A stretch of 64,000 bases of DNA from contig CANHIS010000002.1 in the NCBI GenBank assembly GCA_947460255.1, positions 19,625 through 83,624 on the forward strand. Reading direction: 5' to 3'. The notes beneath the pieces are model-generated. The model searched no databases, had not been told where the DNA came from, and was given only the letters and a program-made list of their open reading frames with translations. The DNA comes from Bacteroidota bacterium (GTDB lineage Bacteria; Bacteroidota; Bacteroidia; M30B66). The translations under genes were made by a program, and so were the position numbers. Numbering within the stretch: the stretch's first letter is position 1; the number at the start of each line of letters is the position of its first letter. Positions 1-64,000 of the stretch are shown in pieces.

Positions 1-702
1 TCCGTTCGATACAACCACCCATTCGTATGAAAAAGAACGATTCTCTGAGTAAGTTGCTGGCTGTTCTTCTCCACCAATGGAAGTCAAAGAAGTGTCGAAA
101 GAAACATCATACTTCTTCATTCTCAAGACATTGCTATAGGTGCCTGATGATGTGATCAAAGTACCATAACCATCAACTTCTGCACTCATTGTTCCAGTGG
201 TTGATGTTGTAGTACTTGCAAATCCGAAATCGGCAGTAAAGCCGTTTCTGTAAGTATCGCTAAAGGTTGAATTGAAAGTGGTAGGGAAGCTGAACAGCTT
301 CATTGGATCTGAGAAAGGAATAACAAAATTGCCAAATGGAGAAGAAATAGCGCTTCCGAGCAATTCGAAAGCAGTGGCAGAATTTCTCAAGAATGCACTA
401 AACTCAACGCCTTCGAGCAATCCTGAGTATGCGATTGTTGCTGTTGGGAAACTTGCTGCATCAGGTAGGCCAGCTGGATCCACAAAGTTGAATGTGTTCA
501 CCAAACCAGTATCAGCCAGGGATGAAAAATCCCAAGTTACATTGGCTCCAGCAGGACCTTCAGAAGTGCTTCCAAGATCCACCTGACTGGTTGAGTAAGT
601 GAAGCCTACAAGTGGAGAAGAATTGGTGGTTAATGTTGGTTGTGCAAGCAATCCTAAAGAACTAGTAGCCAATAAGATTGCGGTTAAGAAGTTGTTTTTC
701 AT
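1..702 (-). CDS. secreted hypothetical protein, partial (3' end lies beyond the left window edge)
   Basis: The minus-strand frame is open from the ATG at 700-702 to position 1, checked triplet by triplet. It is absent from the ORF track because it has no stop in the window. The N-terminus MKNNFLTAILLATSSLGLLAQ looks like a Sec signal peptide and the mature part is S/T/G-rich. The listed + ORF 272..586 is its antisense shadow. Confidence 0.6.
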   Translation of the reverse strand, partial: MKNNFLTAILLATSSLGLLAQPTLTTNSSPLVGFTYSTSQVDLGSTSEGPAGANVTWDFSSLADTGLVNTFNFVDPAGLPDAASFPTATIAYSGLLEGVEFSAFLRNSATAFELLGSAISSPFGNFVIPFSDPMKLFSFPTTFNSTFSDTYRNGFTADFGFASTTTSTTGTMSAEVDGYGTLITSSGTYSNVLRMKKYDVSFDTSLTSIGGEEQPATYSENRSFSYEWVVVSNG

Positions 703-824
703 GAGAGATTGTGGTTAATTTTTTCGGCGAGCCACTTTGCAGAAATTGTTCCAAAGTATTGGCTCTATGCCAATTGAAGTGGGAGAAATTTTAAGAATCG
801 AAATGTTTTTTCGTGATAGAACGA

Positions 825-1778
825 TTACTCTTTAAACAATGAATCCACAAATTCAGACTTGTTGAAGAGTTGCAGGTCGGTCATTTTTTCGCCCAAACCA
901 ATATACTTTACTGGAATCTTGAATTGATCAGAAATACCAATCACTACACCACCTTTTGCAGTGCCATCCAACTTGGTAAGTGCCAAAGCATTCACATCAG
1001 TTGCCTGTGTAAATTGCCTACATTGTTCAATGGCATTTTGTCCCGTAGACGCATCAAGTACCAACAAGATTTCATGTGGCGCATCAGGAATTACCTTTTG
1101 CATCACACGTTTGATCTTCGAAAGTTCGTTCATCAAATTCACTTTGTTGTGCAAACGGCCTGCTGTGTCGATGATCACAACATCCGCACGGTCATTCTTC
1201 CCTTTCAACACGGCATCATAGGAAACCGCTGCTGGATCTGCATTCATGCCATGTTCAACCAAAGGCACACCCACACGTTCCGACCAAATCCGAATTTGAT
1301 CTACTGCAGCTGCGCGGAAGGTATCAGCAGCACCTAAAACCACCGATTTTCCAGCTGATTTGTATTGATGCGCCAATTTGGCAATGGTAGTGGTTTTGCC
1401 CACGCCATTCACACCTACTACCATGATCACATAAGGGCGGTCGTTGAAAGGTGTATTGAAATCTGTTTGGTCTGTGCTTCGGTTTTCTTCCATCAATACC
1501 GAAATCTCCTCGCGGAGAATCCGATTCAGTTCCGAAGTGGAAGTGTATTTGTCGCGTGCTACGCGCTCTTGAATGCGTGCTACAATTTTCAATGTGGTTT
1601 CAACGCCCACGTCGGCACCGATGAGGATCTCTTCAAGATTGTCGAGCACTTCATCGTCAACGCTTGATTTTCCAAGAAGCGCTTTGGTGAGTTTTGAAAA
1701 GAAATTCTCCTTGGTTTTAGCCAATCCCTGATCGAGGGTTTCTTTCTTTTCTCTAGAAAATAAGCCGAAGAAAGCCAT
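825..1778 (-). CDS. ftsY: signal recognition particle receptor FtsY
   Basis: 317 aa with SRP-GTPase motifs GVNGVGKTT, DTAGR and TKLD, plus an N-terminal helical region. It lies downstream of rpmG-DUF4295, as is usual in Bacteroidota. Confidence 0.95.
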   Translation of the reverse strand: MAFFGLFSREKKETLDQGLAKTKENFFSKLTKALLGKSSVDDEVLDNLEEILIGADVGVETTLKIVARIQERVARDKYTSTSELNRILREEISVLMEENRSTDQTDFNTPFNDRPYVIMVVGVNGVGKTTTIAKLAHQYKSAGKSVVLGAADTFRAAAVDQIRIWSERVGVPLVEHGMNADPAAVSYDAVLKGKNDRADVVIIDTAGRLHNKVNLMNELSKIKRVMQKVIPDAPHEILLVLDASTGQNAIEQCRQFTQATDVNALALTKLDGTAKGGVVIGISDQFKIPVKYIGLGEKMTDLQLFNKSEFVDSLFKE

Positions 1779-1860
1779 ACTGAGTTATCTTATCTTTTAG
1801 TAGCAAAAAAAGCTCCTTCCTTTTGGGAAGAAGCTTATATGAAAATACAGTTCAAATATA

Positions 1861-2016
1861 TTATTTCTCGCTCAGGAAATCCTTCACGTGATCGTTATGT
1901 ACTACTTCTTCTTTGAAGATGTAAGCACCAGTCTTTGGTGATTTCACCATTTTGATAACCTTAGTGAAGGATTTACCAGCACCGGTCTTCAGGGTCGCAA
2001 CTACTTTCTTAGCCAT
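1861..2016 (-). CDS. DUF4295 family small basic protein
   Basis: A 51-aa ORF below the ORF-track cut-off, translated by hand: MAKKVVATLKTGAGKSFTKVIKMVKSPKTGAYIFKEEVVHNDHVKDFLSEK. Its position directly after rpmG matches the Bacteroidota rpmG-DUF4295 arrangement. Confidence 0.75.
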   Translation of the reverse strand: MAKKVVATLKTGAGKSFTKVIKMVKSPKTGAYIFKEEVVHNDHVKDFLSEK

Positions 2017-2028
2017 GGTTAAGCAATA

Positions 2029-2211
2029 TTACTTGATTTCTTTGTGAACAGTTACACGCTTCAAAATACGGTTGTATTTCTTCAGTTCGAGACGCTCAGA
2101 AGTGTTCTTCTTGTTCTTGGTTGTGATGTATCGGGAAGTACCTGGAACGCCGCTGGTCTTGTGCTCAGTGCATTCCATAATCACTTGTACTCTATTACCT
2201 TTCTTAGCCAT
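2029..2211 (-). CDS. rpmG: 50S ribosomal protein L33
   Basis: 60 aa, [18 protein letters not shown]...[20 protein letters not shown], a typical L33 sequence. Confidence 0.95.
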
Positions 2212-2284
2212 AACTTTGACTTTCTTTTTTTAAGGGCTGCAAATATAGTGATTTGTTAATCCCACACAACACATCCCGATAAAT

Positions 2285-3472
2285 TTATTCCTCTTCTTGA
2301 GAAAAATTTTGCTCCTTGTTGAATTGCTCCGCTAAGGCATCATAATCAATGAATTGCTGCATGTGCCCCGGCATATAATTCGGGTATCTAATCATGTGCA
2401 TCCCGCGAACTTGCTCCACCAACAGCTTCCGAAACTTCTCAATATTCTGTTTTTCAACTGCCGAAATGAATATCGCAGGATCATTGTGACGCGCCATCCA
2501 ACTGCGTTTCCAGTCTTCCAGCGACAAATTCTCACGGGTGATCGGACTCAAATCGCTCTCTTCTTTCTGCACATAGGTAAACGCATCAATCTTGTTGAAC
2601 ACCATGATGGTTGGCTTATCCAGCGATCCGATATCCTTCAAGGTTTCGTTCACTGCACGAATATGGTCTTCGAACGAAGGATGCGAAATATCCACCACAT
2701 GAATCAAAATATCCGCCTCGCGCACCTCATCAAGCGTCGATTTAAACGACTCAATCAGTTGCGTCGGAAGCTTGCGGATGAAACCTACCGTGTCGGAAAG
2801 CAAAAACGGAATCTGCTCCAAAACCACCTTGCGCACCGTTGTGTCGAGTGTTGCAAAAAGTTTATTCTCGGCAAAAACATCCGATTTACTCACCAAATTC
2901 ATGATGGTACTTTTGCCCACATTCGTGTAGCCAACCAGCGCTACGCGGATCAATTCCCCGCGGTTCTTCCGCTGTGTCGCCATCTGTTTGTCGATGTGAT
3001 GCAAACGATCCTTCAACAACGCAATTTTGTCTTTGATGATTCGGCGGTCGGTTTCGATCTGACTTTCCCCTGGACCGCGCATTCCGATTCCTCCTTTTTG
3101 ACGTTCCAAGTGGGTCCACATCCGCGTTAAGCGAGGAAGTATATATTGGTATTGAGCCAATTCTACTTGCGTTTTCGCATGTGAAGTCCTAGCTCGTCCT
3201 GCGAAAATATCTAAGATGAGGGTGTTCCGATCCATCACTTTGCAACCTGCAATTTTCTCCAAGTTGCGCTGTTGAGACGGCGAAAGTTCATCATCGAAAA
3301 TCAGCAAATCGATGTCTTCTGCCTTGATGAACTCCACAATATCATTGAGTTTCCCGGAACCCATAAAGGTTTTCGAATCGGGATGATCCAATTTTTGGGT
3401 GAAGCGTTTCACTGGAATAGCGCCGGCGGTTTCGGCCAGAAATTCCAGTTCATCAAGGTATTCGGTAAGCAT
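2285..3472 (-). CDS. hflX: GTPase HflX
   Basis: 395 aa from the first ATG. It has the HflX N-domain (LDIFAGRARTSHAKTQVELAQYQY, WTHLERQKGGIGMRGPGESQIETDRR) and G motifs GYTNVGKST, DTVGF and NKID. The true start is probably upstream of 3472 (see finding). Confidence 0.9.
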   Translation of the reverse strand: MLTEYLDELEFLAETAGAIPVKRFTQKLDHPDSKTFMGSGKLNDIVEFIKAEDIDLLIFDDELSPSQQRNLEKIAGCKVMDRNTLILDIFAGRARTSHAKTQVELAQYQYILPRLTRMWTHLERQKGGIGMRGPGESQIETDRRIIKDKIALLKDRLHHIDKQMATQRKNRGELIRVALVGYTNVGKSTIMNLVSKSDVFAENKLFATLDTTVRKVVLEQIPFLLSDTVGFIRKLPTQLIESFKSTLDEVREADILIHVVDISHPSFEDHIRAVNETLKDIGSLDKPTIMVFNKIDAFTYVQKEESDLSPITRENLSLEDWKRSWMARHNDPAIFISAVEKQNIEKFRKLLVEQVRGMHMIRYPNYMPGHMQQFIDYDALAEQFNKEQNFSQEEE

Positions 3473-3599
3473 TTGCTCTGATTGTTGCCGCGTTACGACA
3501 CCAGCCAGAACTGCACGTTCCTGTGCTTTTCTTTTGGGTTGATCCTGTTTCAGTGGGTGATTATTTAATGCTGCAAAGATAGCATCTAATTGTGCTACA

Positions 3600-4061
3600 T
3601 CAAGCTGTTTGAAGCACTTGGTTAAACTGTGGAAGTTTCAAGTTTTGTAGGTATTCTGCCTCCAACATATCTGCCCAAGCGTTGAGGTAATCCTTCACAT
3701 CTTGAGGATTGTTGTGGCGCAACTCCGCTCTGCCCATGAATCTGCGAACCTTAGAATCTTCAAGCCTTTCAAGGTTAATCAAATCTTGGATGGAAAATCC
3801 AGCTTCCTCCATATATAATATGATGTCGTCGATCGCCAATCCACTTCCTGGACAGTAATCGCGCAATTGGTCTCGCCAATCGCCGTGTCTTTTCATGGCT
3901 GCGCTGTGGATGTCGGCAGAATTCATGTTGCAGATTTCTTGGGCTAAATGCCCGCAATTGCAAGCACCCATGTGGCCCCATTGATAGCCAGTTCCTGCTG
4001 AAATTTTCTTTGCTGCTTCCCGCAACGCTTCGATCTGAAAAAGTGATTTATCAACCAGCAT
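3600..4061 (-). CDS. hypothetical protein with a Cys/His motif GHMGACNCGHLAQE
   Basis: 153-aa ORF with coding-like composition. It lies in the same orientation as hflX, and its stop lies inside the upstream extension of the hflX frame. I recognise no family. Confidence 0.6.
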   Translation of the reverse strand: MLVDKSLFQIEALREAAKKISAGTGYQWGHMGACNCGHLAQEICNMNSADIHSAAMKRHGDWRDQLRDYCPGSGLAIDDIILYMEEAGFSIQDLINLERLEDSKVRRFMGRAELRHNNPQDVKDYLNAWADMLEAEYLQNLKLPQFNQVLQTA

Positions 4062-4142
4062 AAAAATTTGTTGAAAGTTGTTGTTTATTGAATTAACAAT
4101 ATCCGTTAATTCTTGTTTAATTTGAAAACAATCTTTAGATAG

Positions 4143-4745
4143 ATGACGGACAATAAAATTATTCCAGCTTTTCCGCTCTCAGCCGTAATATTACCGGGTG
4201 AAGAGTTCTATCTACACATCTTTGAGCCACGTTACAAACAGCTAGTTAACGAAGCCCGCGACAAAGATTTCTCTTTCGGAATTCCTTATGTGAACGCAGG
4301 AAAGATGCAACATTTTGGGTCAGAAGTTAAAGTGAAAACGATTTTTTCAACCTATCCAGACGGTGAAATGGATATATCGGTTGTTGGAAAAAAGATCTTC
4401 CAGCTCAACGAAATTCTTCCGCCAAAAGACAAGTTGTATTCAATGGCCGACATCGAAATTGGGGAAGATTCTTCCATTAGCGAGAAGAAATTGTTGATGC
4501 TTCGTCCGTTGTTGCTAGAATATCTTCAATTGAAAAAGGGAGAGCCAGTGAAACTTCCTTCTGGAATTCCTTCTGATAGCTATGCAGCAGCACTTTTGCT
4601 TAACTTTCATCCTGACAAGAAATATGAGTTGATCTCACAAGGTTCCGAGAATCTTCGTATCACTTGGCTAGTCAATGAATTACGCATCTTGATGCAATCC
4701 CGTAAAATGGAAATTCAGCTGCAGAAAAATTTTCTCATGAATTAA
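4143..4745 (+). CDS. LON peptidase substrate-binding (N-terminal) domain protein
   Basis: 200 aa. The N-terminus FPLSAVILPGEEFYLHIFEPRYKQLV matches the Lon N-terminal domain signature. No ATPase or protease part is present. Confidence 0.8.
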   Translation: MTDNKIIPAFPLSAVILPGEEFYLHIFEPRYKQLVNEARDKDFSFGIPYVNAGKMQHFGSEVKVKTIFSTYPDGEMDISVVGKKIFQLNEILPPKDKLYSMADIEIGEDSSISEKKLLMLRPLLLEYLQLKKGEPVKLPSGIPSDSYAAALLLNFHPDKKYELISQGSENLRITWLVNELRILMQSRKMEIQLQKNFLMN

Positions 4746-4819
4746 TTGCGGTAACGCTTGATTGTTTGGATTCAATTTAGTTACTTTGCGCCCCTTAATA
4801 AGAAATACCTAATTGGGTC

Positions 4820-5053
4820 ATGTCAAGAATCTGTCAACTTACCGGAAAGAAAGCCCTCAGCGGAAATAACGTTTCTTTTTCACACCGTAAAACAAGACGC
4901 CGTTTCAATCCGAATCTGGTGACTAAGAAATTCTTTATCCCTGAAGAAGAAGCATGGATCACGATCCGTCTGTCAACTTCAGCTTTGAAGACCATCAATA
5001 AAATCGGAATTGCCGAAGCCCTTCGTCGCGTAGAGAAGAAAGGCTCATTGTAA
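4820..5053 (+). CDS. rpmB: 50S ribosomal protein L28
   Basis: 77 aa, MSRICQLTGKKALSGNNVSFSHRKTRRRFNPNL, a typical L28 sequence. Confidence 0.95.
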   Translation: MSRICQLTGKKALSGNNVSFSHRKTRRRFNPNLVTKKFFIPEEEAWITIRLSTSALKTINKIGIAEALRRVEKKGSL

Positions 5054-5075
5054 AATATACAGAATTTGTTCTCTG

Positions 5076-5108
5076 AACGCTGGCTCCAAAGGCCGGCGTT
5101 TTTTATTT
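5076..5108 (+). terminator. rho-independent terminator after rpmB
   Basis: Stem AACGCTGGC / GCCGGCGTT (9 bp with one G-U pair), a 7-nt loop, then TTTTATTT. Confidence 0.6.
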
Positions 5109-5133
5109 GTGAGAATTTAGCTTACTTGTGCGC

Positions 5134-6669
5134 ATGAAGCAAGGATTTTTTCTCTTCCTGCTCTTGGTTTCCCAAATGGGTAAATCTGGAGATTTGCGAA
5201 CATTGTTGTTCCAGTTCAAGCCTGATTTCAGCAATCAAACCATTCAGGCATCTGTCGTTCAAACATGGCAGTTCGCCAAGGCCGACACGTTTACCCTTTT
5301 TGTGGGCGAAGGCTTGAAAATCGACTCATTGAAGCACCCAGAAGGCTTCACTTGGAAGCGCAACGGAAAAAAAATTTCCTGTTCAGTGGATTCCGCAGGT
5401 CGATACACAATTCAACTTTATTATTCAGGCAAACCAATAGCTGCTAAAAACCCTCCGTGGGATGGCGGTTTGGTGTGGCGCAAAGACCCTTCGGGGAAAA
5501 ACTGGCTTGGAGTTTCCTGTCAAGGCCAAGGAGCATACACATGGTGGCCCGCACCTTTAGATCATCTGCAAGAAGCCGATACTGTTGAGTTTACTGCTGT
5601 TTACCCAAGCGACCTGTTCTTCAAAGGCAACGGCGAATTGGTGCACAATTGGGAATATGGAAACCTTCGCACCACCACTTGGCAAACTACGTATCCAATC
5701 AATCTTTACAACATCACCGTAAACATTGCCGATTACGAACACTTCAGCGAGAAGCTGTTACGTGCAGATGGATCAGAACTCGAGATATCCTACTATCCGC
5801 TGCGCGTGAACCTTGAAAAGGCGAAAAAGCAATTCCAGCAAACGATTCCAATGCTGAAGTGTTTCGAAAATGCGTTTGGAATGTATCCATGTTCAAATGA
5901 TGGATTCTCGGTGGTCGAAACTGCCTACGCAGGAATGGAGCACCAAGGCGCCATTGCCTACGGAAATGGTTATAAGGATGGTTATGGCGGTGCCGATTAT
6001 TCGGGCGTTGGCATCTTGTTCGACTTTATCTTGATCCACGAAAGCGGTCACGAATGGTGGGGGAATTCTGTAACTGCAATGAATCCAGAAGATTTTTGGA
6101 TGCAAGAAGCATTTTGCACCTATGCCGAAATGGTCTATGTGAATTGCCGATTTGGTGCACAAGCAGCACTAAAGTACATCAACGCCAAGAAAAGATTGGT
6201 AGACAATATCCATCCGATTTTAGGGAAAAAAGACAGTGGAATTGATATGTACACCAAAGGTGCGTTGATGGTGCACACCTTGAGCGCGTTTGCCAGTACG
6301 AATGAACAATGGGAAAAAGTTTTGAAGGACTTTGCAGTCTCGATGAAGTTTCAAAAAGTAAGCACCGAAATGCTTGTGAATTGGTTTAGTGCAAACCTTG
6401 AAGGGGTCTCGCCTGTATTTTTTTACCAGTACCTCACTTTGGCCAAACCTCCCATTTTGGAGTACTACGTTCGAAAAACAGAAAGCGGATTTGTGGTAAA
6501 ATACCGAATCAATAATGCACTTCAAGGTTTCGAAATGCCGATTTTTTGGAATTCATCAGAGCCTCCGAAACGCACCATCTGTAATGGTTCTTGGCAAGAG
6601 TTTACGGTTTCGGGATTGGAAGAGCCATCGCCCGACTCAACCCAAACATATTTTCTCGCAGCACCTTGA
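5134..6669 (+). CDS. M1 family metallopeptidase (aminopeptidase N-like), secreted
   Basis: Zinc motif HESGHEWWGN with a downstream WMQEAFCTY glutamate, and an N-terminal signal peptide MKQGFFLFLLLVS. The ORF track starts two codons earlier at GTG 5128. Confidence 0.85.
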   Translation: MKQGFFLFLLLVSQMGKSGDLRTLLFQFKPDFSNQTIQASVVQTWQFAKADTFTLFVGEGLKIDSLKHPEGFTWKRNGKKISCSVDSAGRYTIQLYYSGKPIAAKNPPWDGGLVWRKDPSGKNWLGVSCQGQGAYTWWPAPLDHLQEADTVEFTAVYPSDLFFKGNGELVHNWEYGNLRTTTWQTTYPINLYNITVNIADYEHFSEKLLRADGSELEISYYPLRVNLEKAKKQFQQTIPMLKCFENAFGMYPCSNDGFSVVETAYAGMEHQGAIAYGNGYKDGYGGADYSGVGILFDFILIHESGHEWWGNSVTAMNPEDFWMQEAFCTYAEMVYVNCRFGAQAALKYINAKKRLVDNIHPILGKKDSGIDMYTKGALMVHTLSAFASTNEQWEKVLKDFAVSMKFQKVSTEMLVNWFSANLEGVSPVFFYQYLTLAKPPILEYYVRKTESGFVVKYRINNALQGFEMPIFWNSSEPPKRTICNGSWQEFTVSGLEEPSPDSTQTYFLAAP

Positions 6670-6810
6670 TTTTATTCCCATAGGAATGCATCAAACTGGA
6701 CACTCTTTGCATCTTTAACAGCAGATTAACTGAATTACAGAGTTTTTTCATTCATTCCTTTTTAATTCATTGTTAATAACTAAATTTACGACCCTTCTAA
6801 AGAAGATTTT

Positions 6811-9006
6811 ATGCGAAATATACTATCAGCAATCTCATCAGCCATCTTGATATTTGGTTTGTCTAGCTCGATTTCAGCGCAGGTTACCTTCACAGTTCAA
6901 CCAGCTGCAGACCTTGTTCAAAATGTATTGGTTGGCGCAGGTGTTCAGGTTTCAAACATCACGACGCTTGGAGATCCTAATCAGGTAGGTCGTTTTATTG
7001 GCGGTAATTCGGTTGGATTAGGTCTTCCTAACGGTATCGTGATGACCACGGGAAATATTCCAACAATGATGGATGCCGCAGATCCTTTTAATTTTATTGG
7101 TTCACCTGCAAATCCAGGTTCTCTTTCAACATCAGGTTCCAACACGATCAATAGCGTGAATGATCCAGATTTAAATGAAATTCTTCAAAGTTTGGGCGTT
7201 TTGCAAGGTTTCCCCAACCTAACAAACAATGTTTCTGTAATCGAATTTGATTTTATCCCTTCTGGCGACTCCCTCAAATTCAGCTATGTTTTCGGTTCTG
7301 AAGAATACAACTCATACGTGTGCTCTGATTTTTTTGATGCATTCGGTTTCTTCCTTAGCGGGCCTGGTATTAACGGTACTTACACAAACAATGCAATCAA
7401 TCTTGCGCTCGTGCCAGGAACCAACCTACCTGTTGGGATTAATACCATAAACGACGGAATTTCCGACCAAGGTGCTTGTCCTCCAGGCGGTTTAAATAAC
7501 ACACAATTTTATGTAGACAATTCGGCGGCTCAAAATTTTGCAATCGTGGGCACAACAACACCTTTGCTTTGCGAAGCGCAAGTAATTTGTGGAGAAACCT
7601 ACCACATTAAACTTGTAATCGCCAATGGAAGCGACACGTCGTTAGATTCTTGGGTATTTCTAGAATCTGAATCCTTCAGCTCTTCTGTACCTGCTGTGAA
7701 TATCGCGAACTTACTCCCCGATTCGGCTGTAATTGAAGGATGTATCGAAGGCCAATTGGTTTTCAGAAGAAATTTAAGCACCGATACGCTTGTTATTCCG
7801 GTGTTTTACTCTGGCGAAGCTTCAAATGGCGACGATTATCTCGGTTTGCCTGATACTTTAACGTTCCTTCCAGGTGTTGACTCTCTTTATTACGTGCTTC
7901 AACCAGTGGATGATGGAATTGCAGAAGGAACCAATGGTTACGAAAGTCTGATCATCGCTTTTCAAGTAATTAACCAATGCGGCGACACGATTTTTGTTGA
8001 AAGAGAACTTAAAATTCGTGATCCGTATTTGATAAACTTGCAACCATTAAGCGATACTCTTGATTGTCCACAAGCCAATTATACTGTCGGTCTAATTCCT
8101 TCTAACGGTTATGCGCCATACAATTATCAGTGGGCCAACGATGGTCAAATCACCCCAACGATCAATGTCCCAATCACCGAATCACAAACCTTCCCAGTGT
8201 CAGTTACGGACGCATTAAATTGTCCTAATTCACCTTTCTTAGACACTGTGGTTGTAACGTTAAATTACGATACCATCAACAGTGTTTCGCAAAACACGAT
8301 CATTTGTTCTGGCGATACAATCAACATTGAAGCCTTCACTATAGGTGGTTTATTGCCGCACAATATTGCATGGTCGAACGGACAAAACACCGATACAATT
8401 TCCGTTACCGCTACAGACACTACAGTATTCACCTACACTGCAACCGATGCTTGTGGAATTTCTGTGACTGATTCATTTATAGTGAATGTTCCAGTTTTCG
8501 ACACCTTAATCGTTACCACGAACGACACAATTATCTGCAGTAAAGATTCAGAGGCTACGCTAATTCCTTATCCTGAAGGTGGTGCCGGAGGCTTCACTTA
8601 TGTTTGGTCAGGTCCAGCTCCGATTAACGCACTAAATGACTCGATTTCTGTAGCTGGTCCAACGGTAACTTCAACATATTTCATTCAAGTAACCGATCAG
8701 TGCGGTGTAACCGCTTTCGACTCAATGGAAGTCGCCGTACAAAACTGTGATCTAAAAGCCAGCAATGCCTTCTCTCCAAATGGAGATGGAAAGAATGACT
8801 TTTTCACCATACAAAATATTGAGTACTTCCCTGGAAGCATTGTATACCTTTATTCAAGATGGGGCAAAAAAGTATTCGAGCAAACTGATTACAAAAACAA
8901 CTGGTCGGGCGATGATGCACTCATTTCCGGAACTTATTTCTACGTTGTTGAACCTAACGATGGTACCGAACCTCTCAAAGGTTACGTAATGGTGTTTAAA
9001 GAATAA
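6811..9006 (+). CDS. choice-of-anchor L domain protein with T9SS type B (gliding motility-associated, CHU_C) C-terminal sorting domain
   Basis: Signal peptide, then an N-terminal block LVQNVLVGAGVQVSNITTLGDPNQVGRF..GLPNGIVMTTG. The C-terminus NAFSPNGDGKNDFFTIQNIEYFPG...GTYFYVVEPNDG..LKGYVMVFKE is the type B sorting domain signature. Confidence 0.85.
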   Translation: MRNILSAISSAILIFGLSSSISAQVTFTVQPAADLVQNVLVGAGVQVSNITTLGDPNQVGRFIGGNSVGLGLPNGIVMTTGNIPTMMDAADPFNFIGSPANPGSLSTSGSNTINSVNDPDLNEILQSLGVLQGFPNLTNNVSVIEFDFIPSGDSLKFSYVFGSEEYNSYVCSDFFDAFGFFLSGPGINGTYTNNAINLALVPGTNLPVGINTINDGISDQGACPPGGLNNTQFYVDNSAAQNFAIVGTTTPLLCEAQVICGETYHIKLVIANGSDTSLDSWVFLESESFSSSVPAVNIANLLPDSAVIEGCIEGQLVFRRNLSTDTLVIPVFYSGEASNGDDYLGLPDTLTFLPGVDSLYYVLQPVDDGIAEGTNGYESLIIAFQVINQCGDTIFVERELKIRDPYLINLQPLSDTLDCPQANYTVGLIPSNGYAPYNYQWANDGQITPTINVPITESQTFPVSVTDALNCPNSPFLDTVVVTLNYDTINSVSQNTIICSGDTINIEAFTIGGLLPHNIAWSNGQNTDTISVTATDTTVFTYTATDACGISVTDSFIVNVPVFDTLIVTTNDTIICSKDSEATLIPYPEGGAGGFTYVWSGPAPINALNDSISVAGPTVTSTYFIQVTDQCGVTAFDSMEVAVQNCDLKASNAFSPNGDGKNDFFTIQNIEYFPGSIVYLYSRWGKKVFEQTDYKNNWSGDDALISGTYFYVVEPNDGTEPLKGYVMVFKE

Positions 9007-9027
9007 GATCAACTTCAATAATTTTGT

Positions 9028-9058
9028 GGGCCTTCAACGTTGTTGGAGGCCCTTTTTA
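9028..9058 (+). terminator. rho-independent terminator
   Basis: GGGCCTTCAAC / GTTGGAGGCCC stem followed by TTTTTATTT. It lies inside the N-terminal extension of the next ORF in the track, which argues for the later start at 9069. Confidence 0.65.
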
Positions 9059-9068
9059 TTTCCCACCT

Positions 9069-10892
9069 ATGAGAATCAAATTTTATCTTTTTACTGCTTT
9101 GCTGATGATCGCCAATATCCTCTCTGCCAGAGATCAACACACTTTTGCTCGTCCTGAGGAAGTTGTAGTAAGGCATTTAAGCCTCCAACTTCAACTCGAT
9201 TTCGAACAAAAGATCGCCACAGGAACAGCCAAGCTCGATTTAGACAGAAAAACCAAATCGAACCAAGTAATTCTCGACACTAAAAACCTCGAAATATTAG
9301 CAGTTACGCTCGACGATGGCCGAAAAGCGAGTTACAAATTAGGCGATGAAATTCCTTTTCTTGGCCGATCACTCACCATCGAATTGTTGCCTGAAACCAA
9401 GTTTGTTACTGTGAAATACAAAACCACAAAATCGTCAGACGCCGTTCAGTGGCTCGATCCAGAACAAACCTTTGCCAAAAAACATCCATTTCTTTTCACG
9501 CAAGGCCAAGCAATTCTTACTAGAACTTGGATTCCCTTGCAGGATTCTCCGGGTATCCGATTCACTTGGGACGCCTCGATCACGCTTCCCAAAGAACTCA
9601 TGGCGGTGATGAGTGGCACAAATCCACAGGAAAAAAACGAATTAGGCGTTTACAATTTTCGCATGGAACTACCTGTTCCAGCCTATCTGATTGCCCTTGC
9701 GGCGGGCGATCTTCAGTTTTCTCCAATCGGGAAACGCTGCGGTGTGTATGCAGAACCCGAACAGTTGCAAAAGGCCGCTACCGAATTTGCCGACATGGAG
9801 AAAATGCTCATTGCAGCCGAAAAGCTTTATGGGCCGTACATTTGGGGACGTTATGATGTGATTGTGCTTCCGCCTTCTTTCCCCTTCGGCGGGATGGAAA
9901 ATCCTCGACTCACCTTTGCAACACCCACAATTATAGCAGGCGATGGATCGCTTACATCCTTGATTGCACATGAGTTAGCACACAGCTGGTCGGGAAATTT
10001 AGTCACCAATTCCACCTGGGATGATTTCTGGCTCAATGAAGGATTTACGGTGTATTTCGAACGCCGAATTATGGAAGCTCTTTACGGGAAAGATTACGCC
10101 ATGATGCTGTCGGTATTGGGTTTCGACGATCTAAAAGAAACCCTTGAAGAACTCAAAGACGCACCCGAAGACACCAAATTGAAACTCAAACTCGAAGGCC
10201 GTGATCCCGACGATGGCATGTCGGATATTGCCTACGAAAAAGGTTGCTTGTTGCTCGAATATCTTGAAAGTCAGGTAGGTCGAGAAAAGTTCGACTTGTT
10301 TCTTACGGCATATTTCAAGGAGTTCACCTTCAAAGGAATGGACACCGACAAGTTTATTAAGTATGCTAAAAGGAAGTTAGCCTTATCGGCTGAAGTTGAA
10401 GCTGTAATGCTCCAGTTTATCTTCGAGCCAGGACTTCCATCAATTGTTAAACCACCAGCTTCTGCAAAATTTGCTGCAGTGGAAAAACTGGCAGATCGCT
10501 TCCAATCAAAGCAAATATCAACCAAGGATTTGCCCGTGAAAGATTGGTCGACCCACGAATGGTTACATTTCATCAGATCTTTAGATCCAATGATGGAACA
10601 GTCGCTGGCCGATCAAATGAATAGCGATTTCGGATTGTCGAAACATGGCAACTCAGAAATTCGCTTTGCTTGGCTGATGAATCGAATTGCTGCTGGTGAC
10701 GCTTCATCGGCAGACGATACAGACCAGTTTTTAGGAAGCGTTGGCCGAAGAAAATTCGTCCTCCCATTGTACCGTGCCATGAGCCGAAAACCAGAGATCT
10801 ATTCAACAGCAAAAGATGTTTATAAACGCCACCGGTCGGGTTATCACGCTGTTACACGCCAAAGTGTGGATGAACTTTTCAACACCAAATAA
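9069..10892 (+). CDS. M1 family aminopeptidase, leukotriene A4 hydrolase-like
   Basis: GGMENP, HELAHSWSGNLVT and WLNEGFTVY motifs, plus a helical LTA4H-type C-terminal domain. The signal peptide MRIKFYLFTALLMIANILSA starts at ATG 9069. Confidence 0.85.
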   Translation: MRIKFYLFTALLMIANILSARDQHTFARPEEVVVRHLSLQLQLDFEQKIATGTAKLDLDRKTKSNQVILDTKNLEILAVTLDDGRKASYKLGDEIPFLGRSLTIELLPETKFVTVKYKTTKSSDAVQWLDPEQTFAKKHPFLFTQGQAILTRTWIPLQDSPGIRFTWDASITLPKELMAVMSGTNPQEKNELGVYNFRMELPVPAYLIALAAGDLQFSPIGKRCGVYAEPEQLQKAATEFADMEKMLIAAEKLYGPYIWGRYDVIVLPPSFPFGGMENPRLTFATPTIIAGDGSLTSLIAHELAHSWSGNLVTNSTWDDFWLNEGFTVYFERRIMEALYGKDYAMMLSVLGFDDLKETLEELKDAPEDTKLKLKLEGRDPDDGMSDIAYEKGCLLLEYLESQVGREKFDLFLTAYFKEFTFKGMDTDKFIKYAKRKLALSAEVEAVMLQFIFEPGLPSIVKPPASAKFAAVEKLADRFQSKQISTKDLPVKDWSTHEWLHFIRSLDPMMEQSLADQMNSDFGLSKHGNSEIRFAWLMNRIAAGDASSADDTDQFLGSVGRRKFVLPLYRAMSRKPEIYSTAKDVYKRHRSGYHAVTRQSVDELFNTK

Positions 10893-10947
10893 GTTGCGCC
10901 ACACATCGCTGATAAATTCCTTAGGTTTGCTGAAAATTTAAAACATC

Positions 10948-11460
10948 ATGCCACTCAATAGTACTGCATTTAAAGGTTACACAATCGATTTGATCGACGA
11001 CCTTCCTGAAGTGAATGAAAATGCTTTCGATTTCACTTTTGTAAAAATTGATTTAACTGAAAGTTCACTTTACGACTTCGATAACAAAGTAAAAGTATTG
11101 ATCGGCTTGCCTAGCCTAGATACTGGCGTTTGTCAAAGAGAAGCACGCCAATTCAACGAAAAACTAAATGCAAAAGAGGGTGTGGTTGGAATTATAGTTT
11201 CTAAGGATCTTCCTTTTGCCATGAAGCGTTTTTGCGAAGCTGAAGGCCTCACCAACATTGTTCCGGCATCAGATTTCCGTTACAACGATTTCAGTTCAGA
11301 ATACAATACCGAAATGACCAACGGACCATTAAAAGGTCTCATTGCACGTACCGTTTTTGTTGTAGATAAAAACAACAAAATCCGTCACGTTGAAATCACG
11401 CCAGACATTACTGTTGAGCCTGATTACGACAAGATCCTCAGTGTTGTAGATTCTCTTTAA
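10948..11460 (+). CDS. tpx: thiol peroxidase Tpx
   Basis: 170 aa with the LPSLDTGVCQ peroxidatic Cys context and overall Tpx length and layout. Confidence 0.88.
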   Translation: MPLNSTAFKGYTIDLIDDLPEVNENAFDFTFVKIDLTESSLYDFDNKVKVLIGLPSLDTGVCQREARQFNEKLNAKEGVVGIIVSKDLPFAMKRFCEAEGLTNIVPASDFRYNDFSSEYNTEMTNGPLKGLIARTVFVVDKNNKIRHVEITPDITVEPDYDKILSVVDSL

Positions 11461-11475
11461 TCACACAGAACTCCA

Positions 11476-11520
11476 ATAAAAAAGCTCCACTGTTTCGCAA
11501 CGGTGGAGCTTTTTCTTTTC
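11476..11520. terminator. bidirectional terminator between convergent tpx and the kinase gene
   Basis: Stem AGCTCCAC / GTGGAGCT, flanked by an A-run on the left and TTTTCTTTTC on the right. Confidence 0.6.
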
Positions 11521-11532
11521 TAGTTGATTGGG

Positions 11533-12459
11533 TTATTCAACCAACGAAATATCAAATTGAACCAAGTCGATGAATTGCTGAACGCGTTCATCCACTTCTA
11601 CACTATTCAAATTTTGGATTCTTTCAGTTCCAAATTTCTCCACACTGAATGATGCCATTGCTGATCCAAAGATCACGGCACGCTTCATATTGTCGAACGA
11701 AATGTCTTTGGTTTCTGCAATGTATCCGATGAAACCACCTGCAAAGCTATCGCCAGCGCCGGTTGGATCGAATACTTCTTCCAATGGAAGGGCTGGAGCG
11801 AAGAACACTTGGTCGCTGTTAAACAACAGTGCACCGTGCTCTCCTTTTTTAATGATCAAATATTTCGGCCCCATCGCTAGGATCTTCTGAGAAGCCTTCA
11901 CCAAAGAATATTCACCTGAAAGTTGACGCGCTTCTTCATCATTGATTGTAAGCACATCAACGCGCTTCAACAAGGAAGTAAGTTCATCAAGCGCAATGTC
12001 CATCCAGAAATTCATGGTGTCGAGCACAACCAATTTCGGACGGTTAGCCAAACGATCCAACACTTGGTGTTGAACAGATGGTGCAAGATTTCCCAACATC
12101 AAGAACTCACAGTCTTGATATTCAGCAGGAATGGTTGGATCGAAAGTCGCCAACACGTTGAGCTGTGTGTCAAGTGTATCGCGAGAATTCATGTCGTTGT
12201 GGTATTTCCCACTCCAAAAGAAAGTTTTCTCTCCTTGCTTAATCTGCAAACCGTCGGTGTTTACCTTACGTTTCTGCAACATCGCAATAGCTTCTTGTGG
12301 AAAGTCGTCGCCAACTACCGAAACCAAATTGATTTTTGAAGTGAAATAGGAAGCAGCTAGCGAAATGAAGGTCGCTGCACCACCTACAATTTTATCGGTT
12401 TTACCGAATGGGGTTTCAATGGCGTCGAAGGCAACTGTGCCGATAACCAATAGGCTCAT
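11533..12459 (-). CDS. PfkB family carbohydrate/nucleoside kinase
   Basis: 308 aa with the C-terminal PfkB signature DPTGAGDSFAGGFIGY and an N-terminal GGAA motif. Confidence 0.85.
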   Translation of the reverse strand: MSLLVIGTVAFDAIETPFGKTDKIVGGAATFISLAASYFTSKINLVSVVGDDFPQEAIAMLQKRKVNTDGLQIKQGEKTFFWSGKYHNDMNSRDTLDTQLNVLATFDPTIPAEYQDCEFLMLGNLAPSVQHQVLDRLANRPKLVVLDTMNFWMDIALDELTSLLKRVDVLTINDEEARQLSGEYSLVKASQKILAMGPKYLIIKKGEHGALLFNSDQVFFAPALPLEEVFDPTGAGDSFAGGFIGYIAETKDISFDNMKRAVIFGSAMASFSVEKFGTERIQNLNSVEVDERVQQFIDLVQFDISLVE

Positions 12460-12469
12460 AGAGTGTTGT

Positions 12470-13666
12470 TTATTTTTTGTTTGGGTAAACTTTGAGTGCT
12501 TCGCGAAGGATGTCTACGCATTTTTGAAGATCCGTTAAATTGAGCACGTATCCAATTCTTACTTCATCCTTTCCTGATCCTGGAGTAGAGTAGAAGCCTG
12601 TTGCAGGCGCAAGCATAACTGTTGCATTCTCGTAACGGAAATCCTCCAACAACCATTGGCAGAAATGATCTGAGTCTTTAATGGGAAGTCGTGCCATGGC
12701 ATAAAATGCACCTTTCGGCTTCGGACAAAATACACCCGGAATGCTGTTTAAGCCATCAACCATAAGGTCTCTTCTGGCAACATATTCACTAACCACAGCT
12801 TCAAAATAAGAGTCTGGAGTATCAAGTGCAGCTTCAGAAGCAATTTGTCCGAATGTTGGTGGACTTAATCTTGCTTGCGCGAATTTGAGAGCTGTTTGCA
12901 TCACTTCCGCATTACGGGTAACCATTGCACCGATACGTGCGCCGCACATGCTGTAACGTTTAGATACCGAATCGATCAGAATTACATTGTTCTCCAAACC
13001 TTCCAACTGCATGGCTGAGAAGAAAGTCTCCCCATCGTAGCAGAATTCTCTATACACTTCATCAGCAAACAGATACAAATCGTGGCGAAGAAGAATTTCA
13101 CGGAGCTTTTCAAGTTCTGCACGTGAATACAAATAACCTGTTGGGTTGCCCGGATTTGAAATGAGGATCGCCTTTGTTTTTGGCGTGATCAATTGCTCGA
13201 ACGACTCCACTGGAGGAAGCGCGAACCCTTCGTCGATGGTCGATTTTACTGGAACCACAACAGCACCCGCAGTTTGCGCGAAGCTGAGGTAGTTTGCATA
13301 AAAAGGTTCAGGAACAATGATTTCATCGCCCGGATCGAGGCAAGTCATGATGCCAAACAACAATGCTTCAGAACCACCAGTGGTGATCATGATTTGGTTA
13401 TGGTCGACAGTAATTCCGTTTTTGCTGTAGTATGTAGAAAGTTTCCGTCGGTAACTTTCATTTCCAGCGCTGTGGCTGTATTCAATTACCTTAAGGTCGG
13501 TGTTCTTGATCGCTTGTAATGCAACATCAGGTGTTTGGATGTCGGGCTGACCAATGTTGAGGTGGTAGATTTTTACCCCTTGTGATTTCGCTTTTTCGGC
13601 GAAGGGTACCAATTTTCTGATTGGAGACGCAGGAAGTTGAATTCCTTTCTGGGAGATGCTTGGCAT
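12470..13666 (-). CDS. pyridoxal phosphate-dependent aminotransferase (class I, aspartate aminotransferase-like)
   Basis: 398 aa with a NPGNPTG motif and a PLP-lysine context SVSKRYSMCGARIG. Confidence 0.9.
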   Translation of the reverse strand: MPSISQKGIQLPASPIRKLVPFAEKAKSQGVKIYHLNIGQPDIQTPDVALQAIKNTDLKVIEYSHSAGNESYRRKLSTYYSKNGITVDHNQIMITTGGSEALLFGIMTCLDPGDEIIVPEPFYANYLSFAQTAGAVVVPVKSTIDEGFALPPVESFEQLITPKTKAILISNPGNPTGYLYSRAELEKLREILLRHDLYLFADEVYREFCYDGETFFSAMQLEGLENNVILIDSVSKRYSMCGARIGAMVTRNAEVMQTALKFAQARLSPPTFGQIASEAALDTPDSYFEAVVSEYVARRDLMVDGLNSIPGVFCPKPKGAFYAMARLPIKDSDHFCQWLLEDFRYENATVMLAPATGFYSTPGSGKDEVRIGYVLNLTDLQKCVDILREALKVYPNKK

Positions 13667-13671
13667 ATAAA

Positions 13672-13699
13672 ATAAAAAACCCCGATCTGAGGATCGGGG
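13672..13699 (-). terminator. rho-independent terminator after the DUF1573 gene
   Basis: CCCCGATC-TGAG-GATCGGGG hairpin (13680-13699), followed on the minus strand by a T-run (plus-strand A-run 13672-13679). Confidence 0.65.
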
Positions 13700-13731
13700 T
13701 GCAAAGATGATAAATTTTCAGGCTCGAAAGA

Positions 13732-14211
13732 TTATTTTTCGAGTGGAGCCATTCCTTGCTTTTTCTCAGGCATGCCTGCATCAGCTGGTGGTGGCTCAAC
13801 GTTTCCTTTGATATAAAGCATTTTCGTTCCAGTTTTTTCTTTCGAAGCATCCTGGATGGTTAACGTTACGTTTTTGTTGATTGCGCCTGCACGCTTTGTA
13901 TCGTAGCTCACACGAATTGAGCCAGTTTTGCCTGGTGCAATGGCTTCTTTTGGCCATTCTGGAACTGTACAGCCACATGATCCACGCGCATTGGTGATCA
14001 AAAATGGTTCTTTTCCATTGTTCGTAAATGTGAACTCACAAGTTCCATCACCACCATTTTTGATGGTACCGTAATCGTGAGTTTCTTTTTCAAACTGGAT
14101 GCTTGGCGTCCAATTTTGCTCAGTTGACGGTGTAGGTGCAGCTGGTGCTTGTGCGTTTACAGCAACGAGGCCGGAAAGCGCAAAAACAAGGGTTAAAAAA
14201 GAGCGTTTCAT
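13732..14211 (-). CDS. DUF1573 domain protein (secreted)
   Basis: Signal peptide, then HDYGTIKNGGDGTCEFTFTNNGKEPFLITNARGSCGCTVPEWPKEAIAPGKTGSI, the DUF1573 signature. Confidence 0.85.
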   Translation of the reverse strand: MKRSFLTLVFALSGLVAVNAQAPAAPTPSTEQNWTPSIQFEKETHDYGTIKNGGDGTCEFTFTNNGKEPFLITNARGSCGCTVPEWPKEAIAPGKTGSIRVSYDTKRAGAINKNVTLTIQDASKEKTGTKMLYIKGNVEPPPADAGMPEKKQGMAPLEK

Positions 14212-14274
14212 TTCAGAGAGCTGTTGTTAGAGTTATAAGTGACAAATGTAATTTTTCTGTTTGAAATTTCAACC

Positions 14275-14781
14275 TTAGTGAGGAATTGGAGAATTCACTG
14301 GTGTTGGTTTGTTTTTAGGATCCGCCATCGGAGCAATTACTGCCTTACCTTTCGTTGGTGTTGAACCTTCTGCCTTGCCGTTTACGTTACCTTTAATTGT
14401 AAGTTTCGTAGTTCCCGTTTTATCTTGGTTGGCTCCACTTACAATTGTTACTGTAACATCTTTGGTGAAAGCTCCCGGGCGGCCTTCAGAATTGTAACCT
14501 ACTTTAATTTTTCCTGTTTTTCCTGGAGCAATCGGCGTTTTAGGCCATTCTGGAGTTGTGCATCCGCAGCTTGCCTGCGCAGTTTGAATTGAAATCGGCT
14601 CCTTGCCAGTGTTGGTAAAATCGAATTCGTATGTAGCAACCGGACCTTCAGGAATTCCGCCAAAATCATGCGTTGTTTGCTCGAATTTAATCGTTGGTGT
14701 CCAGTTGATATCTGTCGAAGCTGGCTGAGCTGCAAGCGATAAACTACCGCTAAGTATCAGCATTGAAAAGAAATGTTTCAT
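14275..14781 (-). CDS. DUF1573 domain protein (secreted), tandem paralog
   Basis: HDFGGIPEGPVATYEFDFTNTGKEPISIQTAQASCGCTTPEWPKTPIAPGKTGKI. The start is chosen at ATG 14781 (MKHFFSMLILSGSLSLAAQ signal peptide) rather than the track start at 14829. Confidence 0.85.
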   Translation of the reverse strand: MKHFFSMLILSGSLSLAAQPASTDINWTPTIKFEQTTHDFGGIPEGPVATYEFDFTNTGKEPISIQTAQASCGCTTPEWPKTPIAPGKTGKIKVGYNSEGRPGAFTKDVTVTIVSGANQDKTGTTKLTIKGNVNGKAEGSTPTKGKAVIAPMADPKNKPTPVNSPIPH

Positions 14782-14990
14782 AGTTTGTTTCGTGCGTTTT
14801 AGGTTTTTAAAACCGGCGCGACATTGCAATTATTAAGCCAAAAACTTCATGCAATGATCGACTTCCACAAATGAACAAAAACCAATTGTCCTTGTCAAGT
14901 CTTGCCTACCTGAGTAGATAAATCTTAACCATTTATTCAAATTCAAACTGCCCGAAAAAAGCGCTATTTTTGCCGCCCTCAGTCTTAAGT

Positions 14991-17624
14991 ATGGAAATCC
15001 CTAAACAATACAACCCCGCTTCAATAGAAGACAAATGGTACAGTACATGGATGGAAAAAGGACTCTTCCGTTCCGTTCCCGATGGTCGTGAATCTTTCAC
15101 GGTCGTTATTCCTCCGCCAAATGTTACCGGTGTATTGCACATGGGACACATGCTCAACAATACCATCCAAGATGTACTCGTTCGTCGTGCCCGTCTTCAA
15201 GGAAAAAATGCTTGCTGGGTTCCTGGAACCGACCACGCATCCATCGCTACTGAAGCAAAAGTGGTGAACAAATTGCACGAACAAGGCATCGAGAAAAATA
15301 GCCTCAGCCGCGAAGAATTTCTAAAGCACGCTTGGGAATGGACCGATAAACACGGCGGGATTATCCTCGAACAACTCAAGAAACTCGGAGCTTCCTGCGA
15401 TTGGGAACGCACCAAGTTCACTATGGATGACGACATGAACCGCGCCGTTACCAATGTATTCATCGACCTTTACAAAAAAGGCTTGGTGTACCGAGGCGTG
15501 CGAATGGTGAATTGGGATCCAAAGGCGCAAACTGCGCTTTCTGACGAAGAAGTAATCTACCGTGAAACGCCTTCTAGGTTGTTTCATGTGCGCTATCAAA
15601 TCAAAGATTCCGATCAAACAATCACCATTGCCACAACTCGTCCAGAAACCATTCTCGGTGATACCGCAATTTGTGTTCACCCTGAAGATGAGCGTTATAC
15701 AAGCCTCATCGGGAAAACTGTATTTGTGCCTTTGGTGAACCGAGAAATTCCAATCATCGCCGATGAATACGTTGACCGTGAATTCGGAACTGGAGCGCTC
15801 AAAGTAACCCCAGCCCACGATGTAAACGACTACAACCTTGGGATCAAGTACAATCTTCCAGTGGTGGATGTTATTGCTTCCGATGGAACCATGAGCGCCG
15901 CAGCGCAACTCTATATTGGTCGCGACCGATTTGATGTTCGTAAGCAGATTGTGAAAGACATCGATGCAGCTGGTCAGCTCGATAAAATCGAAGACATTAA
16001 AAACAATGTCGGATATTCCGAAAGGACCGATGCTGTGATTGAGCCTAGATTGTCGATGCAGTGGTTCGTGAAAATGGAAGTGCTTGCCAAACCTGCGCTC
16101 GACGTGGTTAACGAAGGCAAGGTAAAGTTACATCCTGCCAAATTCATCAATACGTATAAGTATTGGATGGAGAACGTGAAGGATTGGTGCATCTCTCGCC
16201 AACTTTGGTGGGGACAACGCATTCCTGCTTGGTACGACAACACAGGCGATGTTGTGGTTGCTGCCAATTTGGAAGGCGCCATGGCGGAATTTGCCGCGAA
16301 GGGAAAAAATGTCACAGCTGCCGAAATTCGTCAGGACGAAGACGTGGTTGATACTTGGTTCTCTTCTTGGCTATGGCCGATCACCGTGTTTGATGCTGAT
16401 GCAGTGATTAAAAATCCAGCCGATTTTAATGCGGATCTGAAATATTATTATCCAACCAAAGATCTTGTTACAGCTCCGGAAATCCTCTTTTTCTGGGTGG
16501 CGAGAATGATCATGGCTGGAATGGAATATTGTGGCGACATCCCATTTTCAAATGTGTACCTCACAGGGATCGTGCGCGACAAACAAGGCCGTAAAATGTC
16601 GAAGTCGCTCGGAAATTCGCCCGATCCGATCGAATTGATTGAAAAGTTTGGTGCCGATGGCGTACGTCTCGGAATGCTTTTGACTTCCCCGGCAGGGAAC
16701 GATTTGCCTTTCGATGAAAGCATGTGCGAACAAGGCAGAAACTTCAGCAACAAAATTTGGAATGCTTTCCGTTTGGTGAAAGGATGGACTGTAGAGGATA
16801 AAGAACCTACCCAAGCTTCTCGTGAGGCTACTGCTTGGTTTGGATCGCACTTGGCTGCCACCATCGCCGAAGTGGATGATTTGTTCTCAAAGTACCGCAT
16901 TTCGGAAGCCTTGATGACTTTGTACAAGCTCACTTGGGATGATTTCTGCGCTTGGTATCTCGAAGCGGTGAAACCAGGATTTGAGCAAAGCATCGACCGT
17001 GAAACCTTCGAAGCAACAATTGGATATTTCGAAGATCTGTTGCGTTTGTTGCACCCATTTATTCCGTTTATCTCGGAAGAAATTTGGCAGTATCTCCGCG
17101 AGCGGGAAGACGACAATCTGCTCATCGTGAACCACATGCCAAAGACTGTTGCAGCGGATGCCAAATTGAACGCAGAATTCGATTTGATCCGTGAGGTAAT
17201 TGCTGCTGTGCGTGCTTTCAGAAACGACAAAGGACTTTCTCCGAAGGAAGCTTTGAGATTGAGCTGCAAGAGTCGTTCGGCAAGCAATCAATTGCCATTT
17301 GATGCTGTTTTATTCAAATTGGCAAACCTTGAGGCAATCGATTATGTAAGCGAAAAGCCTGAAGGCACTTTGGCGATGTTGGTGCGCACTGAAGAAATCT
17401 TCTTGCCGGTTGGTGAAATTTCCGATCCAGAAGCGGAGCGCGAAAAATTACAGAAGGAACTCACTTATACAGAAGGTTTCTTGACATCGGTTGAGAAAAA
17501 ATTAAGCAATGAGCGTTTTGTGAGCAATGCAAAACCAGAAGTTGTAGCGATGGAACAGAAAAAAATGCAAGACGCTGTACAACGAATCAAAGTGTTGAAA
17601 GAGCAGCTGGAAGCCTTGGTATAA
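14991..17624 (+). CDS. valS: valine--tRNA ligase
   Basis: HIGH-type motif [13 protein letters not shown], a KMSKS motif, and a C-terminal coiled coil. The start [17 protein letters not shown] is at ATG 14991; the track begins at an upstream TTG. Confidence 0.97.
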
Positions 17625-17664
17625 GAAGAGTTACGAAAATTGGTCTCTGTAATTTCAATGTTTA

Positions 17665-17711
17665 CGAGCTGAATCGTCTCTCTCCAGTGGAGAGAGATAA
17701 GAGAGAGAGGT
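17665..17711. repeat. 47-bp intergenic direct repeat, copy 1
   Basis: CGAGCTGAATCGTCTCTCTCCAGTGGAGAGAGATAAGAGAGAGAGGT, identical to 17772-17818. It contains the hairpin TCTCTCTCC-AGT-GGAGAGAGA. Confidence 0.95.
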
Positions 17712-17771
17712 TTATCGAAGCTTTAGTATAATACGAATTCTGACTATAGGCATCTCCAATCACCATTGCTT

Positions 17772-17818
17772 CGAGCTGAATCGTCTCTCTCCAGTGGAGA
17801 GAGATAAGAGAGAGAGGT
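17772..17818. repeat. 47-bp intergenic direct repeat, copy 2
   Basis: Perfect copy of 17665-17711, 107 bp downstream. It is followed by a second hairpin, CCACGGAC-TAAA-GTCCGCGG, at 17826-17845. Confidence 0.95.
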
Positions 17819-17894
17819 CTTCAATCCACGGACTAAAGTCCGCGGCTGCAAGGAGTTTCCTCAATACTCATTACTTAAGACTTAATACTATCTT

Positions 17895-18434
17895 CTACCG
17901 CTCCCCAATCAACGTACCTAAAGCCGAAATTCCTTCAGCAGTTCCTTCGAAATAATTACCCAATTTTAAATGCGGAATAATGACATTTTGAATTATTTCA
18001 GCAGTTTCTTCATCACTCAAAATTCGCTCAATTCCATAGCCATTGTGGATACGAATCATCCGCAGCGATCTTGATAAACAAAACAAGATGCCATTGTTTT
18101 TCTTTGAATCTCCTAAGCCCCAATGGTTGGCAAGTTTAAGTGTGTAGGCATCAAAATCTTCAACAGAAGTGTAATCCTCATTCAATGAAACTACACTGAT
18201 TTGAATGTCGAGCATCCGATTGTATTGCAAAAGGAGCTTATTCAACGAATCGATTTCTGCGATGCTGAACAACTGCTCGAAATCGTTCACCAAGCCGATG
18301 GGTTTGGGCAATTGGGCTTGGATCGTCAGACTTCTATTGAGCAGCGAATCTCTTTGTAAGAATTGGCTATTTAGTTCTACTTGAGTGATTAAACACAGGA
18401 AGGAAAAGCATAGGTGTAGTCGCCAGTTTTTCAT
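17895..18434 (-). CDS. TPM domain-containing protein (TLP18.3/Psb32/MOLO-1 phosphatase-like)
   Basis: 179 aa with a signal peptide. Motifs VNDFEQLFS..EIDSLNKLL, NNGILFCLS...IRIHNGYGIE and AEIIQNVIIPHLKLGNYFEG fit the TPM fold family. Confidence 0.78.
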   Translation of the reverse strand: MKNWRLHLCFSFLCLITQVELNSQFLQRDSLLNRSLTIQAQLPKPIGLVNDFEQLFSIAEIDSLNKLLLQYNRMLDIQISVVSLNEDYTSVEDFDAYTLKLANHWGLGDSKKNNGILFCLSRSLRMIRIHNGYGIERILSDEETAEIIQNVIIPHLKLGNYFEGTAEGISALGTLIGER

Positions 18435-18503
18435 AGCTGAAAAATAGTGAGTTAAAACCCAGTTTGCTTTTGGGGATCCCGAAGCTTACTCGGAATTCGG
18501 TAA

Positions 18504-19604
18504 TTAAACGTTGAAACGGAAATGCATCACATCTCCATCAGCTACAACATATTCTTTTCCTTCAACGGCAAGCTTTCCATTGTCGCGACAAGCAGATTCA
18601 GATCCAAAGTGAATGAAATCTTGGTAATGAATTACTTCAGCACGGATGAACCCTTTTTCGAAATCTGTGTGAATTACACCTGCTGCTTGGGGCGCTTTCA
18701 TGCCTTTGGTGATGGTCCAAGCGCGAACCTCTTTCACACCAGCGGTGAAATACGTTTGTAAATTAAGCAGGTGATAAGCCGACTTGATCAATTTGTTCAC
18801 GCCAGGTTCTGCCAATCCGATTTCTTCCAAGAATGCCACTTTGTCTTCATACGTTTCCAATGAAGCAATTTCTGCTTCCATTGCAGCTGTAATGATCATG
18901 ATTTCTGCATTCTCCTCAGCTACCGAATTACGCACTGCTTCAACCATCGCGTTGCCCGATTTTGCCGACGCCTCATCCACATTGCACACATAAAGTACGG
19001 GCTTGTTGGTAAGTAAGTACATGTCGTTCGCAAAGTCGATGTCGTCTTGTTTTTCCAAGATCACACTTCTCGCAGATTTTCCTTGTTTGAGCACTTCTTG
19101 ATATTTGCTCAGAATTTCGTGTTGCTTCTTAGCGTCTTTGTCGCCAGCACGGGCTTGCTTTTCAATTTTTTGAAGACGTTTCTCAACTGTATCAAGGTCT
19201 TTCAATTGAAGTTCCAAATCGATCACCTCTTTGTCGCGCACCGGATTTACATTTCCGTCCACATGCACCACATTTGGATCATCGAAACAACGCAAAACAT
19301 GCAAAATCGCGTCGCATTCGCGGATGTTTCCAAGGAATTGATTTCCCAATCCTTCACCTTTCGATGCACCTTTCACCAGGCCGGCGATATCTACAATTTC
19401 AACGGTTGTTGGAACAATTTTCTCCGGTTTTACGAAGTTCGAAAGTGCCGTTAATCGTTCATCCGGTACAGTAATCACGCCCACATTGGGCTCGATTGTA
19501 CAAAACGGGAAGTTCGCAGCTTGTGCTTTAGCGTTGCTGAGACAATTGAAAAGGGTCGATTTTCCCACATTAGGCAAACCAACAATACCACATTTTAAGG
19601 CCAT
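18504..19604 (-). CDS. ychF: redox-regulated ATPase YchF
   Basis: MALKCGIVGLPNVGKSTLFN with a C-terminal TGS-like end DGDVMHFRFNV. It is 366 aa from ATG 19604; the track start at 19628 adds 8 residues. Confidence 0.95.
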   Translation of the reverse strand: MALKCGIVGLPNVGKSTLFNCLSNAKAQAANFPFCTIEPNVGVITVPDERLTALSNFVKPEKIVPTTVEIVDIAGLVKGASKGEGLGNQFLGNIRECDAILHVLRCFDDPNVVHVDGNVNPVRDKEVIDLELQLKDLDTVEKRLQKIEKQARAGDKDAKKQHEILSKYQEVLKQGKSARSVILEKQDDIDFANDMYLLTNKPVLYVCNVDEASAKSGNAMVEAVRNSVAEENAEIMIITAAMEAEIASLETYEDKVAFLEEIGLAEPGVNKLIKSAYHLLNLQTYFTAGVKEVRAWTITKGMKAPQAAGVIHTDFEKGFIRAEVIHYQDFIHFGSESACRDNGKLAVEGKEYVVADGDVMHFRFNV

Positions 19605-19613
19605 GATAAATCT

Positions 19614-19819
19614 GAAAAACGGCGGCAAATATAGTGATTCTGTACCGCTGATTTACGCCATGATTTTATTTGCTTTTAAGGTATTCTGATTCTTTTTTGT
19701 AATACATATTCAACGATTGTGGCGAGCCTTCAGAAACGACTTTTAACCTTGCTCCAACATTGTTTAAATTGCGAAACAACATCGCTGAACCTTTAGGAGC
19801 AACAGCTTTCGTTTTGTCG
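19614..19819. repeat. 206-bp imperfect direct repeat, left copy (ychF-proximal)
   Basis: Aligns without indels to 21353-21558 (offset 1739). I hand-counted 13 mismatches, 12 of them in 19621-19700, with 19727-19819 identical. Confidence 0.9.
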
Positions 19820-19839
19820 ATTTTCGTCACAGTGCTCAT
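19666..19839 (-). pseudogene. displaced 3' fragment of the 127-aa secreted protein gene (57-codon ORF)
   Basis: Hand translation MSTVTKIDKTKAVAPKGSAMLFRNLNNVGARLKVVSEGSPQSLNMYYKKESEYLKSK matches residues about 78-127 of the 21405..21788 product. The first 7 codons are unrelated. Confidence 0.6.
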
Positions 19840-19933
19840 GAATTGAATAATTTATTTGTCTGATCCACTTCATGAAGCTTGTCAAAGCAATGGTTGGTTT
19901 CGAGAAAAGCCGCTGAATTAAAGTCTTCTACAA

Positions 19934-21172
19934 TTAATTTTCGTACTCATTTAACAACCAATTAAACACATTTAAATGTCTTACACCATTGCGGTCTTGA
20001 GTAAATCCGTCTGTTGTGAGCAAATACTTAGGATAGTTGTCATTTACTTTTTCCAATGCTCCAAACTCTCGTTCTCGAGTGCTTTCATCTGTTACCAACC
20101 AAGCTACTTGGTAGTATTCTATTTCGCCTAATGCTGTTTTACAAACAAAGTCTACTTCGTTGTTCCTACTTGTACCTGTCCAAATTTTATTTCCTCTTCG
20201 CAAGAGTTCTAGATAAACAATGTTTTCTAAGATGTGTCCTCGATCGGTAGTGCGTTCTTTACCCACCAAAACATTAAGCAAACCTGCGTCTACTAAGTAG
20301 TATTTTTCTTGGGTAGCAAGTTGCTTTCGCCCTTTCAATTCAAACCGATTTACCTTATAGAATACAAAACTGGCAACCAAGTAATCTAAGTACTTCTCCA
20401 CGGTGGTATTGTGTGTCGTTTGTCCATCGTGTTTTAAAGTTTTAGCAATATTTCCGGGAGAAAGCGGACTACCTATGTTTGATGCAATAAATTTTGTGAT
20501 ATTTCCGAAAGCTCGTTTATCATTGATTTGATGTCGTTGGGTGATGTCTTTTTCGATAATAGTGTTGTAAATAGCCTCCATATATTCATGGATTTTGTCG
20601 TAACCAGCTTCTCGCAGCTCAATTCCTTTAGGCAGAGAAGTTTCGTTTATATAATCAAAAAATAATGACTCATAATTAAGGTATTTCTTGCCAGTGTCTA
20701 TGTTTCTCGCTATTAGATATTCATGAAATGAAAATGGTAAAATAGAAAGTTCAATAAATCGGCCACTTAACAAAGTAGCCAATTCGCTGCTCAATAACAT
20801 GGCATTGGATCCTGTGATGTATAAATCCACATTTTTTTTGACAAACAGCCCATCCACTAGTCGTTCGAATTCCTTCACATTTTGCACTTCGTCTAAGAAT
20901 ACATAAGAAGGTTTCGATAGGTCCAATTGTTCTATGATATAAGAATACAGCCCATCTAAATCAGTAAGAAATCTCCGTAATTCAAATTCCTCAAAGTTTA
21001 AGGAAATGATCTGATTAGGCTGAACTCCCAAATTTTGCAACTCTATTCTATAAAGTTCAAGTAAAGTACTTTTACCCGATCGGCGCAAGCCTGTGACTAC
21101 TTTTATAAGATCTTGGTCTTTGTAAGCCAGAAGTTTTTTTATGTACTGCTTCCTAACGATGAGTCTTGCCAT
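19934..21172 (-). CDS. AAA+ ATPase with C-terminal DUF4143-like domain (COG1373 type)
   Basis: Walker A GLRRSGKSTLL, Walker B YVFLDEVQ, and a C-terminal block GHILENIVYLELLRRG...NEVDFVCK...YYQVAW typical of AAA_14 + DUF4143 proteins. The ATG at 21170-21172 is preferred over the TTG at 21178 used by the track. Confidence 0.88.
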   Translation of the reverse strand: MARLIVRKQYIKKLLAYKDQDLIKVVTGLRRSGKSTLLELYRIELQNLGVQPNQIISLNFEEFELRRFLTDLDGLYSYIIEQLDLSKPSYVFLDEVQNVKEFERLVDGLFVKKNVDLYITGSNAMLLSSELATLLSGRFIELSILPFSFHEYLIARNIDTGKKYLNYESLFFDYINETSLPKGIELREAGYDKIHEYMEAIYNTIIEKDITQRHQINDKRAFGNITKFIASNIGSPLSPGNIAKTLKHDGQTTHNTTVEKYLDYLVASFVFYKVNRFELKGRKQLATQEKYYLVDAGLLNVLVGKERTTDRGHILENIVYLELLRRGNKIWTGTSRNNEVDFVCKTALGEIEYYQVAWLVTDESTREREFGALEKVNDNYPKYLLTTDGFTQDRNGVRHLNVFNWLLNEYEN

Positions 21173-21192
21173 CTGCAAATATAATTCATAGA

Positions 21193-21229
21193 ATTATTAA
21201 AACTTGCACAATTTGCATGTTTTAATAAT
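21193..21229. promoter_or_regulatory. perfect 11-bp inverted repeat upstream of the ATPase gene (candidate operator)
   Basis: ATTATTAAAAC-N15-GTTTTAATAAT, 21-57 nt upstream of ATG 21172. A TATATTTG box (the TAnnTTTG form) lies between it and the ATG. Confidence 0.4.
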
Positions 21230-21352
21230 AGCTCTAGTTGTGTGTTTTCGATGGCGCATGTTTGAGTTTGAGCATCGAAACAACGCCATTAGTTAACGAT
21301 GTTACTAAGTTATGCAAATCAACAAGACAAATTTTGAAGCTACAATACATCA

Positions 21353-21558
21353 GAAAAACGGCGTCACAAACAGAGATTCTGTACCGCTGATTTACGCCAT
21401 GATTTTATTTGCCTCTCTGGTATTCTGATTCCTTCTTATAATACATATTCAACGATTGTGGCGAACCTTCAGAAACGACTTTTAACCTTGCTCCAACATT
21501 GTTTAAATTGCGAAACAACATCGCTGAACCTTTAGGAGCAACAGCTTTCGTTTTGTCG
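21353..21558. repeat. 206-bp imperfect direct repeat, right copy (inside and downstream of the intact 127-aa gene)
   Basis: See the left copy at 19614-19819. Weaker similarity extends about 14 nt further left in both copies, up to the ychF start codon in the left copy. Confidence 0.9.
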
Positions 21559-21788
21559 CCAGGCTTCAGCACAATAAGTTCCTTTTCAGAATTGTCGGGC
21601 AGTAATAGCAAAATCGTTATTGGAACTAAACCTACATTTTTAGCACTTGCCTCAAACGCGAAATCTTGTCCACCACCTAAGTAAAACTGTTCGTTCGCCG
21701 GAATTCTAAGATTCGATTTTATAGTGCTCGGGAGATCGAACGAACTTAATGAGAGCATTATTGCTAACGTAAAAAGTAATTTTTTCAT
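21405..21788 (-). CDS. hypothetical secreted protein (127 aa)
   Basis: Signal peptide MKKLLFTLAIMLSLSSF and coding-like composition. Its last 51 codons lie in the right direct repeat. Confidence 0.7.
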   Translation of the reverse strand: MKKLLFTLAIMLSLSSFDLPSTIKSNLRIPANEQFYLGGGQDFAFEASAKNVGLVPITILLLLPDNSEKELIVLKPGDKTKAVAPKGSAMLFRNLNNVGARLKVVSEGSPQSLNMYYKKESEYQRGK

Positions 21789-21898
21789 AGGAATATTTAT
21801 GTTTGAACAGAAAGCATGACCGAATGTTTATCGTTAGTGCTTGGAATTAAAATTAGGCACAAAGCATTATTTTTTATATTTGTTTCAAACCCTCTGAC

Positions 21899-22336
21899 AT
21901 GACCAAGTTTCTTAGTAAAATCAACGAATCTTGGCAATTCAAGCATTCTAGCTTTGCGCATAGCCAGATTGAAATATCCGATTACCACAAATTCGATAAC
22001 CAATGTTTCAGAGGATTTATTTTTTTCGATTTCGATCAAGTGGAAACTACGCCACTAGGCCCAAACCAATTTTGGGATTATTTTCTGCTCAATGAAGATT
22101 ATCAAGATACACTCACCATCGTAAAATCCGATTTAACATCATCATTTCCAGAGTCGGAATTTGCCATCACTACAAACAATCTTTCATATTTCTACGAATC
22201 ATTAACCACCAATGGGGTTGTGATTGAAGGTCGTGCCGTGTACGATCCAATTTTCGATTCTCAAATCATTACACCATTTGAGAGCTACGGTTTCTCGCTG
22301 CCTTATCCAATAATTTTGTTAACATTGATCAGTTAG
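21899..22336 (+). CDS. hypothetical protein (145 aa)
   Basis: The ORF has the same orientation as mqnD and ends 23 nt upstream of it. It is preferred over the overlapping minus ORF 21797..22039. I recognise no family. Confidence 0.45.
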   Translation: MTKFLSKINESWQFKHSSFAHSQIEISDYHKFDNQCFRGFIFFDFDQVETTPLGPNQFWDYFLLNEDYQDTLTIVKSDLTSSFPESEFAITTNNLSYFYESLTTNGVVIEGRAVYDPIFDSQIITPFESYGFSLPYPIILLTLIS

Positions 22337-22359
22337 GATTCAAATTTCAGTCTTGAATT

Positions 22360-23202
22360 ATGCAACTTAAATTGGGTTTTTCTCCTTGTCCAAATGATAC
22401 TTTTATTTTCAATGCAATTGTCAACGGATTAATCTCTGATCCCGAGATCTCATTTAAAGTTGAACTAGGAGATGTTGAAGCACTGAATCAATCTGCACTT
22501 CGGCAAGAGGCCGACATCACCAAGCTTTCCTTCGGAACTGTGCCTAAAGTATCCTCAAATTATCAAGTGCTGGATGCTGGTGCTGCCTTAGGTTTTGGAT
22601 GCGGACCTTTACTGGTATCGCGAAAACCTATCACTGTTGAAAAATTTCTATCAGCAAAAGTGGCAATTCCTGGTTTTCACACCACGGCCAATCTGTTGTT
22701 AAGCATGGCTTTTCCATTCATCCGCGACAAACGTGAATTTCTTTTTTCGGATATAGAAAACGCAGTTTTAAATGAAGAAGCAGACCTTGGCTTAATTATC
22801 CATGAGAATCGATTTACCTACGAAAGTCGAGGTTTGGTTAAGGTAGTTGATCTCGGAGAACTTTGGGAGACGAATTACAAATTGCCAGTGCCACTGGGAT
22901 GTATTGCCATTCGCAGAGATTTAGACGAATCCATCAAGCGAAAGGTGAGCGGCTTGATCAGAAAAAGTGTTCAAATGGCATTCTCAGAACCCGAAAAAAC
23001 AATGCCTTACGTGTCGCAACATGCACAAGCTATGGATGTTGAGGTGATGAAGCAACATATTGCATTGTACGTGAATGAATTCAGTGTGTCCTTAGGTGAA
23101 AAAGGAAGAAATGCAGTAAATGAAATGTTTAAAATTGCTGCAGAAGCCCAACTCGTGAGCGAAATCGTTGAACCGCTTTTTATCGATTCAGACCTTTTGT
23201 AA
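22360..23202 (+). CDS. mqnD: 1,4-dihydroxy-6-naphthoate synthase (futalosine pathway, MqnD-like)
   Basis: The N-terminus LKLGFSPCPNDTFIF is the MqnD-type signature of the MqnA/MqnD (VitK2 biosynthesis) family, and the 280-aa length fits. Confidence 0.72.
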   Translation: MQLKLGFSPCPNDTFIFNAIVNGLISDPEISFKVELGDVEALNQSALRQEADITKLSFGTVPKVSSNYQVLDAGAALGFGCGPLLVSRKPITVEKFLSAKVAIPGFHTTANLLLSMAFPFIRDKREFLFSDIENAVLNEEADLGLIIHENRFTYESRGLVKVVDLGELWETNYKLPVPLGCIAIRRDLDESIKRKVSGLIRKSVQMAFSEPEKTMPYVSQHAQAMDVEVMKQHIALYVNEFSVSLGEKGRNAVNEMFKIAAEAQLVSEIVEPLFIDSDLL

Positions 23203-23526
23203 ACGCGGCAGTTCCACATCCGCGATAGCGCGCATAGTAATGGTGCCAAAAACATGTGGAAAAAAACCTGATCCATCATCAGCCGCCTCGTAAATTACAG
23301 GCACATTTAGAAGTGATGTATCAATTTTCAATACCCGAAGATCGTTTCGATTCTTAAAGAACCGTTTCAATGTTCCTGAAATTTGTTCCTCTTTCGAACA
23401 ATGAATAAATCCTTCTGCATCAAGCGAAGAAGCTGTGTATTCGGACAATGATTTTTGTTTTTCCCAATCGGAAATACAAACAATGTGGTAGATAAATCTC
23501 GGAGCAGCCATCAGAATCGATTGCAA
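23188..23526 (-). CDS. DUF952 domain protein
   Basis: IYHIV...W...Y..SSLDAEGFIHCS...Q......F......L.VL.ID...L...V..E....G..FPHVFG, the DUF952 pattern. It overlaps the convergent mqnD 3' end by 15 nt. An alternative start is at 23511. Confidence 0.8.
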   Translation of the reverse strand: MQSILMAAPRFIYHIVCISDWEKQKSLSEYTASSLDAEGFIHCSKEEQISGTLKRFFKNRNDLRVLKIDTSLLNVPVIYEAADDGSGFFPHVFGTITMRAIADVELPRLQKV

Positions 23527-23687
23527 ATTTAGCGAAGACCATCAATACGACAATCCATTTACATTCATTATTTTAACGTTGATCTTGCACGAAGGTTTGT
23601 GAACTTTATAAATAGCACGTAAGATTCGAACTGAAATCGGAGCAACAGCGCATCTGTCTTTCTCGTATTGCACCCAAAATTAAGCAT

Positions 23688-24872
23688 ATGGCAAAATTTG
23701 TTACACGTATTTTCGTCGTTGAAGACAATGAATTCTTCGCAACTTTAATCAAGCAAAAGCTTGAAATGAACGATCAGAATGAGGTCACGCTTTTCTTTAA
23801 TGGCGACGATTTCAGAAATCATTTGCACCAAAATCCCGACATCGTGGTGCTCGATTATAACCTTCCAAATAGCAATGGAATCGATCTGCTTAAGGAAATC
23901 AAAAACTACAACCAAGAAATTAAAACTATTGTTGTTTCGGGGCAGGAAAAGGTTGATGTTGTGATCGAAGCCTTCGAATGTGGCGCTGAAGAATACATTA
24001 AAAAAGACGACAATGCCCTGCAACTGCTCGATTTAAAGGTGCAGAAACACAGTGGAAGCGTAAATCTCCGCAAGGAAGTCGATCATTTGAGAGATCAAAT
24101 CATCGACCGACACCGCTACGACCGAATCATTGGCGAAAGTCAAGCATTGTTAAAGGTGCTCCGCCTCATCCAAAAGGTTGAGAAAACCAATATGCTCGCG
24201 CTCATTACGGGCGAAAGTGGAACCGGAAAAGAACTTGTTGCATCAGCCATCCATTACAATTCGGTGCGCAAAAACAAGCCATTTGTAGCTGTAAATGTGG
24301 CTGCAATTCCTGAAGATTTAATGGAATCAGAATTATTTGGTCATGAACGTGGAGCCTTTACCGGAGCCGATAGCAAACGAATCGGAAAGTTCGAAGAAGC
24401 CAACGAAGGCACAATTTTCCTTGATGAAATTGGTGAAATGGACGTGCACATGCAAACCAAATTGTTGCGTGTGTTGCAAGAAAGTAAGATCACCCGTTTG
24501 GGTTCCAACAAAGAAATTGCGCTCAATGTGCGCGTGATTGCAGCAACCAATAAAAACCTGGCACAACGCGTAAAGGATGGAAAAATGCGCGAAGATTTGT
24601 ACTACCGCTTACAAGGATTTTTAATTCATCTTCCACCGCTGCGCGACAGAGAAAACGACTTGTTGATTTTGGCTAGAAACATGCTGCGACAGTTCTGCGA
24701 CGGCAATCGAATCCCTCAGAAATCATTTTCATCAGATTCATTAAAGGCTATGATGAAACATCCATGGAGCGGGAATGTACGCGAATTAAAAGCCTTTGTA
24801 GAACGTGCAGTTTTAATTTCTGATGGCGATGTAATTGAAGAGGAAGATTTGATTTTTTCACAGGATATTTAG
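23688..24872 (+). CDS. sigma-54-dependent response regulator (REC + AAA+ activator domain, no C-terminal HTH)
   Basis: REC domain (VVLDYNLPNSNG), Walker A GESGTGKE, the sigma-54 contact loop GAFTGA, Walker B IFLDEIGE, and the NVRELKAFVERAV end of the AAA+ module. Only 19 residues follow. Confidence 0.9.
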   Translation: MAKFVTRIFVVEDNEFFATLIKQKLEMNDQNEVTLFFNGDDFRNHLHQNPDIVVLDYNLPNSNGIDLLKEIKNYNQEIKTIVVSGQEKVDVVIEAFECGAEEYIKKDDNALQLLDLKVQKHSGSVNLRKEVDHLRDQIIDRHRYDRIIGESQALLKVLRLIQKVEKTNMLALITGESGTGKELVASAIHYNSVRKNKPFVAVNVAAIPEDLMESELFGHERGAFTGADSKRIGKFEEANEGTIFLDEIGEMDVHMQTKLLRVLQESKITRLGSNKEIALNVRVIAATNKNLAQRVKDGKMREDLYYRLQGFLIHLPPLRDRENDLLILARNMLRQFCDGNRIPQKSFSSDSLKAMMKHPWSGNVRELKAFVERAVLISDGDVIEEEDLIFSQDI

Positions 24873-24896
24873 TCTTTCGAAATCGAAGATAATGAT

Positions 24897-24926
24897 AGCC
24901 CAGCCCGCAAAGTTGGGCTTTTTTAT
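24897..24926 (+). terminator. rho-independent terminator
   Basis: AGCCCA / TGGGCT stem with an 11-nt loop, followed by TTTTTTATTT. Confidence 0.55.
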
Positions 24927-25003
24927 TTCTGTAAAAATCGCCATCAGTGTTGTGTTATAATACAACAACCTGCCATTTCAACGTGCTAAGTTGCGCGATA
25001 TTA

Positions 25004-25318
25004 ATGGCAGAGTTTCCCGATCCTATAATGCAATGTTTGGAGGCTGTTGGAAGAAATATCGCAATCTTCCGGCAGCGAAAGGGAATGACCTTGCAAGAGC
25101 TTGCTGAGGATGTTGGTGCCGACAAATCAGCCATCAGTAAATATGAAGCCGGAGCCAACCCAACATTAGTAACCTTGCTGAGAATTGCAACCGCTTTAGA
25201 CATCACCATTGTCGATCTTGTGCGAACCGATATCGTATTGAGCGATAATGAAATTGACGAATACGCCCAAACGAAAAAAATGCGGCGAAAATCGGGCAGC
25301 CCCGACAAAGAAGACTAA
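25004..25318 (+). CDS. XRE family helix-turn-helix transcriptional regulator
   Basis: IAIFRQRKGMTLQELAEDVGADKSAISKYEAGANPTLVTLLRIATALDITIVDLV is a classic HTH_3 domain. The start is chosen at ATG 25004. The antisense ORF 24955..25308 is rejected. Confidence 0.8.
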   Translation: MAEFPDPIMQCLEAVGRNIAIFRQRKGMTLQELAEDVGADKSAISKYEAGANPTLVTLLRIATALDITIVDLVRTDIVLSDNEIDEYAQTKKMRRKSGSPDKED

Positions 25319-25338
25319 TCAAATCAAGATTCTTATAT

Positions 25339-25740
25339 TTGGGCATGCGGAATATCCTAGCCACTTTCGGTGGATTGGCTTCGGCCATCTTGGTTTTTAT
25401 TGTTTTCGAGTTGATTGGTTCAACCGTTTATCCAACGCCAGTAGGTTTCGATTACAACGATCCTGCAGCCATGAAAAGTTTTGTTGATACAATGCCTTTG
25501 GGAGCGCTCATGCTCGTACTTGCAGGTTACATCACTGGTTCGTTTGTATGTGGATTTGTGATGGCCAAGTTTGCGCGCAACGAAAAGAAGATTTTGCCAC
25601 TTATTGCAGGTGCGACTCTCACTTTGGCTGGTTTCGCTAACGTAATGAACATCAAGCATTCGCTATGGTTTAGCGTGCTAGTTTTGGTGGTTTTTATCCC
25701 ATTTGTGCTGGTAGGATACAAACTCGTTCGGAAAGCTTAA
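25339..25740 (+). CDS. small integral membrane protein (about 4 predicted TM helices)
   Basis: 133 aa with four hydrophobic stretches (LASAILVFIVFELIG, GALMLVLAGYITGSFVCGFV, ILPLIAGATLTLAGF, LWFSVLVLVVFIPFVLVGY). It starts 20 nt after the XRE gene. Confidence 0.65.
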   Translation: MGMRNILATFGGLASAILVFIVFELIGSTVYPTPVGFDYNDPAAMKSFVDTMPLGALMLVLAGYITGSFVCGFVMAKFARNEKKILPLIAGATLTLAGFANVMNIKHSLWFSVLVLVVFIPFVLVGYKLVRKA

Positions 25741-27123
25741 TTATTTCGTATTCTCCTTCGAAACCCTGCGCATATTGTTCATCTTATCGCGCATTTGCTG
25801 AGCGCTCGATGAAATGGTGTTAGGTGCGATTTCATCCTCTTTTTTGGTGGCTTTCAAATTGTTCATTCGCTGCGCTGAAGAGGCTTGTTCGTTTGCATTT
25901 TGCTGCATCGCTTGTCGGTTTCTTTCTAAGGAAACAGCATCCACTTGAAGCGCTTCTTCATTACGCAAACTGTAAAGTGCAAAGGGATTGTACTGATTGA
26001 AATATTCAGTTGATAGCCAAGTTGCTGAACGCATCTTAGAAGATATTTTCACTTCATCGATAATGCCAGTAAATCCCGAATTTTCGGTAAACTTTTCCTT
26101 CCCAATCAGCATTGGCGACGAGGTTGGTGCTGGCGCATCTTTGGTAAGTAAAATCCTGTCGCTAATCCCATTTACAAAGGTTTGCAATTTTCCTGCGGAC
26201 AAAGAATACACCACAGCTACGTGTTGCCATTTGTCCACATCGAGCTTTTCGGCACCACCAATGTTATCAAGATTTATCGTTTTCCCCGAGGAAGTAACAA
26301 AGGATGCGTTGAGGTTTCCTTGCCTATCCACATAAAGGCTGTAGCCGCCCGGAACATCACCATGATTGCCAATAATTACTTGAGGTCTTCCAACTTGCTC
26401 AAGAAATATCCAAGCAGAAATGGTGTATTCATTTCTCAAGTTTAGATCCTCGTAAAATGGATATTCAGCAAAATCACCATTGTCGTTGTTAAATCTTTTG
26501 CCTCCTGAAATCTTTCCTTCTGCATCAGTCGTTCCCACTTGTGTGGCGCGCAATTTCTTCACACCGTTGCCCGTAAAATCTTTATTTAAGTGCCAAGTAG
26601 ATACAAATTTATCGGTCCACACCAAATTGGCGGGTTCCGATTGCAATGCCGCATTCGAATAATATAGCATCATTTCTGGGGCTTTTCCGCTGATAAGCGA
26701 ATCGGCAAGAACCCAGATATTGCATTCTCCAGTGGTTGGATTGTACGATTCGATGGAGGAGGGGAGAAGCGAAATGCCATCTTTTTTGGTGATACGAATG
26801 TCGAATCCTCGTTTGTGCGCCACTTTTCCACCCGATGAAATGTGTTTCAGGTCTTTGTCTTTAAAACTCAACAGCAACGGAAAATTGAGCAGCAGCTCGT
26901 TTCCTCGATTGATTGACCCATTAAATTCAATTGGTTTTCTGTAGCCAAAACCTGGCAATTGTGTTTCGCGACCCGCAATGCTATCAGTTGATCGCCCTAA
27001 ATTGTAATACAAGAAAAAGCCTGTGGCCACCAAAACAGCAAACGCCGCACCCACAGTAATTAACCGCATGGATGTGCGAACGGTAACTTTGTTTTTAGGC
27101 TTTAATTGTAACCTTGGTTTCAT
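25741..27123 (-). CDS. cassette 1 large protein L1: N-terminal basic/TM segment + DUF2341 + LamG (Laminin_G_3), lacking the Ig-like domain and T9SS sorting domain
   Basis: DUF2341-like block YRKPIEFNGS...FPLLLSFKDKDLKHISSGGKV...GFDIRITKKDGISLLPSSIESYNPTTGECNIWV...MMLYYSN. LamG block YTISAWIFLE...WQHVAVVYSLSAGKLQTFVNG...FTGIIDEVKISSKMRSATWLSTEYFNQ. It ends in a Q/N/M/K-rich tail. Confidence 0.85.
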   Translation of the reverse strand: MKPRLQLKPKNKVTVRTSMRLITVGAAFAVLVATGFFLYYNLGRSTDSIAGRETQLPGFGYRKPIEFNGSINRGNELLLNFPLLLSFKDKDLKHISSGGKVAHKRGFDIRITKKDGISLLPSSIESYNPTTGECNIWVLADSLISGKAPEMMLYYSNAALQSEPANLVWTDKFVSTWHLNKDFTGNGVKKLRATQVGTTDAEGKISGGKRFNNDNGDFAEYPFYEDLNLRNEYTISAWIFLEQVGRPQVIIGNHGDVPGGYSLYVDRQGNLNASFVTSSGKTINLDNIGGAEKLDVDKWQHVAVVYSLSAGKLQTFVNGISDRILLTKDAPAPTSSPMLIGKEKFTENSGFTGIIDEVKISSKMRSATWLSTEYFNQYNPFALYSLRNEEALQVDAVSLERNRQAMQQNANEQASSAQRMNNLKATKKEDEIAPNTISSSAQQMRDKMNNMRRVSKENTK

Positions 27124-27169
27124 AGGCTTAATTCATCTTTACGGTATTTTCAAATCAAGGTTCTAATCA

Positions 27170-27227
27170 CGAAACCTTTTCGCTGGCTAGACTTGCAGCG
27201 TCGGTAACCAGTAGCGAAAAGGTTTCG
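27170..27227 (-). other. 15-bp perfect stem-loop in the S1-L1 intergenic spacer
   Basis: CGAAACCTTTTCGCT (27170-27184) pairs with AGCGAAAAGGTTTCG (27213-27227) around a 28-nt loop. No U-run follows on the minus strand. Confidence 0.5.
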
Positions 27228-27239
27228 ATTAGAAGATTT

Positions 27240-27737
27240 TTACTTTTCTGTTTCAACCAATGCGCTGTTCGATGGATTGGATGTATTCACAACATCTGTT
27301 CTAACACGAACCACGTCCGAATAGGTATAGGTTTGGTCTGTTCCCACCGACATTAATCGGTAGTAATTCACACCGCTAATCGGTTCTTCATCAATAAAAG
27401 AGTAGAACAGATTTACACAAAGTGGCGAACCAACCCGGTCTTTAAAACCAAGTGCCTGAAAGTCGACACCATCTGCCGAACGCTCAACAATGAAAATCCC
27501 GTCCTTTTCGTCGTTCGATGCCAGCCAACGGATGTATGTTTTTCCTTGGTTGAAAACCGGCGAGAAGGATGAAATTGCATTATAAGGATCCTGCTGAAGT
27601 GATGCTGAACCTGTTAGGCCAGCGCCCATTTTTTGTGTTTGTGCATGAACGTTGCCGCCCGTAAGAAATGCTACAGCTATCATAAAGATACCTGCAAATG
27701 TGTTTTTGAAGTTAGAATTTTGACGCTGCGTTTTCAT
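27240..27737 (-). CDS. cassette 1 small protein S1: signal peptide + single Ig/FN3-like domain
   Basis: 165 aa with a signal peptide ending VHAQ. Core FSPVFNQGKTYIRWLASNDEKDGIFIVERSADGVDFQALGFKDRVG...NYYRLMSVGTDQTYTYSDVVRV. I hand-counted 63/90 identities to S2 over this core. Confidence 0.85.
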   Translation of the reverse strand: MKTQRQNSNFKNTFAGIFMIAVAFLTGGNVHAQTQKMGAGLTGSASLQQDPYNAISSFSPVFNQGKTYIRWLASNDEKDGIFIVERSADGVDFQALGFKDRVGSPLCVNLFYSFIDEEPISGVNYYRLMSVGTDQTYTYSDVVRVRTDVVNTSNPSNSALVETEK

Positions 27738-27767
27738 AAGAATGAGTTGTATCAGTTGTGTAATTCA

Positions 27768-27835
27768 GTTACGTAAAGCTAGGCTGGTGGTTCGCTGCGC
27801 GCTGTCCGCATACGCACGAACGATTACTTGTGTAA
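27768..27835 (-). promoter_or_regulatory. conserved promoter-like block with upstream palindrome, cassette 1
   Basis: Minus strand reads TTACACAAGTAA (27835-27824), 30 nt, GAACC (27793-27789), 7 nt, TAGCTTTA (27781-27774), CGTAAC (27773-27768), 30 nt, ATG. The same layout occurs upstream of S2 and S3. Confidence 0.4.
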
Positions 27836-28023
27836 GAATTCTGATGGATGTGAAACTCTTCAAGTTTTAATCATTTTGAAATCCGTGTAAATACTCATGA
27901 AATCGATTTTACGGTTGTTGCTTTCTTGAATCAAGTCTTGTAAGAATTATCGTTGCCACGATTTATACAATCGGGATTCTGCCAAACCAATGCAATCGCT
28001 TCTTCAATAGGTGTTTTTCTCAA

Positions 28024-28052
28024 CAAAAAAACCCTGCAACTGGGCAGGGTCT
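28024..28052 (-). terminator. rho-independent terminator after L2
   Basis: ACCCTGC / GCAGGGT stem (28031-28050). On the minus strand it is followed by a 7-nt U-run (plus-strand A-run 28024-28030). Confidence 0.65.
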
Positions 28053-28076
28053 TTCAAAGTTAAGGTTGGTTTTAGG

Positions 28077-29840
28077 TTATAGTCGTTTGATCAGTTTTAC
28101 CTGACGCTTGTCGTCTTCTTGAGCAACCTGGAAGAAATAAACTCCTGGTTTCAATTGGTTTTCATCTTTGAATTTGAAGTGCTGTTCTTTTTGTTTTTCG
28201 CAAGCCACTTCTTCCTCATGCATCACTTCGCCTTTTAGGTTTAGGATTTTCACTTTCGCCATGCCTTCTTTCGGCACCATGTAGCTTACTTCAAATTCTT
28301 TCACGAATGGATTTGGTGATGCGGTGTTGATCTTCACGCTCAATTCCGATTCTTCTTCCACGTTCACCGGAGTCATCATCGAATATTCTTCGGCTCCTGT
28401 GCTGCTGGTAAGTTTTACGCGGTAGTAGTTCGTACCGATCGCTGGTTTCGAATCTCTGAACTGGTAGCTCAACACCGCGTCGGAGTTTCCCGCGCCAGGC
28501 TTTGTTCCAATGGATTCGAAATTCACGCCATCGTTCGAGCGTTCTACCGTGAACAAATCATTTTCCACTTCATTTACAGTTAACCACTTGAGCTCGACGG
28601 TTTTTCCTTGAACTTCTGCGTCGAACGTGAGCAAGCTCATCGAAATCTGCTGAACAATAGATTCGGTTTTGCCGATAGTCATGAATTGTTGAGGCGTTGC
28701 TTGGTTTGCATATTCTGTCGCAAACCAGCTTGAACTTCGTGCTACGTTTGCAACGTGAACTTCATCCAACAAACCTCCGAAGTAGTAAATCTTGCGGTTC
28801 GGCTCTCTTCCAATTTGAAGCGGATCTGAACTGCCAGCCAAACTGATGTCGGTTTTCATTCCACGGTCGTACTTTCCGTTGATGTAAGTCGCCATCGAAT
28901 CGCCTGAATCTGAGTATACTGCTGATACAAAGTACCATTTGCCTTTTTCGATTTCCAAGCCAGTTTCTTCACCTTTGATGGTTGCTGGAACAGAATTTTC
29001 GTTGCGCACTTCGAATTCAATCTTGCGGTCTTTGCTGATCGATAAACGATATCCACCATTAAAGCCACTTTGGTTCGAAAGGATGGTTTGTTCTTTTTTG
29101 TCGTCTAAACGCACCCATGCAGAAACCGATAATTCTCCTGTAATGTCAACATCTTCAGGTGTATTCAAACAAGGAAATTGTGAAGAATTTTTCTCTGCTG
29201 CCACATACACATCTTTGTCGTCTTTCGGTTTTTGAACTTCAGCAACTTGTGTAGCCCAAGGCGTTTTTGTGCTGAGGTTTCCACGGAGATGCCATACACC
29301 TTTGTAGGTTTTGTTCCATGCATTCTGACTGCTTTCATTGGCCGCATAACGGTTGTTGAAGTACAGAAACATGGGTGCAGTGTTTTTGTAGAGCGAATCG
29401 ATTTTCACCCAAGCAACGAGATTTCCTTTGGCTGGATCGTATTGCTCAATTTCATAGTCGAGTAATGTAATTCCATCGCCTTTCGTGAAACGGAAATCGT
29501 TTCCTTGCTCGCTGAGCACTTTTCCGCCGTGCGAAACCGATTTCAAATCTGGATCTGAAACCGTTACCATGATCGGAAATTTGGCCAATGTTTCCTTTTC
29601 GGGGATCATTGTTGGGTTGATTGAAATCTGCTTTCTGAATTTGTATTCAGCCAGTGTTTCGATACCGTTGTAACGGTTGTTTGCTCTTGATTCGGTAGAA
29701 GTTCCGAGCATATTGTACAGCACAGCTACTGAGAAAACACCAATGGCGAATGCTCCTGCAACGGCTACATATCTGAGTTTGTTCTGAAGTTTAACCTTGG
29801 TTTTTACTTTCGGAACGAGACGGGTAGAACTTTTTTTCAT
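28077..29840 (-). CDS. cassette 2 large protein L2: N-terminal basic/TM segment + DUF2341 + LamG + Ig/FN3-like domain + T9SS type A C-terminal sorting domain
   Basis: DUF2341-like YKFRKQISINP...FPIMVTVSDPDL...GNDFRFTKGDGITLLDYEIEQYDPAKGNLVAWVKIDSL...MFLYFNN. LamG ELSVSAWVRLDD...GKWYFVSAVYSDSGDSMATYINGK...FGGLLDEVHVANVARSSSWFATEYANQ. Ig-like VELKWLTVNEVENDLFTVERSNDGVNFESIG...NYYRVKL. CTD SPNPFVKEFEVSY...LKPGVYFFQV...VKLIKRL. Confidence 0.9.
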   Translation of the reverse strand: MKKSSTRLVPKVKTKVKLQNKLRYVAVAGAFAIGVFSVAVLYNMLGTSTESRANNRYNGIETLAEYKFRKQISINPTMIPEKETLAKFPIMVTVSDPDLKSVSHGGKVLSEQGNDFRFTKGDGITLLDYEIEQYDPAKGNLVAWVKIDSLYKNTAPMFLYFNNRYAANESSQNAWNKTYKGVWHLRGNLSTKTPWATQVAEVQKPKDDKDVYVAAEKNSSQFPCLNTPEDVDITGELSVSAWVRLDDKKEQTILSNQSGFNGGYRLSISKDRKIEFEVRNENSVPATIKGEETGLEIEKGKWYFVSAVYSDSGDSMATYINGKYDRGMKTDISLAGSSDPLQIGREPNRKIYYFGGLLDEVHVANVARSSSWFATEYANQATPQQFMTIGKTESIVQQISMSLLTFDAEVQGKTVELKWLTVNEVENDLFTVERSNDGVNFESIGTKPGAGNSDAVLSYQFRDSKPAIGTNYYRVKLTSSTGAEEYSMMTPVNVEEESELSVKINTASPNPFVKEFEVSYMVPKEGMAKVKILNLKGEVMHEEEVACEKQKEQHFKFKDENQLKPGVYFFQVAQEDDKRQVKLIKRL

Positions 29841-29869
29841 GGGATTGGTCTTTGATCGGATCCTTGCAA

Positions 29870-30355
29870 TTACTTCTTGTCTTGTGTGGCTTCAGGTGCC
29901 GATGCTGCTGATCCGCCTTGAAGCGAACTGCCTGTGTTTTTAACTTTTACTACCGAACTGTATCGGTATGTATTGTCGGCACCAACCTGCATAATTCGGT
30001 ACATATTGTCGCCAGGAAGAGGCTCCTCATCAACAAAAGAATAGAACAGGTTTACCAACAATTGTGTTCCTACACGGTCTTTGAAACCTAATGCTTCGAA
30101 ATCAACGCCATCGGCCGAACGTTCAACTACGAAAACGCCGTCTTTCTTGTCGTTCTTTACCAACCAGCGCACATATGTTTTTCCTTCCATGTAAACTGGA
30201 GAAAATGAAATGAACGTGTTGGCTGTGTCTTGTTTCAATCCGGCTTTTCCAACCATCGCAGAAGCGTTATTGGATGTTTGTGCATTTGCCGCCACAGAAA
30301 ATAGCAGGCAAAGTGCCGAGATGAAAAATGTTTTGGATGTAAATACGCGCTTCAT
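29870..30355 (-). CDS. cassette 2 small protein S2: signal peptide + single Ig/FN3-like domain
   Basis: 161 aa with a signal peptide ending ANAQ. Core FSPVYMEGKTYVRWLVKNDKKDGVFVVERSADGVDFEALGFKDRVG...MYRIMQVGADNTYRYSSVVKV. Confidence 0.85.
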   Translation of the reverse strand: MKRVFTSKTFFISALCLLFSVAANAQTSNNASAMVGKAGLKQDTANTFISFSPVYMEGKTYVRWLVKNDKKDGVFVVERSADGVDFEALGFKDRVGTQLLVNLFYSFVDEEPLPGDNMYRIMQVGADNTYRYSSVVKVKNTGSSLQGGSAASAPEATQDKK

Positions 30356-30384
30356 ATTGAGGTGTGTTAAGGTTCTTGATTGTT

Positions 30385-30453
30385 GTTACGTCAAAAGTAT
30401 TTGTGCGGTTTGTCTGCTTTTGTTTTGCTTTTTCTGATGAATTACAGATGTAA
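30385..30453 (-). promoter_or_regulatory. conserved promoter-like block with upstream palindrome, cassette 2
   Basis: Minus strand reads TTACATCTGTAA (30453-30442), 30 nt, AAACC (30411-30407), 7 nt, TACTTTTG (30399-30392, a perfect TAnnTTTG), A, CGTAAC (30390-30385), 29 nt, ATG. Confidence 0.45.
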
Positions 30454-30594
30454 GTTTTTGGTTTTTTGGTTGAACTTCTGAAAATCGATTTCGCTACGTA
30501 AATGGTCGATACAGACGTTTTATTTTCTTTTTTTGATGTTGATTGATTTGTAAGTTTTTGTGTTTTCGCTGAAAGTTGTACCGATTTTTAACCG

Positions 30595-32361
30595 TTACAG
30601 TCGTTTGATGAGTTTCACTGTTTTTTGCTCCTCATCTTGTGTTAGGCTGAGGAAGTAAATTCCAGGCAACAATTTCTCGCTGTCTTTGAACTGAAACACG
30701 TTTTCGATACCCATTTCTGGCTTTAACGATTCTCTGTAAACCACTTTCCCGCTAATGCTGGTAAGCTTCACTTCCATGTTGGCTTCGCTTTGACTGCCGT
30801 AGCTCACCGAGAAATTCTGCGAAAATGGATTCGGCTCTACCTTATTAATATTTAGTGCAGTTGGAGGTGCATCGTAACGAACACTTACCACGTTCGATAC
30901 TGCGCTTTCCTTGCGAAAACTTGTGTATCTCAATCTGTAATAAGCATTTCCGTAAACTGGTGCTGGATCCTGAATCATATAGTTCTTTGGATGATCCGAA
31001 TTCCCGTTTCCAAATTTGCTAGCTACTTTGTTAAAGGTTTGGCCATCCGACGAACGCTCTAATGTGAAATAATCCAAATTCGATTCATACGATGTGGTCC
31101 AATTAACAGCCACATGCGAACCATTTACTACGGCTTCGAATTTATCGATCGATGCCAAGGTTGGAGAAGCGCTAAACACTTCCTCACCGTCCATCGAAAT
31201 TAGCTGCTCAGGTTCACTTTCGATATTCCATGAGTTCTTGATTTGGTCGGCCGATAAACTGATTCCCGACACCCGAAGCTCATCCAACAAGCCATTGAAA
31301 AATCCTGATTTCACATCCGCATCAGAGCCTAAAACTACCCAGCTTCCTTTGCCGTAATACGTTCCAACCACTGCACTTCGATCAGCTTCACCGTTAACAT
31401 AGGTAGTGATCGATTTTGTTGCCGACGAGTATGTTGCTGCTACTTGATACCATTGGTCTTTTTCTAAAATGATTCCACCTGTTGCAGCTGCATTTGAGGC
31501 TATTTTTCCATTCGAACCAATAACATCAAAGGTGAGTTTCTGGTTTTTGTCGAGATACAGTTTGCTGCCTCCTGTGGTTGATTGGTTGCAGAATATGGTT
31601 TGGTGGTTTTCACTTCCGCGGCTGCGGATCCAAGCCGAAACAGTGATGTCCTTATCAAATAACATCGATGTGCCCGGTTCAAAAACTGCCGATCCTTTTT
31701 CAACCGCTAGGAAATCTTTAGCGCCTGCGAATCTTCCCTCATCATCCTTGATGCCTTTGTATTCGCCCGAAACAGGCGTTGTTCCTTGAACATTAAAGTT
31801 GCCATTAAAATTCCAAATGGCCGCAAAAGCAGTTTTGGGCTCTTCGCGTTTTACCAGTGCAGCTGTCTTGTTGCCATAGTACATGTAAAAACACTGATCA
31901 GTCGATTTTACTGAACTGTTCGGATACACCCAAGCCAATAACTTTCCAATACTTGGGTCGAATCGCTCAATACTAAATGGAAGCATTGTTTCGCCATCTG
32001 CTGCTGTGATAAAAATATCGTTCCCTTCGCGATCGGTTATTTTTCCACCATGATCGGTTAAGCGTAAATCGTCGTGGCGAACGGAAACTAGCATCGGACA
32101 AACACTGTCGATTCCAGATGTTAAGTTTTGTCGATTAATGGAGATTTTACTTCTCCCTGCAAATCCATCGAGGATTTTGCGACCGGGCGTGGTTTCTTCG
32201 ATGGCCTTTTGGGCGCGTGCCGAAGTTACTTTTCCGATAAATGTGTATAGAAACCACACACCCGAAAGCAATGCCGTGATTGTTAATGCTCCTGCTGCCA
32301 ATTGCAATCTTTGGCGCGTGCGGTTCGAAATACGGTTTCTTAAACGTAGACGTTTGCTCAT
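30595..32361 (-). CDS. cassette 3 large protein L3: N-terminal basic/TM segment + DUF2341 + LamG + Ig/FN3-like domain + T9SS type A C-terminal sorting domain
   Basis: 588 aa with the same architecture as L2. Blocks: SKISINRQNL...CPMLVSVRHDDLRLTDHGGKI..GNDIFITAADGETMLPFSIERFDPSIGKLLAWV; ITVSAWIRS...DQWYQVAATYSSATKSITTYVNGE...FNGLLDELRVSGISLSADQIKNSWN; VAVNWTTSYESNLDYFTLERSSDGQTFNKV...AYYRLRY; CTD EPNPFSQNFSVSY...LLPGIYFLSL...VKLIKRL. Confidence 0.9.
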   Translation of the reverse strand: MSKRLRLRNRISNRTRQRLQLAAGALTITALLSGVWFLYTFIGKVTSARAQKAIEETTPGRKILDGFAGRSKISINRQNLTSGIDSVCPMLVSVRHDDLRLTDHGGKITDREGNDIFITAADGETMLPFSIERFDPSIGKLLAWVYPNSSVKSTDQCFYMYYGNKTAALVKREEPKTAFAAIWNFNGNFNVQGTTPVSGEYKGIKDDEGRFAGAKDFLAVEKGSAVFEPGTSMLFDKDITVSAWIRSRGSENHQTIFCNQSTTGGSKLYLDKNQKLTFDVIGSNGKIASNAAATGGIILEKDQWYQVAATYSSATKSITTYVNGEADRSAVVGTYYGKGSWVVLGSDADVKSGFFNGLLDELRVSGISLSADQIKNSWNIESEPEQLISMDGEEVFSASPTLASIDKFEAVVNGSHVAVNWTTSYESNLDYFTLERSSDGQTFNKVASKFGNGNSDHPKNYMIQDPAPVYGNAYYRLRYTSFRKESAVSNVVSVRYDAPPTALNINKVEPNPFSQNFSVSYGSQSEANMEVKLTSISGKVVYRESLKPEMGIENVFQFKDSEKLLPGIYFLSLTQDEEQKTVKLIKRL

Positions 32362-32397
32362 AAGCGGTTTGGAAGATGTGATGATTGAAAAACCGGC

Positions 32398-32901
32398 TTA
32401 TTTGCCTTTTTCCTGTCCACTTGCGCTACCGCCAGTGGTTTGTGCTGCAGCCGTTTTAACACGCACTACATCTGAGTAATTGAAAGTGTGGTCGTTGCCT
32501 ACTTGCATGATCCGATAATGCGCCATTCCTGCAGGTGGATTTTCATCTACCCACGAATAAAATAGCTTCACACTTTTATCGGTGCCTACTCGGTCTTTAA
32601 ATGCAAGTGCTTCAAATGCATCACCATCGTCAGATCGCTCAACAATAAAAACTCCGTCTTTCTTGTCGTTCTCCACTAACCAACGCAGATAGGTTTTCCC
32701 TTCTACATAAACAGGAGAAAAGGAAACGAAATTATCAACCGAATCTTTCGCTAATGGTTTTGCCTCCGAAGGCGCTGCAACTTTTAGCGTTTGCTTAGGC
32801 GTTTGTGCATTCGCAGCACTTGCGCAAAGTAAAAGTCCGCAAACCAATGTGAGCCGGCGAAGTGGTTGATTAAATACATGAATAATGTCGAGGTTTCTCA
32901 T
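32398..32901 (-). CDS. cassette 3 small protein S3: signal peptide + single Ig/FN3-like domain
   Basis: Core FSPVYVEGKTYLRWLVENDKKDGVFIVERSDDGDAFEALAFKDRVG...HYRIMQVGNDHTFNYSDVVRV. The start is chosen at ATG 32901 (MRNLDIIHVFNQPLRRLTLVCGLLLCASAANAQ), because the track start at 32976 would run through the conserved promoter block. Confidence 0.8.
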   Translation of the reverse strand: MRNLDIIHVFNQPLRRLTLVCGLLLCASAANAQTPKQTLKVAAPSEAKPLAKDSVDNFVSFSPVYVEGKTYLRWLVENDKKDGVFIVERSDDGDAFEALAFKDRVGTDKSVKLFYSWVDENPPAGMAHYRIMQVGNDHTFNYSDVVRVKTAAAQTTGGSASGQEKGK

Positions 32902-32923
32902 AACCGTGATCTTTTGTGTGATC

Positions 32924-32992
32924 TCAACGACAAATGTGTGATCGCGGTTGCTGCTGCTTCTGCCGCTTCTGGCCACGGGGTTACATGTGTAA
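32924..32992 (-). promoter_or_regulatory. conserved promoter-like block with upstream palindrome, cassette 3
   Basis: Minus strand reads TTACACATGTAA (32992-32981), 30 nt, CAACC (32950-32946), 7 nt, CACATTTG (32938-32931), T, CGTTGA (32929-32924), 22 nt, ATG 32901. Confidence 0.4.
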
Positions 32993-33177
32993 GAAATCAG
33001 ATCATGGTGATGTGTTGATTCTTCTGAATCGCTACATAATTGGGAGAATTCGATTTAAGTTTTGGCAAAATTTACTTTTGCAGGCTGACAGAAACCTCGA
33101 CTTCTGTCAAAAAAATAACCCCGATTCTGAAGTTCTCCTTCGAAACGGGGTTTGAATCATTTTTATTTATCGTCGGA

Positions 33178-35034
33178 TCAGCTCAATAATTCCTCTTCCA
33201 AATCTTTTTCAACCTTCAAATTATCAATGATAAACAGCTGACGATCAGGGGTGTTTTTGCCCATGTAAAATTCCAAAAGCTGCGGTAGGTTTTCGTTTCG
33301 TCCGAAGATTACAGGTTCCAAACGGATTTCTTTTCCAATGAAATGCTTGAATTCGTCGGGTGAAATCTCACCCAATCCCTTGAATCGTGTGATCTCGGGA
33401 TTTTTACCCAAGCGTGAAATCGCATTTCTACGCTCATCATCCGAATAACAATACACTGTTTCTTTCTTGTTTCTCACACGGAATAGCGGCGTTTGAAGGA
33501 TATACAAGTGGCCATTCTTCACCAAATCAGGAAAAAACTGCAAGAAAAACGTGATCATTAGCAAGCGAATGTGCATTCCATCCACATCGGCATCGGTGGC
33601 AATTACAATGTTGTTGTAACGCAAATTGTCGAGCCCGTCTTCAATGTTCAATGCACTTTGTAGTAGGTTGAATTCTTCGTTTTCATACACGATCTTCTTC
33701 GTTAACCCGTAGCAATTAAGGGGTTTCCCTTTCAAGCTAAACACCGCTTGGGCATTCACATCGCGACTTTTGGTAATTGAGCCAGAAGCCGAATCTCCCT
33801 CGGTAATAAACAACGTAGTTTCCAAACGATTGGCATGCGCTGAATTGTAATGCACTCTGCAGTCGCGCAATTTCTTGTTGTGAAGGCTCACTTTTTTAGC
33901 CCGTTCACGCGCAAGTTTTCTGATGCCGCTGAGGTCTTTTCGTTCTTTTTCGCTTTGCAGGATTTTTTGCAGGATCGCCTCTGAAACTTCTTGGTTTTTG
34001 TGCAAGAAATTATCGAGCTCCTTCTTCAAGAAATCCATCACGAATGTCCTGATTGCAGCGCCATCTGGAGCCATGTTCTGAGAACCGAGCTTGGTTTTGG
34101 TTTGCGATTCGAACACCGGTTCCGAAACCTTCACACTGATCGCCGCAATGATAGATTGTCGCACATCATTGGCATCGAAATCTTTCTTATAAAAATCTCG
34201 AACAACCTTCACAACAGCCTCACGAAGCGCTGCTTGGTGCGTTCCGCCTTGCGTGGTATGTTGACCGTTTACAAACGAATAATATTCTTCACCGTATTGG
34301 TTTCCGTGTGTAATGGCAATTTCAATGTCTTCACCTTTCAGGTGGATAATTGGATACAACGGTTCTCCTGAAATATTCTGCTCCAAGAGGTCGTACAAGC
34401 CACGTTCTGATTTGTAGGTTTGTCCGTTAAAGATGATGCTTAAGCCTGTGTTGAGGTATGCGTAATTCCACAACATCTTGCCAACGTGATCGTTGAGAAA
34501 CTTGAAATTCCCAAAAATCTCCTCATCTGCAAAAAAGGAAACGGTGGTTCCGCGTTGATCTTTTGTTTCGATGATTGGTTCATCTTTCACCAAAACACCT
34601 TTGGTAAACTCTGCCGATTTAATTTGGCCATCACGAACCGATTGCACACTGAAGTAGGAGGAAAGGGCGTTCACCGCTTTTGTTCCGACACCATTTAAAC
34701 CAACCGATTTCTTAAAGGCAACAGAATCGTACTTGGCACCTGTGTTGATTTTCGACACCACATCTACCACTTTTCCAAGTGGAATTCCACGGCCGTAATC
34801 GCGCACTTTTACCATGCGGTCTTTGATGGTGATTTCGATTTTCTTTCCGAAGCCCATCACAAATTCATCGATACAGTTGTCGATCGACTCTTTCAACAAA
34901 ACGTAAACGCCATCATCGAGCGATGAACCGTCGCCCAGCTTTCCGATGTACATCCCCGGGCGAAGCCGGATATGTTCCTTCCAATCGAGCGATTTAATCG
35001 AGTCTTCCGAATAATTACTTTCGTTCTGTGCCAT
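33178..35034 (-). CDS. parE: type IIA topoisomerase subunit B, most likely topoisomerase IV ParE
   Basis: GHKL ATPase N-terminus ([26 protein letters not shown]), Toprim EGDSA, and PLKGKPLN. It is 618 aa from ATG 35034, and the length and N-terminus fit Bacteroidota ParE rather than GyrB. Confidence 0.78.
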
Positions 35035-35146
35035 GTCGCAAAAATAGAATGTATCGTGGTATGAACGCAGCATGAAGCGGCTTATTTAACAACACTTCTG
35101 TACACATTCGATGTGAATAATTTATATTCGATTTAAAATTTAAACT

Positions 35147-35635
35147 ATGGCTACAGAAAAATTCTCCGATTCTCTTTCCACAGGCACGCATGCCCACTTA
35201 CAAAAATTGGTCGGCAACTGGGAAGGCGCCACAAACACCTATTTTGAACCTGGTGTATTAGCAGATACTTCAACTACCAAAGCCCAAATCAAATCCATTC
35301 TGGGCAAGCAATTCTTGCAAATGGAATACACATCTTCCATGCAAGGAAAACCGGTTGAAGGTCTTGCCATCATTGGATTTTATTTAGTGAAGCGTGAATA
35401 TACCATTGCATGGATCGACAGTTTCCATACGGGCACACAGGTGTTGGTTTCCCAAGGGAAAGAGGGCCAAATCAATGTGATGGGACATTATGGAGATCCA
35501 TCCGGCGGACCAGATTGGGGTTGGAGAACGGCAATCGAACAATCATCAGATGATGCATTTGTTCTTCGTCATTTCAACGTTTTACCTACCGGTGAAGAAG
35601 CACTAGCCGTGGAGACACATTTTCACAAAGTGTGA
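35147..35635 (+). CDS. DUF1579 domain protein
   Basis: 162 aa. The LQKLVGNWEGATNTYFEPG...GKQFLQMEYTSSMQGKPVEGLAIIGF...WIDSFHTG pattern fits DUF1579, as recalled from memory. Confidence 0.6.
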   Translation: MATEKFSDSLSTGTHAHLQKLVGNWEGATNTYFEPGVLADTSTTKAQIKSILGKQFLQMEYTSSMQGKPVEGLAIIGFYLVKREYTIAWIDSFHTGTQVLVSQGKEGQINVMGHYGDPSGGPDWGWRTAIEQSSDDAFVLRHFNVLPTGEEALAVETHFHKV

Positions 35636-35681
35636 TCAGCTTGAGCATATTGCCGCCATCAATTTGAAAATTCGTTGATGC

Positions 35682-36989
35682 TTAAAGCGCTGAAGTAACC
35701 TTTCCAGCCATCAAAGCTTCAATTTCATCCGCTTCCAATGGAATGCTTGCCATCAAGTCGATGTTACCACTTTCAGTGATGAGAATGTCGTTTTCCAAAC
35801 GGATACCGATGTTCTCTTCCGGAATGTAAATTCCAGGTTCACAGGTAAATACCATGCCTGGTTCGAAGCGCGCGAAGCGATATCCCACATCGTGGACATC
35901 CAAGCCCAAGTAATGTGACGTGCCATGCATGAAATACTTCTTGTACAAAGGAGCATCAGGTGATTGTGCCTTCACTTCAGCCGCGTTGAGTAAGCCCAAT
36001 TTGATGAGTTCTTGTTCCATCGCAAATCCTACTTCTCGGTTGTAATCATCGAACAAAGTGCCCGGACGAAGCATAGATTGCGCATATTTCATTACGGATA
36101 AAACAGCTTCATAAACAGCACGTTGACGAGCAGTGAATCTTCCATTTACTGGAATTGTGCGCGTTAAATCTGAATTGTAGTTCGCGTATTCCGAACCGAA
36201 ATCCATTAGAATGAGGTCGCCATCTTTGCACTGACGGTTGTTCTCCACATAATGCAACACGCAAGCCGAACCTCCCGACGCAATGATCGGATAATAAGCA
36301 TGTCCGGTGGCCCGGTTACGCAGAAATTCGTGGGTGATTTCAGCTTCAATTTCGTATTCCCAAACGCCTGGTTTCACGAAGCCCAACACGCGACGAAATG
36401 CTTTTTCGGTGATGTTGCAAGCACTGCGCATCTGATCTACTTCCCAATGCGACTTGATTGATCTGATTTTGTGCATGATAGGCGCACTGCGTTCGATTTT
36501 GTGCAATGGGTATTTCGATTTTACTTCCAAAGCAAAGCGGGCTTCCTTGTAAGGAACTTCAGTATGAGCACGATCATGGTCGTTCATGTTGAGGTAAATT
36601 CCTTCAGCATAAGTCATTAACACATGAAAAACAGACTCGAAATTCTCGTTCCATTGGATGTTTTCAATGCCCGAAGCGCCACGTCCTTCTTCACGCGTAT
36701 ACTTGTGTCCTTCCCAAACCGCAATGGTCTCGTTGGTTTTACGAAGAAATAAGATTTCCCTTTGTTTCGGATTGGGAGCATCTGGATAGAGAAGCAAAAT
36801 TGTTTGTTCTTGATCTATTCCGCTGAGGTAAAAAAGATCCGGATTTTGACGCCATAAATAAGTAGCATCTGCACTTCTGGGCATCTCATCGTTTGAAACA
36901 AAAACTGCAATATGATTGGGTTTCATTGATGCTGTAAAACGCTTTCTGTTGGTAATAAAAAGCTGGCTATCAATTGGATCGTATTTCAT
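35682..36989 (-). CDS. pepP: Xaa-Pro aminopeptidase (M24B, aminopeptidase P family)
   Basis: 435 aa with an AMP_N-type N-domain and M24 metal ligands in the contexts DGDLILMDFGSEY, HGTSHYLGLDVHD, CEPGIY and RLENDILI. Confidence 0.88.
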   Translation of the reverse strand: MKYDPIDSQLFITNRKRFTASMKPNHIAVFVSNDEMPRSADATYLWRQNPDLFYLSGIDQEQTILLLYPDAPNPKQREILFLRKTNETIAVWEGHKYTREEGRGASGIENIQWNENFESVFHVLMTYAEGIYLNMNDHDRAHTEVPYKEARFALEVKSKYPLHKIERSAPIMHKIRSIKSHWEVDQMRSACNITEKAFRRVLGFVKPGVWEYEIEAEITHEFLRNRATGHAYYPIIASGGSACVLHYVENNRQCKDGDLILMDFGSEYANYNSDLTRTIPVNGRFTARQRAVYEAVLSVMKYAQSMLRPGTLFDDYNREVGFAMEQELIKLGLLNAAEVKAQSPDAPLYKKYFMHGTSHYLGLDVHDVGYRFARFEPGMVFTCEPGIYIPEENIGIRLENDILITESGNIDLMASIPLEADEIEALMAGKVTSAL

Positions 36990-37063
36990 CGGAAAGGTTA
37001 TCGGTGTGAAAAATGGAATATCTAAATGTAGTTATTTTGGATTTGAAAACGCGTTGATTTCAA

Positions 37064-37468
37064 TCAGGCAGAAATTTCCTGACATAATTCCACGAGCAAT
37101 CCGTTGGTAGATCTAGGGTGCAAAAAGCAAATCAATTTATTGTCGGCGCCCTTTTTAGGTTCCTGCATTAGCAGTTCAAATCCAGCTGCTGAAAGGCGTT
37201 TCATTTCTGAATGAATATCGTCGACCGCAATGGCAACATGATGAAAACCCTCGCCTTTTTTGTCTAGAAACTTGGCAATGGTTCCATCTGGGTCGGTGCT
37301 ACGTAGCAATTCGATTTTGTTGGGACCAAGTTGGAAAAAGATGGTTTCAACTTTCTCGCTTTCAACTGATTCTGTTTTATACGGAGAAACGCCAAGCAAC
37401 AATTCAAACAATTTAATTGAGGCTGAGGCATCTTTTACAGCAATACCAAGGTGTTCGATTTTGTTCAT
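37064..37468 (-). CDS. mce: methylmalonyl-CoA epimerase (VOC/glyoxalase fold)
   Basis: MNKIEHLGIAVKD...EGFHHVAIAVDDI...FLHPRSTNGLLVELCQ, 134 aa from ATG 37468. Confidence 0.78.
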   Translation of the reverse strand: MNKIEHLGIAVKDASASIKLFELLLGVSPYKTESVESEKVETIFFQLGPNKIELLRSTDPDGTIAKFLDKKGEGFHHVAIAVDDIHSEMKRLSAAGFELLMQEPKKGADNKLICFLHPRSTNGLLVELCQEISA

Positions 37469-37521
37469 GTTGCAAGTATAAATGAAATCTATCATACAGT
37501 GTAAACCCTTAGTTTTGGATT

Positions 37522-38547
37522 ATGGATTTGCTCACATTTACCAACAAAGGCATTTATTGTCCGCCAGCGGATGTTTACCTCGATCCTTGGCGCTCGGTAG
37601 ATCGAGCACTGATTACTCATGCGCACAGTGATCATGCGCGTTTTGGTTCGAAGGCTTATTTGTCGCACAACGATTCTGAAGCAGTGTTGCGTCATCGATT
37701 GGGCAAGAATCTGGCTTTGGAAACAGTTGGATTTAATGAGCCAGTGATGATCAGTGGGGTGAAATTTTCGTTTCATCCCGCAGGGCATATCATTGGGTCG
37801 TCGCAGATCAGAGTAGAGCACAAAGGAGAAGTGTGGGTTTTTACGGGCGATTACAAGTTGGAGGATGATGGCTTTTCTGCTCCATTCGAACCTGTGCAAT
37901 GCCATACGTTTATTACAGAGTCGACTTTTGGTTTGCCGGTGTATCGTTGGAAGCCGCAAGCGGAGATTTTCAAGGACATTGAGTTGTGGTGGAAGAGCAA
38001 TGCCGATCAAGGTATTTGTAGTTTCATCAGTGCTTATTCGTTGGGGAAGGCACAGCGGATTTTGAAGAATATCGATCCATCGATCGGACCGATCTATACG
38101 CACGGTGCGATTCATGCCACACACGAAGTCCTGATAGCCGCAGGTTTCGATCTGCCATCCACCGCCAAGGTGCAAGTAGCCGCAAACCAAGCCGACTATA
38201 GAAGAGCGTTGATTATCATTCCTCCAGCAGTTGCAGGATCAGATTGGATGCGAAAATTTGAACCGTATGAAACGGCAGTGGCCTCAGGTTGGATGAGCAT
38301 CAGAGGTTCGCGCAGAAGAATATCAGTGGACCGTGGATTTCCACTTTCCGACCATGCCGATTGGACGAGCCTCAATCAAGCTGTGGAAGCCACAGGAGCG
38401 GAACGAATTTTGGTGACACACGGATACACATCCGCCTTTGCGGCCTGGTTGAAAACCAAAGGCTTAGATGCGCGTGAAGCCAAAACGGAATACAACCCTG
38501 AAACGCCAGATGTTGAAAATGATGAAAAAAATTCTCAACATGTGTAA
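37522..38547 (+). CDS. metallo-beta-lactamase/beta-CASP exonuclease of the ligase-associated DNA damage response type
   Basis: LTFTNKGIYCPPADVYLDPWRSVDRALITHAHSDHAR at the N-terminus and FPLSDHADWTSL...TGAERILVTHGY at the C-terminus, 341 aa. The family is recalled from memory (TIGR04122-like). The antisense ORF 37492..38190 is rejected. Confidence 0.62.
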   Translation: MDLLTFTNKGIYCPPADVYLDPWRSVDRALITHAHSDHARFGSKAYLSHNDSEAVLRHRLGKNLALETVGFNEPVMISGVKFSFHPAGHIIGSSQIRVEHKGEVWVFTGDYKLEDDGFSAPFEPVQCHTFITESTFGLPVYRWKPQAEIFKDIELWWKSNADQGICSFISAYSLGKAQRILKNIDPSIGPIYTHGAIHATHEVLIAAGFDLPSTAKVQVAANQADYRRALIIIPPAVAGSDWMRKFEPYETAVASGWMSIRGSRRRISVDRGFPLSDHADWTSLNQAVEATGAERILVTHGYTSAFAAWLKTKGLDAREAKTEYNPETPDVENDEKNSQHV

Positions 38548-38596
38548 CAATAAAATAGGGGTTAACCACTTATTGCATTAACATAAACCCTTCAAT

Positions 38597-39964
38597 ATGA
38601 TAACAAAATACCTTATCGCAGGAGCTGCTTTGCTTACTACTCTCCAAGCAGATGCACAACAAAAAACAAATGTTTTTGAACGTTTTTTGCCAAAAACCAA
38701 ACAATCAACACGCTCGGTAAATACGTTCTTACCAACCACTGAAAAGCAGTTTATTTGGAACACAGAGTTTTCAATTTGGGATTCAGTTCTGATCAGAAAT
38801 TACGTCTATTTTGAGAGTAATCTGGATACTGTGAATATCGGTGATCCAGTTACCAATGAACTCAACTCACGAGAAATCTACACAAGAACTCCACTTGAAG
38901 ATGCTGTAGTTACCCAGTTCTTTATCAATAACTCGTGGGAAAATATGCAGAAGACTGTCACCACCCGCGACAACCAAGGTTTTCAAACAGGTAATCAATA
39001 TTTTATTTGGGAAAATGGTGATTGGACTCTTCAGTTTGGAGATCGCATTTTAACCAATTATGATGGCTCAGGACGCCTCATCAGCGCCCAGTCACAAGGT
39101 TGGGATAGCATGGAGCAAACTTGGCTCACCTATACAGGTACAACTGCAATTTATGAAGGGGATCTTCTTGTGCAATTGAACATCCAAGAACCTTCAGCCG
39201 ACGGTACATTGGAGGATATTCTTTATGCTACTTTGGGTTACCAAAGCGGTTCTACAGAAGCAGATACCGCCACGATTTTCATGATTATGGGTGGCGAATT
39301 TTTGCCTGTAAGTCGCCTTTTGGTTTCGAGATGGATTGATTTTGGGAATCTTATAAATCTTGAACCAGTCTCCTACATTGAGCAAGAATATCTTGATGGA
39401 AACTTTGTAGATGTTTATCGCCAAGTACGTAGCGACCTTGACAATGGTGGTTATCAAGACTTAGGGGAAGATTTCGATGGCGACGATTGGATTTTAGGCT
39501 ATCGCTTCACAATGGTTTATGATGATCAAGAAAATCTTTTAGAGGAAAAATCCGAATCATTTGACCAAACTGAAGTCTTTATCGATTATGCTAATCTTTT
39601 CACCTACACCTACGATCCTAACGGAAACATTTTAGAGCGAGTTCAGCAGTTCTACGATATCAATACCAATGAATATCAATTTAACAACCGCAGTGTTTTT
39701 GGTCCTTATCTCGATGTTACTGGTATCGAATCCACATCCAACGAAAGTTTAGTGCTTTTTCCAAACCCTACCGATGCATTTTTGAATTTGCCTAGCTCGG
39801 CCAGAATCAACGAGGTGAGAATTTTTGATGTCCAAGGTCGTATTGTAAAACAAGAAGTTTCTAACGTAAACCAAATCAATGTATCTGATCTAGATGCCGG
39901 ACTGTACATTCTGCAAGCCAATATGAACAATCGTTTGGTGAGTGCACGATTTATAAAACAATAA
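38597..39964 (+). CDS. T9SS type A sorting domain-containing hypothetical protein
   Basis: Signal peptide MITKYLIAGAALLTTLQADAQ. C-terminus LVLFPNPTDAFLNL...DLDAGLYILQANMNNRLVSARFIKQ. Confidence 0.8.
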   Translation: MITKYLIAGAALLTTLQADAQQKTNVFERFLPKTKQSTRSVNTFLPTTEKQFIWNTEFSIWDSVLIRNYVYFESNLDTVNIGDPVTNELNSREIYTRTPLEDAVVTQFFINNSWENMQKTVTTRDNQGFQTGNQYFIWENGDWTLQFGDRILTNYDGSGRLISAQSQGWDSMEQTWLTYTGTTAIYEGDLLVQLNIQEPSADGTLEDILYATLGYQSGSTEADTATIFMIMGGEFLPVSRLLVSRWIDFGNLINLEPVSYIEQEYLDGNFVDVYRQVRSDLDNGGYQDLGEDFDGDDWILGYRFTMVYDDQENLLEEKSESFDQTEVFIDYANLFTYTYDPNGNILERVQQFYDINTNEYQFNNRSVFGPYLDVTGIESTSNESLVLFPNPTDAFLNLPSSARINEVRIFDVQGRIVKQEVSNVNQINVSDLDAGLYILQANMNNRLVSARFIKQ

Positions 39965-39985
39965 GCAACCATTGTCTGTTATTTA

Positions 39986-40013
39986 AGCCGGGGAAATCTC
40001 TCCGGCTTTTTTA
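39986..40013 (+). terminator. rho-independent terminator
   Basis: AGCCGGGGA / TCTCCGGCT stem (9 bp with one G-U pair) and a 4-nt loop, followed by TTTTTTATT. Confidence 0.65.
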
Positions 40014-40096
40014 TTGGATTGAAATTCAGTTATTTATATCCGACAAACAAAAAGGATGTACGTACATATAATGTTTTAACATATTTTTGCTCAACA

Positions 40097-40567
40097 ATGG
40101 GACTCGAAGAAGACATCAAGCAGCGCAAGTTTAAAAGTCAGTTTCAGAAAGCAGGCATCAATCTGGCCTTCACCTATAGTTTTATGGTGAACAGGAACAT
40201 GCGCATGATGAAAAAGTATGGCTTAACCCTTCCACAGTTTAATATCCTTAGAATTTTACGCGGTCAGTATCCAAAATCAACTACCGTGAATGATCTTATT
40301 GATCGCATGTTAGACAAATCATCAAACGCTTCTCGCATTGTTGAAAAACTGCGGGCTAAGAAACTTGTTGAACGCAAAGTTTCTGAATTGGACCGCCGAG
40401 CGGTGGATGTTTCGATTACCCAATCGGGGCTGAATCTACTTACGATGATCGACAAAGTTGAACAAGAATTTTATTTCGGTGAAGGTGCGCTCACCGAAGA
40501 AGAAGCTATCATGCTTAACCATCTGCTCGATAAAGGCAGAAGTATTTACGAAAACGAAAAACTCTAA
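40097..40567 (+). CDS. MarR family transcriptional regulator
   Basis: LTLPQFNILRIL......TVNDLIDRMLDKSSNASRIVEKLRAKKLVERKVSELDRRAVDVSIT is a winged-helix MarR pattern. The start is chosen at ATG 40097. Confidence 0.85.
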   Translation: MGLEEDIKQRKFKSQFQKAGINLAFTYSFMVNRNMRMMKKYGLTLPQFNILRILRGQYPKSTTVNDLIDRMLDKSSNASRIVEKLRAKKLVERKVSELDRRAVDVSITQSGLNLLTMIDKVEQEFYFGEGALTEEEAIMLNHLLDKGRSIYENEKL

Positions 40568-40583
40568 ACCCTCAATAAATAAC

Positions 40584-41237
40584 ATGAAAAAATCAATTTT
40601 CGCCCTTAGTGTTGTTGTTGCTACTTTCTTCGCTTCTTGCGGTGGTAGCTCTGTAAAAACCGAAGACGGACAAACTGCTGCTGAAGCTGGTGCTGGTGCA
40701 GTGGCCTACAAACTTGATGCTGCGGCTTCGTCTGTAGAATGGACTGCAAAAAAAGTAACTGGTCAACACAACGGTACTGTAGCCATCAAATCTGGTGAAT
40801 TGAACGCTGAAGCAGGTAAGCTTACTGCTGGTAAATTCGCAATGGATATGACCACTATCAAAGTATTAGACATTACTGATGCTGAAACAAATGGTAAATT
40901 GACTGGACACTTGAATTCTGATGATTTCTTTGCTACTGCAAAAAGTCCAGAATCATCTTTCGAAATTGTTTCGGTTGAACCAATCGCTGGTGCTGCTGCT
41001 GGCGCTGCAAACTACAATGTAAAAGGAAATCTTACGATTAAAGGAATCGCAAAAGCAATCACTTTCCCTGCAACCATCACTATGGATGAGAAAGAATTGA
41101 AAGCTAACGCAGCATTCGATATCGACCGCACTGAGTGGGATATCAAGTATGGTTCAGGAAAGTTCTTCCAAGACCTTGGAGACAAAATGATCAATGATGC
41201 CTTTTCTATCAAATTCAACATTGTTGCAAAAGCGTAA
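40584..41237 (+). CDS. YceI family lipoprotein
   Basis: Lipoprotein signal MKKSIFALSVVVATFFASCGG. YceI pattern VEWTAKKVTGQHNGTV...GHLNSDDFF......F......GNLTIKGIAK.ITFP. The track's N-terminal extension (40458) overlaps marR and is rejected. Confidence 0.85.
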   Translation: MKKSIFALSVVVATFFASCGGSSVKTEDGQTAAEAGAGAVAYKLDAAASSVEWTAKKVTGQHNGTVAIKSGELNAEAGKLTAGKFAMDMTTIKVLDITDAETNGKLTGHLNSDDFFATAKSPESSFEIVSVEPIAGAAAGAANYNVKGNLTIKGIAKAITFPATITMDEKELKANAAFDIDRTEWDIKYGSGKFFQDLGDKMINDAFSIKFNIVAKA

Positions 41238-41253
41238 TCTGAAATTTCAGTCA

Positions 41254-41290
41254 TAAAAAAAGGCGTTCCGGTTTCGGAACGCCTTTTTCA
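41254..41290. terminator. bidirectional terminator between convergent yceI-family and slyD genes
   Basis: AGGCGTTCCG-GTTT-CGGAACGCCT, a perfect 10-bp stem flanked by AAAAAAA on the left and TTTTTCATTT on the right. Confidence 0.72.
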
Positions 41291-41307
41291 TTTCTATGAA
41301 GTATGGC

Positions 41308-41826
41308 TTAGTGCTGATGCCCGCCTTCTCCATGCACGTGACCATGCGCAACCTCATCGGCCGATGCTTCACGAACATCTACTACTTCACCTTGGAAATG
41401 CAAATCTTTTCCGGCAAGCGGATGATTGAAATCCATCACCACGAACTCTTCGCTTACTTCAACCACTAGTCCTTGCATGTGATTTCCTTGGTCATCAACC
41501 ATTGGAAGATAGTTTCCTGCTGATACCATTTCGGTGTCAAGCTCTTCTCCTTCTGGAACAAATGCATTTAAAGGAATACGAACCACATTTTCTTGGCTTG
41601 ATTGACCATAACCATTTTCAGATTTGATCTTGAAGTCGAATTTTGCGCCCGCTGCCAATCCGTTAAGGTTGCTTTCAAATTCTTCTAGCAAGCCGCCCGA
41701 TCCGCTGAGGAAGGTAAATGGTTCGCCAGAAAAGGTTTCTTCGATAAGCTCTTCCGACTCGAAATTGTTGTCGCTCACGGTAAGCTTGTAATTTACCGAA
41801 ACCACAGTGTTGTTGTTGATAATCAT
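41308..41826 (-). CDS. slyD: FKBP-type peptidyl-prolyl isomerase, SlyD-like
   Basis: 172 aa with an FKBP core, an inserted flap and the motif HPLAGKDLHFQGEVVDVREA, plus a His-rich tail HGHVHGEGGHQH. Confidence 0.85.
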   Translation of the reverse strand: MIINNNTVVSVNYKLTVSDNNFESEELIEETFSGEPFTFLSGSGGLLEEFESNLNGLAAGAKFDFKIKSENGYGQSSQENVVRIPLNAFVPEGEELDTEMVSAGNYLPMVDDQGNHMQGLVVEVSEEFVVMDFNHPLAGKDLHFQGEVVDVREASADEVAHGHVHGEGGHQH

Positions 41827-41953
41827 CAGTTTTGGATTTATCGCGTAAATTTAGGCCTTTATGATTAAAAATCCCGTCTGCTCATTAAATTTACGGGCAT
41901 TTAACATGCATTTCATCTTGTGATGATTCTATTGGTCACGATTTCTTAGTCTT

Positions 41954-43111
41954 ATGCCGGTTTATCCAAACATCGTAACATCAAAATTACCAACCGTTCA
42001 AACCTCGATCTTCTCAGTAATGACGAAGCTCGCACAAGAAAACGGGGCCATTAATTTATCGCAAGGATTTCCGGGTTTCGATTGTTCTCCCGAGTTGATT
42101 TCATTGGTCGAAAAACACCTCCGCGGAGCGAAAAACCAATACGCACCGATGCCAGGCGTGCAAGTTTTGAGAGAAGCTATTTCCCGAAAAACGGAAGAAA
42201 TGTACTCGATACACTACGATCCTGATACGGAAATAACTGTAACTGCTGGCGCCACACAGGCATTATACACTGCCATTTCGGCTTTTGTGCGCGATGGCGA
42301 CGAGGTGATAATCATCGAGCCGGCCTACGATTCTTATGCGCCTGCTGTTGAATTGGCTGGAGGGAAATCGGTGTTCTTTCAGTTGAATCCAGATTCTTTG
42401 AGCATCAATTGGACGGAATTTCAAAAGTTGATCAATCAGCGAACCCGAATGATCATCATCAATACGCCACACAATCCTACAGGATCGGTACTTTCGGCTG
42501 CAGATATGATGAAACTTGAAAAGCTCACCAACAAAACCGACATTATTATCCTGAGCGATGAAGTGTATGAACACATCATCTTCGATAAACTTGAACATCA
42601 AAGTGTTGCCCGATTTCCGAAACTGGCCGAACGTTCGGTGATCATTTCCTCATTTGGGAAAACCTATCACACCACAGGCTGGAAGGTTGGCTACTGTTTG
42701 GCTCCTGCAAACCTCATGGCCGAATTTAGAAAGGTGCACCAATTCCTCGTTTTTTCGGTGAATACGCCCGTGCAATATGCGCTTGCCGATTACCTTCAAA
42801 ACAAAGACGCTTATTTGCAACTATCGGCTTTCTATCAAGAGAAGCGCGATTTTTTTAATCGACTTTTTAGCTCATCTAGGTTCAAGTTTCAACCTTCGCC
42901 AGGAACATACTTTCAGTTGATGGATTACAGCGCTATTTCGGTTGAGAAGGACACCGATTTTGCCCGTCGGCTCACCGTTGAACATGGCGTTGCATCGATT
43001 CCTGTATCGGTATTTTATCACAAGAAAACCGAGTCGAAGTTTCTTAGATTCTGCTTCGCTAAAAACAACGATGAGCTTGAAAAGGCTGCTGAAAAACTCT
43101 TGAAACTATGA
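41954..43111 (+). CDS. ybdL: class I PLP aminotransferase, methionine/glutamine aminotransferase YbdL-like
   Basis: 385 aa with NTPHNPTG and a PLP lysine context SSFGKTYHTTGWKVGY. It overlaps the omega-amidase gene by 4 nt. Confidence 0.78.
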   Translation: MPVYPNIVTSKLPTVQTSIFSVMTKLAQENGAINLSQGFPGFDCSPELISLVEKHLRGAKNQYAPMPGVQVLREAISRKTEEMYSIHYDPDTEITVTAGATQALYTAISAFVRDGDEVIIIEPAYDSYAPAVELAGGKSVFFQLNPDSLSINWTEFQKLINQRTRMIIINTPHNPTGSVLSAADMMKLEKLTNKTDIIILSDEVYEHIIFDKLEHQSVARFPKLAERSVIISSFGKTYHTTGWKVGYCLAPANLMAEFRKVHQFLVFSVNTPVQYALADYLQNKDAYLQLSAFYQEKRDFFNRLFSSSRFKFQPSPGTYFQLMDYSAISVEKDTDFARRLTVEHGVASIPVSVFYHKKTESKFLRFCFAKNNDELEKAAEKLLKL

Positions 43112-43905
43112 ACCAAACTTTGCATGTTACCATCGTTCAATCGCGCATCGCTTGGCAAGATGTGCAGCAAAACCTCGATTGGTTCGAAGCAAAAATGGAG
43201 AGCATTTCTGGCGCAACAGATATCATTGTGCTTCCAGAAATGTTCACTACTGGTTTCAGCATGGAGAATGAAAAATTGGCAGAAGAGTCTGGTGGGAAAT
43301 CCACGCAATGGATGCACCGGATGGCCTCAAAATACAATGCCGTGGTGGTGGGCTCGATTATAGTGAAAGACAAAGCCAAGTTTTACAACCGTTTGGTTTG
43401 GATGCACCCTTCCGGGGAAGCCGAGTTCTACGACAAGCGCCATCTTTTTCGCATGGCAAACGAGCATAACAATTACACGGAAGGCACATCAAGGCTGGTT
43501 TTCTATTACAAAGGCTGGAAGATTTGTCCGCTGATTTGTTACGACCTTCGTTTTCCAGTGTGGTCGAGAAACCGTCTGATCAACAACCAACATGATTACG
43601 ACTGTTTACTCTACGTTGCCAATTGGCCAGAGAAAAGATCTCATGCTTGGAAGTCACTTTTGGTAGCGCGGGCAATTGAAAATCAGGCATATGTGATTGG
43701 AGTGAATCGAATTGGTAATGATGGCAACGGTATCATCTATTCGGGCGATTCGGTTGTTTTAAATTATATGGGTGAAAAAATATCGAAAACCGAAAGATTC
43801 GGCGACCGTGTTGAAACAATTACCATGACCAAAAAAGACCTCGAGGATTTCAGGCTGCAATTTCCCGCAGGACTGGATGCCGACAATTTTACAGTACATT
43901 TATAA
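43108..43905 (+). CDS. yafV: omega-amidase, carbon-nitrogen hydrolase family (YafV)
   Basis: Close by eye to E. coli YafV as I recall it: PEMFTTGF, FYDKRHLFRMANEH, CYDLRFPVWSRN, YVANWPEKRSHAWKSLLVARAIENQAYV. Confidence 0.9.
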   Translation: MNQTLHVTIVQSRIAWQDVQQNLDWFEAKMESISGATDIIVLPEMFTTGFSMENEKLAEESGGKSTQWMHRMASKYNAVVVGSIIVKDKAKFYNRLVWMHPSGEAEFYDKRHLFRMANEHNNYTEGTSRLVFYYKGWKICPLICYDLRFPVWSRNRLINNQHDYDCLLYVANWPEKRSHAWKSLLVARAIENQAYVIGVNRIGNDGNGIIYSGDSVVLNYMGEKISKTERFGDRVETITMTKKDLEDFRLQFPAGLDADNFTVHL

Positions 43906-43909
43906 AGAC

Positions 43910-45307
43910 ATGAAAATTAGCCTATTCCTATCCTTATTCTTTTCAATTTGTTCCTCTTTCGCGCAAGTAACCTTTCGGGTGATCAGTCTTCCAGCGAACA
44001 GCCCTGCCAATGCGCCCATCTTTGTGGCTGGAAGTTTCAACAATTGGAATCCTGCTTCAACTGCGCATCAGTTGGTTGATTTAATTGATGGAGATCCTGC
44101 TATCACGCTCAATATCTCCGGAAGCATCACTTGCAAATTCACACGCGGGTCTTGGGAAACAGTGGAAGGCAATGCCACAGGAAGCTTTCTTCCCGATAGG
44201 CAATTCAATGTTTCTCCAAATGATACTGTGTTGATTGGAATCCAATCTTGGGAAGATCTTGGTGGTTCAACTGGCAATGGAACAGCTTTACCTTCAGTGT
44301 CGTTGCTATCAGCTTCATTCAGTATGCCTGAGTTAAACCGTTCGCGCAGAATTTGGGTTTGTTTGCCTGAAGATTATACCACCGCAACCGAGAAACGTTA
44401 CCGCGTGTTGTACATGCAAGACGGACAGAATCTCTTCAACAACAGCTTAGCTTTTGCTGGCGAATGGGAAGTAGATGAATCGATGCGTGATTTGTTCCTT
44501 GCAGGGGATAAAGGAGCCATCGTAATCGGCATCGACAATGGTGGTGCAGAACGTTTGAATGAATATTCACCTTGGGAAAATCCAAGTTATGGTGGAGGCG
44601 ATGGTGATGCTTATGTAGATTTCATGCGCAATACCTTGAAGCCTTACGTAGACGCAAACTACAGAACGCTCACAGAGCCAGAGAATACAGGCGTTGCAGG
44701 TTCATCCATGGGTGGATTGATTTCGATGTATGCAGCGATGCGATATCCCGATACATATGGAAAAGCTGGGATTTTTTCACCGGCCTTTTGGTTCGCAGAA
44801 TCGGCAATGCACACTTGGATGAACGGTTTGATTTTACCTTCTAGTTTACGTGTGTATTTCGTGGCTGGAACAACAGAAAGTTCTAGCATGATTACAGATA
44901 TCAATCAAATGCGGAATTTGTTGTCGTATGCAGGTGTTTCCGATTCGAATTTGCGGGTAGTACCGCAAGCAGATGGAGCACACAGTGAATGGTTTTGGAA
45001 CCGAGAATTTCCTGAGGCTTACACTTGGTTGTGGGATGATTTGAGCACTTCAATTTCTGCGGAGGCATCAAATCCAGCTGTGAAATTATATCCGAACCCT
45101 GTAGAATCTGCAGTTTCTGTTTGTCGCGAAACAAATGAAGCTGCCAGTTTTGGGATCAGAAATTTAACTGGTCAACTCTTGAACAGTGGATGGCTTCAGC
45201 AAACCTGTGATCAAATCTCCGTTTCTGGATTCAGTGCTGGAGTGTACATCATGGAAGTGCGAGAAAATAACGGATCAGTGAGCAGGAATCGATTTGTAGT
45301 GAAGTAA
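43910..45307 (+). CDS. esterase family (PF00756-like) protein with an N-terminal carbohydrate-binding-like module and T9SS type A sorting domain
   Basis: Signal peptide MKISLFLSLFFSICSSFAQ, an N-terminal beta module (VAGSFNNWNP), an esterase block RVLYMQDGQNLF...GSSMGGLIS, and a C-terminus VKLYPNPVES...SAGVYIMEV...RFVVK. Confidence 0.8.
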   Translation: MKISLFLSLFFSICSSFAQVTFRVISLPANSPANAPIFVAGSFNNWNPASTAHQLVDLIDGDPAITLNISGSITCKFTRGSWETVEGNATGSFLPDRQFNVSPNDTVLIGIQSWEDLGGSTGNGTALPSVSLLSASFSMPELNRSRRIWVCLPEDYTTATEKRYRVLYMQDGQNLFNNSLAFAGEWEVDESMRDLFLAGDKGAIVIGIDNGGAERLNEYSPWENPSYGGGDGDAYVDFMRNTLKPYVDANYRTLTEPENTGVAGSSMGGLISMYAAMRYPDTYGKAGIFSPAFWFAESAMHTWMNGLILPSSLRVYFVAGTTESSSMITDINQMRNLLSYAGVSDSNLRVVPQADGAHSEWFWNREFPEAYTWLWDDLSTSISAEASNPAVKLYPNPVESAVSVCRETNEAASFGIRNLTGQLLNSGWLQQTCDQISVSGFSAGVYIMEVRENNGSVSRNRFVVK

Positions 45308-45335
45308 AAACTCGATTGATGATAATCTTCCTTAG

Positions 45336-46502
45336 TTGCAACAATATACATTTCTGCAACCCTTGCCTACAAACCTAAATTCAAGCAAATTGACAAATCA
45401 ATACTTACACAAATCCATCTATTCTCTTCTGCTGGTATTGATTTTCTTCACCTCTTGTAAGGGACAAACAAAAACAGAATCTCCAACCGACAAACCAAGC
45501 GAGCTTAAAGCTTCACTTTCAGGAAAAACGAAACTTACAAGAACACAGAGTTTAAGCGAATATCAAAATGTTGAATGTGGCTTACAAGACAAACAGGGCA
45601 ACATTTGGTTTGGAACTACGGGAGAAGGTGTGTATAAATACGATGGTGAATTGTTTACTCAATTTACCATGAAGGATGGTTTAAGCAGTAATTGTATTTG
45701 GTCGATTTTGGAGGACAATGCAGGGAACATTTGGTTTGGAACAAGCGAAGGTATTTGTCGCACCCAAGGAGATAAGATCATTCGTTTTGAAATCAATTAT
45801 TTGATCAGACCAGTAATCACCGACAACAGCTACTACAATGATTGGTCTACGAAGAATTCAGTTTGGAGTATGCTGCAAGATAAAAGTGGTAAACTATGGT
45901 TCGGCACTGGTGATGGAGTTTACTGTTATAACGGATTGTCCTTTACCCGCTTTTTAGCGAACGACGGCGTCATTAATAAAGATAGTTTGCACCTCAAAGT
46001 CGTAGCAGACATTATCGAAGATGAGAATGGAATGATGTGGTTTCTATCCGGTATACTTCCTGGCAGTGAAGGGATTTGTCGGTATGACGGGAAAAAGATA
46101 GAACGCTTCAAGCCAAGAGATTATGGATGGAATCGTTATGGGTTTCTTAATAAAGCTGGAAACTTAATAGTTGCAACCAGAAATTATGGTATTTGGACTT
46201 TTGATGGAAAATCCTTTGTTGATTACTACCATCCAAAAGACTTAGTAAAATCTTCAATTAGTTATATTTTAGAAGACAAAGCAGGAAATTTTTGGGTTTC
46301 ATCCGATTACGGAAAAGAACAAGGCGACACACTTGGAGGGTTGTGGTACTCAAGTAATCCCGCAGAGAAACCATTCACAAAGATTTTCAATAAGGAAGTT
46401 TTCTTCATCATGGAAGACAACGACCGTAACATTTGGTTCAGCACAAGAAACATGGGGCTCTATCGCTTCGACAGAAAAACGATCACCCAATATTCTGAAT
46501 AG
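45336..46502 (+). CDS. two-component-regulator-propeller (Reg_prop) repeat lipoprotein
   Basis: Repeats DKQGNIWFGTTGEGVYKYDG, DNAGNIWFGTSEGI, DKSGKLWFGTGDGVYCYNG and DRNIWFSTRNMGLYRFD, with the lipobox-like FFTSC. The start codon is uncertain: TTG 45336 or TTG 45390. Confidence 0.7.
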   Translation: MQQYTFLQPLPTNLNSSKLTNQYLHKSIYSLLLVLIFFTSCKGQTKTESPTDKPSELKASLSGKTKLTRTQSLSEYQNVECGLQDKQGNIWFGTTGEGVYKYDGELFTQFTMKDGLSSNCIWSILEDNAGNIWFGTSEGICRTQGDKIIRFEINYLIRPVITDNSYYNDWSTKNSVWSMLQDKSGKLWFGTGDGVYCYNGLSFTRFLANDGVINKDSLHLKVVADIIEDENGMMWFLSGILPGSEGICRYDGKKIERFKPRDYGWNRYGFLNKAGNLIVATRNYGIWTFDGKSFVDYYHPKDLVKSSISYILEDKAGNFWVSSDYGKEQGDTLGGLWYSSNPAEKPFTKIFNKEVFFIMEDNDRNIWFSTRNMGLYRFDRKTITQYSE

Positions 46503-46522
46503 GCAATTTTAGGAATTGATAA

Positions 46523-47362
46523 CTACAACTTCTTCTTGCCTAGTTGAATCGCTATTCCAGCGCTTACATTTAAACGTTGAATTTTGAAAGATGCTGTGTT
46601 AAGTGTTGATGCGACAGGGATGATGAGATTCACTTCTGTGACTTCTCCTGCAAATCGATATTGATCCAAAAGCGGTAAGCTGTATTCTGCTGTAAATAGG
46701 GCAGAGAGCCCAGGTTTAATTTCATTTACCCACGAAATTCCAGCGCGCGCATCGAGGTAAATTGTTTCAGCAACTTCAAGATTTAACTGGGCCTTATTCA
46801 CCAAAGCTCCAATAAATGGGATGTTGAGAATGGTGTCGCTTCGAGAATACAGTTCGTTTTCCTGCATTAAGTTCACCCCTGCAGAAATTCCACCAAAGAT
46901 GAGCAGGTGCTGGCCGGTTTCCCGAAGGGGATTCCAAATCAAATTCGCCTGAATTGTTGGTGTTTGGATGTTGATTTTCCCAGCTTCGATAGCATCGTTG
47001 AAGTGTCGAAGACTTTGTTGCATGTAATTCAATCCGAAACTCCAAGTGAAGCCTTTGTTGAGGTTTCTCAAATAATTGAAGCCAACAGAAAATCCTGCAC
47101 CGGTTCCCAAAACTGGACTTCCCAAGGTGTCGTTTGGATCAACCAAATTGTCCGAAATGCTCTGTGAGGGATCGGTTGTGCTAGGTAAATTCAGCTGCTT
47201 GTGGAAAGATGTTGTGGGCATCGTTCCTCCAATCTGACACCCGAAAAGCGATTTTACAGGTTTGGCAGATTGTGCAATAACATTAATGGAGCATCCGAAA
47301 AACAAAACACCTGCACATGTCAGGATTTTGCTGAATTGTGCAAGTGTCTTCATAGTTTTCAA
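46523..47362 (-). CDS. hypothetical outer-membrane beta-barrel-like protein
   Basis: 279 aa with a signal peptide ending VIAQ, alternating hydrophobic beta-strand-like segments and G/N/S-rich turns. It starts 3 nt after the accC stop. Confidence 0.55.
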   Translation of the reverse strand: MKTMKTLAQFSKILTCAGVLFFGCSINVIAQSAKPVKSLFGCQIGGTMPTTSFHKQLNLPSTTDPSQSISDNLVDPNDTLGSPVLGTGAGFSVGFNYLRNLNKGFTWSFGLNYMQQSLRHFNDAIEAGKINIQTPTIQANLIWNPLRETGQHLLIFGGISAGVNLMQENELYSRSDTILNIPFIGALVNKAQLNLEVAETIYLDARAGISWVNEIKPGLSALFTAEYSLPLLDQYRFAGEVTEVNLIIPVASTLNTASFKIQRLNVSAGIAIQLGKKKL

Positions 47363-47365
47363 TAA

Positions 47366-48712
47366 TTATTCGATGGTCGAAAAATCGAATCCTTCGAGGA
47401 ATTTTGTTGTGTAGTTTCCGGCAACGAAATCTGGATCATCCATCAATTTCTTGTGGAAAGGAATAGTGGTTTTGATACCATCAATCACAAATTCGTGCAA
47501 CGCGCGCTTCATTTTCGCAATAGCTTCCTCACGTGTTTGTGCAACGGTTATCAATTTAGCGATCATCGAGTCGTAATTCGGAGGAATGGTATATCCTGCG
47601 TATGCGTGCGTGTCTAGACGAACTCCATGTCCGCCCGGCGCGTGAAAAGTAGTAATCGTTCCTGGCGATGGACGGAAGTTGTTCTTGATATCTTCCGCAT
47701 TGATCCGACATTCGATAGCGTGCATCGAAGGGTAGTAGTTCTTCCCAGAGATTGGAACTCCGGCCGCCACTTTGATCTGTTCACGAATTAAGTCATAATC
47801 GATAACCTCTTCAGTGATAGGATGTTCCACCTGAATTCGGGTGTTCATCTCCATGAAGTAGAAGTTACGGTGCTTATCTACCAGAAATTCGATCGTTCCA
47901 CAACCTTCGTAATTCACAGCTTTTGCAGCTTTCACGGCAGCATCACCCATTTCATCACGAAGTTCTTGAGTCATGAATGGAGAAGGAGTTTCCTCGATCA
48001 ACTTTTGGTGGCGACGTTGAATGGAACAATCGCGTTCAGAAAGGTGACTCACACGACCAAATTGATCTCCAATGATTTGGATTTCGATGTGACGTGGTTC
48101 TTCGATGTATTTTTCCATGTACATCCCGTCGTTCCCGAATGCTGCAGCAGCTTCTTGACGAGCAGAATCCCAAGCTGCTTCAACATCCTCTTCTTTCCAA
48201 ATGATACGCATACCACGTCCACCACCACCGGCAGTAGCTTTTAGGATTACAGGATATTTGATTTTCTTGGCGATTTTTATGGCATCAGCCACGCTTTCTA
48301 CCAAGCCATCAGAACCAGGAATGGTAGGAACACCAGCCTTTTTCATGGTATCTTTCGCCATGGATTTATCACCCATTTTGTCGATTTGTTCAGGTGTTGC
48401 ACCGATGAACTTTATGCCATGGTCTGAGCAAATCTTAGAAAACTTGGCATTTTCGGAAAGGAAACCATAGCCGGGATGTATAGCATCCGCGTTGGTGATT
48501 TCAGCTGCCGAGATGATGTTCGGAATGTTGAGGTAAGAATCGCGGCTCGGAGGTGGACCAATGCAAACGGCTTCATCAGCAAATCTCACATGGAGACTTT
48601 CTTTGTCGGCAGTGGAGTACACAGCCACCGTTTTGATGCCCATCTCGTGTGCTGTTCGGATAATCCGAAGTGCGATTTCACCGCGGTTAGCGATAAGAAT
48701 TTTTTTAAACAC
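47366..48712 (-). CDS. accC: acetyl-CoA carboxylase biotin carboxylase subunit
   Basis: [23 protein letters not shown]-grasp motifs and [11 protein letters not shown]. 448 aa. Confidence 0.97.
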
Positions 48713-48744
48713 GACAATTGGATTTAACCTGATGGCAGAGCCGA

Positions 48745-49227
48745 TCAGGCAGGTTCAACAAGGAAAAGTGGCTGATCGTATTCTACTGGAGACGCATCGT
48801 CGACCAATACTTTTACAATACGGCCTTTCACGTCGCATTCGATTTCGTTGAAAAGTTTCATGGCTTCGATGATGCAAATTACTTTGCCTGGAGCCACTTC
48901 ATCGCCTACGTTAACGAACAAAGCCTTATCAGGTCCTGGTGAGCGGTAGAATGTACCGATCATTGGAGATTTGATGGTTACAGTGTTCGAAACAGGTTCT
49001 GCAACGGGCGCAGCAGGAGCAGGTGCAACGGCTACAGGAGCAGGTGCTGCCTGAAGTATCGGTGCAGGAGCCTCATTGGGAACCTGGTATACGATTGTTT
49101 CTTTTCCGGCCTTAGCAGCCTGTTCTGTCTTTACTGTCAGTTTGAAATCATCGGTTTCAAGTGATACTTCACTTACTCCTGATTTTGCTACAAACTTTAT
49201 CAGATCCTGGATTTCCCGGATGTCCAT
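48745..49227 (-). CDS. accB: acetyl-CoA carboxylase biotin carboxyl carrier protein
   Basis: A/P-rich linker and the biotinylation motif [13 protein letters not shown]. Confidence 0.95.
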
Positions 49228-49287
49228 AAAATTCAGTGTATTTTGATTGGGGGGTAAATTTATGAAAATATGCTTCGAGGCGTATAA

Positions 49288-50283
49288 TTATGAATTATAT
49301 GCCCATTTTAACCAAACGGCGCCCCAAGTAAACCCGCCACCAAAGGCAGCAAGGATGAGGTTATCGCCTTTTTTCAATTGTTTTTCCCACTCCCACAAAC
49401 AAAGTGGCAGCGTTCCATTCGTTGTATTTCCAAATTTTTGAATGTTGATCATCACTTTTTCGCGACCAACACCCATACGTTCTGCTGTTGCATCGATGAT
49501 GCGCAAGTTGGCTTGATGAGGAACCAACCACGAAATATCGTCGGCGGTGAGATTGTTACGGTCCATAATGCTGGCAGCAGCTTCGGCCATATTGGTTACT
49601 GCAAATCTGTACACTTGTTTTCCTTCTTGGTAAACGTAGTGTTCTTTAGCATCTACAGTGGCATAACTAGCAGGTTTTACCGACCCGCCTGCTTTCTGAT
49701 GCAAAAAGGTACGGCCTGACCCATCAGAATGCAGTGTAGCATCCATCACACCAACTTCTTCTTCGGTAGGCTCGAGGAGAATAGCTCCACATCCATCACC
49801 AAAAATTACGCAAGTGGTTCTGTCTGAATAATCAATGATAGACGACATTTTATCAGCACCAACTACGATCACTTTTTTATGAGCGCCAGTTTCAATAAAC
49901 TTAGATGCAGTAGTGAGGCCGAAAAGAAAGCCACTGCAAGCAGCACCTAAATCGAAGCCCCATGCTTTGGTAAGCCCAGCTTTATCGCAAACAATGTTGG
50001 CCGATGCTGGAAAGACTAAATCTGGTGTTACGGTGCAAAAAATTACAAGCTCGATGTCTTCTGGTTTGTTACCAGTTTTTTCAAGAAGTCCTTTGATGGC
50101 ATGAACGGCCATGTCTGTAACTCCTTGATTTTCACCCTTGAGAATTCTACGCTCGCTGATACCTGTTCTTGTGAGAATCCATTCGTCTGTTGTATCGACT
50201 AATTTTTCGAGATCCTTATTGGATAGTACATCTTCCGGTACATATCCCTGAACACCGGTAATGGCTGCGCGGATTTTACTCAT
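49288..50283 (-). CDS. fabH: 3-oxoacyl-ACP synthase III
   Basis: [17 protein letters not shown]..., active-site context [15 protein letters not shown] and [10 protein letters not shown]. The start at ATG 50283 overlaps the plsX stop by 8 nt. Confidence 0.93.
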
Positions 50284-51220
50284 GTTGGAGAATAGCTTTA
50301 ATTTTTTCTGTAAGTCCTGCATTCGCTACGTTGTGTGCAAGGACTATCATATTTTTAATGGTAACATCGTTAGAAATTCCGTGGCCAACGATTACTGTTG
50401 AGTTTACGCCAAGCACGGGGGTTCCACCGTAGTTTTCGTAATTGAAACGATCTATATACGGATCGCTGAAATTACGTTTTTTGAAGATTCCATGAAAAGC
50501 TTCAGCCATTTTAAGGATCACATTACCTGTGAATCCATCGCACACCATAACATCGGCTTTGTCGTTGAAAAGATCACGTCCTTCTATGTTACCGATAAAG
50601 TTAAAATCATGTGTGCCTTCCATCAACTGGAAAGTTGCCTGAGCCAATTGGTTACCTTTTTCGGGCTCTTCTCCAATATTGATCAAACCAACTTTTGGAT
50701 TTTCAATGCCCAAAACACTGGAAGCGTACATGGATCCCAGAATGGCAAACTGATGCAACGTTTCAGGTTTGCAATCTGCATTAGAGCCCACATCGAGTAG
50801 AAGGCCGAAGCCGCCACTTTCTTTGGGCATTAACGACATAATGCAAGGCCTCTGAATTCCTTCGATAGTTTTCAGACTTAACACTGCACCAACTAGCATC
50901 GCACCGGTATTTCCAGCGCTCGCAAAAGCATCGATTTTTCCCTCCTTGAGAAGTTTGAAACCTACGGAAATGCTTGAATCTGGTTTAGAAGTGAAAGCCC
51001 TTGCTGGATGCTCACCCATTTCGATGACCGAATCAGCATGAACGATCTTGAAATCTTCTGGAGAAGCATTGTTCTTTAGAAGCGTTTGGACAATACGAGG
51101 CTTATCACCAATGAGCACAATCCGGCTGCTCTCAGGTAGAACCTTTGAGGCCAGAATCGCACCCTGGATGGTAGCATCGGGGGCGAAATCGCCACCCATA
51201 ATGTCTAGTCCGATCTGCAT
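50276..51220 (-). CDS. plsX: phosphate acyltransferase PlsX
   Basis: [14 protein letters not shown]...SAGNTGA...GNIEGRD...DGFTGNV. 314 aa. Confidence 0.95.
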
Positions 51221-51256
51221 TTGCTCCCTAAGAGATAACAGCTAAATCCGTTAGGA

Positions 51257-51448
51257 TCAGGCAGTTACTTTGGCAGGAACAACTACTTTTCCTTTGTAGT
51301 AGAGGTCTCCATCCACAAAGTACGCTCTGTGGAAAAGGTGGATGGTGCCGGTAGTTTGACATTTAGCTAAAGTAGGAGCTTCAGCTTTGTAATGCGTTCT
51401 GCGCTTGTCGCGGCGGGTTTTCGAAATTTTTCGTTTCGGATGTGCCAT
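51257..51448 (-). CDS. rpmF: 50S ribosomal protein L32
   Basis: [21 protein letters not shown]. 63 aa. Confidence 0.95.
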
Positions 51449-51472
51449 GATGAATTGTTTATGCTGTTGTTA

Positions 51473-52087
51473 TCAATTGTCAGTGTTTGTAAGGCCTTTC
51501 AGCTTATCCCATCTTGGGTCAACTGGCGAAGATTCTTCGGGCACTATGATCTCGTTTAATCGGCTCAGCACCGTTTGGTCGCACATCGAAGTGTCATCTG
51601 TTTCTTCACAAGGTACTACGCGTAGCGGTAGCGAAAGTGCAATGTATTCGTAGAGGTGTTGTGCGATGTTGAACTCAAACTCCCCACGTGGAAGAATGAT
51701 CAGTTCGTCGTCATCGGCTTCTCCATCTCCAAGTTGAATGATGAGTCGTTGTGACCCTTCAACTGGATATGGAACCGAACCCGCGCATCGGTCGCACATC
51801 ACCTTCACTTGCCCTTCGAAGTCGAAGTTAAGGGTCATCATGTTCGGCTGTTTGTGCAACAGAACATCGACCTTCACATCGCCTCCTTCAACTACAGAAT
51901 ATTCCAAGCCGGAGAAGAATTGGTCTCCGATTTCAAAAGCAAAATTATGATCTCCATCGGCTAGGCCGGAGAACTGTATTGCAAACTGTTGGAAATAGTC
52001 CGTCGCCACGGTATTTTTATAAAGGACGGCAAAGATAGTGGAATTTTTTATTGAAGAAACAGCATGTGTAAAATATCCTGAATCCAA
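51473..52087 (-). CDS. yceD: DUF177 (YceD family) protein
   Basis: Position upstream of rpmF-plsX-fabH, with the C-terminal Cys pattern CDRCAG...CEE...C. The start is uncertain: the track uses TTG 52087, and an internal GVG/GTG start is possible. Confidence 0.78.
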   Translation of the reverse strand: MDSGYFTHAVSSIKNSTIFAVLYKNTVATDYFQQFAIQFSGLADGDHNFAFEIGDQFFSGLEYSVVEGGDVKVDVLLHKQPNMMTLNFDFEGQVKVMCDRCAGSVPYPVEGSQRLIIQLGDGEADDDELIILPRGEFEFNIAQHLYEYIALSLPLRVVPCEETDDTSMCDQTVLSRLNEIIVPEESSPVDPRWDKLKGLTNTDN

Positions 52088-52089
52088 TA

Positions 52090-54432
52090 TTATTCCTTAA
52101 TCCATTTGCCTGTTGAGTGGTTTCCTGCTTGGTCTATAAATGAAATGATGTAAACACCTGAGTCTAGCTGAGCAGTGTTCACGATGTTGTTGCTGTTGCT
52201 CACCGGCCAACTAGACACCATCCTGCCGCTAATGTCATACATATATATATTGCCAGAGAGATTCAATTCTGTTTCAAATCGAAGGAAATCGTTTCCAGGG
52301 TTTGGAAATGCCTTGATTGTAGATTGGTTAGAAACCTCGTTCAAGCCTCCAACGACGAAGCACCCAAAATCTTGGCCCCAATAAAAAGGATTTTCTGGGT
52401 CGTAAAAAAGATCATACCCTGTCGTAGTTACATTGTTACTATCGGTGTAACAAAGAAACATTGGTGGATAAGCGCAAATGATCCCTTCAAGATAACCTAT
52501 GCTGGTAAATCCAGAGGCGTAACCGAAACCCGGTACAAAATAATCTGTAAATTCATTTGAGAATTCCCATCTCCTTAATACAGTCTCATTTACTGTAACT
52601 GTGTCTATTTGTGTAACGATTACAAATGGATCATCAGAACCCCAATATTGATCCATAAGCACATTGTCGGAACTGAAAATTGTATCTCCAACCGTCCAAT
52701 CGGCATCAAAATAAAGGAACTCACGGTTCGAATAGGCCGAATCCCACACATAAGTTAAGGTTCTCAAACGCACATAAAGCTTATTGCCTTCTTGTCTGAA
52801 TCCTGCAAAATACAAGGCAGAATCTTCATTGTATGTGTTGTTTTCGCTGTTTTTAATATCGGCCCAAAGTGCACGATACGATACTCCGTCGATCAAGGTA
52901 TCGCCCTTAAATTTCAGCATATCAATCCCTCCGTAAGGAGAAAATTTAGGAAGGGCTACAGTGTAAATTCCCGTTGAATCGAAGTTTAAAAGAGGAGCAT
53001 AAATCGGTATTTCAAATGTTTCAAAAATACTGTCACGAAGGATGAATCCTAAATTTTCACGAATGAAGGAAATGTCGCTTAAGACTACTTTTTGGTATTC
53101 ATCCACCGGTACACCTGCGACATCCGGGATCACATAATAGGTTCCGAATCCGAGGTTTTCGAAGGTGAAAGCACCGTTCACATCCGTTTTATCATATCCT
53201 CTCCATTCGCCTGAAGCAGAATCTTGTAAGAAGACATTCACGCCTTCGTAAGGAATCAAATCATCCGATCGCAAACGACCACCGAAAGGATCTTGTCCGA
53301 TGATTCCTGTGATTTGACCAGGACCAGTGTTGAAGATCATCCCCGGGCCATCCAAATCTATAGAATCACACGAAATCCCAACTGCTACAGCGTCTTCCCA
53401 AAGTACCACACCCGGAAAATAAATCGGGATGGCCAACGGGTAAGTCACCGAATCTGGTACAACTTGGATAAGATAAAGTCCTTCCTCAACATTGGAGAAT
53501 ACGTAATCGCCGCTCGTGTCTGTAATTGCCACAGCCAACGAATCAAACGCTCCAGGATCGGTGTTGTAACCGTAAAGTTTTACTTCTGAATTCTCCAAGG
53601 GTTCGGTGTTCACATAGGCTGTACCGTGAATGCTCTGACTTCCGTTGTTATTTAGTTCAAGGAAAACAGCCGAATCGAAAAATGAATCACCAATGTCGCT
53701 GATCGCAACCACCATATGGTAAGCCACACCACCGATGGCATCAAAAGTTGCAGAAATGGGCGTGGTGAAGCCGTTAAAGGCAAACTGCATTCCTCCAGTT
53801 GATTCGTTGTAAAATTGACTATTGGTAACAGCGTTAATGTTTCCGATGGTTACCGGAAGTGATGTGCCTGGCACTTTAGCTATGTTTTCAAAATTTGAAC
53901 TTCCTTGCTCGGCAACGAAGAATCCAAAAATATCGTTGAAATATGAAGTGTTCGGTGGTGCAAAATTCGGATACTCTTCGGAGGCAAAAACGAAACGAAT
54001 ATTGACTTGCTGATTGGATGGTGCTACAAAGTCGAACTCAATTCTAGTGGCATTGTATGAAATGGGATTTCCAGTGTAACCGATTTCTTGAATTGCATAT
54101 TGTTCTAAGAGCGTGTCTGAAAAATCTCCATTCGATCCATCCATGAAAAAATCTGCGGTAGAGTTGATTTGCGGACCTACCACGCCAGTTGAAAGCACGA
54201 TGCCTTGCGATAACCCAATATCACCACCGTTTGTAAATCTAGCGGCACCTCCACCTTGATTGGTGAACTGCACATTGCTAATTTGAACGCAATTTCCTCC
54301 CAGAATTCCTGAAATCCATTGTTGCCAATTGGATGAAGGATCTACTTGGATGGGTTGTGCAAAAAGGCTAAACGCCAGAATTGAGAATAGAGGCGTGGTA
54401 AAGTATTCCTTTTTCATATTGAGAGTATTCAA
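52090..54432 (-). CDS. choice-of-anchor L domain protein with Ig-like/CarboxypepD_reg-like repeats and T9SS type A sorting domain
   Basis: N-terminal block WISGILGGNCVQISNVQFTNQGGGAARFTNGGDIGLSQGIVLSTG, paralogous to 6811..9006. C-terminus IKAFPNPGNDFLRFE...LDSGVYIISFIDQAGNHSTGKWIKE. Confidence 0.85.
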   Translation of the reverse strand: MNTLNMKKEYFTTPLFSILAFSLFAQPIQVDPSSNWQQWISGILGGNCVQISNVQFTNQGGGAARFTNGGDIGLSQGIVLSTGVVGPQINSTADFFMDGSNGDFSDTLLEQYAIQEIGYTGNPISYNATRIEFDFVAPSNQQVNIRFVFASEEYPNFAPPNTSYFNDIFGFFVAEQGSSNFENIAKVPGTSLPVTIGNINAVTNSQFYNESTGGMQFAFNGFTTPISATFDAIGGVAYHMVVAISDIGDSFFDSAVFLELNNNGSQSIHGTAYVNTEPLENSEVKLYGYNTDPGAFDSLAVAITDTSGDYVFSNVEEGLYLIQVVPDSVTYPLAIPIYFPGVVLWEDAVAVGISCDSIDLDGPGMIFNTGPGQITGIIGQDPFGGRLRSDDLIPYEGVNVFLQDSASGEWRGYDKTDVNGAFTFENLGFGTYYVIPDVAGVPVDEYQKVVLSDISFIRENLGFILRDSIFETFEIPIYAPLLNFDSTGIYTVALPKFSPYGGIDMLKFKGDTLIDGVSYRALWADIKNSENNTYNEDSALYFAGFRQEGNKLYVRLRTLTYVWDSAYSNREFLYFDADWTVGDTIFSSDNVLMDQYWGSDDPFVIVTQIDTVTVNETVLRRWEFSNEFTDYFVPGFGYASGFTSIGYLEGIICAYPPMFLCYTDSNNVTTTGYDLFYDPENPFYWGQDFGCFVVGGLNEVSNQSTIKAFPNPGNDFLRFETELNLSGNIYMYDISGRMVSSWPVSNSNNIVNTAQLDSGVYIISFIDQAGNHSTGKWIKE

Positions 54433-54490
54433 TACGTTAAAGGTATCAACTTTCTTGAAGGGTTAATCGAGAGTAGGAAATTCTTTCTAG

Positions 54491-55078
54491 TTAAAGTTCC
54501 TCGGCAACAACTTCTTCCACTCCAGGAACCATTCGCTTGAGCAAGTTTTCGATACCTGATTTCAGGGTAACTTTCGACGATGGGCAACCCGAACAACTGC
54601 CTTGCAGAGCAACAGTAACAATGCCATTTTCAAATGATCTGAAAGTAATTGCACCTCCATCTTGTTCAACCGCCGGACGGATATATTCCTCTAAAATCTG
54701 GGTGATGGCTTCTTCAGGTGAATCGGGCTGAATGGCCTTTGCTTCAGCCTCAACAGCATCCACCTTTTCAGGATAAACTTCAATCACTGGAAGCCCTTTG
54801 GTGAAATAGTCTTGTAGAAATTCACGCACAGCCGACACAATCTGCGACCAATCAACGGTTTGTGATCTGGTGATTGAAACGAAATTGTTACTAAAAAACA
54901 ACGATTTCACATATCCACCTTTGAATAATTCTTGCGCCAATGGTGCGCCGGATGTTTCCTCAGCATTCAGATATTCAACCTGTTTCATCGGTTCAATGAT
55001 CATTCTATTGGCAACAAATTTCATCACTTCCGGATTCGGCGTGGCTTCTGCGTAAACTAAAGTCGGTGTAAATGGCAT
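54491..55078 (-). CDS. NifU/Nfu family Fe-S cluster assembly protein (Nfu_N + NifU C-terminal domain)
   Basis: YAEATPNPEVMKFV at the N-terminus, C-terminal IRPAVEQDGGAI and the CSGCPSS motif. The start is chosen at ATG 55078. Confidence 0.85.
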   Translation of the reverse strand: MPFTPTLVYAEATPNPEVMKFVANRMIIEPMKQVEYLNAEETSGAPLAQELFKGGYVKSLFFSNNFVSITRSQTVDWSQIVSAVREFLQDYFTKGLPVIEVYPEKVDAVEAEAKAIQPDSPEEAITQILEEYIRPAVEQDGGAITFRSFENGIVTVALQGSCSGCPSSKVTLKSGIENLLKRMVPGVEEVVAEEL

Positions 55079-55233
55079 ACAATTATTTCTAGGCTGCAAA
55101 GATAACGCGGAAAGTTGATCTTGGTTGAGGACTTTTGAAATATTCACCATTAAATTGTGCTTAAGCATTTAAGAATTTTGAAATGATTTTGCAGACTATT
55201 TATTGAGTGAATTCGCTTTACATTTGGACTTCG

Positions 55234-56280
55234 ATGCGCAATAAAAAATTGAAATATATTTCATTCTTCACGCTATTGATTGCGTTAATTGTCGCCATTT
55301 TTGCGATTAATCAAAATCAACGTGATTTTTCAATTTCATTCTACCATTGGAAATCCGAATTTTCACCTTCGAACCATGATTTGAAATTACTGCAGGAGTG
55401 TCAAGTTAATCAACTTTATCTGCATGTTTTTGATGTCGACAAAGCTCCGGGAACTCAATCGCCAATTCCTAAAGCTAAACTTAAATTTCAAAGTAATTTC
55501 CCTCCGGGGATAGCTGTCATTCCTACTGTATTCATCACTCAGCGCACCTTCGAAGATGCAGGTAGTGTGAATATTTCTGATTTGGCCAAGAATATCGTAC
55601 AACTTTCTCGACAAATTACTGATGCTCAAAAGCTCGTTTGGAAGGGCTTTCAGATAGATTGCGATTGGACAGGAGGTTCAAAACTAACCTATTTCTCATT
55701 TTTGGAAGTCTTGAAAAAAGAATTAGGAAATGAAATTCCATTGTCGGTTACCATTCGTCTACATCAGATCAAATACCCAGAAAAAACAGGAGTTCCACCT
55801 TGCGATCGAGGTGTTTTGATGTTTTACAATATGGGGGATTTTAAAAAATATTCAAAGAGTAATTCTATTTTCGATGCCAGTGTAGCAAATCTCTATTTAG
55901 ATCGATTACGCGAATATCCAGTGAAATTAGATTATGCTTTGCCTGCCTTTTCTTGGGCAATTTTTTACAAGTATGGAAAAGTAGAAAAATTGCTTTCCGA
56001 TCAACAAATTCCTGGTCTGCTCAATTCTGGAAGTTTTATCCAAAAAGAGGATCAGTTAATTTGCCAAAACAATTTACTGCTCGATGGAATCTACTTCCAA
56101 AGAGGCGATATTGTGAAGATAGAATCGGTTTCACCTGCATTGTGTAAAATTGCAGCCGATCAAATTGCGCCTCATGTAAATTCTAGCGATTTTCAAGTAA
56201 TTTTTTACCACATTAGCTCCTCCGAAATTCAAAATTATGCACCCGCTGATTTCAAAGATATCCTTCATTCTTTTCGTTAG
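55234..56280 (+). CDS. hypothetical membrane-anchored protein (single N-terminal TM)
   Basis: MRNKKLKYISFFTLLIALIVAIFAI followed by about 320 aa with alternating beta/alpha-like segments. I recognise no family. The track starts at GTG 55207. Confidence 0.6.
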   Translation: MRNKKLKYISFFTLLIALIVAIFAINQNQRDFSISFYHWKSEFSPSNHDLKLLQECQVNQLYLHVFDVDKAPGTQSPIPKAKLKFQSNFPPGIAVIPTVFITQRTFEDAGSVNISDLAKNIVQLSRQITDAQKLVWKGFQIDCDWTGGSKLTYFSFLEVLKKELGNEIPLSVTIRLHQIKYPEKTGVPPCDRGVLMFYNMGDFKKYSKSNSIFDASVANLYLDRLREYPVKLDYALPAFSWAIFYKYGKVEKLLSDQQIPGLLNSGSFIQKEDQLICQNNLLLDGIYFQRGDIVKIESVSPALCKIAADQIAPHVNSSDFQVIFYHISSSEIQNYAPADFKDILHSFR

Positions 56281-58576
56281 TTTAATTTTCCTTCCTCAAA
56301 GATCTCCTGAGGTAATTGGTTGTGGAGGCGGAGATTATGAAGACTTACGTGCGACTTCATTGTTTATTCCTGAAATGATTCAGACCAATCGGTTCGATCC
56401 TTTCTTTTTAAGTATTTACGATTATTACGGAGAATATGGACAAAATATCCCAGGCAGAACTATCGTTGAAGGTAAATCTCAGGATGATATCAATTTGGAT
56501 GAGTGGTCAACTTATTTTACTGGTGTAGAAAGAATTCAAATCAATGAGATTGTCTATCAGTTGTCTGTTTCAGCAATGGATTCAATGGGATTGGTTGCGC
56601 AGAAAAAGATTTCCAACCCAATTGGAATTTACAAAAGTGCAGTTGGAAAAACGCAATGGTTAGACGGATTTAAATACTTGAAATTTGCTAAACAAATCGA
56701 GAAAGCTGTCTACACAAATCCATGGAGTTGGCAGGACGAACCTATAGATACAATCGCCTTAGAGAAATTAAGAATTCAAGGCTTAAAGGATTATATTTCT
56801 TGTAAATCAGATTTTTTAAAATTACGCTACGGCTTTCAAGTGGCACGTTTAAATTACGCATTGGGGAATTATGCTGAAGGAATTGCATTTGTAGAGAAGA
56901 ATTACCCATTCAAACCTGAACAAGGATTTATGTATTTCCGCACCCATGGCTACGAAGCGGCGTGTCATGTGCGCTTAAAGAATTATCCGAAAGCCAATTT
57001 GTGGTATGCGCGATTGTATGATTTGGGTGAAACTTATAAAATGGAAGCTTTCCAGAGTTTTCATCCCCAGAATGATGCAGAATGGGCGCAAACCTTAGCG
57101 TTGGCGGAAACTCCACGCGACCAAGAATTGTTGTGGCATTTGTTTGGTGTGTATGCAGATCCAATTCGTGGAATGCAAGAAATCTCTAAGATTAATCCTA
57201 ATTCCGATTTGCTTCCATTGTTATTGGTTAGAGCAGTAAGTATTGCAGAATTTAATTTGTCTGAGTCACTCAATTATGTAGGCAATGATTTCGCATTTGT
57301 CACCCAAGAAAATATTCCGACTGAATTCACACCCGATCCATTGTTTTCTTGGAATTCGATTAAGGCTGATCGAATTGTTCAATTGAGAGAAACTATCGAA
57401 ACTATCGCTCCGAAAAGAAAAGATGATCAAAGCATTTGGTTAATGTCGGATGCCTTTATTTATTGGCTATCAGGAGATCTAGAAAATTGCTTGGAATTTA
57501 CATCTGCTGCAGAAGCTTTAGGAAAGAACAATTTCATGATTCAAGCCCAAGCAGCCATTCACAAATTGTTGGTTCGATTTGGCAAGGTGAAGCAAATTCA
57601 AGCCGCTGATGAAGCAGAAATTCTCAAATTAATTACGCAATTGCAAGTTGGTGAATATGGTGTGGAGCGTCATGCAAATGCATTGAATTATGTCCTGAGA
57701 AAAATGAAGCCCTTGTATGAACAAAGAGAGGATTTCATTATGGCAGAGTTGGTGAATCCCGACATTTACACTTATTACAATTCCAATGATGAAGTGCAAG
57801 GCATGATCGATTTTATGTTAAAACCTGATCATTCAACCTTTCGTCAATTTATTATTGAACGTTATCCATTGAAAATTGAAGAATTGTATGACATCCAAGC
57901 TGTCGGAATGATTTATCAATACAAATTTGACGAGGCAATTAGCATTTACAAAAATCATCCAAAGGCTGGAATGGACACCTTGCTTGGAAACCCATTCAAC
58001 ATTGGAATTGCAGATTGTCACGATTGTGATCACGCGAAAGTTCAGAAAATGAAATATTCGAAACGCACCTTCGCTGAGAAAATGATCGAATTAAAAAACA
58101 AAGGTGATAAAGAGAAAGATCCGAAAGAACGTGCGAACAATTATTTCCTTTTTGCCAACGGATTGTATAACATGACATATTATGGAAATGCGCGTTTGGT
58201 TTCTGCAACACCAGTAAATTGGGATTTTATGGACTCCAATCGTTTCAGTGGTTACGATAATGAAAAGCGACCAACTACAAGTTATTACGACTGTTCGATG
58301 GCTGAAATGTATTATTTAAAAGCATTGGAGCTTTCGACCGACAAAGAATTCCGTGCAAAAATGATGTGGATGGCAGCAAAATGCCAACACAATCAATGGC
58401 TCGAATCTTCATATGTTTACAATGTTACCGGCGATTTTAGCTCAGGAGAACATTTTGCTGCAATGAAGAAATTGTACTACGACACAAAGTATTTTCAAGA
58501 GGTAATTAATGAGTGCGGTTATTTTTGTCAATACATAAATCCAGGTCAAAAAAGCTGCATTAAAAATCAAGAATAA
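56237..58576 (+). CDS. hypothetical large lipoprotein-like protein (779 aa) with a CHDCDH motif
   Basis: The N-terminus MHPLISKISFILFVSLIFLPQRSPEVIGCGGG looks like a signal peptide or lipobox. The body is largely helical-looking, and the Cys/His cluster ADCHDCDH lies at 58016-58033. It overlaps the previous gene by 44 nt. Confidence 0.65.
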   Translation: MHPLISKISFILFVSLIFLPQRSPEVIGCGGGDYEDLRATSLFIPEMIQTNRFDPFFLSIYDYYGEYGQNIPGRTIVEGKSQDDINLDEWSTYFTGVERIQINEIVYQLSVSAMDSMGLVAQKKISNPIGIYKSAVGKTQWLDGFKYLKFAKQIEKAVYTNPWSWQDEPIDTIALEKLRIQGLKDYISCKSDFLKLRYGFQVARLNYALGNYAEGIAFVEKNYPFKPEQGFMYFRTHGYEAACHVRLKNYPKANLWYARLYDLGETYKMEAFQSFHPQNDAEWAQTLALAETPRDQELLWHLFGVYADPIRGMQEISKINPNSDLLPLLLVRAVSIAEFNLSESLNYVGNDFAFVTQENIPTEFTPDPLFSWNSIKADRIVQLRETIETIAPKRKDDQSIWLMSDAFIYWLSGDLENCLEFTSAAEALGKNNFMIQAQAAIHKLLVRFGKVKQIQAADEAEILKLITQLQVGEYGVERHANALNYVLRKMKPLYEQREDFIMAELVNPDIYTYYNSNDEVQGMIDFMLKPDHSTFRQFIIERYPLKIEELYDIQAVGMIYQYKFDEAISIYKNHPKAGMDTLLGNPFNIGIADCHDCDHAKVQKMKYSKRTFAEKMIELKNKGDKEKDPKERANNYFLFANGLYNMTYYGNARLVSATPVNWDFMDSNRFSGYDNEKRPTTSYYDCSMAEMYYLKALELSTDKEFRAKMMWMAAKCQHNQWLESSYVYNVTGDFSSGEHFAAMKKLYYDTKYFQEVINECGYFCQYINPGQKSCIKNQE

Positions 58577-58605
58577 TTACATTGCAAAAGAGTAGGAGAG
58601 AAGTA

Positions 58606-59862
58606 CTATTCTTCATCCTCAATTTTAATCGATTGTTCGTCTTGAATCGACATAGACGGCGTTCCATTAAAATCTGTCACTTTTCCTGTTACATAAATCG
58701 TTTTCCCTATCAATTCTTCATGTGGTAAATAGCTGAAATTGATCAATTGATCTTTGAAAATGCTTACAGTGAAAATTTGGTTTGGAAATGATTTATCTAA
58801 ATTCAGAAAAACATTTCCCTTCGAAGAAAGTTTCGTACTCACAACAGTGCCGCAAACAGTTATTGTCTCATTTTTTCCAGCGTATAATTTTGCCTGCACT
58901 GTATTAAAATGATTTCTTGGCAATGATGTTGGATCCAATGGTTTTACATCCGTCATTTCTTTTGGTGCCATAAAAAGCTTCGGATCCTTCATGGCTTCTA
59001 ACAATTGCTCTTCTTCATCAGGTAAATTTGGAAAGAAGTTAATGCCCGTTAATTTTTCCAAACTGTCAATACTCACTGCATAATATTCTGCTGGATATTC
59101 ACATTTTTTGTTGGGCATCAAGAATGCAACTGCACGCTGATTTTTTCGATCCACTGCCATTTTGTAGTAAAATGCTGGAATGCTCGGTTTGTGAATAGCT
59201 CTTTCAACGCGAGGCAAACCATCTCTTAACAAAGGACCAGTTACAATCATTACGGGAGTTTGGTTTCTTTCTGCGTATGATCGCGTCATGTCTTCCAATT
59301 TTGCCCAGCTAATTCTATTGAAATCCGCTAATTGTGGCGACATATTCGAATAAAAATAGCTTTCAGAAAGTGCTTTTGCCGACCATCTGAAATCAGCCGA
59401 TGGCGCTAAATGTCCCCGATCGAAGCCAAATCCATCATATTTTATATTTCCATCTGCAAGGGTGTCGCGAATAAAATAATCTCTGTCATTGCAACTTCCT
59501 GTTTTTACAAGTGGATCAGGTCTGAAATCGTTGCTGCGTCCGATACTGCCGTTCTTTACATCAGGCGAAACTACATGTGCCACCCAAATGGCTTGTTCGT
59601 GTTTTTCACTGTAAACCAAACTCATGAGCGAATGCTTTACCAAATCGTCTTGTGTCGCCAACTCTGGCAATCCCCAAGAATTAATCTCATTGCTCCAATA
59701 ATTTAATTTAAGATCCTCAAGTTTGGTTTTTAATTCTTTTTCTTGATTATTCAGAATCGTAATTTCATTATTTATTTTCTCAATTTCTGCTGGGTAAGTA
59801 ACCTGAGAAATAAGATTGAAATGAATGAGCATTATTGCAATTAAGGACCAGATCTTGTGCAT
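58606..59862 (-). CDS. secreted DNA/RNA non-specific endonuclease (beta-beta-alpha-Me) with a C-terminal OB-fold-like domain
   Basis: Signal peptide MHKIWSLIAIMLIHFNLISQ, an N-terminal coiled coil, the catalytic motif FDRGHLAPSADF, and a C-terminal block VCGTVVSTKLSSKGNVFLNLDK...IYVTGKVTDFNGTPSM typical of OB-fold nucleic-acid-binding modules. Confidence 0.86.
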   Translation of the reverse strand: MHKIWSLIAIMLIHFNLISQVTYPAEIEKINNEITILNNQEKELKTKLEDLKLNYWSNEINSWGLPELATQDDLVKHSLMSLVYSEKHEQAIWVAHVVSPDVKNGSIGRSNDFRPDPLVKTGSCNDRDYFIRDTLADGNIKYDGFGFDRGHLAPSADFRWSAKALSESYFYSNMSPQLADFNRISWAKLEDMTRSYAERNQTPVMIVTGPLLRDGLPRVERAIHKPSIPAFYYKMAVDRKNQRAVAFLMPNKKCEYPAEYYAVSIDSLEKLTGINFFPNLPDEEEQLLEAMKDPKLFMAPKEMTDVKPLDPTSLPRNHFNTVQAKLYAGKNETITVCGTVVSTKLSSKGNVFLNLDKSFPNQIFTVSIFKDQLINFSYLPHEELIGKTIYVTGKVTDFNGTPSMSIQDEQSIKIEDEE

Positions 59863-59880
59863 TTTATTTTTTTGAATTGA

Positions 59881-60795
59881 TTATTTTTTTAAAAGAAATG
59901 TCACAATTTCAGGAAATCTTTTCGCCCAGCTTTCTTCACTGTGTGCTTCACCAGTATATTTTGAAACGAGAAGGTGCCCTTTGGGAAATCCTTTATTGAT
60001 CAGATAACTAGTAGCTAAATCTTGGTAAGGTTCATACCATGCATCTAAAGTTTCAGTGCCAAAATCGAAATACAACCTATAAGGAGGATTTAGTGGTATT
60101 TTCTCATCCATCCAAGTAATTAAAGCTGTCGGAATTGAAGGATTATTTTGCTTTAAGCAAACAGGCCAATGGGTAGAAATACAAGCTGCTGCGCTAAAGT
60201 AATCTGGATATCTTAGAATGGTGTAAAGTGAAATCAATCCACCCATACTAGATCCTGCAATAAATCTATTTTCTTTGTTGCCTAATGTTCTGAATTCCTT
60301 GTCGATTTTTGGAATTAATTGGTCAATAAGAAAATCAGTATAATTATCCGAAAGAGGCTTCCCACCTCTGTCTTTGATGATTGTATCTTGCAAATCCTTA
60401 TTCATTTTGTAAAATGGTTCTTCGGGCATGTATTCTTGGAATCTTTTTGGTGAATTCCAAATTCCAACAACAATACATTCATCAATAATTCCTTTTTTTG
60501 AAAGTTCTGTGATGGTTTCATCTACTCTCCATTCATTGCCTCCGTAAGAAAGTTTTGCATCGAAAAGGTTTTGGCCATCGTGCATATAAATAACCGGGAA
60601 TCTTTTTAATGAATCTTTATCATAATTTTCAGGCAACCAAACATCCACATTTCTTGTTTCTATTTTATCCCAAGAAAGTCCTGTTAATCTTACGATTTCA
60701 CCAGACGAAGGAATAGGCAATTGCGCAGTTAATTGAAATGTCAAAAAAAATAAAAATGATAAAATGATGCTTGACCTGTTCATTATCTTTCCCAT
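59881..60795 (-). CDS. secreted esterase family protein (PF00756-like alpha/beta hydrolase)
   Basis: Signal peptide ending LTAQ, with PVIYMHDGQNLFD and GSSMGGLISLY. It is a paralog of the catalytic part of 43910..45307. Confidence 0.8.
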   Translation of the reverse strand: MGKIMNRSSIILSFLFFLTFQLTAQLPIPSSGEIVRLTGLSWDKIETRNVDVWLPENYDKDSLKRFPVIYMHDGQNLFDAKLSYGGNEWRVDETITELSKKGIIDECIVVGIWNSPKRFQEYMPEEPFYKMNKDLQDTIIKDRGGKPLSDNYTDFLIDQLIPKIDKEFRTLGNKENRFIAGSSMGGLISLYTILRYPDYFSAAACISTHWPVCLKQNNPSIPTALITWMDEKIPLNPPYRLYFDFGTETLDAWYEPYQDLATSYLINKGFPKGHLLVSKYTGEAHSEESWAKRFPEIVTFLLKK

Positions 60796-60958
60796 TAATT
60801 TTTCAAATTTATTGTTTTAATTGATTTGGGCGACTGCCGGATGGGTTTCTTCAATTCCCTTGATCTTTTTTGTTCCGGCACCCGGCTTTTCGCGTTGCAA
60901 GGCAACTCGCTTCAATCCGTGTCGCAGCATTCTGTAAAAGTGAACTTTTTAGTCCATT

Positions 60959-61417
60959 TTATACTACTTCCTCAATAACGATCTTTCGTCCGTTCATAAT
61001 TACTTCATCACCTTTTGATTTGTGTGCGATCAATTTTCCGAAAGGCGATTCCAGTGAAATAACATTTACTTTTTGATCTTCAATGTGAATACTGCCCAAA
61101 GAAACCGTCAAGTAAATCCATCCCATTGTACATTTTACAAGACTGCCAGGCTGAATTACGAGAGATGTTTTATTCTCACTCATCCTCAATAAATCGTTTA
61201 GCAGCTTCTCCGATTCAGCAATTCTCTTTCCTATTTGCTCACGTTCTTGTTGCAGCATTTCTCGGGCTGTTTCATGTTTATCGCCCATACTGCTTTTTGT
61301 ATCGGACTGTGCAGATGCTTTTGCAGAATTTTCTTCGTCCATCAGATGTGTAATCTTGGATTTCAGTAAATTTTGACAGGATTCTTGAACCTGATGTTTG
61401 AATTTTTCAATCGACAT
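60959..61417 (-). CDS. GreA/GreB C-terminal-domain-like protein with an N-terminal coiled coil
   Basis: N-terminal helical region (MSIEKFKHQVQESCQNLL...REQIGKRIAESEKLLNDL), then a beta-rich C-terminus QPGSLV......ISLESPFGKLIAHKSKGDEV.MNGRKIVIEEV resembling the GreA C-terminal domain. The ATG at 61417 is preferred over the TTG at 61453. Confidence 0.55.
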   Translation of the reverse strand: MSIEKFKHQVQESCQNLLKSKITHLMDEENSAKASAQSDTKSSMGDKHETAREMLQQEREQIGKRIAESEKLLNDLLRMSENKTSLVIQPGSLVKCTMGWIYLTVSLGSIHIEDQKVNVISLESPFGKLIAHKSKGDEVIMNGRKIVIEEVV

Positions 61418-61528
61418 ATCGGCTAAACATACGGTATTTATTGAGTAGTTCAAAATTCATCTAATTGTTTGATTTAGAGTTGCTTTTTAAGAATTTGTTT
61501 TTACCTTCATTTTCCTAAAACCATCTCT

Positions 61529-63583
61529 ATGCGGAAATTTATACTATCACTTTTGTCGGTGTTTTTTACTTGTTGTTTAGCACAAGCTCAAACACCTTAT
61601 GGAGTTTATCAAATCCCATTTACTCCAGAAACTTTTGACCCAGTCAATACAGTTAGTTTATATGATGATCAGTATTCCGGTATTATTGATATTGGGTTTC
61701 CTTTTGTGTTTTTTGGTGAGTCTTACGACAGTTTGGTGATTTCATCGAACGGCTATGTTCGTTTTCAATTAGAATATGCTGGTAATTTCTCAGATTTTTC
61801 TGTGAATCAGTCATTGCCAGATCCAACTGCTCCATTGAATGCAATTTTCTTGTCTTGGTTTGATCTTGATCCAAGCATTCAGCCCATTATCTCATATTCA
61901 ACAATTGGAAACGCTCCTGAAAGGGTTTTTGTAGTGAACTATAATAATGTTCCATATTTTGGATGCAATCAAACGCTTTATACAGGGCAATTGAAGCTCT
62001 ATGAAGGATCAAATAATATCGAAATGCATGTCACTGATAAGCCATTCTGCTCAGTCGGCACAAATTGGTCAGATTTTGCCATTCAAGGAATTCAGAATGA
62101 GGATGCATCTCAATCTTACCATGTTCCTGGAAGAAACAACAATGCTGTATGGCAAGCTTCTAATGATGCATGGCGTTTTGATCCAGATACTGTGAATGCT
62201 CCAAGTAGCTTCTTGAATGGCCGTGTAATCGCCGATTTTAACGGTAACTGTGTGTTGGATGAGAACGATTATGCTATCCCTGGCCAAGTGTTGATTCGTG
62301 ATGCAAACCAAGCATTCACAACAACCAATCAATCTGGAGCATATAGTTTCGAAACGGTAACCGGTAGCTATCAAGTTGGATTTAATGGATTAACAGCTAA
62401 TCTTCCATTTGGAACAGTTAACTGTCCTGTAAATGCTACATACAATGTAAACTTAACTGAAGCTGGCGAGGTTGCAGATAGTCTCGATTTCTTCATTTAT
62501 CCAGATTCAAGCTGCGCAGATCCTCAAATCACAATATCTCCGATGGGGCCTTTTAGACGCTGCGCAGGAAACGACAACCATCAAGTGGTTTTCATTAACA
62601 ACCACGGCATGCTTCCAATCCAAGGATATTCTGTATCGGTAACTGTTCCTGATTCATTGTACTTGTACAATACAGTTCCTGAATACACTTCTCAAGATGG
62701 TAACACATTTACATGGAACTTCACAGATACTTTGGTTTACGGTGAATTAACAACCATTCATTTATATGACTCGTTAAGTTGTTATGCAACTGATGGTCTG
62801 TTAAAATGCATTTCAGCAACAGTAACAGCAGTTGGCGATTGCGATGAAACAAACAACCTTGGTGATGTTTGTCAAATCGTGAATGGTTCATATGATCCAA
62901 ACCACATTCAATTGTTAACAGCGCCTCCAACGCCACAGTATGTTTATACCATGGAAGTTGAAGGTGATGAGCAATGGTACACTTACCGTATTCAATTCCA
63001 AAACACTGGAACAGCTCCAGCTCAAACTGTAGTTGTTACTGATATTCTACCTCCGTTTTTTGATTACAATTCAGCAGAGTTTTTGGGCTCAAGTCACAAT
63101 TGCTCAATGGTGAATGAAGGAAATGGTACTTTTAAATTTGTACATTACAATATCAATCTTCCAGATAGCTCTGAAAATTTTGCTGCAAGTATCGGAACGA
63201 TTGTCTTTAAGGTTAGAGCATTTCAAATGTTATTCCCTGGACAAGAAATTCTTAACCGTGCAAGCATCGTTTTTGATGTTAATGAGCCTGTTATTACAAA
63301 CGATGCAATTTTCGGAGTTCCGCTTCCAGAAGGTTTGCAAGATTTGACTAGTGGTTTCGATTTTTATCCAAACCCTGTTGATCAAACGTTAATTATTCAA
63401 TCTGAGCTTAACAAAGGAACAGTTCAATTAACTGATATCAGTGGAAGAATCATTGTAAGTCAGCCAATTACCAGCAAGCAAACAACTATTGAAACTTCTC
63501 AAATTCCAGCAGGAGTTTATTTTATCGAGCTTTTTGAAGGAGCAAAAAAATCAGGAACACAAAAACTGATTATAGCACACTAA
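61529..63583 (+). CDS. T9SS type A sorting domain-containing surface protein with a conserved-repeat (DUF11-like) domain
   Basis: Signal peptide MRKFILSLLSVFFTCCLAQAQ, the block GSYDPNHIQ...YTYRIQFQNTGTAPAQTVVVTDILP, and a C-terminus FDFYPNPVDQTLII...IPAGVYFIELFEG...QKLIIAH. Confidence 0.85.
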   Translation: MRKFILSLLSVFFTCCLAQAQTPYGVYQIPFTPETFDPVNTVSLYDDQYSGIIDIGFPFVFFGESYDSLVISSNGYVRFQLEYAGNFSDFSVNQSLPDPTAPLNAIFLSWFDLDPSIQPIISYSTIGNAPERVFVVNYNNVPYFGCNQTLYTGQLKLYEGSNNIEMHVTDKPFCSVGTNWSDFAIQGIQNEDASQSYHVPGRNNNAVWQASNDAWRFDPDTVNAPSSFLNGRVIADFNGNCVLDENDYAIPGQVLIRDANQAFTTTNQSGAYSFETVTGSYQVGFNGLTANLPFGTVNCPVNATYNVNLTEAGEVADSLDFFIYPDSSCADPQITISPMGPFRRCAGNDNHQVVFINNHGMLPIQGYSVSVTVPDSLYLYNTVPEYTSQDGNTFTWNFTDTLVYGELTTIHLYDSLSCYATDGLLKCISATVTAVGDCDETNNLGDVCQIVNGSYDPNHIQLLTAPPTPQYVYTMEVEGDEQWYTYRIQFQNTGTAPAQTVVVTDILPPFFDYNSAEFLGSSHNCSMVNEGNGTFKFVHYNINLPDSSENFAASIGTIVFKVRAFQMLFPGQEILNRASIVFDVNEPVITNDAIFGVPLPEGLQDLTSGFDFYPNPVDQTLIIQSELNKGTVQLTDISGRIIVSQPITSKQTTIETSQIPAGVYFIELFEGAKKSGTQKLIIAH

Positions 63584-63604
63584 TTTTAGTAAATTCTAAT
63601 TTTT

Positions 63605-63639
63605 ATCCTCCGATTCATTTGATTCGGAGGATTTTTTTT
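63605..63639 (+). terminator. rho-independent terminator
   Basis: ATCCTCCGA / TCGGAGGAT 9-bp stem and a 10-nt loop, followed by TTTTTTTTG. Confidence 0.72.
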
Positions 63640-63843
63640 GCGTTTTCGGATGTTTGATAATCTATTCAGAAAGTACTGAATTGATTATGTTAAATTTTAT
63701 TTCACTATTCCTTAACGTCAGATGAAGTTTAAATCAGCGCTAAAATTAATTGGACTTTTATTTTATGGTAACTCTTTACTTACGTTTTATTGCACAAATC
63801 TACATTCCTAAAGACATAACTCATTAATACATATTTGTGGAAT

Positions 63844-64000
63844 GTGGCGTTTGACAACAATTCCGCCGAAGTTCAAATTGTTGGAATTGGTTCATCGGCA
63901 GGATTTACAAATACAACAGGATCTTTTAACGTGGCTTTAGGTGAAGCATCCGATTTCGCATTGAATAATCTACAAAATGCCGTTGCGATTGGCTATTCAA
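63844..64000 (+). CDS. possible 5' end of a repeat-rich surface protein, partial
   Basis: The frame is open from 63820 to the window edge. Hand translation from GTG 63844 gives VAFDNNSAEVQIVGIGSSAGFTNTTGSFNVALGEASDFALNNLQNAVAIGYS. The start could be TTG 63835 or GTG 63844. The fragment is very short, so this is weak. Confidence 0.3.
   Translation, partial: MAFDNNSAEVQIVGIGSSAGFTNTTGSFNVALGEASDFALNNLQNAVAIGYS

What the first reader, a model, noticed from the sequence alone, without database searches (positions are those of the whole stretch)
19600..21558. A single-gene islet (AAA_14/DUF4143-type ATPase) bracketed by 206-bp direct repeats with an att-like mismatch gradient and no recombinase
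Segments 19614-19819 and 21353-21558 align without indels at an offset of 1739. Each holds about 50 nt of ychF-proximal intergenic sequence plus the last 51 codons of the 127-aa secreted-protein gene. Only the right copy is attached to the rest of that gene. The left copy is a displaced fragment next to ychF. I hand-counted 13 mismatches. Twelve lie in the intergenic and stop-proximal 80 nt (19621-19700), one lies at 19726, and the inner 93 nt (19727-19819) are identical. This is the pattern expected when an element integrates into the 3' end of a gene by crossover within a shared core and supplies its own version of the gene end. It is not the pattern expected from a simple recent tandem duplication. 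The 1.53 kb between the repeats contains only one gene, an ATPase whose DUF4143-like C-terminal domain I recall being classed with restriction-endonuclease-like (PD-(D/E)xK) folds. Sampled rows of this segment look AT-richer than the flanks. COG1373-type ATPases are numerous and patchily distributed in Bacteroidota and archaea, and their function is unknown. This locus suggests that the gene arrived as, or within, a mobile unit, possibly one that mobilises itself or is mobilised in trans.
Basis: partly seen in the sequence, partly recalled or inferred. Interest (0 to 1): 0.65.

Follow-up and report, generated by a model that had tools for sequence, protein, structure and literature searches.

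The report
ATPase gene inserted with long target duplication
A horizontally travelling single-gene cassette (an ATPase listed as an untested phage-defence candidate) was inserted long ago between two housekeeping genes together with a 262-bp duplication of the target, and the same long flanking duplications recur around this gene in many other Bacteroidota, an insertion mode so far described mainly for restriction-modification genes.

Summary
19614-19819 and 21353-21558 match at offset 1739 with exactly the 13 mismatches listed. The repeat is really about 262 nt (19557-19819 / 21297-21558) and also includes the first 16 codons of ychF.

- **Insertion:** Fourteen loci from more distant relatives have the empty site (small gene, about 60 nt, ychF). 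A 92%-identical relative (L095) has the same insertion.
- **Mismatch gradient:** It is not att-like. The coding part of the repeat is kept alike within each genome by gene conversion (18 concerted sites, 0 orthologous). The outer part is an old decayed copy of the ychF start, shared by both genomes (15 orthologous sites, 0 concerted).
- **The gene:** It matches AAA_14 and DUF4143, and PADLOC candidate PDC-S01. It is 75-88% identical across Bacteroidota classes and always starts at a covarying 37-nt palindrome just upstream of its promoter. In some genomes it sits in integron-type cassette arrays.
- **Recurrence:** Direct repeats of at least 40 nt bracket the gene in 43 of 145 usable loci. A 60-locus subset gave 15, against 2 of 200 shifted control windows.

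The closest known phenomenon is "insertion with long target duplication" of restriction-modification genes. The insertion mechanism is inferred, not shown.

The parts
18504..19604 (-). ychF (366 aa), intact. The real start is the ATG at 19604-19602.
   Evidence: Pfam MMR_HSR1 and YchF-GTPase_C. Orthologous and syntenic in L001-L014 and L095.
19557..19819 (-). Downstream copy (D) of the 262-nt target duplication. It holds ychF codons 1-16 and the 61-nt spacer in their native state, plus a displaced copy of the last 51 codons of the 127-aa gene (19666-19819).
   Evidence: In the spacer and ychF part, D agrees with the empty-site relatives at 13 of the 14 sites where an outgroup is available and the two copies differ.
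19820..19933 (-). 3' trailer of the insert (114 nt), not conserved. No attC-like hairpin was detectable.
   Evidence: Only 78.6% identical to L095. No homology in 160 other loci. DNA folding z-scores of -0.5 and -1.3. Not similar to the duplicated block.
19934..21172 (-). ATPase gene (412 aa from the ATG). Domains AAA_14 and DUF4143. PADLOC candidate PDC-S01.
   Evidence: pN/pS 0.06 against L095. More than 8000 homologs, 75-88% identical across Bacteroidota classes.
21176..21183 (-). TATATTTG, which matches the Bacteroidetes -7 promoter box TAnnTTTG, 4 nt before the ATG.
   Evidence: Read. The box sits in the same position in most of the 80 loci listed. The consensus is from my own knowledge, and the promoter was not tested.
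21193..21229 (-). 37-nt palindrome (ATTATTAAAACATGCA-N5-TGCAAGTTTTAATAAT on the gene strand). It marks the 5' edge of the unit conserved across the whole family. Probably an operator.
   Evidence: I11. DNA homology in 87 of 160 loci starts exactly at its outer edge. The arms covary while keeping 90-100% complementarity. Hairpin z-score -4.6. 57/57 identical to L095 together with the promoter.
21230..21296 (-). 5' leader of the insert (67 nt). It begins TTAACTAATGG right after a host G, which resembles the G|TTATnnnnAATGG cassette boundary of the same gene in integron-type arrays.
   Evidence: 63/65 identical to L095, more conserved than the flanking genes.
21297..21558 (-). Upstream copy (U) of the duplication. 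It holds the functional last 51 codons of the 127-aa gene (21405-21558), then a copy of the spacer, then a decayed copy of ychF codons 1-16 (21297-21344).
   Evidence: The derived changes are shared with L095.
21405..21788 (-). 127-aa gene (signal-peptide-like N terminus, no Pfam match), intact.

Best explanation
SHOWN. A 1477-nt piece of foreign DNA (19820-21296) lies between the 127-aa gene and ychF. It consists of a 67-nt leader, a palindromic operator-like site, a promoter, one ATPase gene and a 114-nt trailer. It came in once, in an ancestor of this organism and of the lineage represented by L095. The insertion is accompanied by a direct duplication of about 262 bp of target DNA, running from codon 77 of the small gene to codon 16 of ychF. 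Because of the duplication, both neighbouring genes kept an intact copy of their ends. The two copies then evolved in two zones. In the zone carrying the small gene's 3' end, the copies are repeatedly homogenised within each genome by gene conversion. In the zone carrying the spacer and the ychF start, the copy that lost its function (next to the insert's leader) decayed. This two-zone history produces the mismatch gradient. The gene itself is kept under purifying selection. It belongs to a family that moves between Bacteroidota classes. In some genomes it is a cassette in integron-type arrays, and it is unusually often bracketed by long duplications of local DNA.

INFERRED (mechanism). This is an 'insertion with long target duplication', not att recombination or classical transposition. 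The route I think most likely is as follows. The cassette left an integron-type array. Its 5' boundary (G|TT) was joined to ychF codon 16 by an integron-integrase-type strand exchange at a secondary site; such exchanges are resolved by replication. The other end was then joined 262 bp upstream, at a CGAC microhomology, either by a template switch or by an unequal exchange with the cassette-free sister duplex. The resulting product is the one that leaves ychF and the small gene intact. The protein probably represses its own promoter through the palindrome. Its cellular role (defence candidate) is untested.
For: - **Empty site:** 14 loci from relatives show the small gene, a 60-62-nt spacer, ychF and TPM, with conserved gene order on both sides.
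- **Same insertion in a relative:** L095 is collinear with the window at 92.4% identity, with its own 245-nt repeat at 92.7%. Run X8 also holds a relative carrying the insert, about 94% identical.
- **Extent of the duplication:** it reaches into ychF.
- **Two zones:** alignment columns 35-208 have 18 concerted and 0 orthologous sites. Columns 216-284 have 15 orthologous and 0 concerted sites. In that second zone D matches the outgroups at 13 of the 14 sites where an outgroup is available.
- **Purifying selection:** pN/pS is 0.06.
- **Family mobility:** 75-88% amino-acid identity across classes. Unit GC is 34.4% and lower than the flanks in 95 of 123 loci. DNA homology is bounded by the palindrome and the stop codon even between the closest non-orthologous copies.
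- **Recurrent long repeats:** in a 60-locus subset, 15 loci against 2 of 200 shifted control windows. In the full set, 43 of 145 loci have such repeats, about 31 of these are two-copy, and about 14 have an intact host ORF on one side only.
- **Insert size:** narrow, 1341-1551 nt in most two-copy loci.
- **Cassette status:** in L019 each repeat's GTT tail is complementary to the AAC head of the next repeat. The neighbouring cassettes encode SIR2-like and SoFic-like proteins, and L026 has a group II intron reverse transcriptase.
- **Left junction:** GTTAACTAATGG lies 68 nt upstream of the palindrome. Other loci have GTTATnnnnAATGG at 61-69 nt upstream.
- **Right junction:** it reads GAAAAT|CGAC. 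GAAAATCGAC also occurs at the ychF breakpoint, and CGAC occurs at both breakpoints (sequences).
- **Precedent:** PMC2853133.
Against: - The joining mechanism is not observed. No integron integrase is seen in the window or in the arrays I sampled.
- No attC-like hairpin can be recognised in the window's 3' trailer. It may have decayed, since this trailer is only 78.6% identical between the two lineages.
- The junction motifs are short and were noticed after the fact.
- In L139 the repeat ends about 20 nt before the G|TT boundary, so cassette boundaries are not always the joints.
- A short repeat like GAAAATCG was not seen at the joints of young insertions L088, L109 and L048.
- A clean empty site was obtained only for the window's locus. 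For L088 the relative L185 has the repeated segment once and no ATPase, but its downstream context differs.
- Synonymous divergence of the ATPase between the window and L095 (0.19) is lower than that of ychF (0.30). This is unexplained and could mean later exchange of the insert.
Confidence: 0.7

Rival explanations
1. Site-specific (att-type) integration. An element carrying its own copy of the small gene's 3' end recombined within a shared core, and was mobilised in trans by an integrase encoded elsewhere.
For: The repeat contains a gene 3' end and has an identical 93-nt stretch next to a diverged stretch. The C-terminal residues of the two copies (QRGK and LKSK) are both natural alleles among orthologs.
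Against: The repeat continues into ychF codons 1-16, and that part is a decayed pseudo-start. Identity in the 'core' results from gene conversion that happened separately in two lineages. Repeats around other copies of the gene differ from locus to locus and include 5' ends and internal segments. No recombinase gene lies in the insert, and the surroundings are syntenic housekeeping genes.
Confidence: 0.04
2. Campbell-type homologous integration. A circle containing the ATPase gene plus one copy of the target region, excised from a relative by recombination between its flanking repeats, entered this lineage by a single RecA-dependent crossover.
For: Long direct repeats permit excision as a circle and re-entry at the homologous site of a relative. 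The D copy's last codons carry a different natural allele (LKSK). The ATPase's synonymous divergence is lower than that of ychF, which would fit later exchange of the insert among relatives.
Against: It does not explain how the first duplication arose, nor the different duplications at many unrelated sites. The decayed ychF start, the leader and both joints are shared with L095, so a single ancestral event is sufficient.
Confidence: 0.1
3. Autonomous single-gene mobile element. The ATPase with its PD-(D/E)XK-like domain itself cuts the target at two distant staggered positions and inserts its own gene, using the palindrome as its recognition end.
For: It is the only gene in the insert. The conserved DNA ends exactly at the palindrome. 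Insert sizes are narrow. Long duplications have been linked to nuclease-encoding units before (PMC2853133).
Against: The palindrome lies 67 nt inside the insert's edge here, and at variable distances elsewhere. It overlaps the promoter region like an operator. No matching site is present at the 3' end in most loci. The strand expected to carry the (D/E)xK lysine reads YYQV[AS] throughout this clade. About 70% of loci show no flanking duplication.
Confidence: 0.1
4. Coincidence or artefact. Either an unrelated small tandem duplication later received an insertion at its joint, or the assembly created the repeat.
For: The right joint reads like a duplication joint with a 4-nt microhomology (CGAC).
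Against: The association is recurrent: 15 of 60 loci against 2 of 200 control windows. The arrangement appears in independent assemblies, with the identical 93 nt at roughly double depth as expected for a true two-copy repeat. Isolate genomes also show such repeats (L043 Geofilum, L061 Algoriphagus).
Confidence: 0.04

Closest known systems
Insertion with long target duplication of restriction-modification gene units (Nobusato et al. 2000, cited in Furuta, Abe and Kobayashi 2010, PMC2853133)
   Same: A small defence-type gene unit without integrase or transposase. An empty site exists in a related genome. The direct repeats are tens to hundreds of bp of target DNA (46-423 bp in that paper; 262 bp here and 40-508 bp in other loci). 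Repeat length and sequence differ from site to site. One reported case was a single gene, mcrA. The mechanism is unknown.
   Different: The cargo is not a restriction-modification system but a single AAA_14/DUF4143 ATPase gene with its own operator-like palindrome. The host is Bacteroidota. The same gene is also an integron-type cassette elsewhere. The sample here is about 145 loci of one gene family, which gives a frequency (about 30%) rather than single cases.
Integron gene cassettes, including defence cassettes of sedentary chromosomal integrons (bioRxiv 10.1101/2024.07.02.601686)
   Same: In L019 and L026 the same ATPase unit sits in an array of about 135-nt repeats with cassette-specific AAC/GTT boundaries, beside SIR2-like and SoFic-like cassettes. 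It carries its own promoter, as some defence cassettes do. The left joint in the window falls at a G|TT.
   Different: The window's copy is solitary and lies between housekeeping genes. It has no recognisable attC or integrase, and it is flanked by a 262-bp target duplication, which integron recombination is not known to produce.
Genomic islands that integrate into the 3' end of tRNA or protein genes by tyrosine recombinases
   Same: Direct repeats that contain a gene 3' end, and an intact gene restored on one side.
   Different: There is no recombinase and no common att core. The repeat also contains the neighbouring gene's 5' end. Repeat identity is due to gene conversion.
PADLOC candidate PDC-S01 / COG1373 ATPases
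   Same: Full-length match to the PDC-S01 model (E 9.5e-144), with an ATPase fused to a PD-(D/E)XK-class domain. PDC-S01 is reported as the fourth most common 'defence' entry in prokaryotes and as frequently transferred (PMC12988326).
   Different: In the papers I could search, I found no mention of how the gene moves, of the palindrome, or of flanking duplications.

Membership tests
Insertion with long target duplication (criteria of Furuta et al. 2010) | A related genome has an empty site in which the repeated sequence occurs once | tested here: met
   L001-L014: small gene, 60-62-nt spacer, ychF, with a single copy.
Insertion with long target duplication (criteria of Furuta et al. 2010) | Direct repeat longer than 30 bp, derived from the target | tested here: met
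   262 nt, and both copies align to the empty sites.
Insertion with long target duplication (criteria of Furuta et al. 2010) | Insert under 20 kb with no integrase, transposase or phage genes | tested here: met
   1477 nt with one ORF, which matches only AAA_14 and DUF4143.
Insertion with long target duplication (criteria of Furuta et al. 2010) | Insert contains restriction and modification genes | tested here: not met
   There is no methyltransferase or restriction gene. The locus works like that class but is not an RM unit.
att-type integrative element | Recombinase gene in or beside the element | tested here: not met
   The insert holds only the ATPase. The flanks are syntenic housekeeping genes in relatives.
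att-type integrative element | Common core sequence at the element ends in different hosts | tested here: not met
   The flanking repeats differ in every context.
Integron gene cassette | attC site (R''...R' imperfect palindrome) at the 3' end of the cassette | tested here: inconclusive
   Clear in L019 and L139. In the window's trailer there is no significant hairpin and only a weak CCATTGCTTTGAC match.
Integron gene cassette | Cassette boundary at G|TT, with the tail complementary to the cassette's own R'' | tested here: inconclusive
   The left joint is G|TTAACTAATGG at the expected distance from the palindrome. The complementary R'' is not clearly present.
Integron gene cassette | Located in an array next to intI/attI | tested here: not met
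   The window's copy is solitary. Arrays are seen only in other genomes, and no intI was seen in the 13 kb sampled.
PDC-S01 (PADLOC) | Match to the family model over its full length | tested here: met
   PDLC04787, E 9.5e-144, residues 3-411.
PDC-S01 (PADLOC) | Protects against phage | not testable with these tools
   It is reported as an unvalidated candidate (PMC12988326).
PD-(D/E)XK nuclease domain (DUF4143) | Pfam DUF4143 match above the gathering score | tested here: met
   86.1 bits against a cut-off of 28.1. The family is listed as PD-(D/E)XK in PMC3424549.
PD-(D/E)XK nuclease domain (DUF4143) | Catalytic D...(D/E)xK residues | tested here: inconclusive
   E316, E322 and D341 are invariant. 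The next strand reads YYQV[AS] with no lysine, also in 42-45%-identical plasmid homologs. The structure model is too poor to decide (pLDDT 59.6).
Classical DNA transposon / insertion sequence | Transposase gene, terminal inverted repeats and a short fixed-length target duplication | tested here: not met
   There is no transposase domain. The insert ends are not inverted repeats of each other. The duplication is 262 nt, and lengths vary between loci.

The most novel reading that the evidence does not exclude
COG1373/PDC-S01 ATPase cassettes are a widespread class of single-gene mobile units that enter chromosomes outside integrons by a replication-coupled reaction that duplicates 40-500 bp of target. 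The reaction would be driven either by the encoded ATPase with its nuclease-like domain, or by integron-type strand exchange resolved with a template switch. If so, this is the mechanism behind the long-unexplained 'insertion with long target duplication', and part of what is counted as a very common defence gene is a selfish element.
Probability: 0.2. Interest if true: 0.85.

Novelty: new member of a known kind. Interest (0 to 1): 0.6.

Why it matters
Insertion with long target duplication has been known from genome comparisons since 2000 (Nobusato et al., as cited in PMC2853133), but its mechanism is unknown and examples are few. This locus shows the same signature for a different cargo, one of the most abundant uncharacterised "defence candidate" genes. 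The family also supplies many natural replicates: about 40 of 145 sampled loci, of different ages, with a sharply bounded conserved unit and a link to integron-type cassettes. That makes the mechanism testable by comparing joints and by insertion assays.

The locus is also a clean natural example of how gene conversion and selective decay can mimic an att-like mismatch gradient. This is a caution for island-boundary prediction.

Tried and rejected
- **Exact look-ups:** the window's own 127-aa protein and ATPase were not on record. I used homologs instead.
- **Excision or empty-site variant in the same populations:** I laid public runs on the locus, but only assembled unitigs were available. 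These break at the repeat, so excision cannot be seen.
- **attC in the window's trailer and leader:** DNA folding gave no signal. I did not build a covariance model from the L019 repeats, because they are 89% identical to each other and would only find their own family.
- **Whether the 3' trailer is a further copy of the target:** it is not (score 22 against a shuffle mean of 21).
- **Structure prediction of the ATPase:** low confidence (pLDDT 59.6). Foldseek matched only the AAA+ part (ORC/Cdc6, STAND, clamp loaders), so the nuclease question stays open. There is no sequence relative in the PDB.
- **A second clean empty site (L088 against L185 and L186):** L185 lacks the ATPase and has the repeated segment once, but its downstream context differs. 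This is only partial support.
- **Short duplication at the joints of young insertions (L088, L109, L048):** none seen.
- **Plasmids and phages as carriers:** only distant homologs (47% identity or less), mostly on Acinetobacter plasmids. None explains this copy.


Full report
**1.

The window contains one two-copy direct repeat at offset 1739. In 19614-19819 against 21353-21558 there are exactly 13 mismatches, at 19625, 19628, 19630, 19632, 19635, 19674, 19676, 19678, 19679, 19693, 19696, 19699 and 19726. The stretch 19727-19819 is identical. The sequence occurs nowhere else in the 64 kb.

The left copy carries the last 51 codons and the stop of the 127-aa gene. Only the right copy is joined to the rest of that gene (21405-21788). 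Between the copies lies one gene, 19934-21172 on the minus strand, which matches AAA_14 and DUF4143. It also matches the PADLOC candidate PDC-S01 over its full length (E 9.5e-144). The insert is AT-rich (35.6% GC, 1.6th percentile of the window), although the neighbouring 21.6-22.3 kb is similar.

**2. It is an insertion, and the predicted empty site exists**

Orthologs of the 127-aa protein at 69-89% identity were found. I read fourteen contigs that encode four of these orthologs. All fourteen show the small gene, a 60-62-nt spacer and ychF; where the contig reaches far enough, TPM follows. Upstream gene order is the same as in the window, and there is no ATPase gene.

A closer relative, L095, is collinear with window 22345-18000 at 92.4% identity. 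It carries the same insert between the same genes, with its own repeat of 245 nt at 92.7%. A metagenome run (X8) also holds a relative with the insert, about 94% identical. The insertion therefore predates the split of these lineages and is absent from the more distant relatives sampled.

**3. The duplication is about 262 nt and spans two genes**

I aligned both copies from both genomes with six empty sites. A local alignment places its end at ychF codon 16 (19557 in the native copy, 21297 in the other). The score was 45, against a shuffle mean of 17.9 and a maximum of 33.

In the copy next to the insert's leader (U, 21297-21558), the ychF start has become GTA and the reading frame is broken. 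It is a decayed fragment, not a gene end supplied by an element. The true insert is 19820-21296, 1477 nt.

**4. What makes the mismatch gradient**

I classified the variable sites among the four repeat copies (window U and D, L095 U and D).

| Alignment columns | Window D coordinates | Concerted sites (copies agree within a genome, differ between genomes) | Orthologous sites (U copies share one state, D copies the other) |
|---|---|---|---|
| 35-208 | 19816-19643 | 18 | 0 |
| 216-284 | 19635-19568 | 0 | 15 |

- In the second zone, 13 of the 15 sites have an outgroup. At 12 of those 13, D carries the state of all four outgroups; at column 221, L001 differs.
- One further orthologous site, column 31, lies at the repeat's edge. 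There it is U, not D, that matches the outgroups.
- The inner part is therefore homogenised by gene conversion, separately in each lineage.
- The outer part records old decay of the non-functional copy, which happened before the lineages split.
- In the window the conversion tract ends near 19726, so its D copy keeps a few older differences, including the LKSK C-terminal allele. In L095 the tract runs further.

This explains the pattern without any att crossover.

**5. The gene is a sharply bounded, horizontally moving unit**

- **Distribution.** The protein has more than 8000 relatives. It is 75-88% identical in Saprospiraceae, Sphingobacterium, Prolixibacteraceae, Flavobacterium, Crocinitomicaceae, Chitinophagaceae and others. 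From general knowledge of proteome divergence between Bacteroidota classes, this is far higher than expected for vertical descent.
- **Boundaries.** In 160 loci from genomes and metagenomes, DNA similarity to the window starts at the outer edge of a 37-nt palindrome (window 21193-21229) in 87 loci, and within a few bases of it in most others. It ends within about 25 nt before, or a few nt after, the stop codon. Even the closest non-orthologous copies (86-88% amino-acid identity) share nothing beyond 14 nt upstream and 8 nt downstream of these limits.
- **Palindrome and promoter.** The palindrome arms covary while staying 90-100% complementary. A TAnnTTTG box follows, a few bases before the ATG. 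I read this as an operator over the gene's own promoter, which is an inference.
- **Composition.** Unit GC is 34.4 +/- 2.6% and lower than the flanks in 95 of 123 loci.
- **Selection.** Between the window and L095 the gene is under purifying selection (pN/pS 0.06). The palindrome plus promoter is 57/57 identical, the leader 63/65, and the trailer only 78.6%.

**6. Long flanking repeats recur around this gene**

- In a first set of 60 usable loci, 15 had a direct repeat of at least 40 nt within 700 nt on either side of the unit. Only 2 of 200 shifted control windows in the same loci did, and both were in one repeat array.
- In the full set, 43 of 145 usable loci have such repeats, 40-346 nt by BLAST and up to 508 nt after extension.
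- About 31 of these are two-copy within the locus. About 14 overlap a long host ORF on one side only.
- The duplicated host DNA can be a gene 3' end (L088, L089), a 5' end (L043, L078, L085), the 3' end of a convergent gene (L041, L042) or an internal part (L061).
- The non-duplicated insert is 1341-1551 nt in most of these loci, against 1296 nt for the conserved unit.
- For L088, a relative without the ATPase (L185) has the repeated segment once, but its downstream context differs, so that test is only partial.

**7. Link to integron-type arrays**

In L019 (a Prolixibacteraceae genome) the unit is one of at least 13 cassettes separated by about 135-nt repeats. Each repeat's GTT-tail is complementary to the AAC-head of the next repeat, for example GTTATAGCC ... 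GGCTATAAC around the ATPase. This is the signature of cassette boundaries. Neighbouring cassettes encode SIR2-like and SoFic-like proteins. The related locus L026 contains a group II intron reverse transcriptase.

GGCTATAAC lies 8-12 nt after the stop codon in 23 loci. GTTATAGCC lies 60-230 nt upstream of the palindrome in about 15 loci.

In the window, the host sequence ends ...ATCG and the insert begins TTAACTAATGG, 68 nt before the palindrome. This closely resembles the G|TTATnnnnAATGG boundary found 61-69 nt upstream in other loci. No attC-like hairpin can be recognised in the window's trailer.

At the other joint the sequence reads GAAAAT|CGACAAAACG. GAAAATCGAC is also the sequence at the ychF breakpoint, and CGAC is common to both breakpoints. 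These junction readings are short and were made after the fact, so I treat them as leads.

**8. Mechanism**

Shown:
- A single old insertion with a 262-bp target duplication.
- Later gene conversion in one zone and decay in the other.
- Maintenance of the gene by purifying selection.

Inferred:
- The event belongs to the class called insertion with long target duplication, described for restriction-modification units of all types, including a single mcrA gene. Repeats there were 46-423 bp, and the mechanism is unknown (PMC2853133).
- My preferred route is as follows. A cassette from an integron-type array was joined at its G|TT boundary to ychF codon 16. The second joint formed 262 bp upstream at a 4-nt microhomology, by a template switch or an unequal exchange with the cassette-free sister duplex. 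That product keeps both neighbours intact and would be the one to survive.
- I give the descriptive account high confidence and this specific route perhaps 0.35-0.4.

Rivals:
- Campbell-type re-entry of an excised circle from a relative. This is possible for later spread but does not explain the origin.
- Self-insertion by the encoded protein. This is not excluded. However, the palindrome is internal and promoter-associated, and the clade lacks the canonical lysine (YYQV[AS]).
- att-type integration, which is contradicted by sections 3, 4 and 6.
- Artefact, which is contradicted by independent assemblies.

**9. What the protein is**

The N-terminal part is an AAA+ ATPase with Walker A motif GLRRSGKST. 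Foldseek's best matches are ORC/Cdc6, STAND and clamp-loader ATPases, but the model is poor (pLDDT 59.6).

DUF4143 is classed with PD-(D/E)XK folds (PMC3424549). E316, E322 and D341 are invariant. PDC-S01 is reported as the fourth most common "defence" entry in prokaryotes but is unvalidated (PMC12988326). Distant homologs sit on 229 plasmids, 173 of them from Acinetobacter.

**10. Verdict**

- **Observation:** confirmed, and extended from 206 to about 262 nt.
- **Interpretation:** the gene did arrive as a mobile unit without a recombinase of its own. The att-like reading of the gradient is wrong.
- **Novelty:** a new member, with a new cargo and a new phylum, of a known but mechanistically unsolved kind of insertion. 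It comes with an unexpected link to integron-type cassettes and a family-wide frequency of about 30%.
- **Interest:** 0.6.

Noticed in passing
window 21193-21229: A 37-nt palindrome upstream of the ATPase promoter is conserved in all of about 160 loci. Both arms change together, with 90-100% complementarity kept at positions that carry three or four different base pairs. Probably an operator for the ATPase itself.
   Followed up: partly
L019 1-13215; L026: An integron-type array of at least 13 cassettes in a Prolixibacteraceae genome, with about 135-nt attC-like repeats. Cassettes include this ATPase, a SIR2-like protein, a SoFic-like protein and a glutamine cyclotransferase. L026 has a group II intron reverse transcriptase in the related array. 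No integrase was seen in the 13 kb held.
   Followed up: partly
window 19820-19830 and 19557-19566: The right joint of the insert reads GAAAAT|CGAC. The 10-mer GAAAATCGAC is also the ychF sequence at the other breakpoint. This could be a 4-nt microhomology joint or a remnant of a short 7-8-nt duplication. No equivalent was seen at three younger insertions.
   Followed up: partly
window 21230-21296: The 67-nt leader between the duplication and the palindrome is 63/65 identical to L095. That is more conserved than ychF (93%) or the ATPase gene (95%), and it contains a TTTCGATG...CATCGAAA stem. Its function is unknown.
   Followed up: no
window 21899-22336 (deletion point near 22317-22351): The 145-aa ORF is the remnant of a 347-368-aa Por_Secre_tail gene that is intact in L095 and in more distant relatives. 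The window lacks about 610-640 nt of it.
   Followed up: partly
window 17610-17818: Two tandem copies of a 102-107-nt unit, each containing the palindrome TCTCTCTCCAGTGGAGAGAGA, lie between valS and the TPM gene. More distant relatives (L007, L008, L013) have an 802-aa CotH/LTD/Por_Secre_tail gene at this spot. L095 lacks that gene, like the window.
   Followed up: no
window 19934-21172 versus L095 5001-6242: Synonymous divergence of the ATPase gene between the two lineages (0.19) is lower than that of the adjacent ychF (0.30). This might reflect codon composition, or later exchange of the insert between relatives.
   Followed up: no
window 55000-60000: A second AT-rich stretch (1.5-kb windows down to 34.4% GC), as low as the ATPase insert.
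   Followed up: no
L183 (Acinetobacter plasmid pACI-b25a) and 172 other Acinetobacter plasmids: Homologs of the ATPase at about 41% identity are common on Acinetobacter plasmids. In L183 the gene sits between a replication gene and an IS30 transposase.
   Followed up: no

Follow-up and report, generated by a model that had tools for sequence, protein, structure and literature searches.

Organization of the array

The locus lies on the minus strand of the window, as the whole 64-kb stretch of DNA analysed here is called, and comprises six open reading frames arranged in three cassettes, in each of which a small gene (S) is followed by a large one (L) (Table 1). Within cassettes 3, 2 and 1, S and L lie 36, 29 and 116 nt apart, respectively, and the cassettes are separated by spacers of 239 and 339 nt; a check of the open reading frames in the window reproduced the six genes, their coordinates and strand, and all of these distances as they had been given in a preliminary description of the region. 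An alternative, longer S3 frame with a GTG start reaches 32976, but the ATG at 32901 is preferred, because the palindrome upstream of S3 then lies at a distance (80 nt) that matches the distance found for S2 and S1 (87 nt).

Table 1. Genes of the array, domains of L2 and regulatory elements, with positions in the window
Feature	Position	Strand	Description
Terminator-like hairpin and T run	33107..33152	-	after the upstream ParE-like gene, which it separates from the array
Operator-like palindrome, S3	32981..32993	-	CTTACACATGTAA (TTACA-N2-TGTAA); exact match, 80 nt upstream of S3 ATG
S3	32398..32901	-	167 aa; signal peptide, one FN3-like X domain
L3	30595..32361	-	long basic/hydrophobic N-terminus, DUF2341, LamG, X domain, type A T9SS sorting domain
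Operator-like palindrome, S2	30442..30454	-	CTTACATCTGTAA; 87 nt upstream of S2 ATG
-7-like box, S2	30392..30399	-	TACTTTTG (Bacteroidota TAnnTTTG type); 36 nt before S2 ATG
S2	29870..30355	-	161 aa; signal peptide, D-T-A sequon, X domain, Ser/Ala-rich tail ending KK
L2	28077..29840	-	587 aa; helix aa 19-45
L2 DUF2341 sandwich	29292-29639	-	aa 68-183
L2 LamG jelly roll	28656-29207	-	aa 212-395
L2 X domain	28359-28637	-	aa 402-494
L2 sorting domain	28086-28334	-	aa 503-585
Intrinsic terminator after L2	28024..28052	-	GACCCTGC-CCAGTT-GCAGGGT, then T7
Operator-like palindrome, S1	27824..27836	-	CTTACACAAGTAA; one mismatch, 87 nt upstream of S1 ATG
S1	27240..27737	-	165 aa; signal peptide, one X domain
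Stable hairpin, S1-L1 spacer	27170..27227	-	about 22 bp
L1	25741..27123	-	460 aa; basic/hydrophobic N-terminus, DUF2341, LamG, conserved ~70-aa polar tail

Every S gene is preceded by the operator-like palindrome and a -7-like box, and the palindrome is located upstream of the S genes only, not of the L genes. A scan of the window for this motif gave six strand-matches against 0.94 expected, a number that was reached in none of 100 shuffles, and only one further site with one mismatch or fewer is present in the whole 64 kb. The motif is retained in orthologous loci, for example upstream of the S3 orthologues, and TTACATCTGTAA is found again upstream of S2 in most of them. In an alignment of 21 spacers, the region of the -7-like box forms a conserved block, 'ATAc.TTTGaCGTA'. 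As judged from these sequence features, the arrangement points to three S-to-L operons, each with a promoter of its own, under common regulation. A candidate sigma-54 promoter upstream of S1 was rejected by eye, because its spacing does not fit.

The terminator that had been noticed after L2 is indeed present as an intrinsic hairpin followed by a run of seven T residues, although a simple consensus scan for terminators did not list it. The entire S1-L1 spacer folds at -37 kcal/mol, and the hairpin within it, which is found with a differing sequence in most orthologous loci and is followed by T runs in some of them, is possibly a partial terminator or attenuator. No Rfam family matched the spacers of the array. 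The array as a whole was also considered as an anti-phage defence system and as a set of phage-derived genes; both readings were rejected, because a PADLOC search gave no match for the array and a PHROGs search gave only weak, generic LamG matches.

Domain composition of the L and S proteins

With the Pfam gathering scores as thresholds, all three L proteins contain both of the domains that had been proposed for them: DUF2341 (PF10102) scores 28.2, 29.5 and 26.4 bits in L3, L2 and L1, respectively (cut-off 23.4), and Laminin_G_3 (PF13385) scores 88.4, 81.0 and 80.0 bits (cut-off 27.6). In the structure model of L2, LamG residues 212-395 (pLDDT ~90) match lectin-like jelly rolls. The folds matching the L head include neurotoxin Hc-N, the sialidase lectin domain and pentraxin, with which a lectin- or adhesin-like role is in keeping; to our knowledge, ligand binding has never been demonstrated for any DUF2341-LamG protein.

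In L2 and L3, the X domain and a type A T9SS sorting domain follow the head. TIGR04183 (Por_Secre_tail) scores 39.8 bits in L3 and 32.4 bits in L2 (cut-off 23), and PF18962, a second sorting-domain model, scores 32.9 bits in L3 and 26.3 bits in L2, the latter just below the cut-off of 27; both proteins end in KLIKRL, in agreement with the preliminary description. Neither the Pfam nor the TIGR04183 searches found a sorting domain in L1, which has exchanged the X and sorting domains for a conserved polar tail and hence is not a T9SS cargo. The designation as T9SS cargo, originally extended to all three L proteins, is thus too broad in including L1, and by their domain content L2 and L3 are the only cargo candidates among the six proteins. 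The organism probably uses the T9SS, since T9SS tails are encoded by no fewer than five further genes of the window; cargo genes are dense there (7 of about 55 genes), and core T9SS genes are absent from the window.

The S proteins have no significant match in Pfam-A, NCBIfam or the PDB sequences. Their core (residues 45-142) is modelled as an eight-strand sandwich with a pLDDT of ~90 that matches FN3/Ig-like folds, the best Foldseek matches being FN3 domains with E values of about 4e-4 to 1e-3, and the target-normalised TM-scores of the matches reach 0.6. The models therefore place the S and X domains among the seven- to eight-strand beta-sandwiches of the FN3/Ig-like type, and the original view of S as a signal-peptide protein with a single such domain is borne out by a confident model. 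In sequence comparisons, the S domain proved to be homologous (E = 1e-14) to the X domain that follows LamG and precedes the sorting domain in L2 and L3, and among the three S proteins S1 resembles the L2 copy of X most (45% over 66 aa). Because S is homologous to the module preceding the sorting domain of L itself, the pair must be read differently from the way in which it was first described. The X domain is a very common beta-sandwich that matches ~23,000 protein clusters and is absent from Pfam and NCBIfam; it precedes the sorting tail in many other T9SS cargo proteins, and proteins of ~150 aa that consist of a signal peptide and a stand-alone X domain occur in thousands.

The homology of S and X allows a reading in which S pairs in the periplasm with the stalk domain X of either L2 or L3, rides through the T9SS as a passenger and becomes a surface subunit. 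Homologous sandwiches of this kind often pair, the T9SS carries folded cargo, and the Pfam and NCBIfam searches revealed no export signal in S other than Sec. Such co-export is nevertheless improbable, because S1, whose sequence comes nearer to the L2 stalk domain than that of any other S protein, is retained beside L1, which has neither an X nor a sorting domain, and because we know of no piggy-back export via the T9SS, nor did our searches turn up a case.

The termini of the two proteins bear on a further alternative. The N-terminus of L is atypically long, with ~20 basic and ~20 hydrophobic residues that are conserved far more strongly than in ordinary signal peptides, and this segment is modelled as a 27-residue helix; the N-terminus may remain uncleaved and serve as a membrane anchor, in which case simple release by the T9SS would be hard to explain. 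The flexible tail of S ends in a lysine in 104 of 118 S proteins (88%), whereas lysine accounts for only 3.6% of the remaining tail residues, and this recalls Braun's lipoprotein, the terminal lysine of which is linked to peptidoglycan. L anchored in the inner membrane by its helix and S tied to peptidoglycan by its lysine could form an envelope-spanning scaffold or sensor instead of acting as secreted adhesins. Two-component system genes recur beside the arrays and beside S-like genes and would accord with this arrangement, but such genes are abundant and their adjacency may be due to chance. The clear T9SS sorting domains of L2 and L3 speak against an anchored L, as does a small-x-Ala site of the cleavage type that is kept 7-11 residues past the hydrophobic segment (the +1 residue being Gln in many L3 proteins), and no peptidoglycan-linked protein of the S kind is known to us in Bacteroidota, so that a scaffold of this type is given only a slight chance.

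Conservation and gene neighbourhood

Orthologous arrays were sampled at 30 loci from about 25 species-level MAGs of an uncultured freshwater group of Bacteroidota, which come from waters such as Lake Mendota and the Swiss lakes. The order S3-L3-S2-L2-S1-L1 is kept in every locus of sufficient length, and in trees the six genes form six monophyletic ortholog groups across the sampled species. Because these six groups occur in the same order in about 25 other genomes, the array is not a product of chance; their monophyly shows that the triplication is old, as had been supposed. In 13 of the 30 loci the array comes after a ParE-like gene. In cassettes 3 and 2, S and L are 0-50 nt apart in nearly all loci (in a single case, L024, the called frames overlap by 29 nt), and most of the spacers from an L gene to the next S gene measure 115-450 nt.

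The two families differ in their degree of conservation. Median identity of the orthologues to the proteins of the window is 68-71% for S, 65% for L2, 47% for L3 and 40% for L1, and 43 columns are invariant in the S family. The same holds for the paralogues, with 59% (S1/S2), 54% (S2/S3) and 46% (S1/S3) for S against 33% (L2/L3 and L1/L2) and 29% (L1/L3) for L, as the preliminary description had noticed; its hand count of 63 identities in the 90-residue core of S1 and S2 was nearly exact, a recount giving 64.

A survey of 185,579 species genomes found an L gene after each S-family gene with readable downstream sequence, and no close S-family gene apart from an L gene. One clade, on the other side, retains L3 without S3, and one genome has only two cassettes. 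Because L3 can stand alone in this way, S is not strictly required beside every L. The S-L pairing is not general, and all of its occurrences belong to a single uncultured lineage. The six distant S-like genes that stand alone are not adjacent to DUF2341-LamG genes: two of the contigs examined are too short to be informative, four longer ones show no such neighbour, and neither does a further contig, which carries two uncharacterised cut genes. Likewise, 62 metagenome loci with other DUF2341/LamG relatives contain no stand-alone S-like gene, and a metagenome scan with P0344 returned mixed LamG proteins and no close relative. A rule placing an S-like gene beside any T9SS cargo gene was dropped, because cargo genes are as dense as noted above and only three of the six loci fit it.

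These data must be weighed against the possibility that S and L are independent, S being a generic periplasmic X protein and the pair having been copied twice as a block, so that adjacency reflects operon inertia. The abundance of stand-alone X proteins, the six S-like genes lacking a DUF2341-LamG neighbour and the clade with L3 alone all accord with independence, and the divergence of the S paralogues has not kept pace with that of the L paralogues. In a mirror-tree test of cognate co-evolution, for which only nine species with all six genes were available, only S2-L2 stands out. The branching order of the S tree, on which a congruence test of whole-cassette duplication depends, has a best bootstrap value of 41/100. 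On the other hand, in all three pairs both genes, the gene order and the short spacers persist even though L1 and L3 orthologues have fallen to 24-50% identity across species, the shared operator is found upstream of S and never of L, and close relatives of S do not occur away from L in the genomes surveyed. Independence is a serious alternative that, on this balance, we regard as unlikely. The S-L pairing in the array is real and undescribed, it is limited to a single lineage, and as to its function we can only infer.

Relation to known systems and proposed function

Type A T9SS cargo proteins of Bacteroidota, among them surface adhesins such as the lectin RemA of F. johnsoniae, resemble L2 and L3 in carrying a Por_Secre_tail/TIGR04183 end after a beta-sandwich and in having a lectin-like head. 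The array differs from them in its DUF2341-LamG head, which has no studied T9SS example, in the unusually long and conserved N-terminus of L, in the small paralogue of the stalk domain encoded before each L gene, and in L1, which lacks the tail. The nearest precedent that we know of for one partner per T9SS cargo is provided by the PorP/SprF-like proteins (SprF with SprB), in which, as in the array, the cargo gene and a dedicated accessory gene share an operon. However, SprF-type proteins are outer-membrane barrels of ~300 aa that serve type B tails, whereas S is a soluble, FN3-like protein of 160 aa that is encoded upstream and accompanies type A tails, and it does not belong to this family. 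The chaperones of the PapD family, small periplasmic Ig-like proteins encoded with the surface protein that they serve, may offer a working analogy, although they have two Ig domains and a Pfam family, whereas S consists of a single domain whose sequence matches neither PapD nor any protein of solved structure.

In the preliminary description, DUF2341 was taken to be mainly linked to ExbB; this does not hold, since archaea and proteins associated with type IV pili have the domain as well. The same DUF2341-LamG head, at 25-30% identity to that of the array, is found in MshQ-, PilX- and PilY-like proteins and in archaeal pilus loci, and an adhesin role has been proposed for the pilus-associated proteins. 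At one such locus (L036), DUF2341 is fused to a PilX-like minor pilin within a pilin gene cluster, and a small gene lies immediately before the DUF2341-LamG gene, as in the array. Likewise, the A subunits of the ExbB/TolQ-like 'generic ion transporter' have an N-terminal DUF2341, the domain that they share with L; DUF2341 is fused to ExbB-like subunits elsewhere, and one L2 orthologue is labelled ExbB by JGI. These relatives raise the possibility that L cooperates with a motor of the ExbB/TolQ type or with a type IV pilus, as seems to be the case for other DUF2341 proteins. That is very improbable for the array: no MotA, ExbB, TolQ or N_methyl pilin genes are present in the flanks of the window or among the conserved neighbours in the 30 orthologous loci, L038 included, no T9SS machinery genes are linked to the array in these loci either, and the L proteins carry no MotA/ExbB/TolQ fusion. 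Whereas the pilus-type proteins have pilin-type N-termini and pilin neighbours, those of L show no prepilin motif (G-F-x-x-x-E type) and no N_methyl or PilX_N match in Pfam. The small partner in the array is, moreover, a predicted Sec-exported FN3-like protein, and the sorting domain points to delivery via the T9SS.

The locus is best classified as a variant, restricted to one lineage, of the T9SS loci for surface lectins or adhesins, distinguished by a small partner dedicated to the L protein. In the model that we favour, the array is chromosomal and vertically inherited, and its three paralogous operons, S then L, would each have their own promoter behind the same 12-bp palindrome, so that one regulator probably switches all three. 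L would be exported by Sec and would present a lectin-like head made of the DUF2341 beta-sandwich and the LamG jelly roll. In L2 and L3, this head would stand on the FN3-like stalk domain X in front of the type A sorting domain, and both proteins are predicted to cross the outer membrane via the T9SS and to be displayed on the surface or released as adhesins that bind glycans or other ligands; L1, in which the polar tail replaces the stalk and sorting domain, is predicted to remain in the cell envelope. S would be a small periplasmic, single-domain paralogue of the L stalk with a flexible tail and the conserved terminal lysine, most likely serving the L protein of the same transcript as its dedicated partner in the envelope; it might hold, cap or dock L while L is still periplasmic, ahead of export or retention. 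Against this stands the far greater likeness of the S paralogues than of the L paralogues, with which a common target fits better than three private partners. Taken as a whole, this explanation of co-regulated S-L operons with a lectin-like L and S as its envelope partner has, in our judgement, about an even chance of being correct. The gene structure, the domains, the homology of S and X, the conservation of the array and the common palindrome upstream of S are observed, whereas co-transcription, export by the T9SS, ligand binding and contact between S and L are inferred.

A much wider proposal would be that S-type proteins in general, including the thousands of stand-alone X proteins, are envelope partners dedicated to T9SS cargo, that is, copies of the stalk that are tethered in the periplasm, possibly linked to peptidoglycan through the lysine, and that dock or gate the cargo. 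This is speculative, and we would not expect it to hold.

The array is limited to one uncultured freshwater lineage, and nothing in it contradicts current understanding. DUF2341 is widespread and without known function, occurring on ExbB-like motors, on type IV pili and, here, on proteins with T9SS sorting domains, and a compact, conserved and apparently co-regulated locus provides a defined system for asking what the DUF2341-LamG head binds. If S is indeed a cargo-specific partner, it would represent a new kind of T9SS accessory factor.

Conservation of the array

A search that took one genome per species, across 185,579 species, found S-family genes, which encode small signal-peptide proteins, at 30 loci in approximately 25 MAGs. 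These MAGs all carry the label Flavobacteriales, Bacteroidia or Bacteroidetes bacterium, and lakes are the source of many of them. An L gene, encoding a DUF2341-LamG protein, lies directly after every S-family gene having readable downstream sequence, and every locus on a long enough contig has the order S-L (~590 aa)-S-L (~587 aa)-S-L (~460 aa). Conservation extends to the entire array, beyond the single S-L pair. Because the six genes form six monophyletic ortholog groups, the triplication is older than the sampled radiation, in keeping with the preliminary description, to which it had looked old. Both partners, which that description had noted in every copy, have been retained in the three pairs for a long time, with exceptions: four MAGs (L006-L009) hold L3 without any S3 remnant, and another MAG, L017, has two cassettes only. 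In 13 loci the array is preceded by a gene for a ParE-like topoisomerase, and the genes that follow the array differ among loci. Family searches excluded an anti-phage defence origin and a phage origin of the array.

The window itself contains the six minus-strand ORFs as previously described (S3-L3-S2-L2-S1-L1 in the direction of transcription), with S-L gaps of 36, 29 and 116 nt and cassette spacers of 239 and 339 nt. S paralogues share 46-59% identity and L paralogues 29-33%, in agreement with the earlier impression that the former are closer to each other; 64 identities were found in the 90-residue core of S1 and S2, where 63 had been counted by hand. A 133-aa ORF, which looks hydrophobic by eye and has no Pfam match, converges on L1 without a spacer, its end abutting the L1 stop codon, and is kept in the closest relatives only. 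Pfam likewise gives no match at E <= 1e-5 for a 779-aa ORF (Table).

Some neighbouring genes may be mentioned. In L017 (4865-8787) the array is preceded by ORFs that resemble, by eye, a Wzx-type flippase, a Wzz-type chain-length regulator and an O-antigen ligase, a possible hint of a link to surface polysaccharide. Two-component genes (a sigma-54-type response regulator, GerE-type regulators and histidine kinases) adjoin both arrays and distant stand-alone S-like genes (window 23688-24872; loci L035, L038, L039, L040, L041, L104 and L105), and this adjacency may be due to chance, since such genes are common. The HTH_8 DNA-binding domain was not found in the sigma-54 activator of the window at E <= 1e-4.

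Coordinates of features in the window, in L2 and in orthologous loci
Feature	Position	Strand	Remark
S3	32398-32901	-	ORF
S2	29870-30355	-	ORF
S1	27240-27737	-	ORF
L1, end of stop codon	25741	-	abutted by 133-aa ORF
133-aa ORF	25339-25740
779-aa ORF	56237-58576
Palindrome	32981-32993		80 nt before S3 start codon
Palindrome	30442-30454		87 nt before S2 start codon
Palindrome	27824-27836		87 nt before S1 start codon
S1-L1 spacer	27124-27239
Gene with T9SS sorting domain	6811-9006
Gene with T9SS sorting domain	38597-39964
Gene with T9SS sorting domain	43877-45307
Gene with T9SS sorting domain	52090-54432
Gene with T9SS sorting domain	61529-63583
L2 helix	aa 19-45		model
L2 sandwich	aa 68-183		model
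L2 jelly roll	aa 212-395		model
L2 X domain	aa 402-494		model
L2 sorting domain	aa 503-585		model
Relaxed palindrome in L2 orthologue, locus L013	11978		example
Relaxed palindrome in L2 orthologue, locus L014	3161		example
Relaxed palindrome in L2 orthologue, locus L010	6478		example

Control sites and proposed operon structure

Spacer alignments of approximately 20 species contain a conserved CTTACA-N2-TGTAA block upstream of every S gene, and in most orthologous loci this palindrome lies ~80-95 nt 5' of the S start. With at most one mismatch, only a single further site occurs in the 64 kb beyond the three linked to S genes; six strand-matches were observed in the window against 0.94 expected, a number reached in 0 of 100 shuffles. 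The spacing of the palindrome favours the ATG at 32901, rather than the longer GTG ORF, as the start of S3. A Bacteroidota-type -7-like box, ~45 nt 3' of the palindrome (TACTTTTG before S2), is conserved too. The ParE-like gene and L2 are each followed by a terminator, that of L2, already proposed from the sequence, being a hairpin and then T7 that a simple consensus scan misses; in cassettes 3 and 2, S and L are separated by 0-50 nt in nearly all species. The simplest reading of these signals is three separately promoted S-to-L operons, with one regulator bound upstream of the promoter. The S1-L1 spacer (window and loci L002-L031) contains a stable hairpin of differing sequence in most species, followed in some by T runs, and this may be a partial terminator that lowers expression of L1 relative to S1. 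A family search detected no known RNA in the spacers.

A relaxed palindrome, TTAC-N4-GTAA, is present inside the L2 coding sequence of many species at the same position, ~298 nt before the stop, and does not occur in the L2 of the window. Conservation of a T-P-V peptide probably gives rise to it incidentally.

Domains of the S and L proteins

S proteins have no family match in Pfam or NCBIfam and no sequence-related protein among solved structures. In an AlphaFold2 model of S2 built with 20 homologues, residues 45-142 form an eight-strand sandwich (pLDDT ~90) for which FN3 domains are the best solved-structure matches, which supports the Ig/FN3-like domain originally assigned to S. The preliminary description had overlooked a homology between the S core and the "Ig-like" domain that separates LamG from the sorting domain in L2 and L3 (S1 and L2, 45% identity over 66 residues, E = 1e-14; S2 and L2, 38% over 84 residues). 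Judged from this homology, S is a free-standing copy of the domain, here called X. When an S-family profile was compared with 1.84 billion representative proteins (E <= 1e-3), 22,992 clusters matched. Among them are giant proteins with up to ten tandem X copies, cargo proteins of various kinds, GDSL lipases for example, with X immediately before Por_Secre_tail, and many stand-alone proteins of ~150 aa composed of one X behind a signal peptide. Pfam and NCBIfam have no match for either close or distant members; therefore, X is a very common, uncatalogued, stalk-like module of T9SS cargo.

The S family has 43 invariant columns, and its signal peptide ends in A-x-A followed by Gln. The flexible, Ser/Ala/Pro-rich tail of ~20 residues terminates in Lys in 104 of 118 proteins (S1-S3 of the window and homologues P0001-P0120), most of the remainder having Lys two or three residues from the end; Lys accounts for 3.6% elsewhere in the tail and is terminal in 32 of 109 distant stand-alone relatives. 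This residue recalls the terminal Lys by which Braun's lipoprotein is linked to peptidoglycan, and might have a similar use or shield S against tail-specific proteases. The Bacteroidota O-glycosylation sequon, D-[ST]-[AILVMT], is found ~8 residues before the sandwich in 75/77 S2- and S3-type proteins and in none of 34 S1-type proteins.

In L1-L3, Pfam recognizes both domains expected from the preliminary description, DUF2341 at 26.4-29.5 bits (cut-off 23.4) and Laminin_G_3 at 80-88 bits (cut-off 27.6). L2 and L3 also carry the expected type A T9SS sorting domain (TIGR04183, 32.4 and 39.8 bits, respectively; cut-off 23) and both end in KLIKRL, and TIGR04183 gives no match in L1. By their tails, L2 and L3 are classed as ordinary T9SS type A cargo, and by their heads as members of the DUF2341 and LamG families. 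In L1, which forms a group with L2 supported by 97 of 100 bootstraps, a polar tail of ~70 residues stands in place of X and the sorting domain, and its length and terminal motif are kept across species. The L2 model (mean pLDDT 80) has five parts, and its closest solved folds are lectin-like modules, namely clostridial neurotoxin Hc-N, the lectin domain of NanB sialidase and pentraxin; no specifically enzymatic fold was among the nearest matches. All L proteins begin with ~20 basic and then ~20 hydrophobic residues, strongly conserved inside each ortholog group, and a small-x-Ala site is conserved 7-11 residues past the hydrophobic segment, often with Gln at +1 in L3. Anchoring of L in the inner membrane, with S linked to peptidoglycan, is an unlikely rival explanation, which this segment and the terminal Lys of S favour and which the small-x-Ala site and the sorting domains of L2 and L3 oppose.

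Generality of the pairing and a proposed mechanism

The DUF2341-LamG head occurs in many bacteria and archaea at 25-30% identity, and a Bacteroidota protein, P0344, has the full L2/L3 architecture, its contig ending 32 nt upstream. Giant proteins of the metagenome loci L044 and L045 contain three tandem DUF2341-LamG units, which indicates that the two domains travel as one repeatable module. The literature assigns no function to DUF2341, which has been described as an appendage of ExbB-like subunits, in archaeal pilus loci with a proposed adhesin role, and in giant Patescibacteria proteins. Coupling of L to ExbB or a pilus, a very unlikely rival explanation, would accord with these reports and with one head that is fused to a PilX-like minor pilin in a pilin gene cluster, a small pilin gene lying directly upstream. 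The arrays of the window and the orthologous loci have no linked genes for MotA/ExbB, pilins or the T9SS machinery.

The pairing is not a general feature: none of six distant stand-alone S-like genes, inspected in their contigs, adjoins a DUF2341-LamG gene, and none of 62 metagenome loci with other DUF2341/LamG relatives has a stand-alone S-like gene. Another T9SS-tailed gene lies within ~1.5 kb of three of the six, which may be chance, because cargo genes are dense in these genomes (7 of ~55 genes in the window). The five such window genes outside the array, one of CHU_C type and four of Por_Secre_tail type, include an esterase and a DUF7619/DUF11 protein and lack X (E < 1e-5).

Within the array, several features support a functional link between S and L: all three pairs have persisted for a long time, the S-L spacers are short, the operator precedes S alone, and no S-family gene was found apart from an L gene. 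The rival explanation, that S and L are independent, has to be weighed against these features. A strict one-to-one link is counted against by the clade that lost S3 and by the far greater likeness of the S paralogues than of the L paralogues, which suggests that S has a target common to all three.

In the mechanism that we propose, three co-regulated operons would each yield a lectin-like L and a small periplasmic S, a paralogue of L's own stalk domain, from one transcript. L2 and L3 would pass through Sec and then the T9SS and be displayed or released, the X stalk holding out their DUF2341-LamG heads, and L1 would remain in the envelope. The most likely action of S is on L in the periplasm, where S would hold, cap or dock it; co-export of S with L is a less likely alternative. 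Physical contact between S and L, T9SS export and ligand binding are what we infer from these features. No S-like T9SS partner is described in the literature, in which the sole chaperone tied to the T9SS translocon is a general Skp homologue.

The system is limited to one uncultured lineage, and nothing in it is contrary to expectation. The novel aspects are the conserved association of L with a free-standing paralogue of the stalk domain, the array in its triplicated, co-regulated form, a third member (L1) that lacks the tail, and X itself, here recognized as a large domain family absent from the catalogues.
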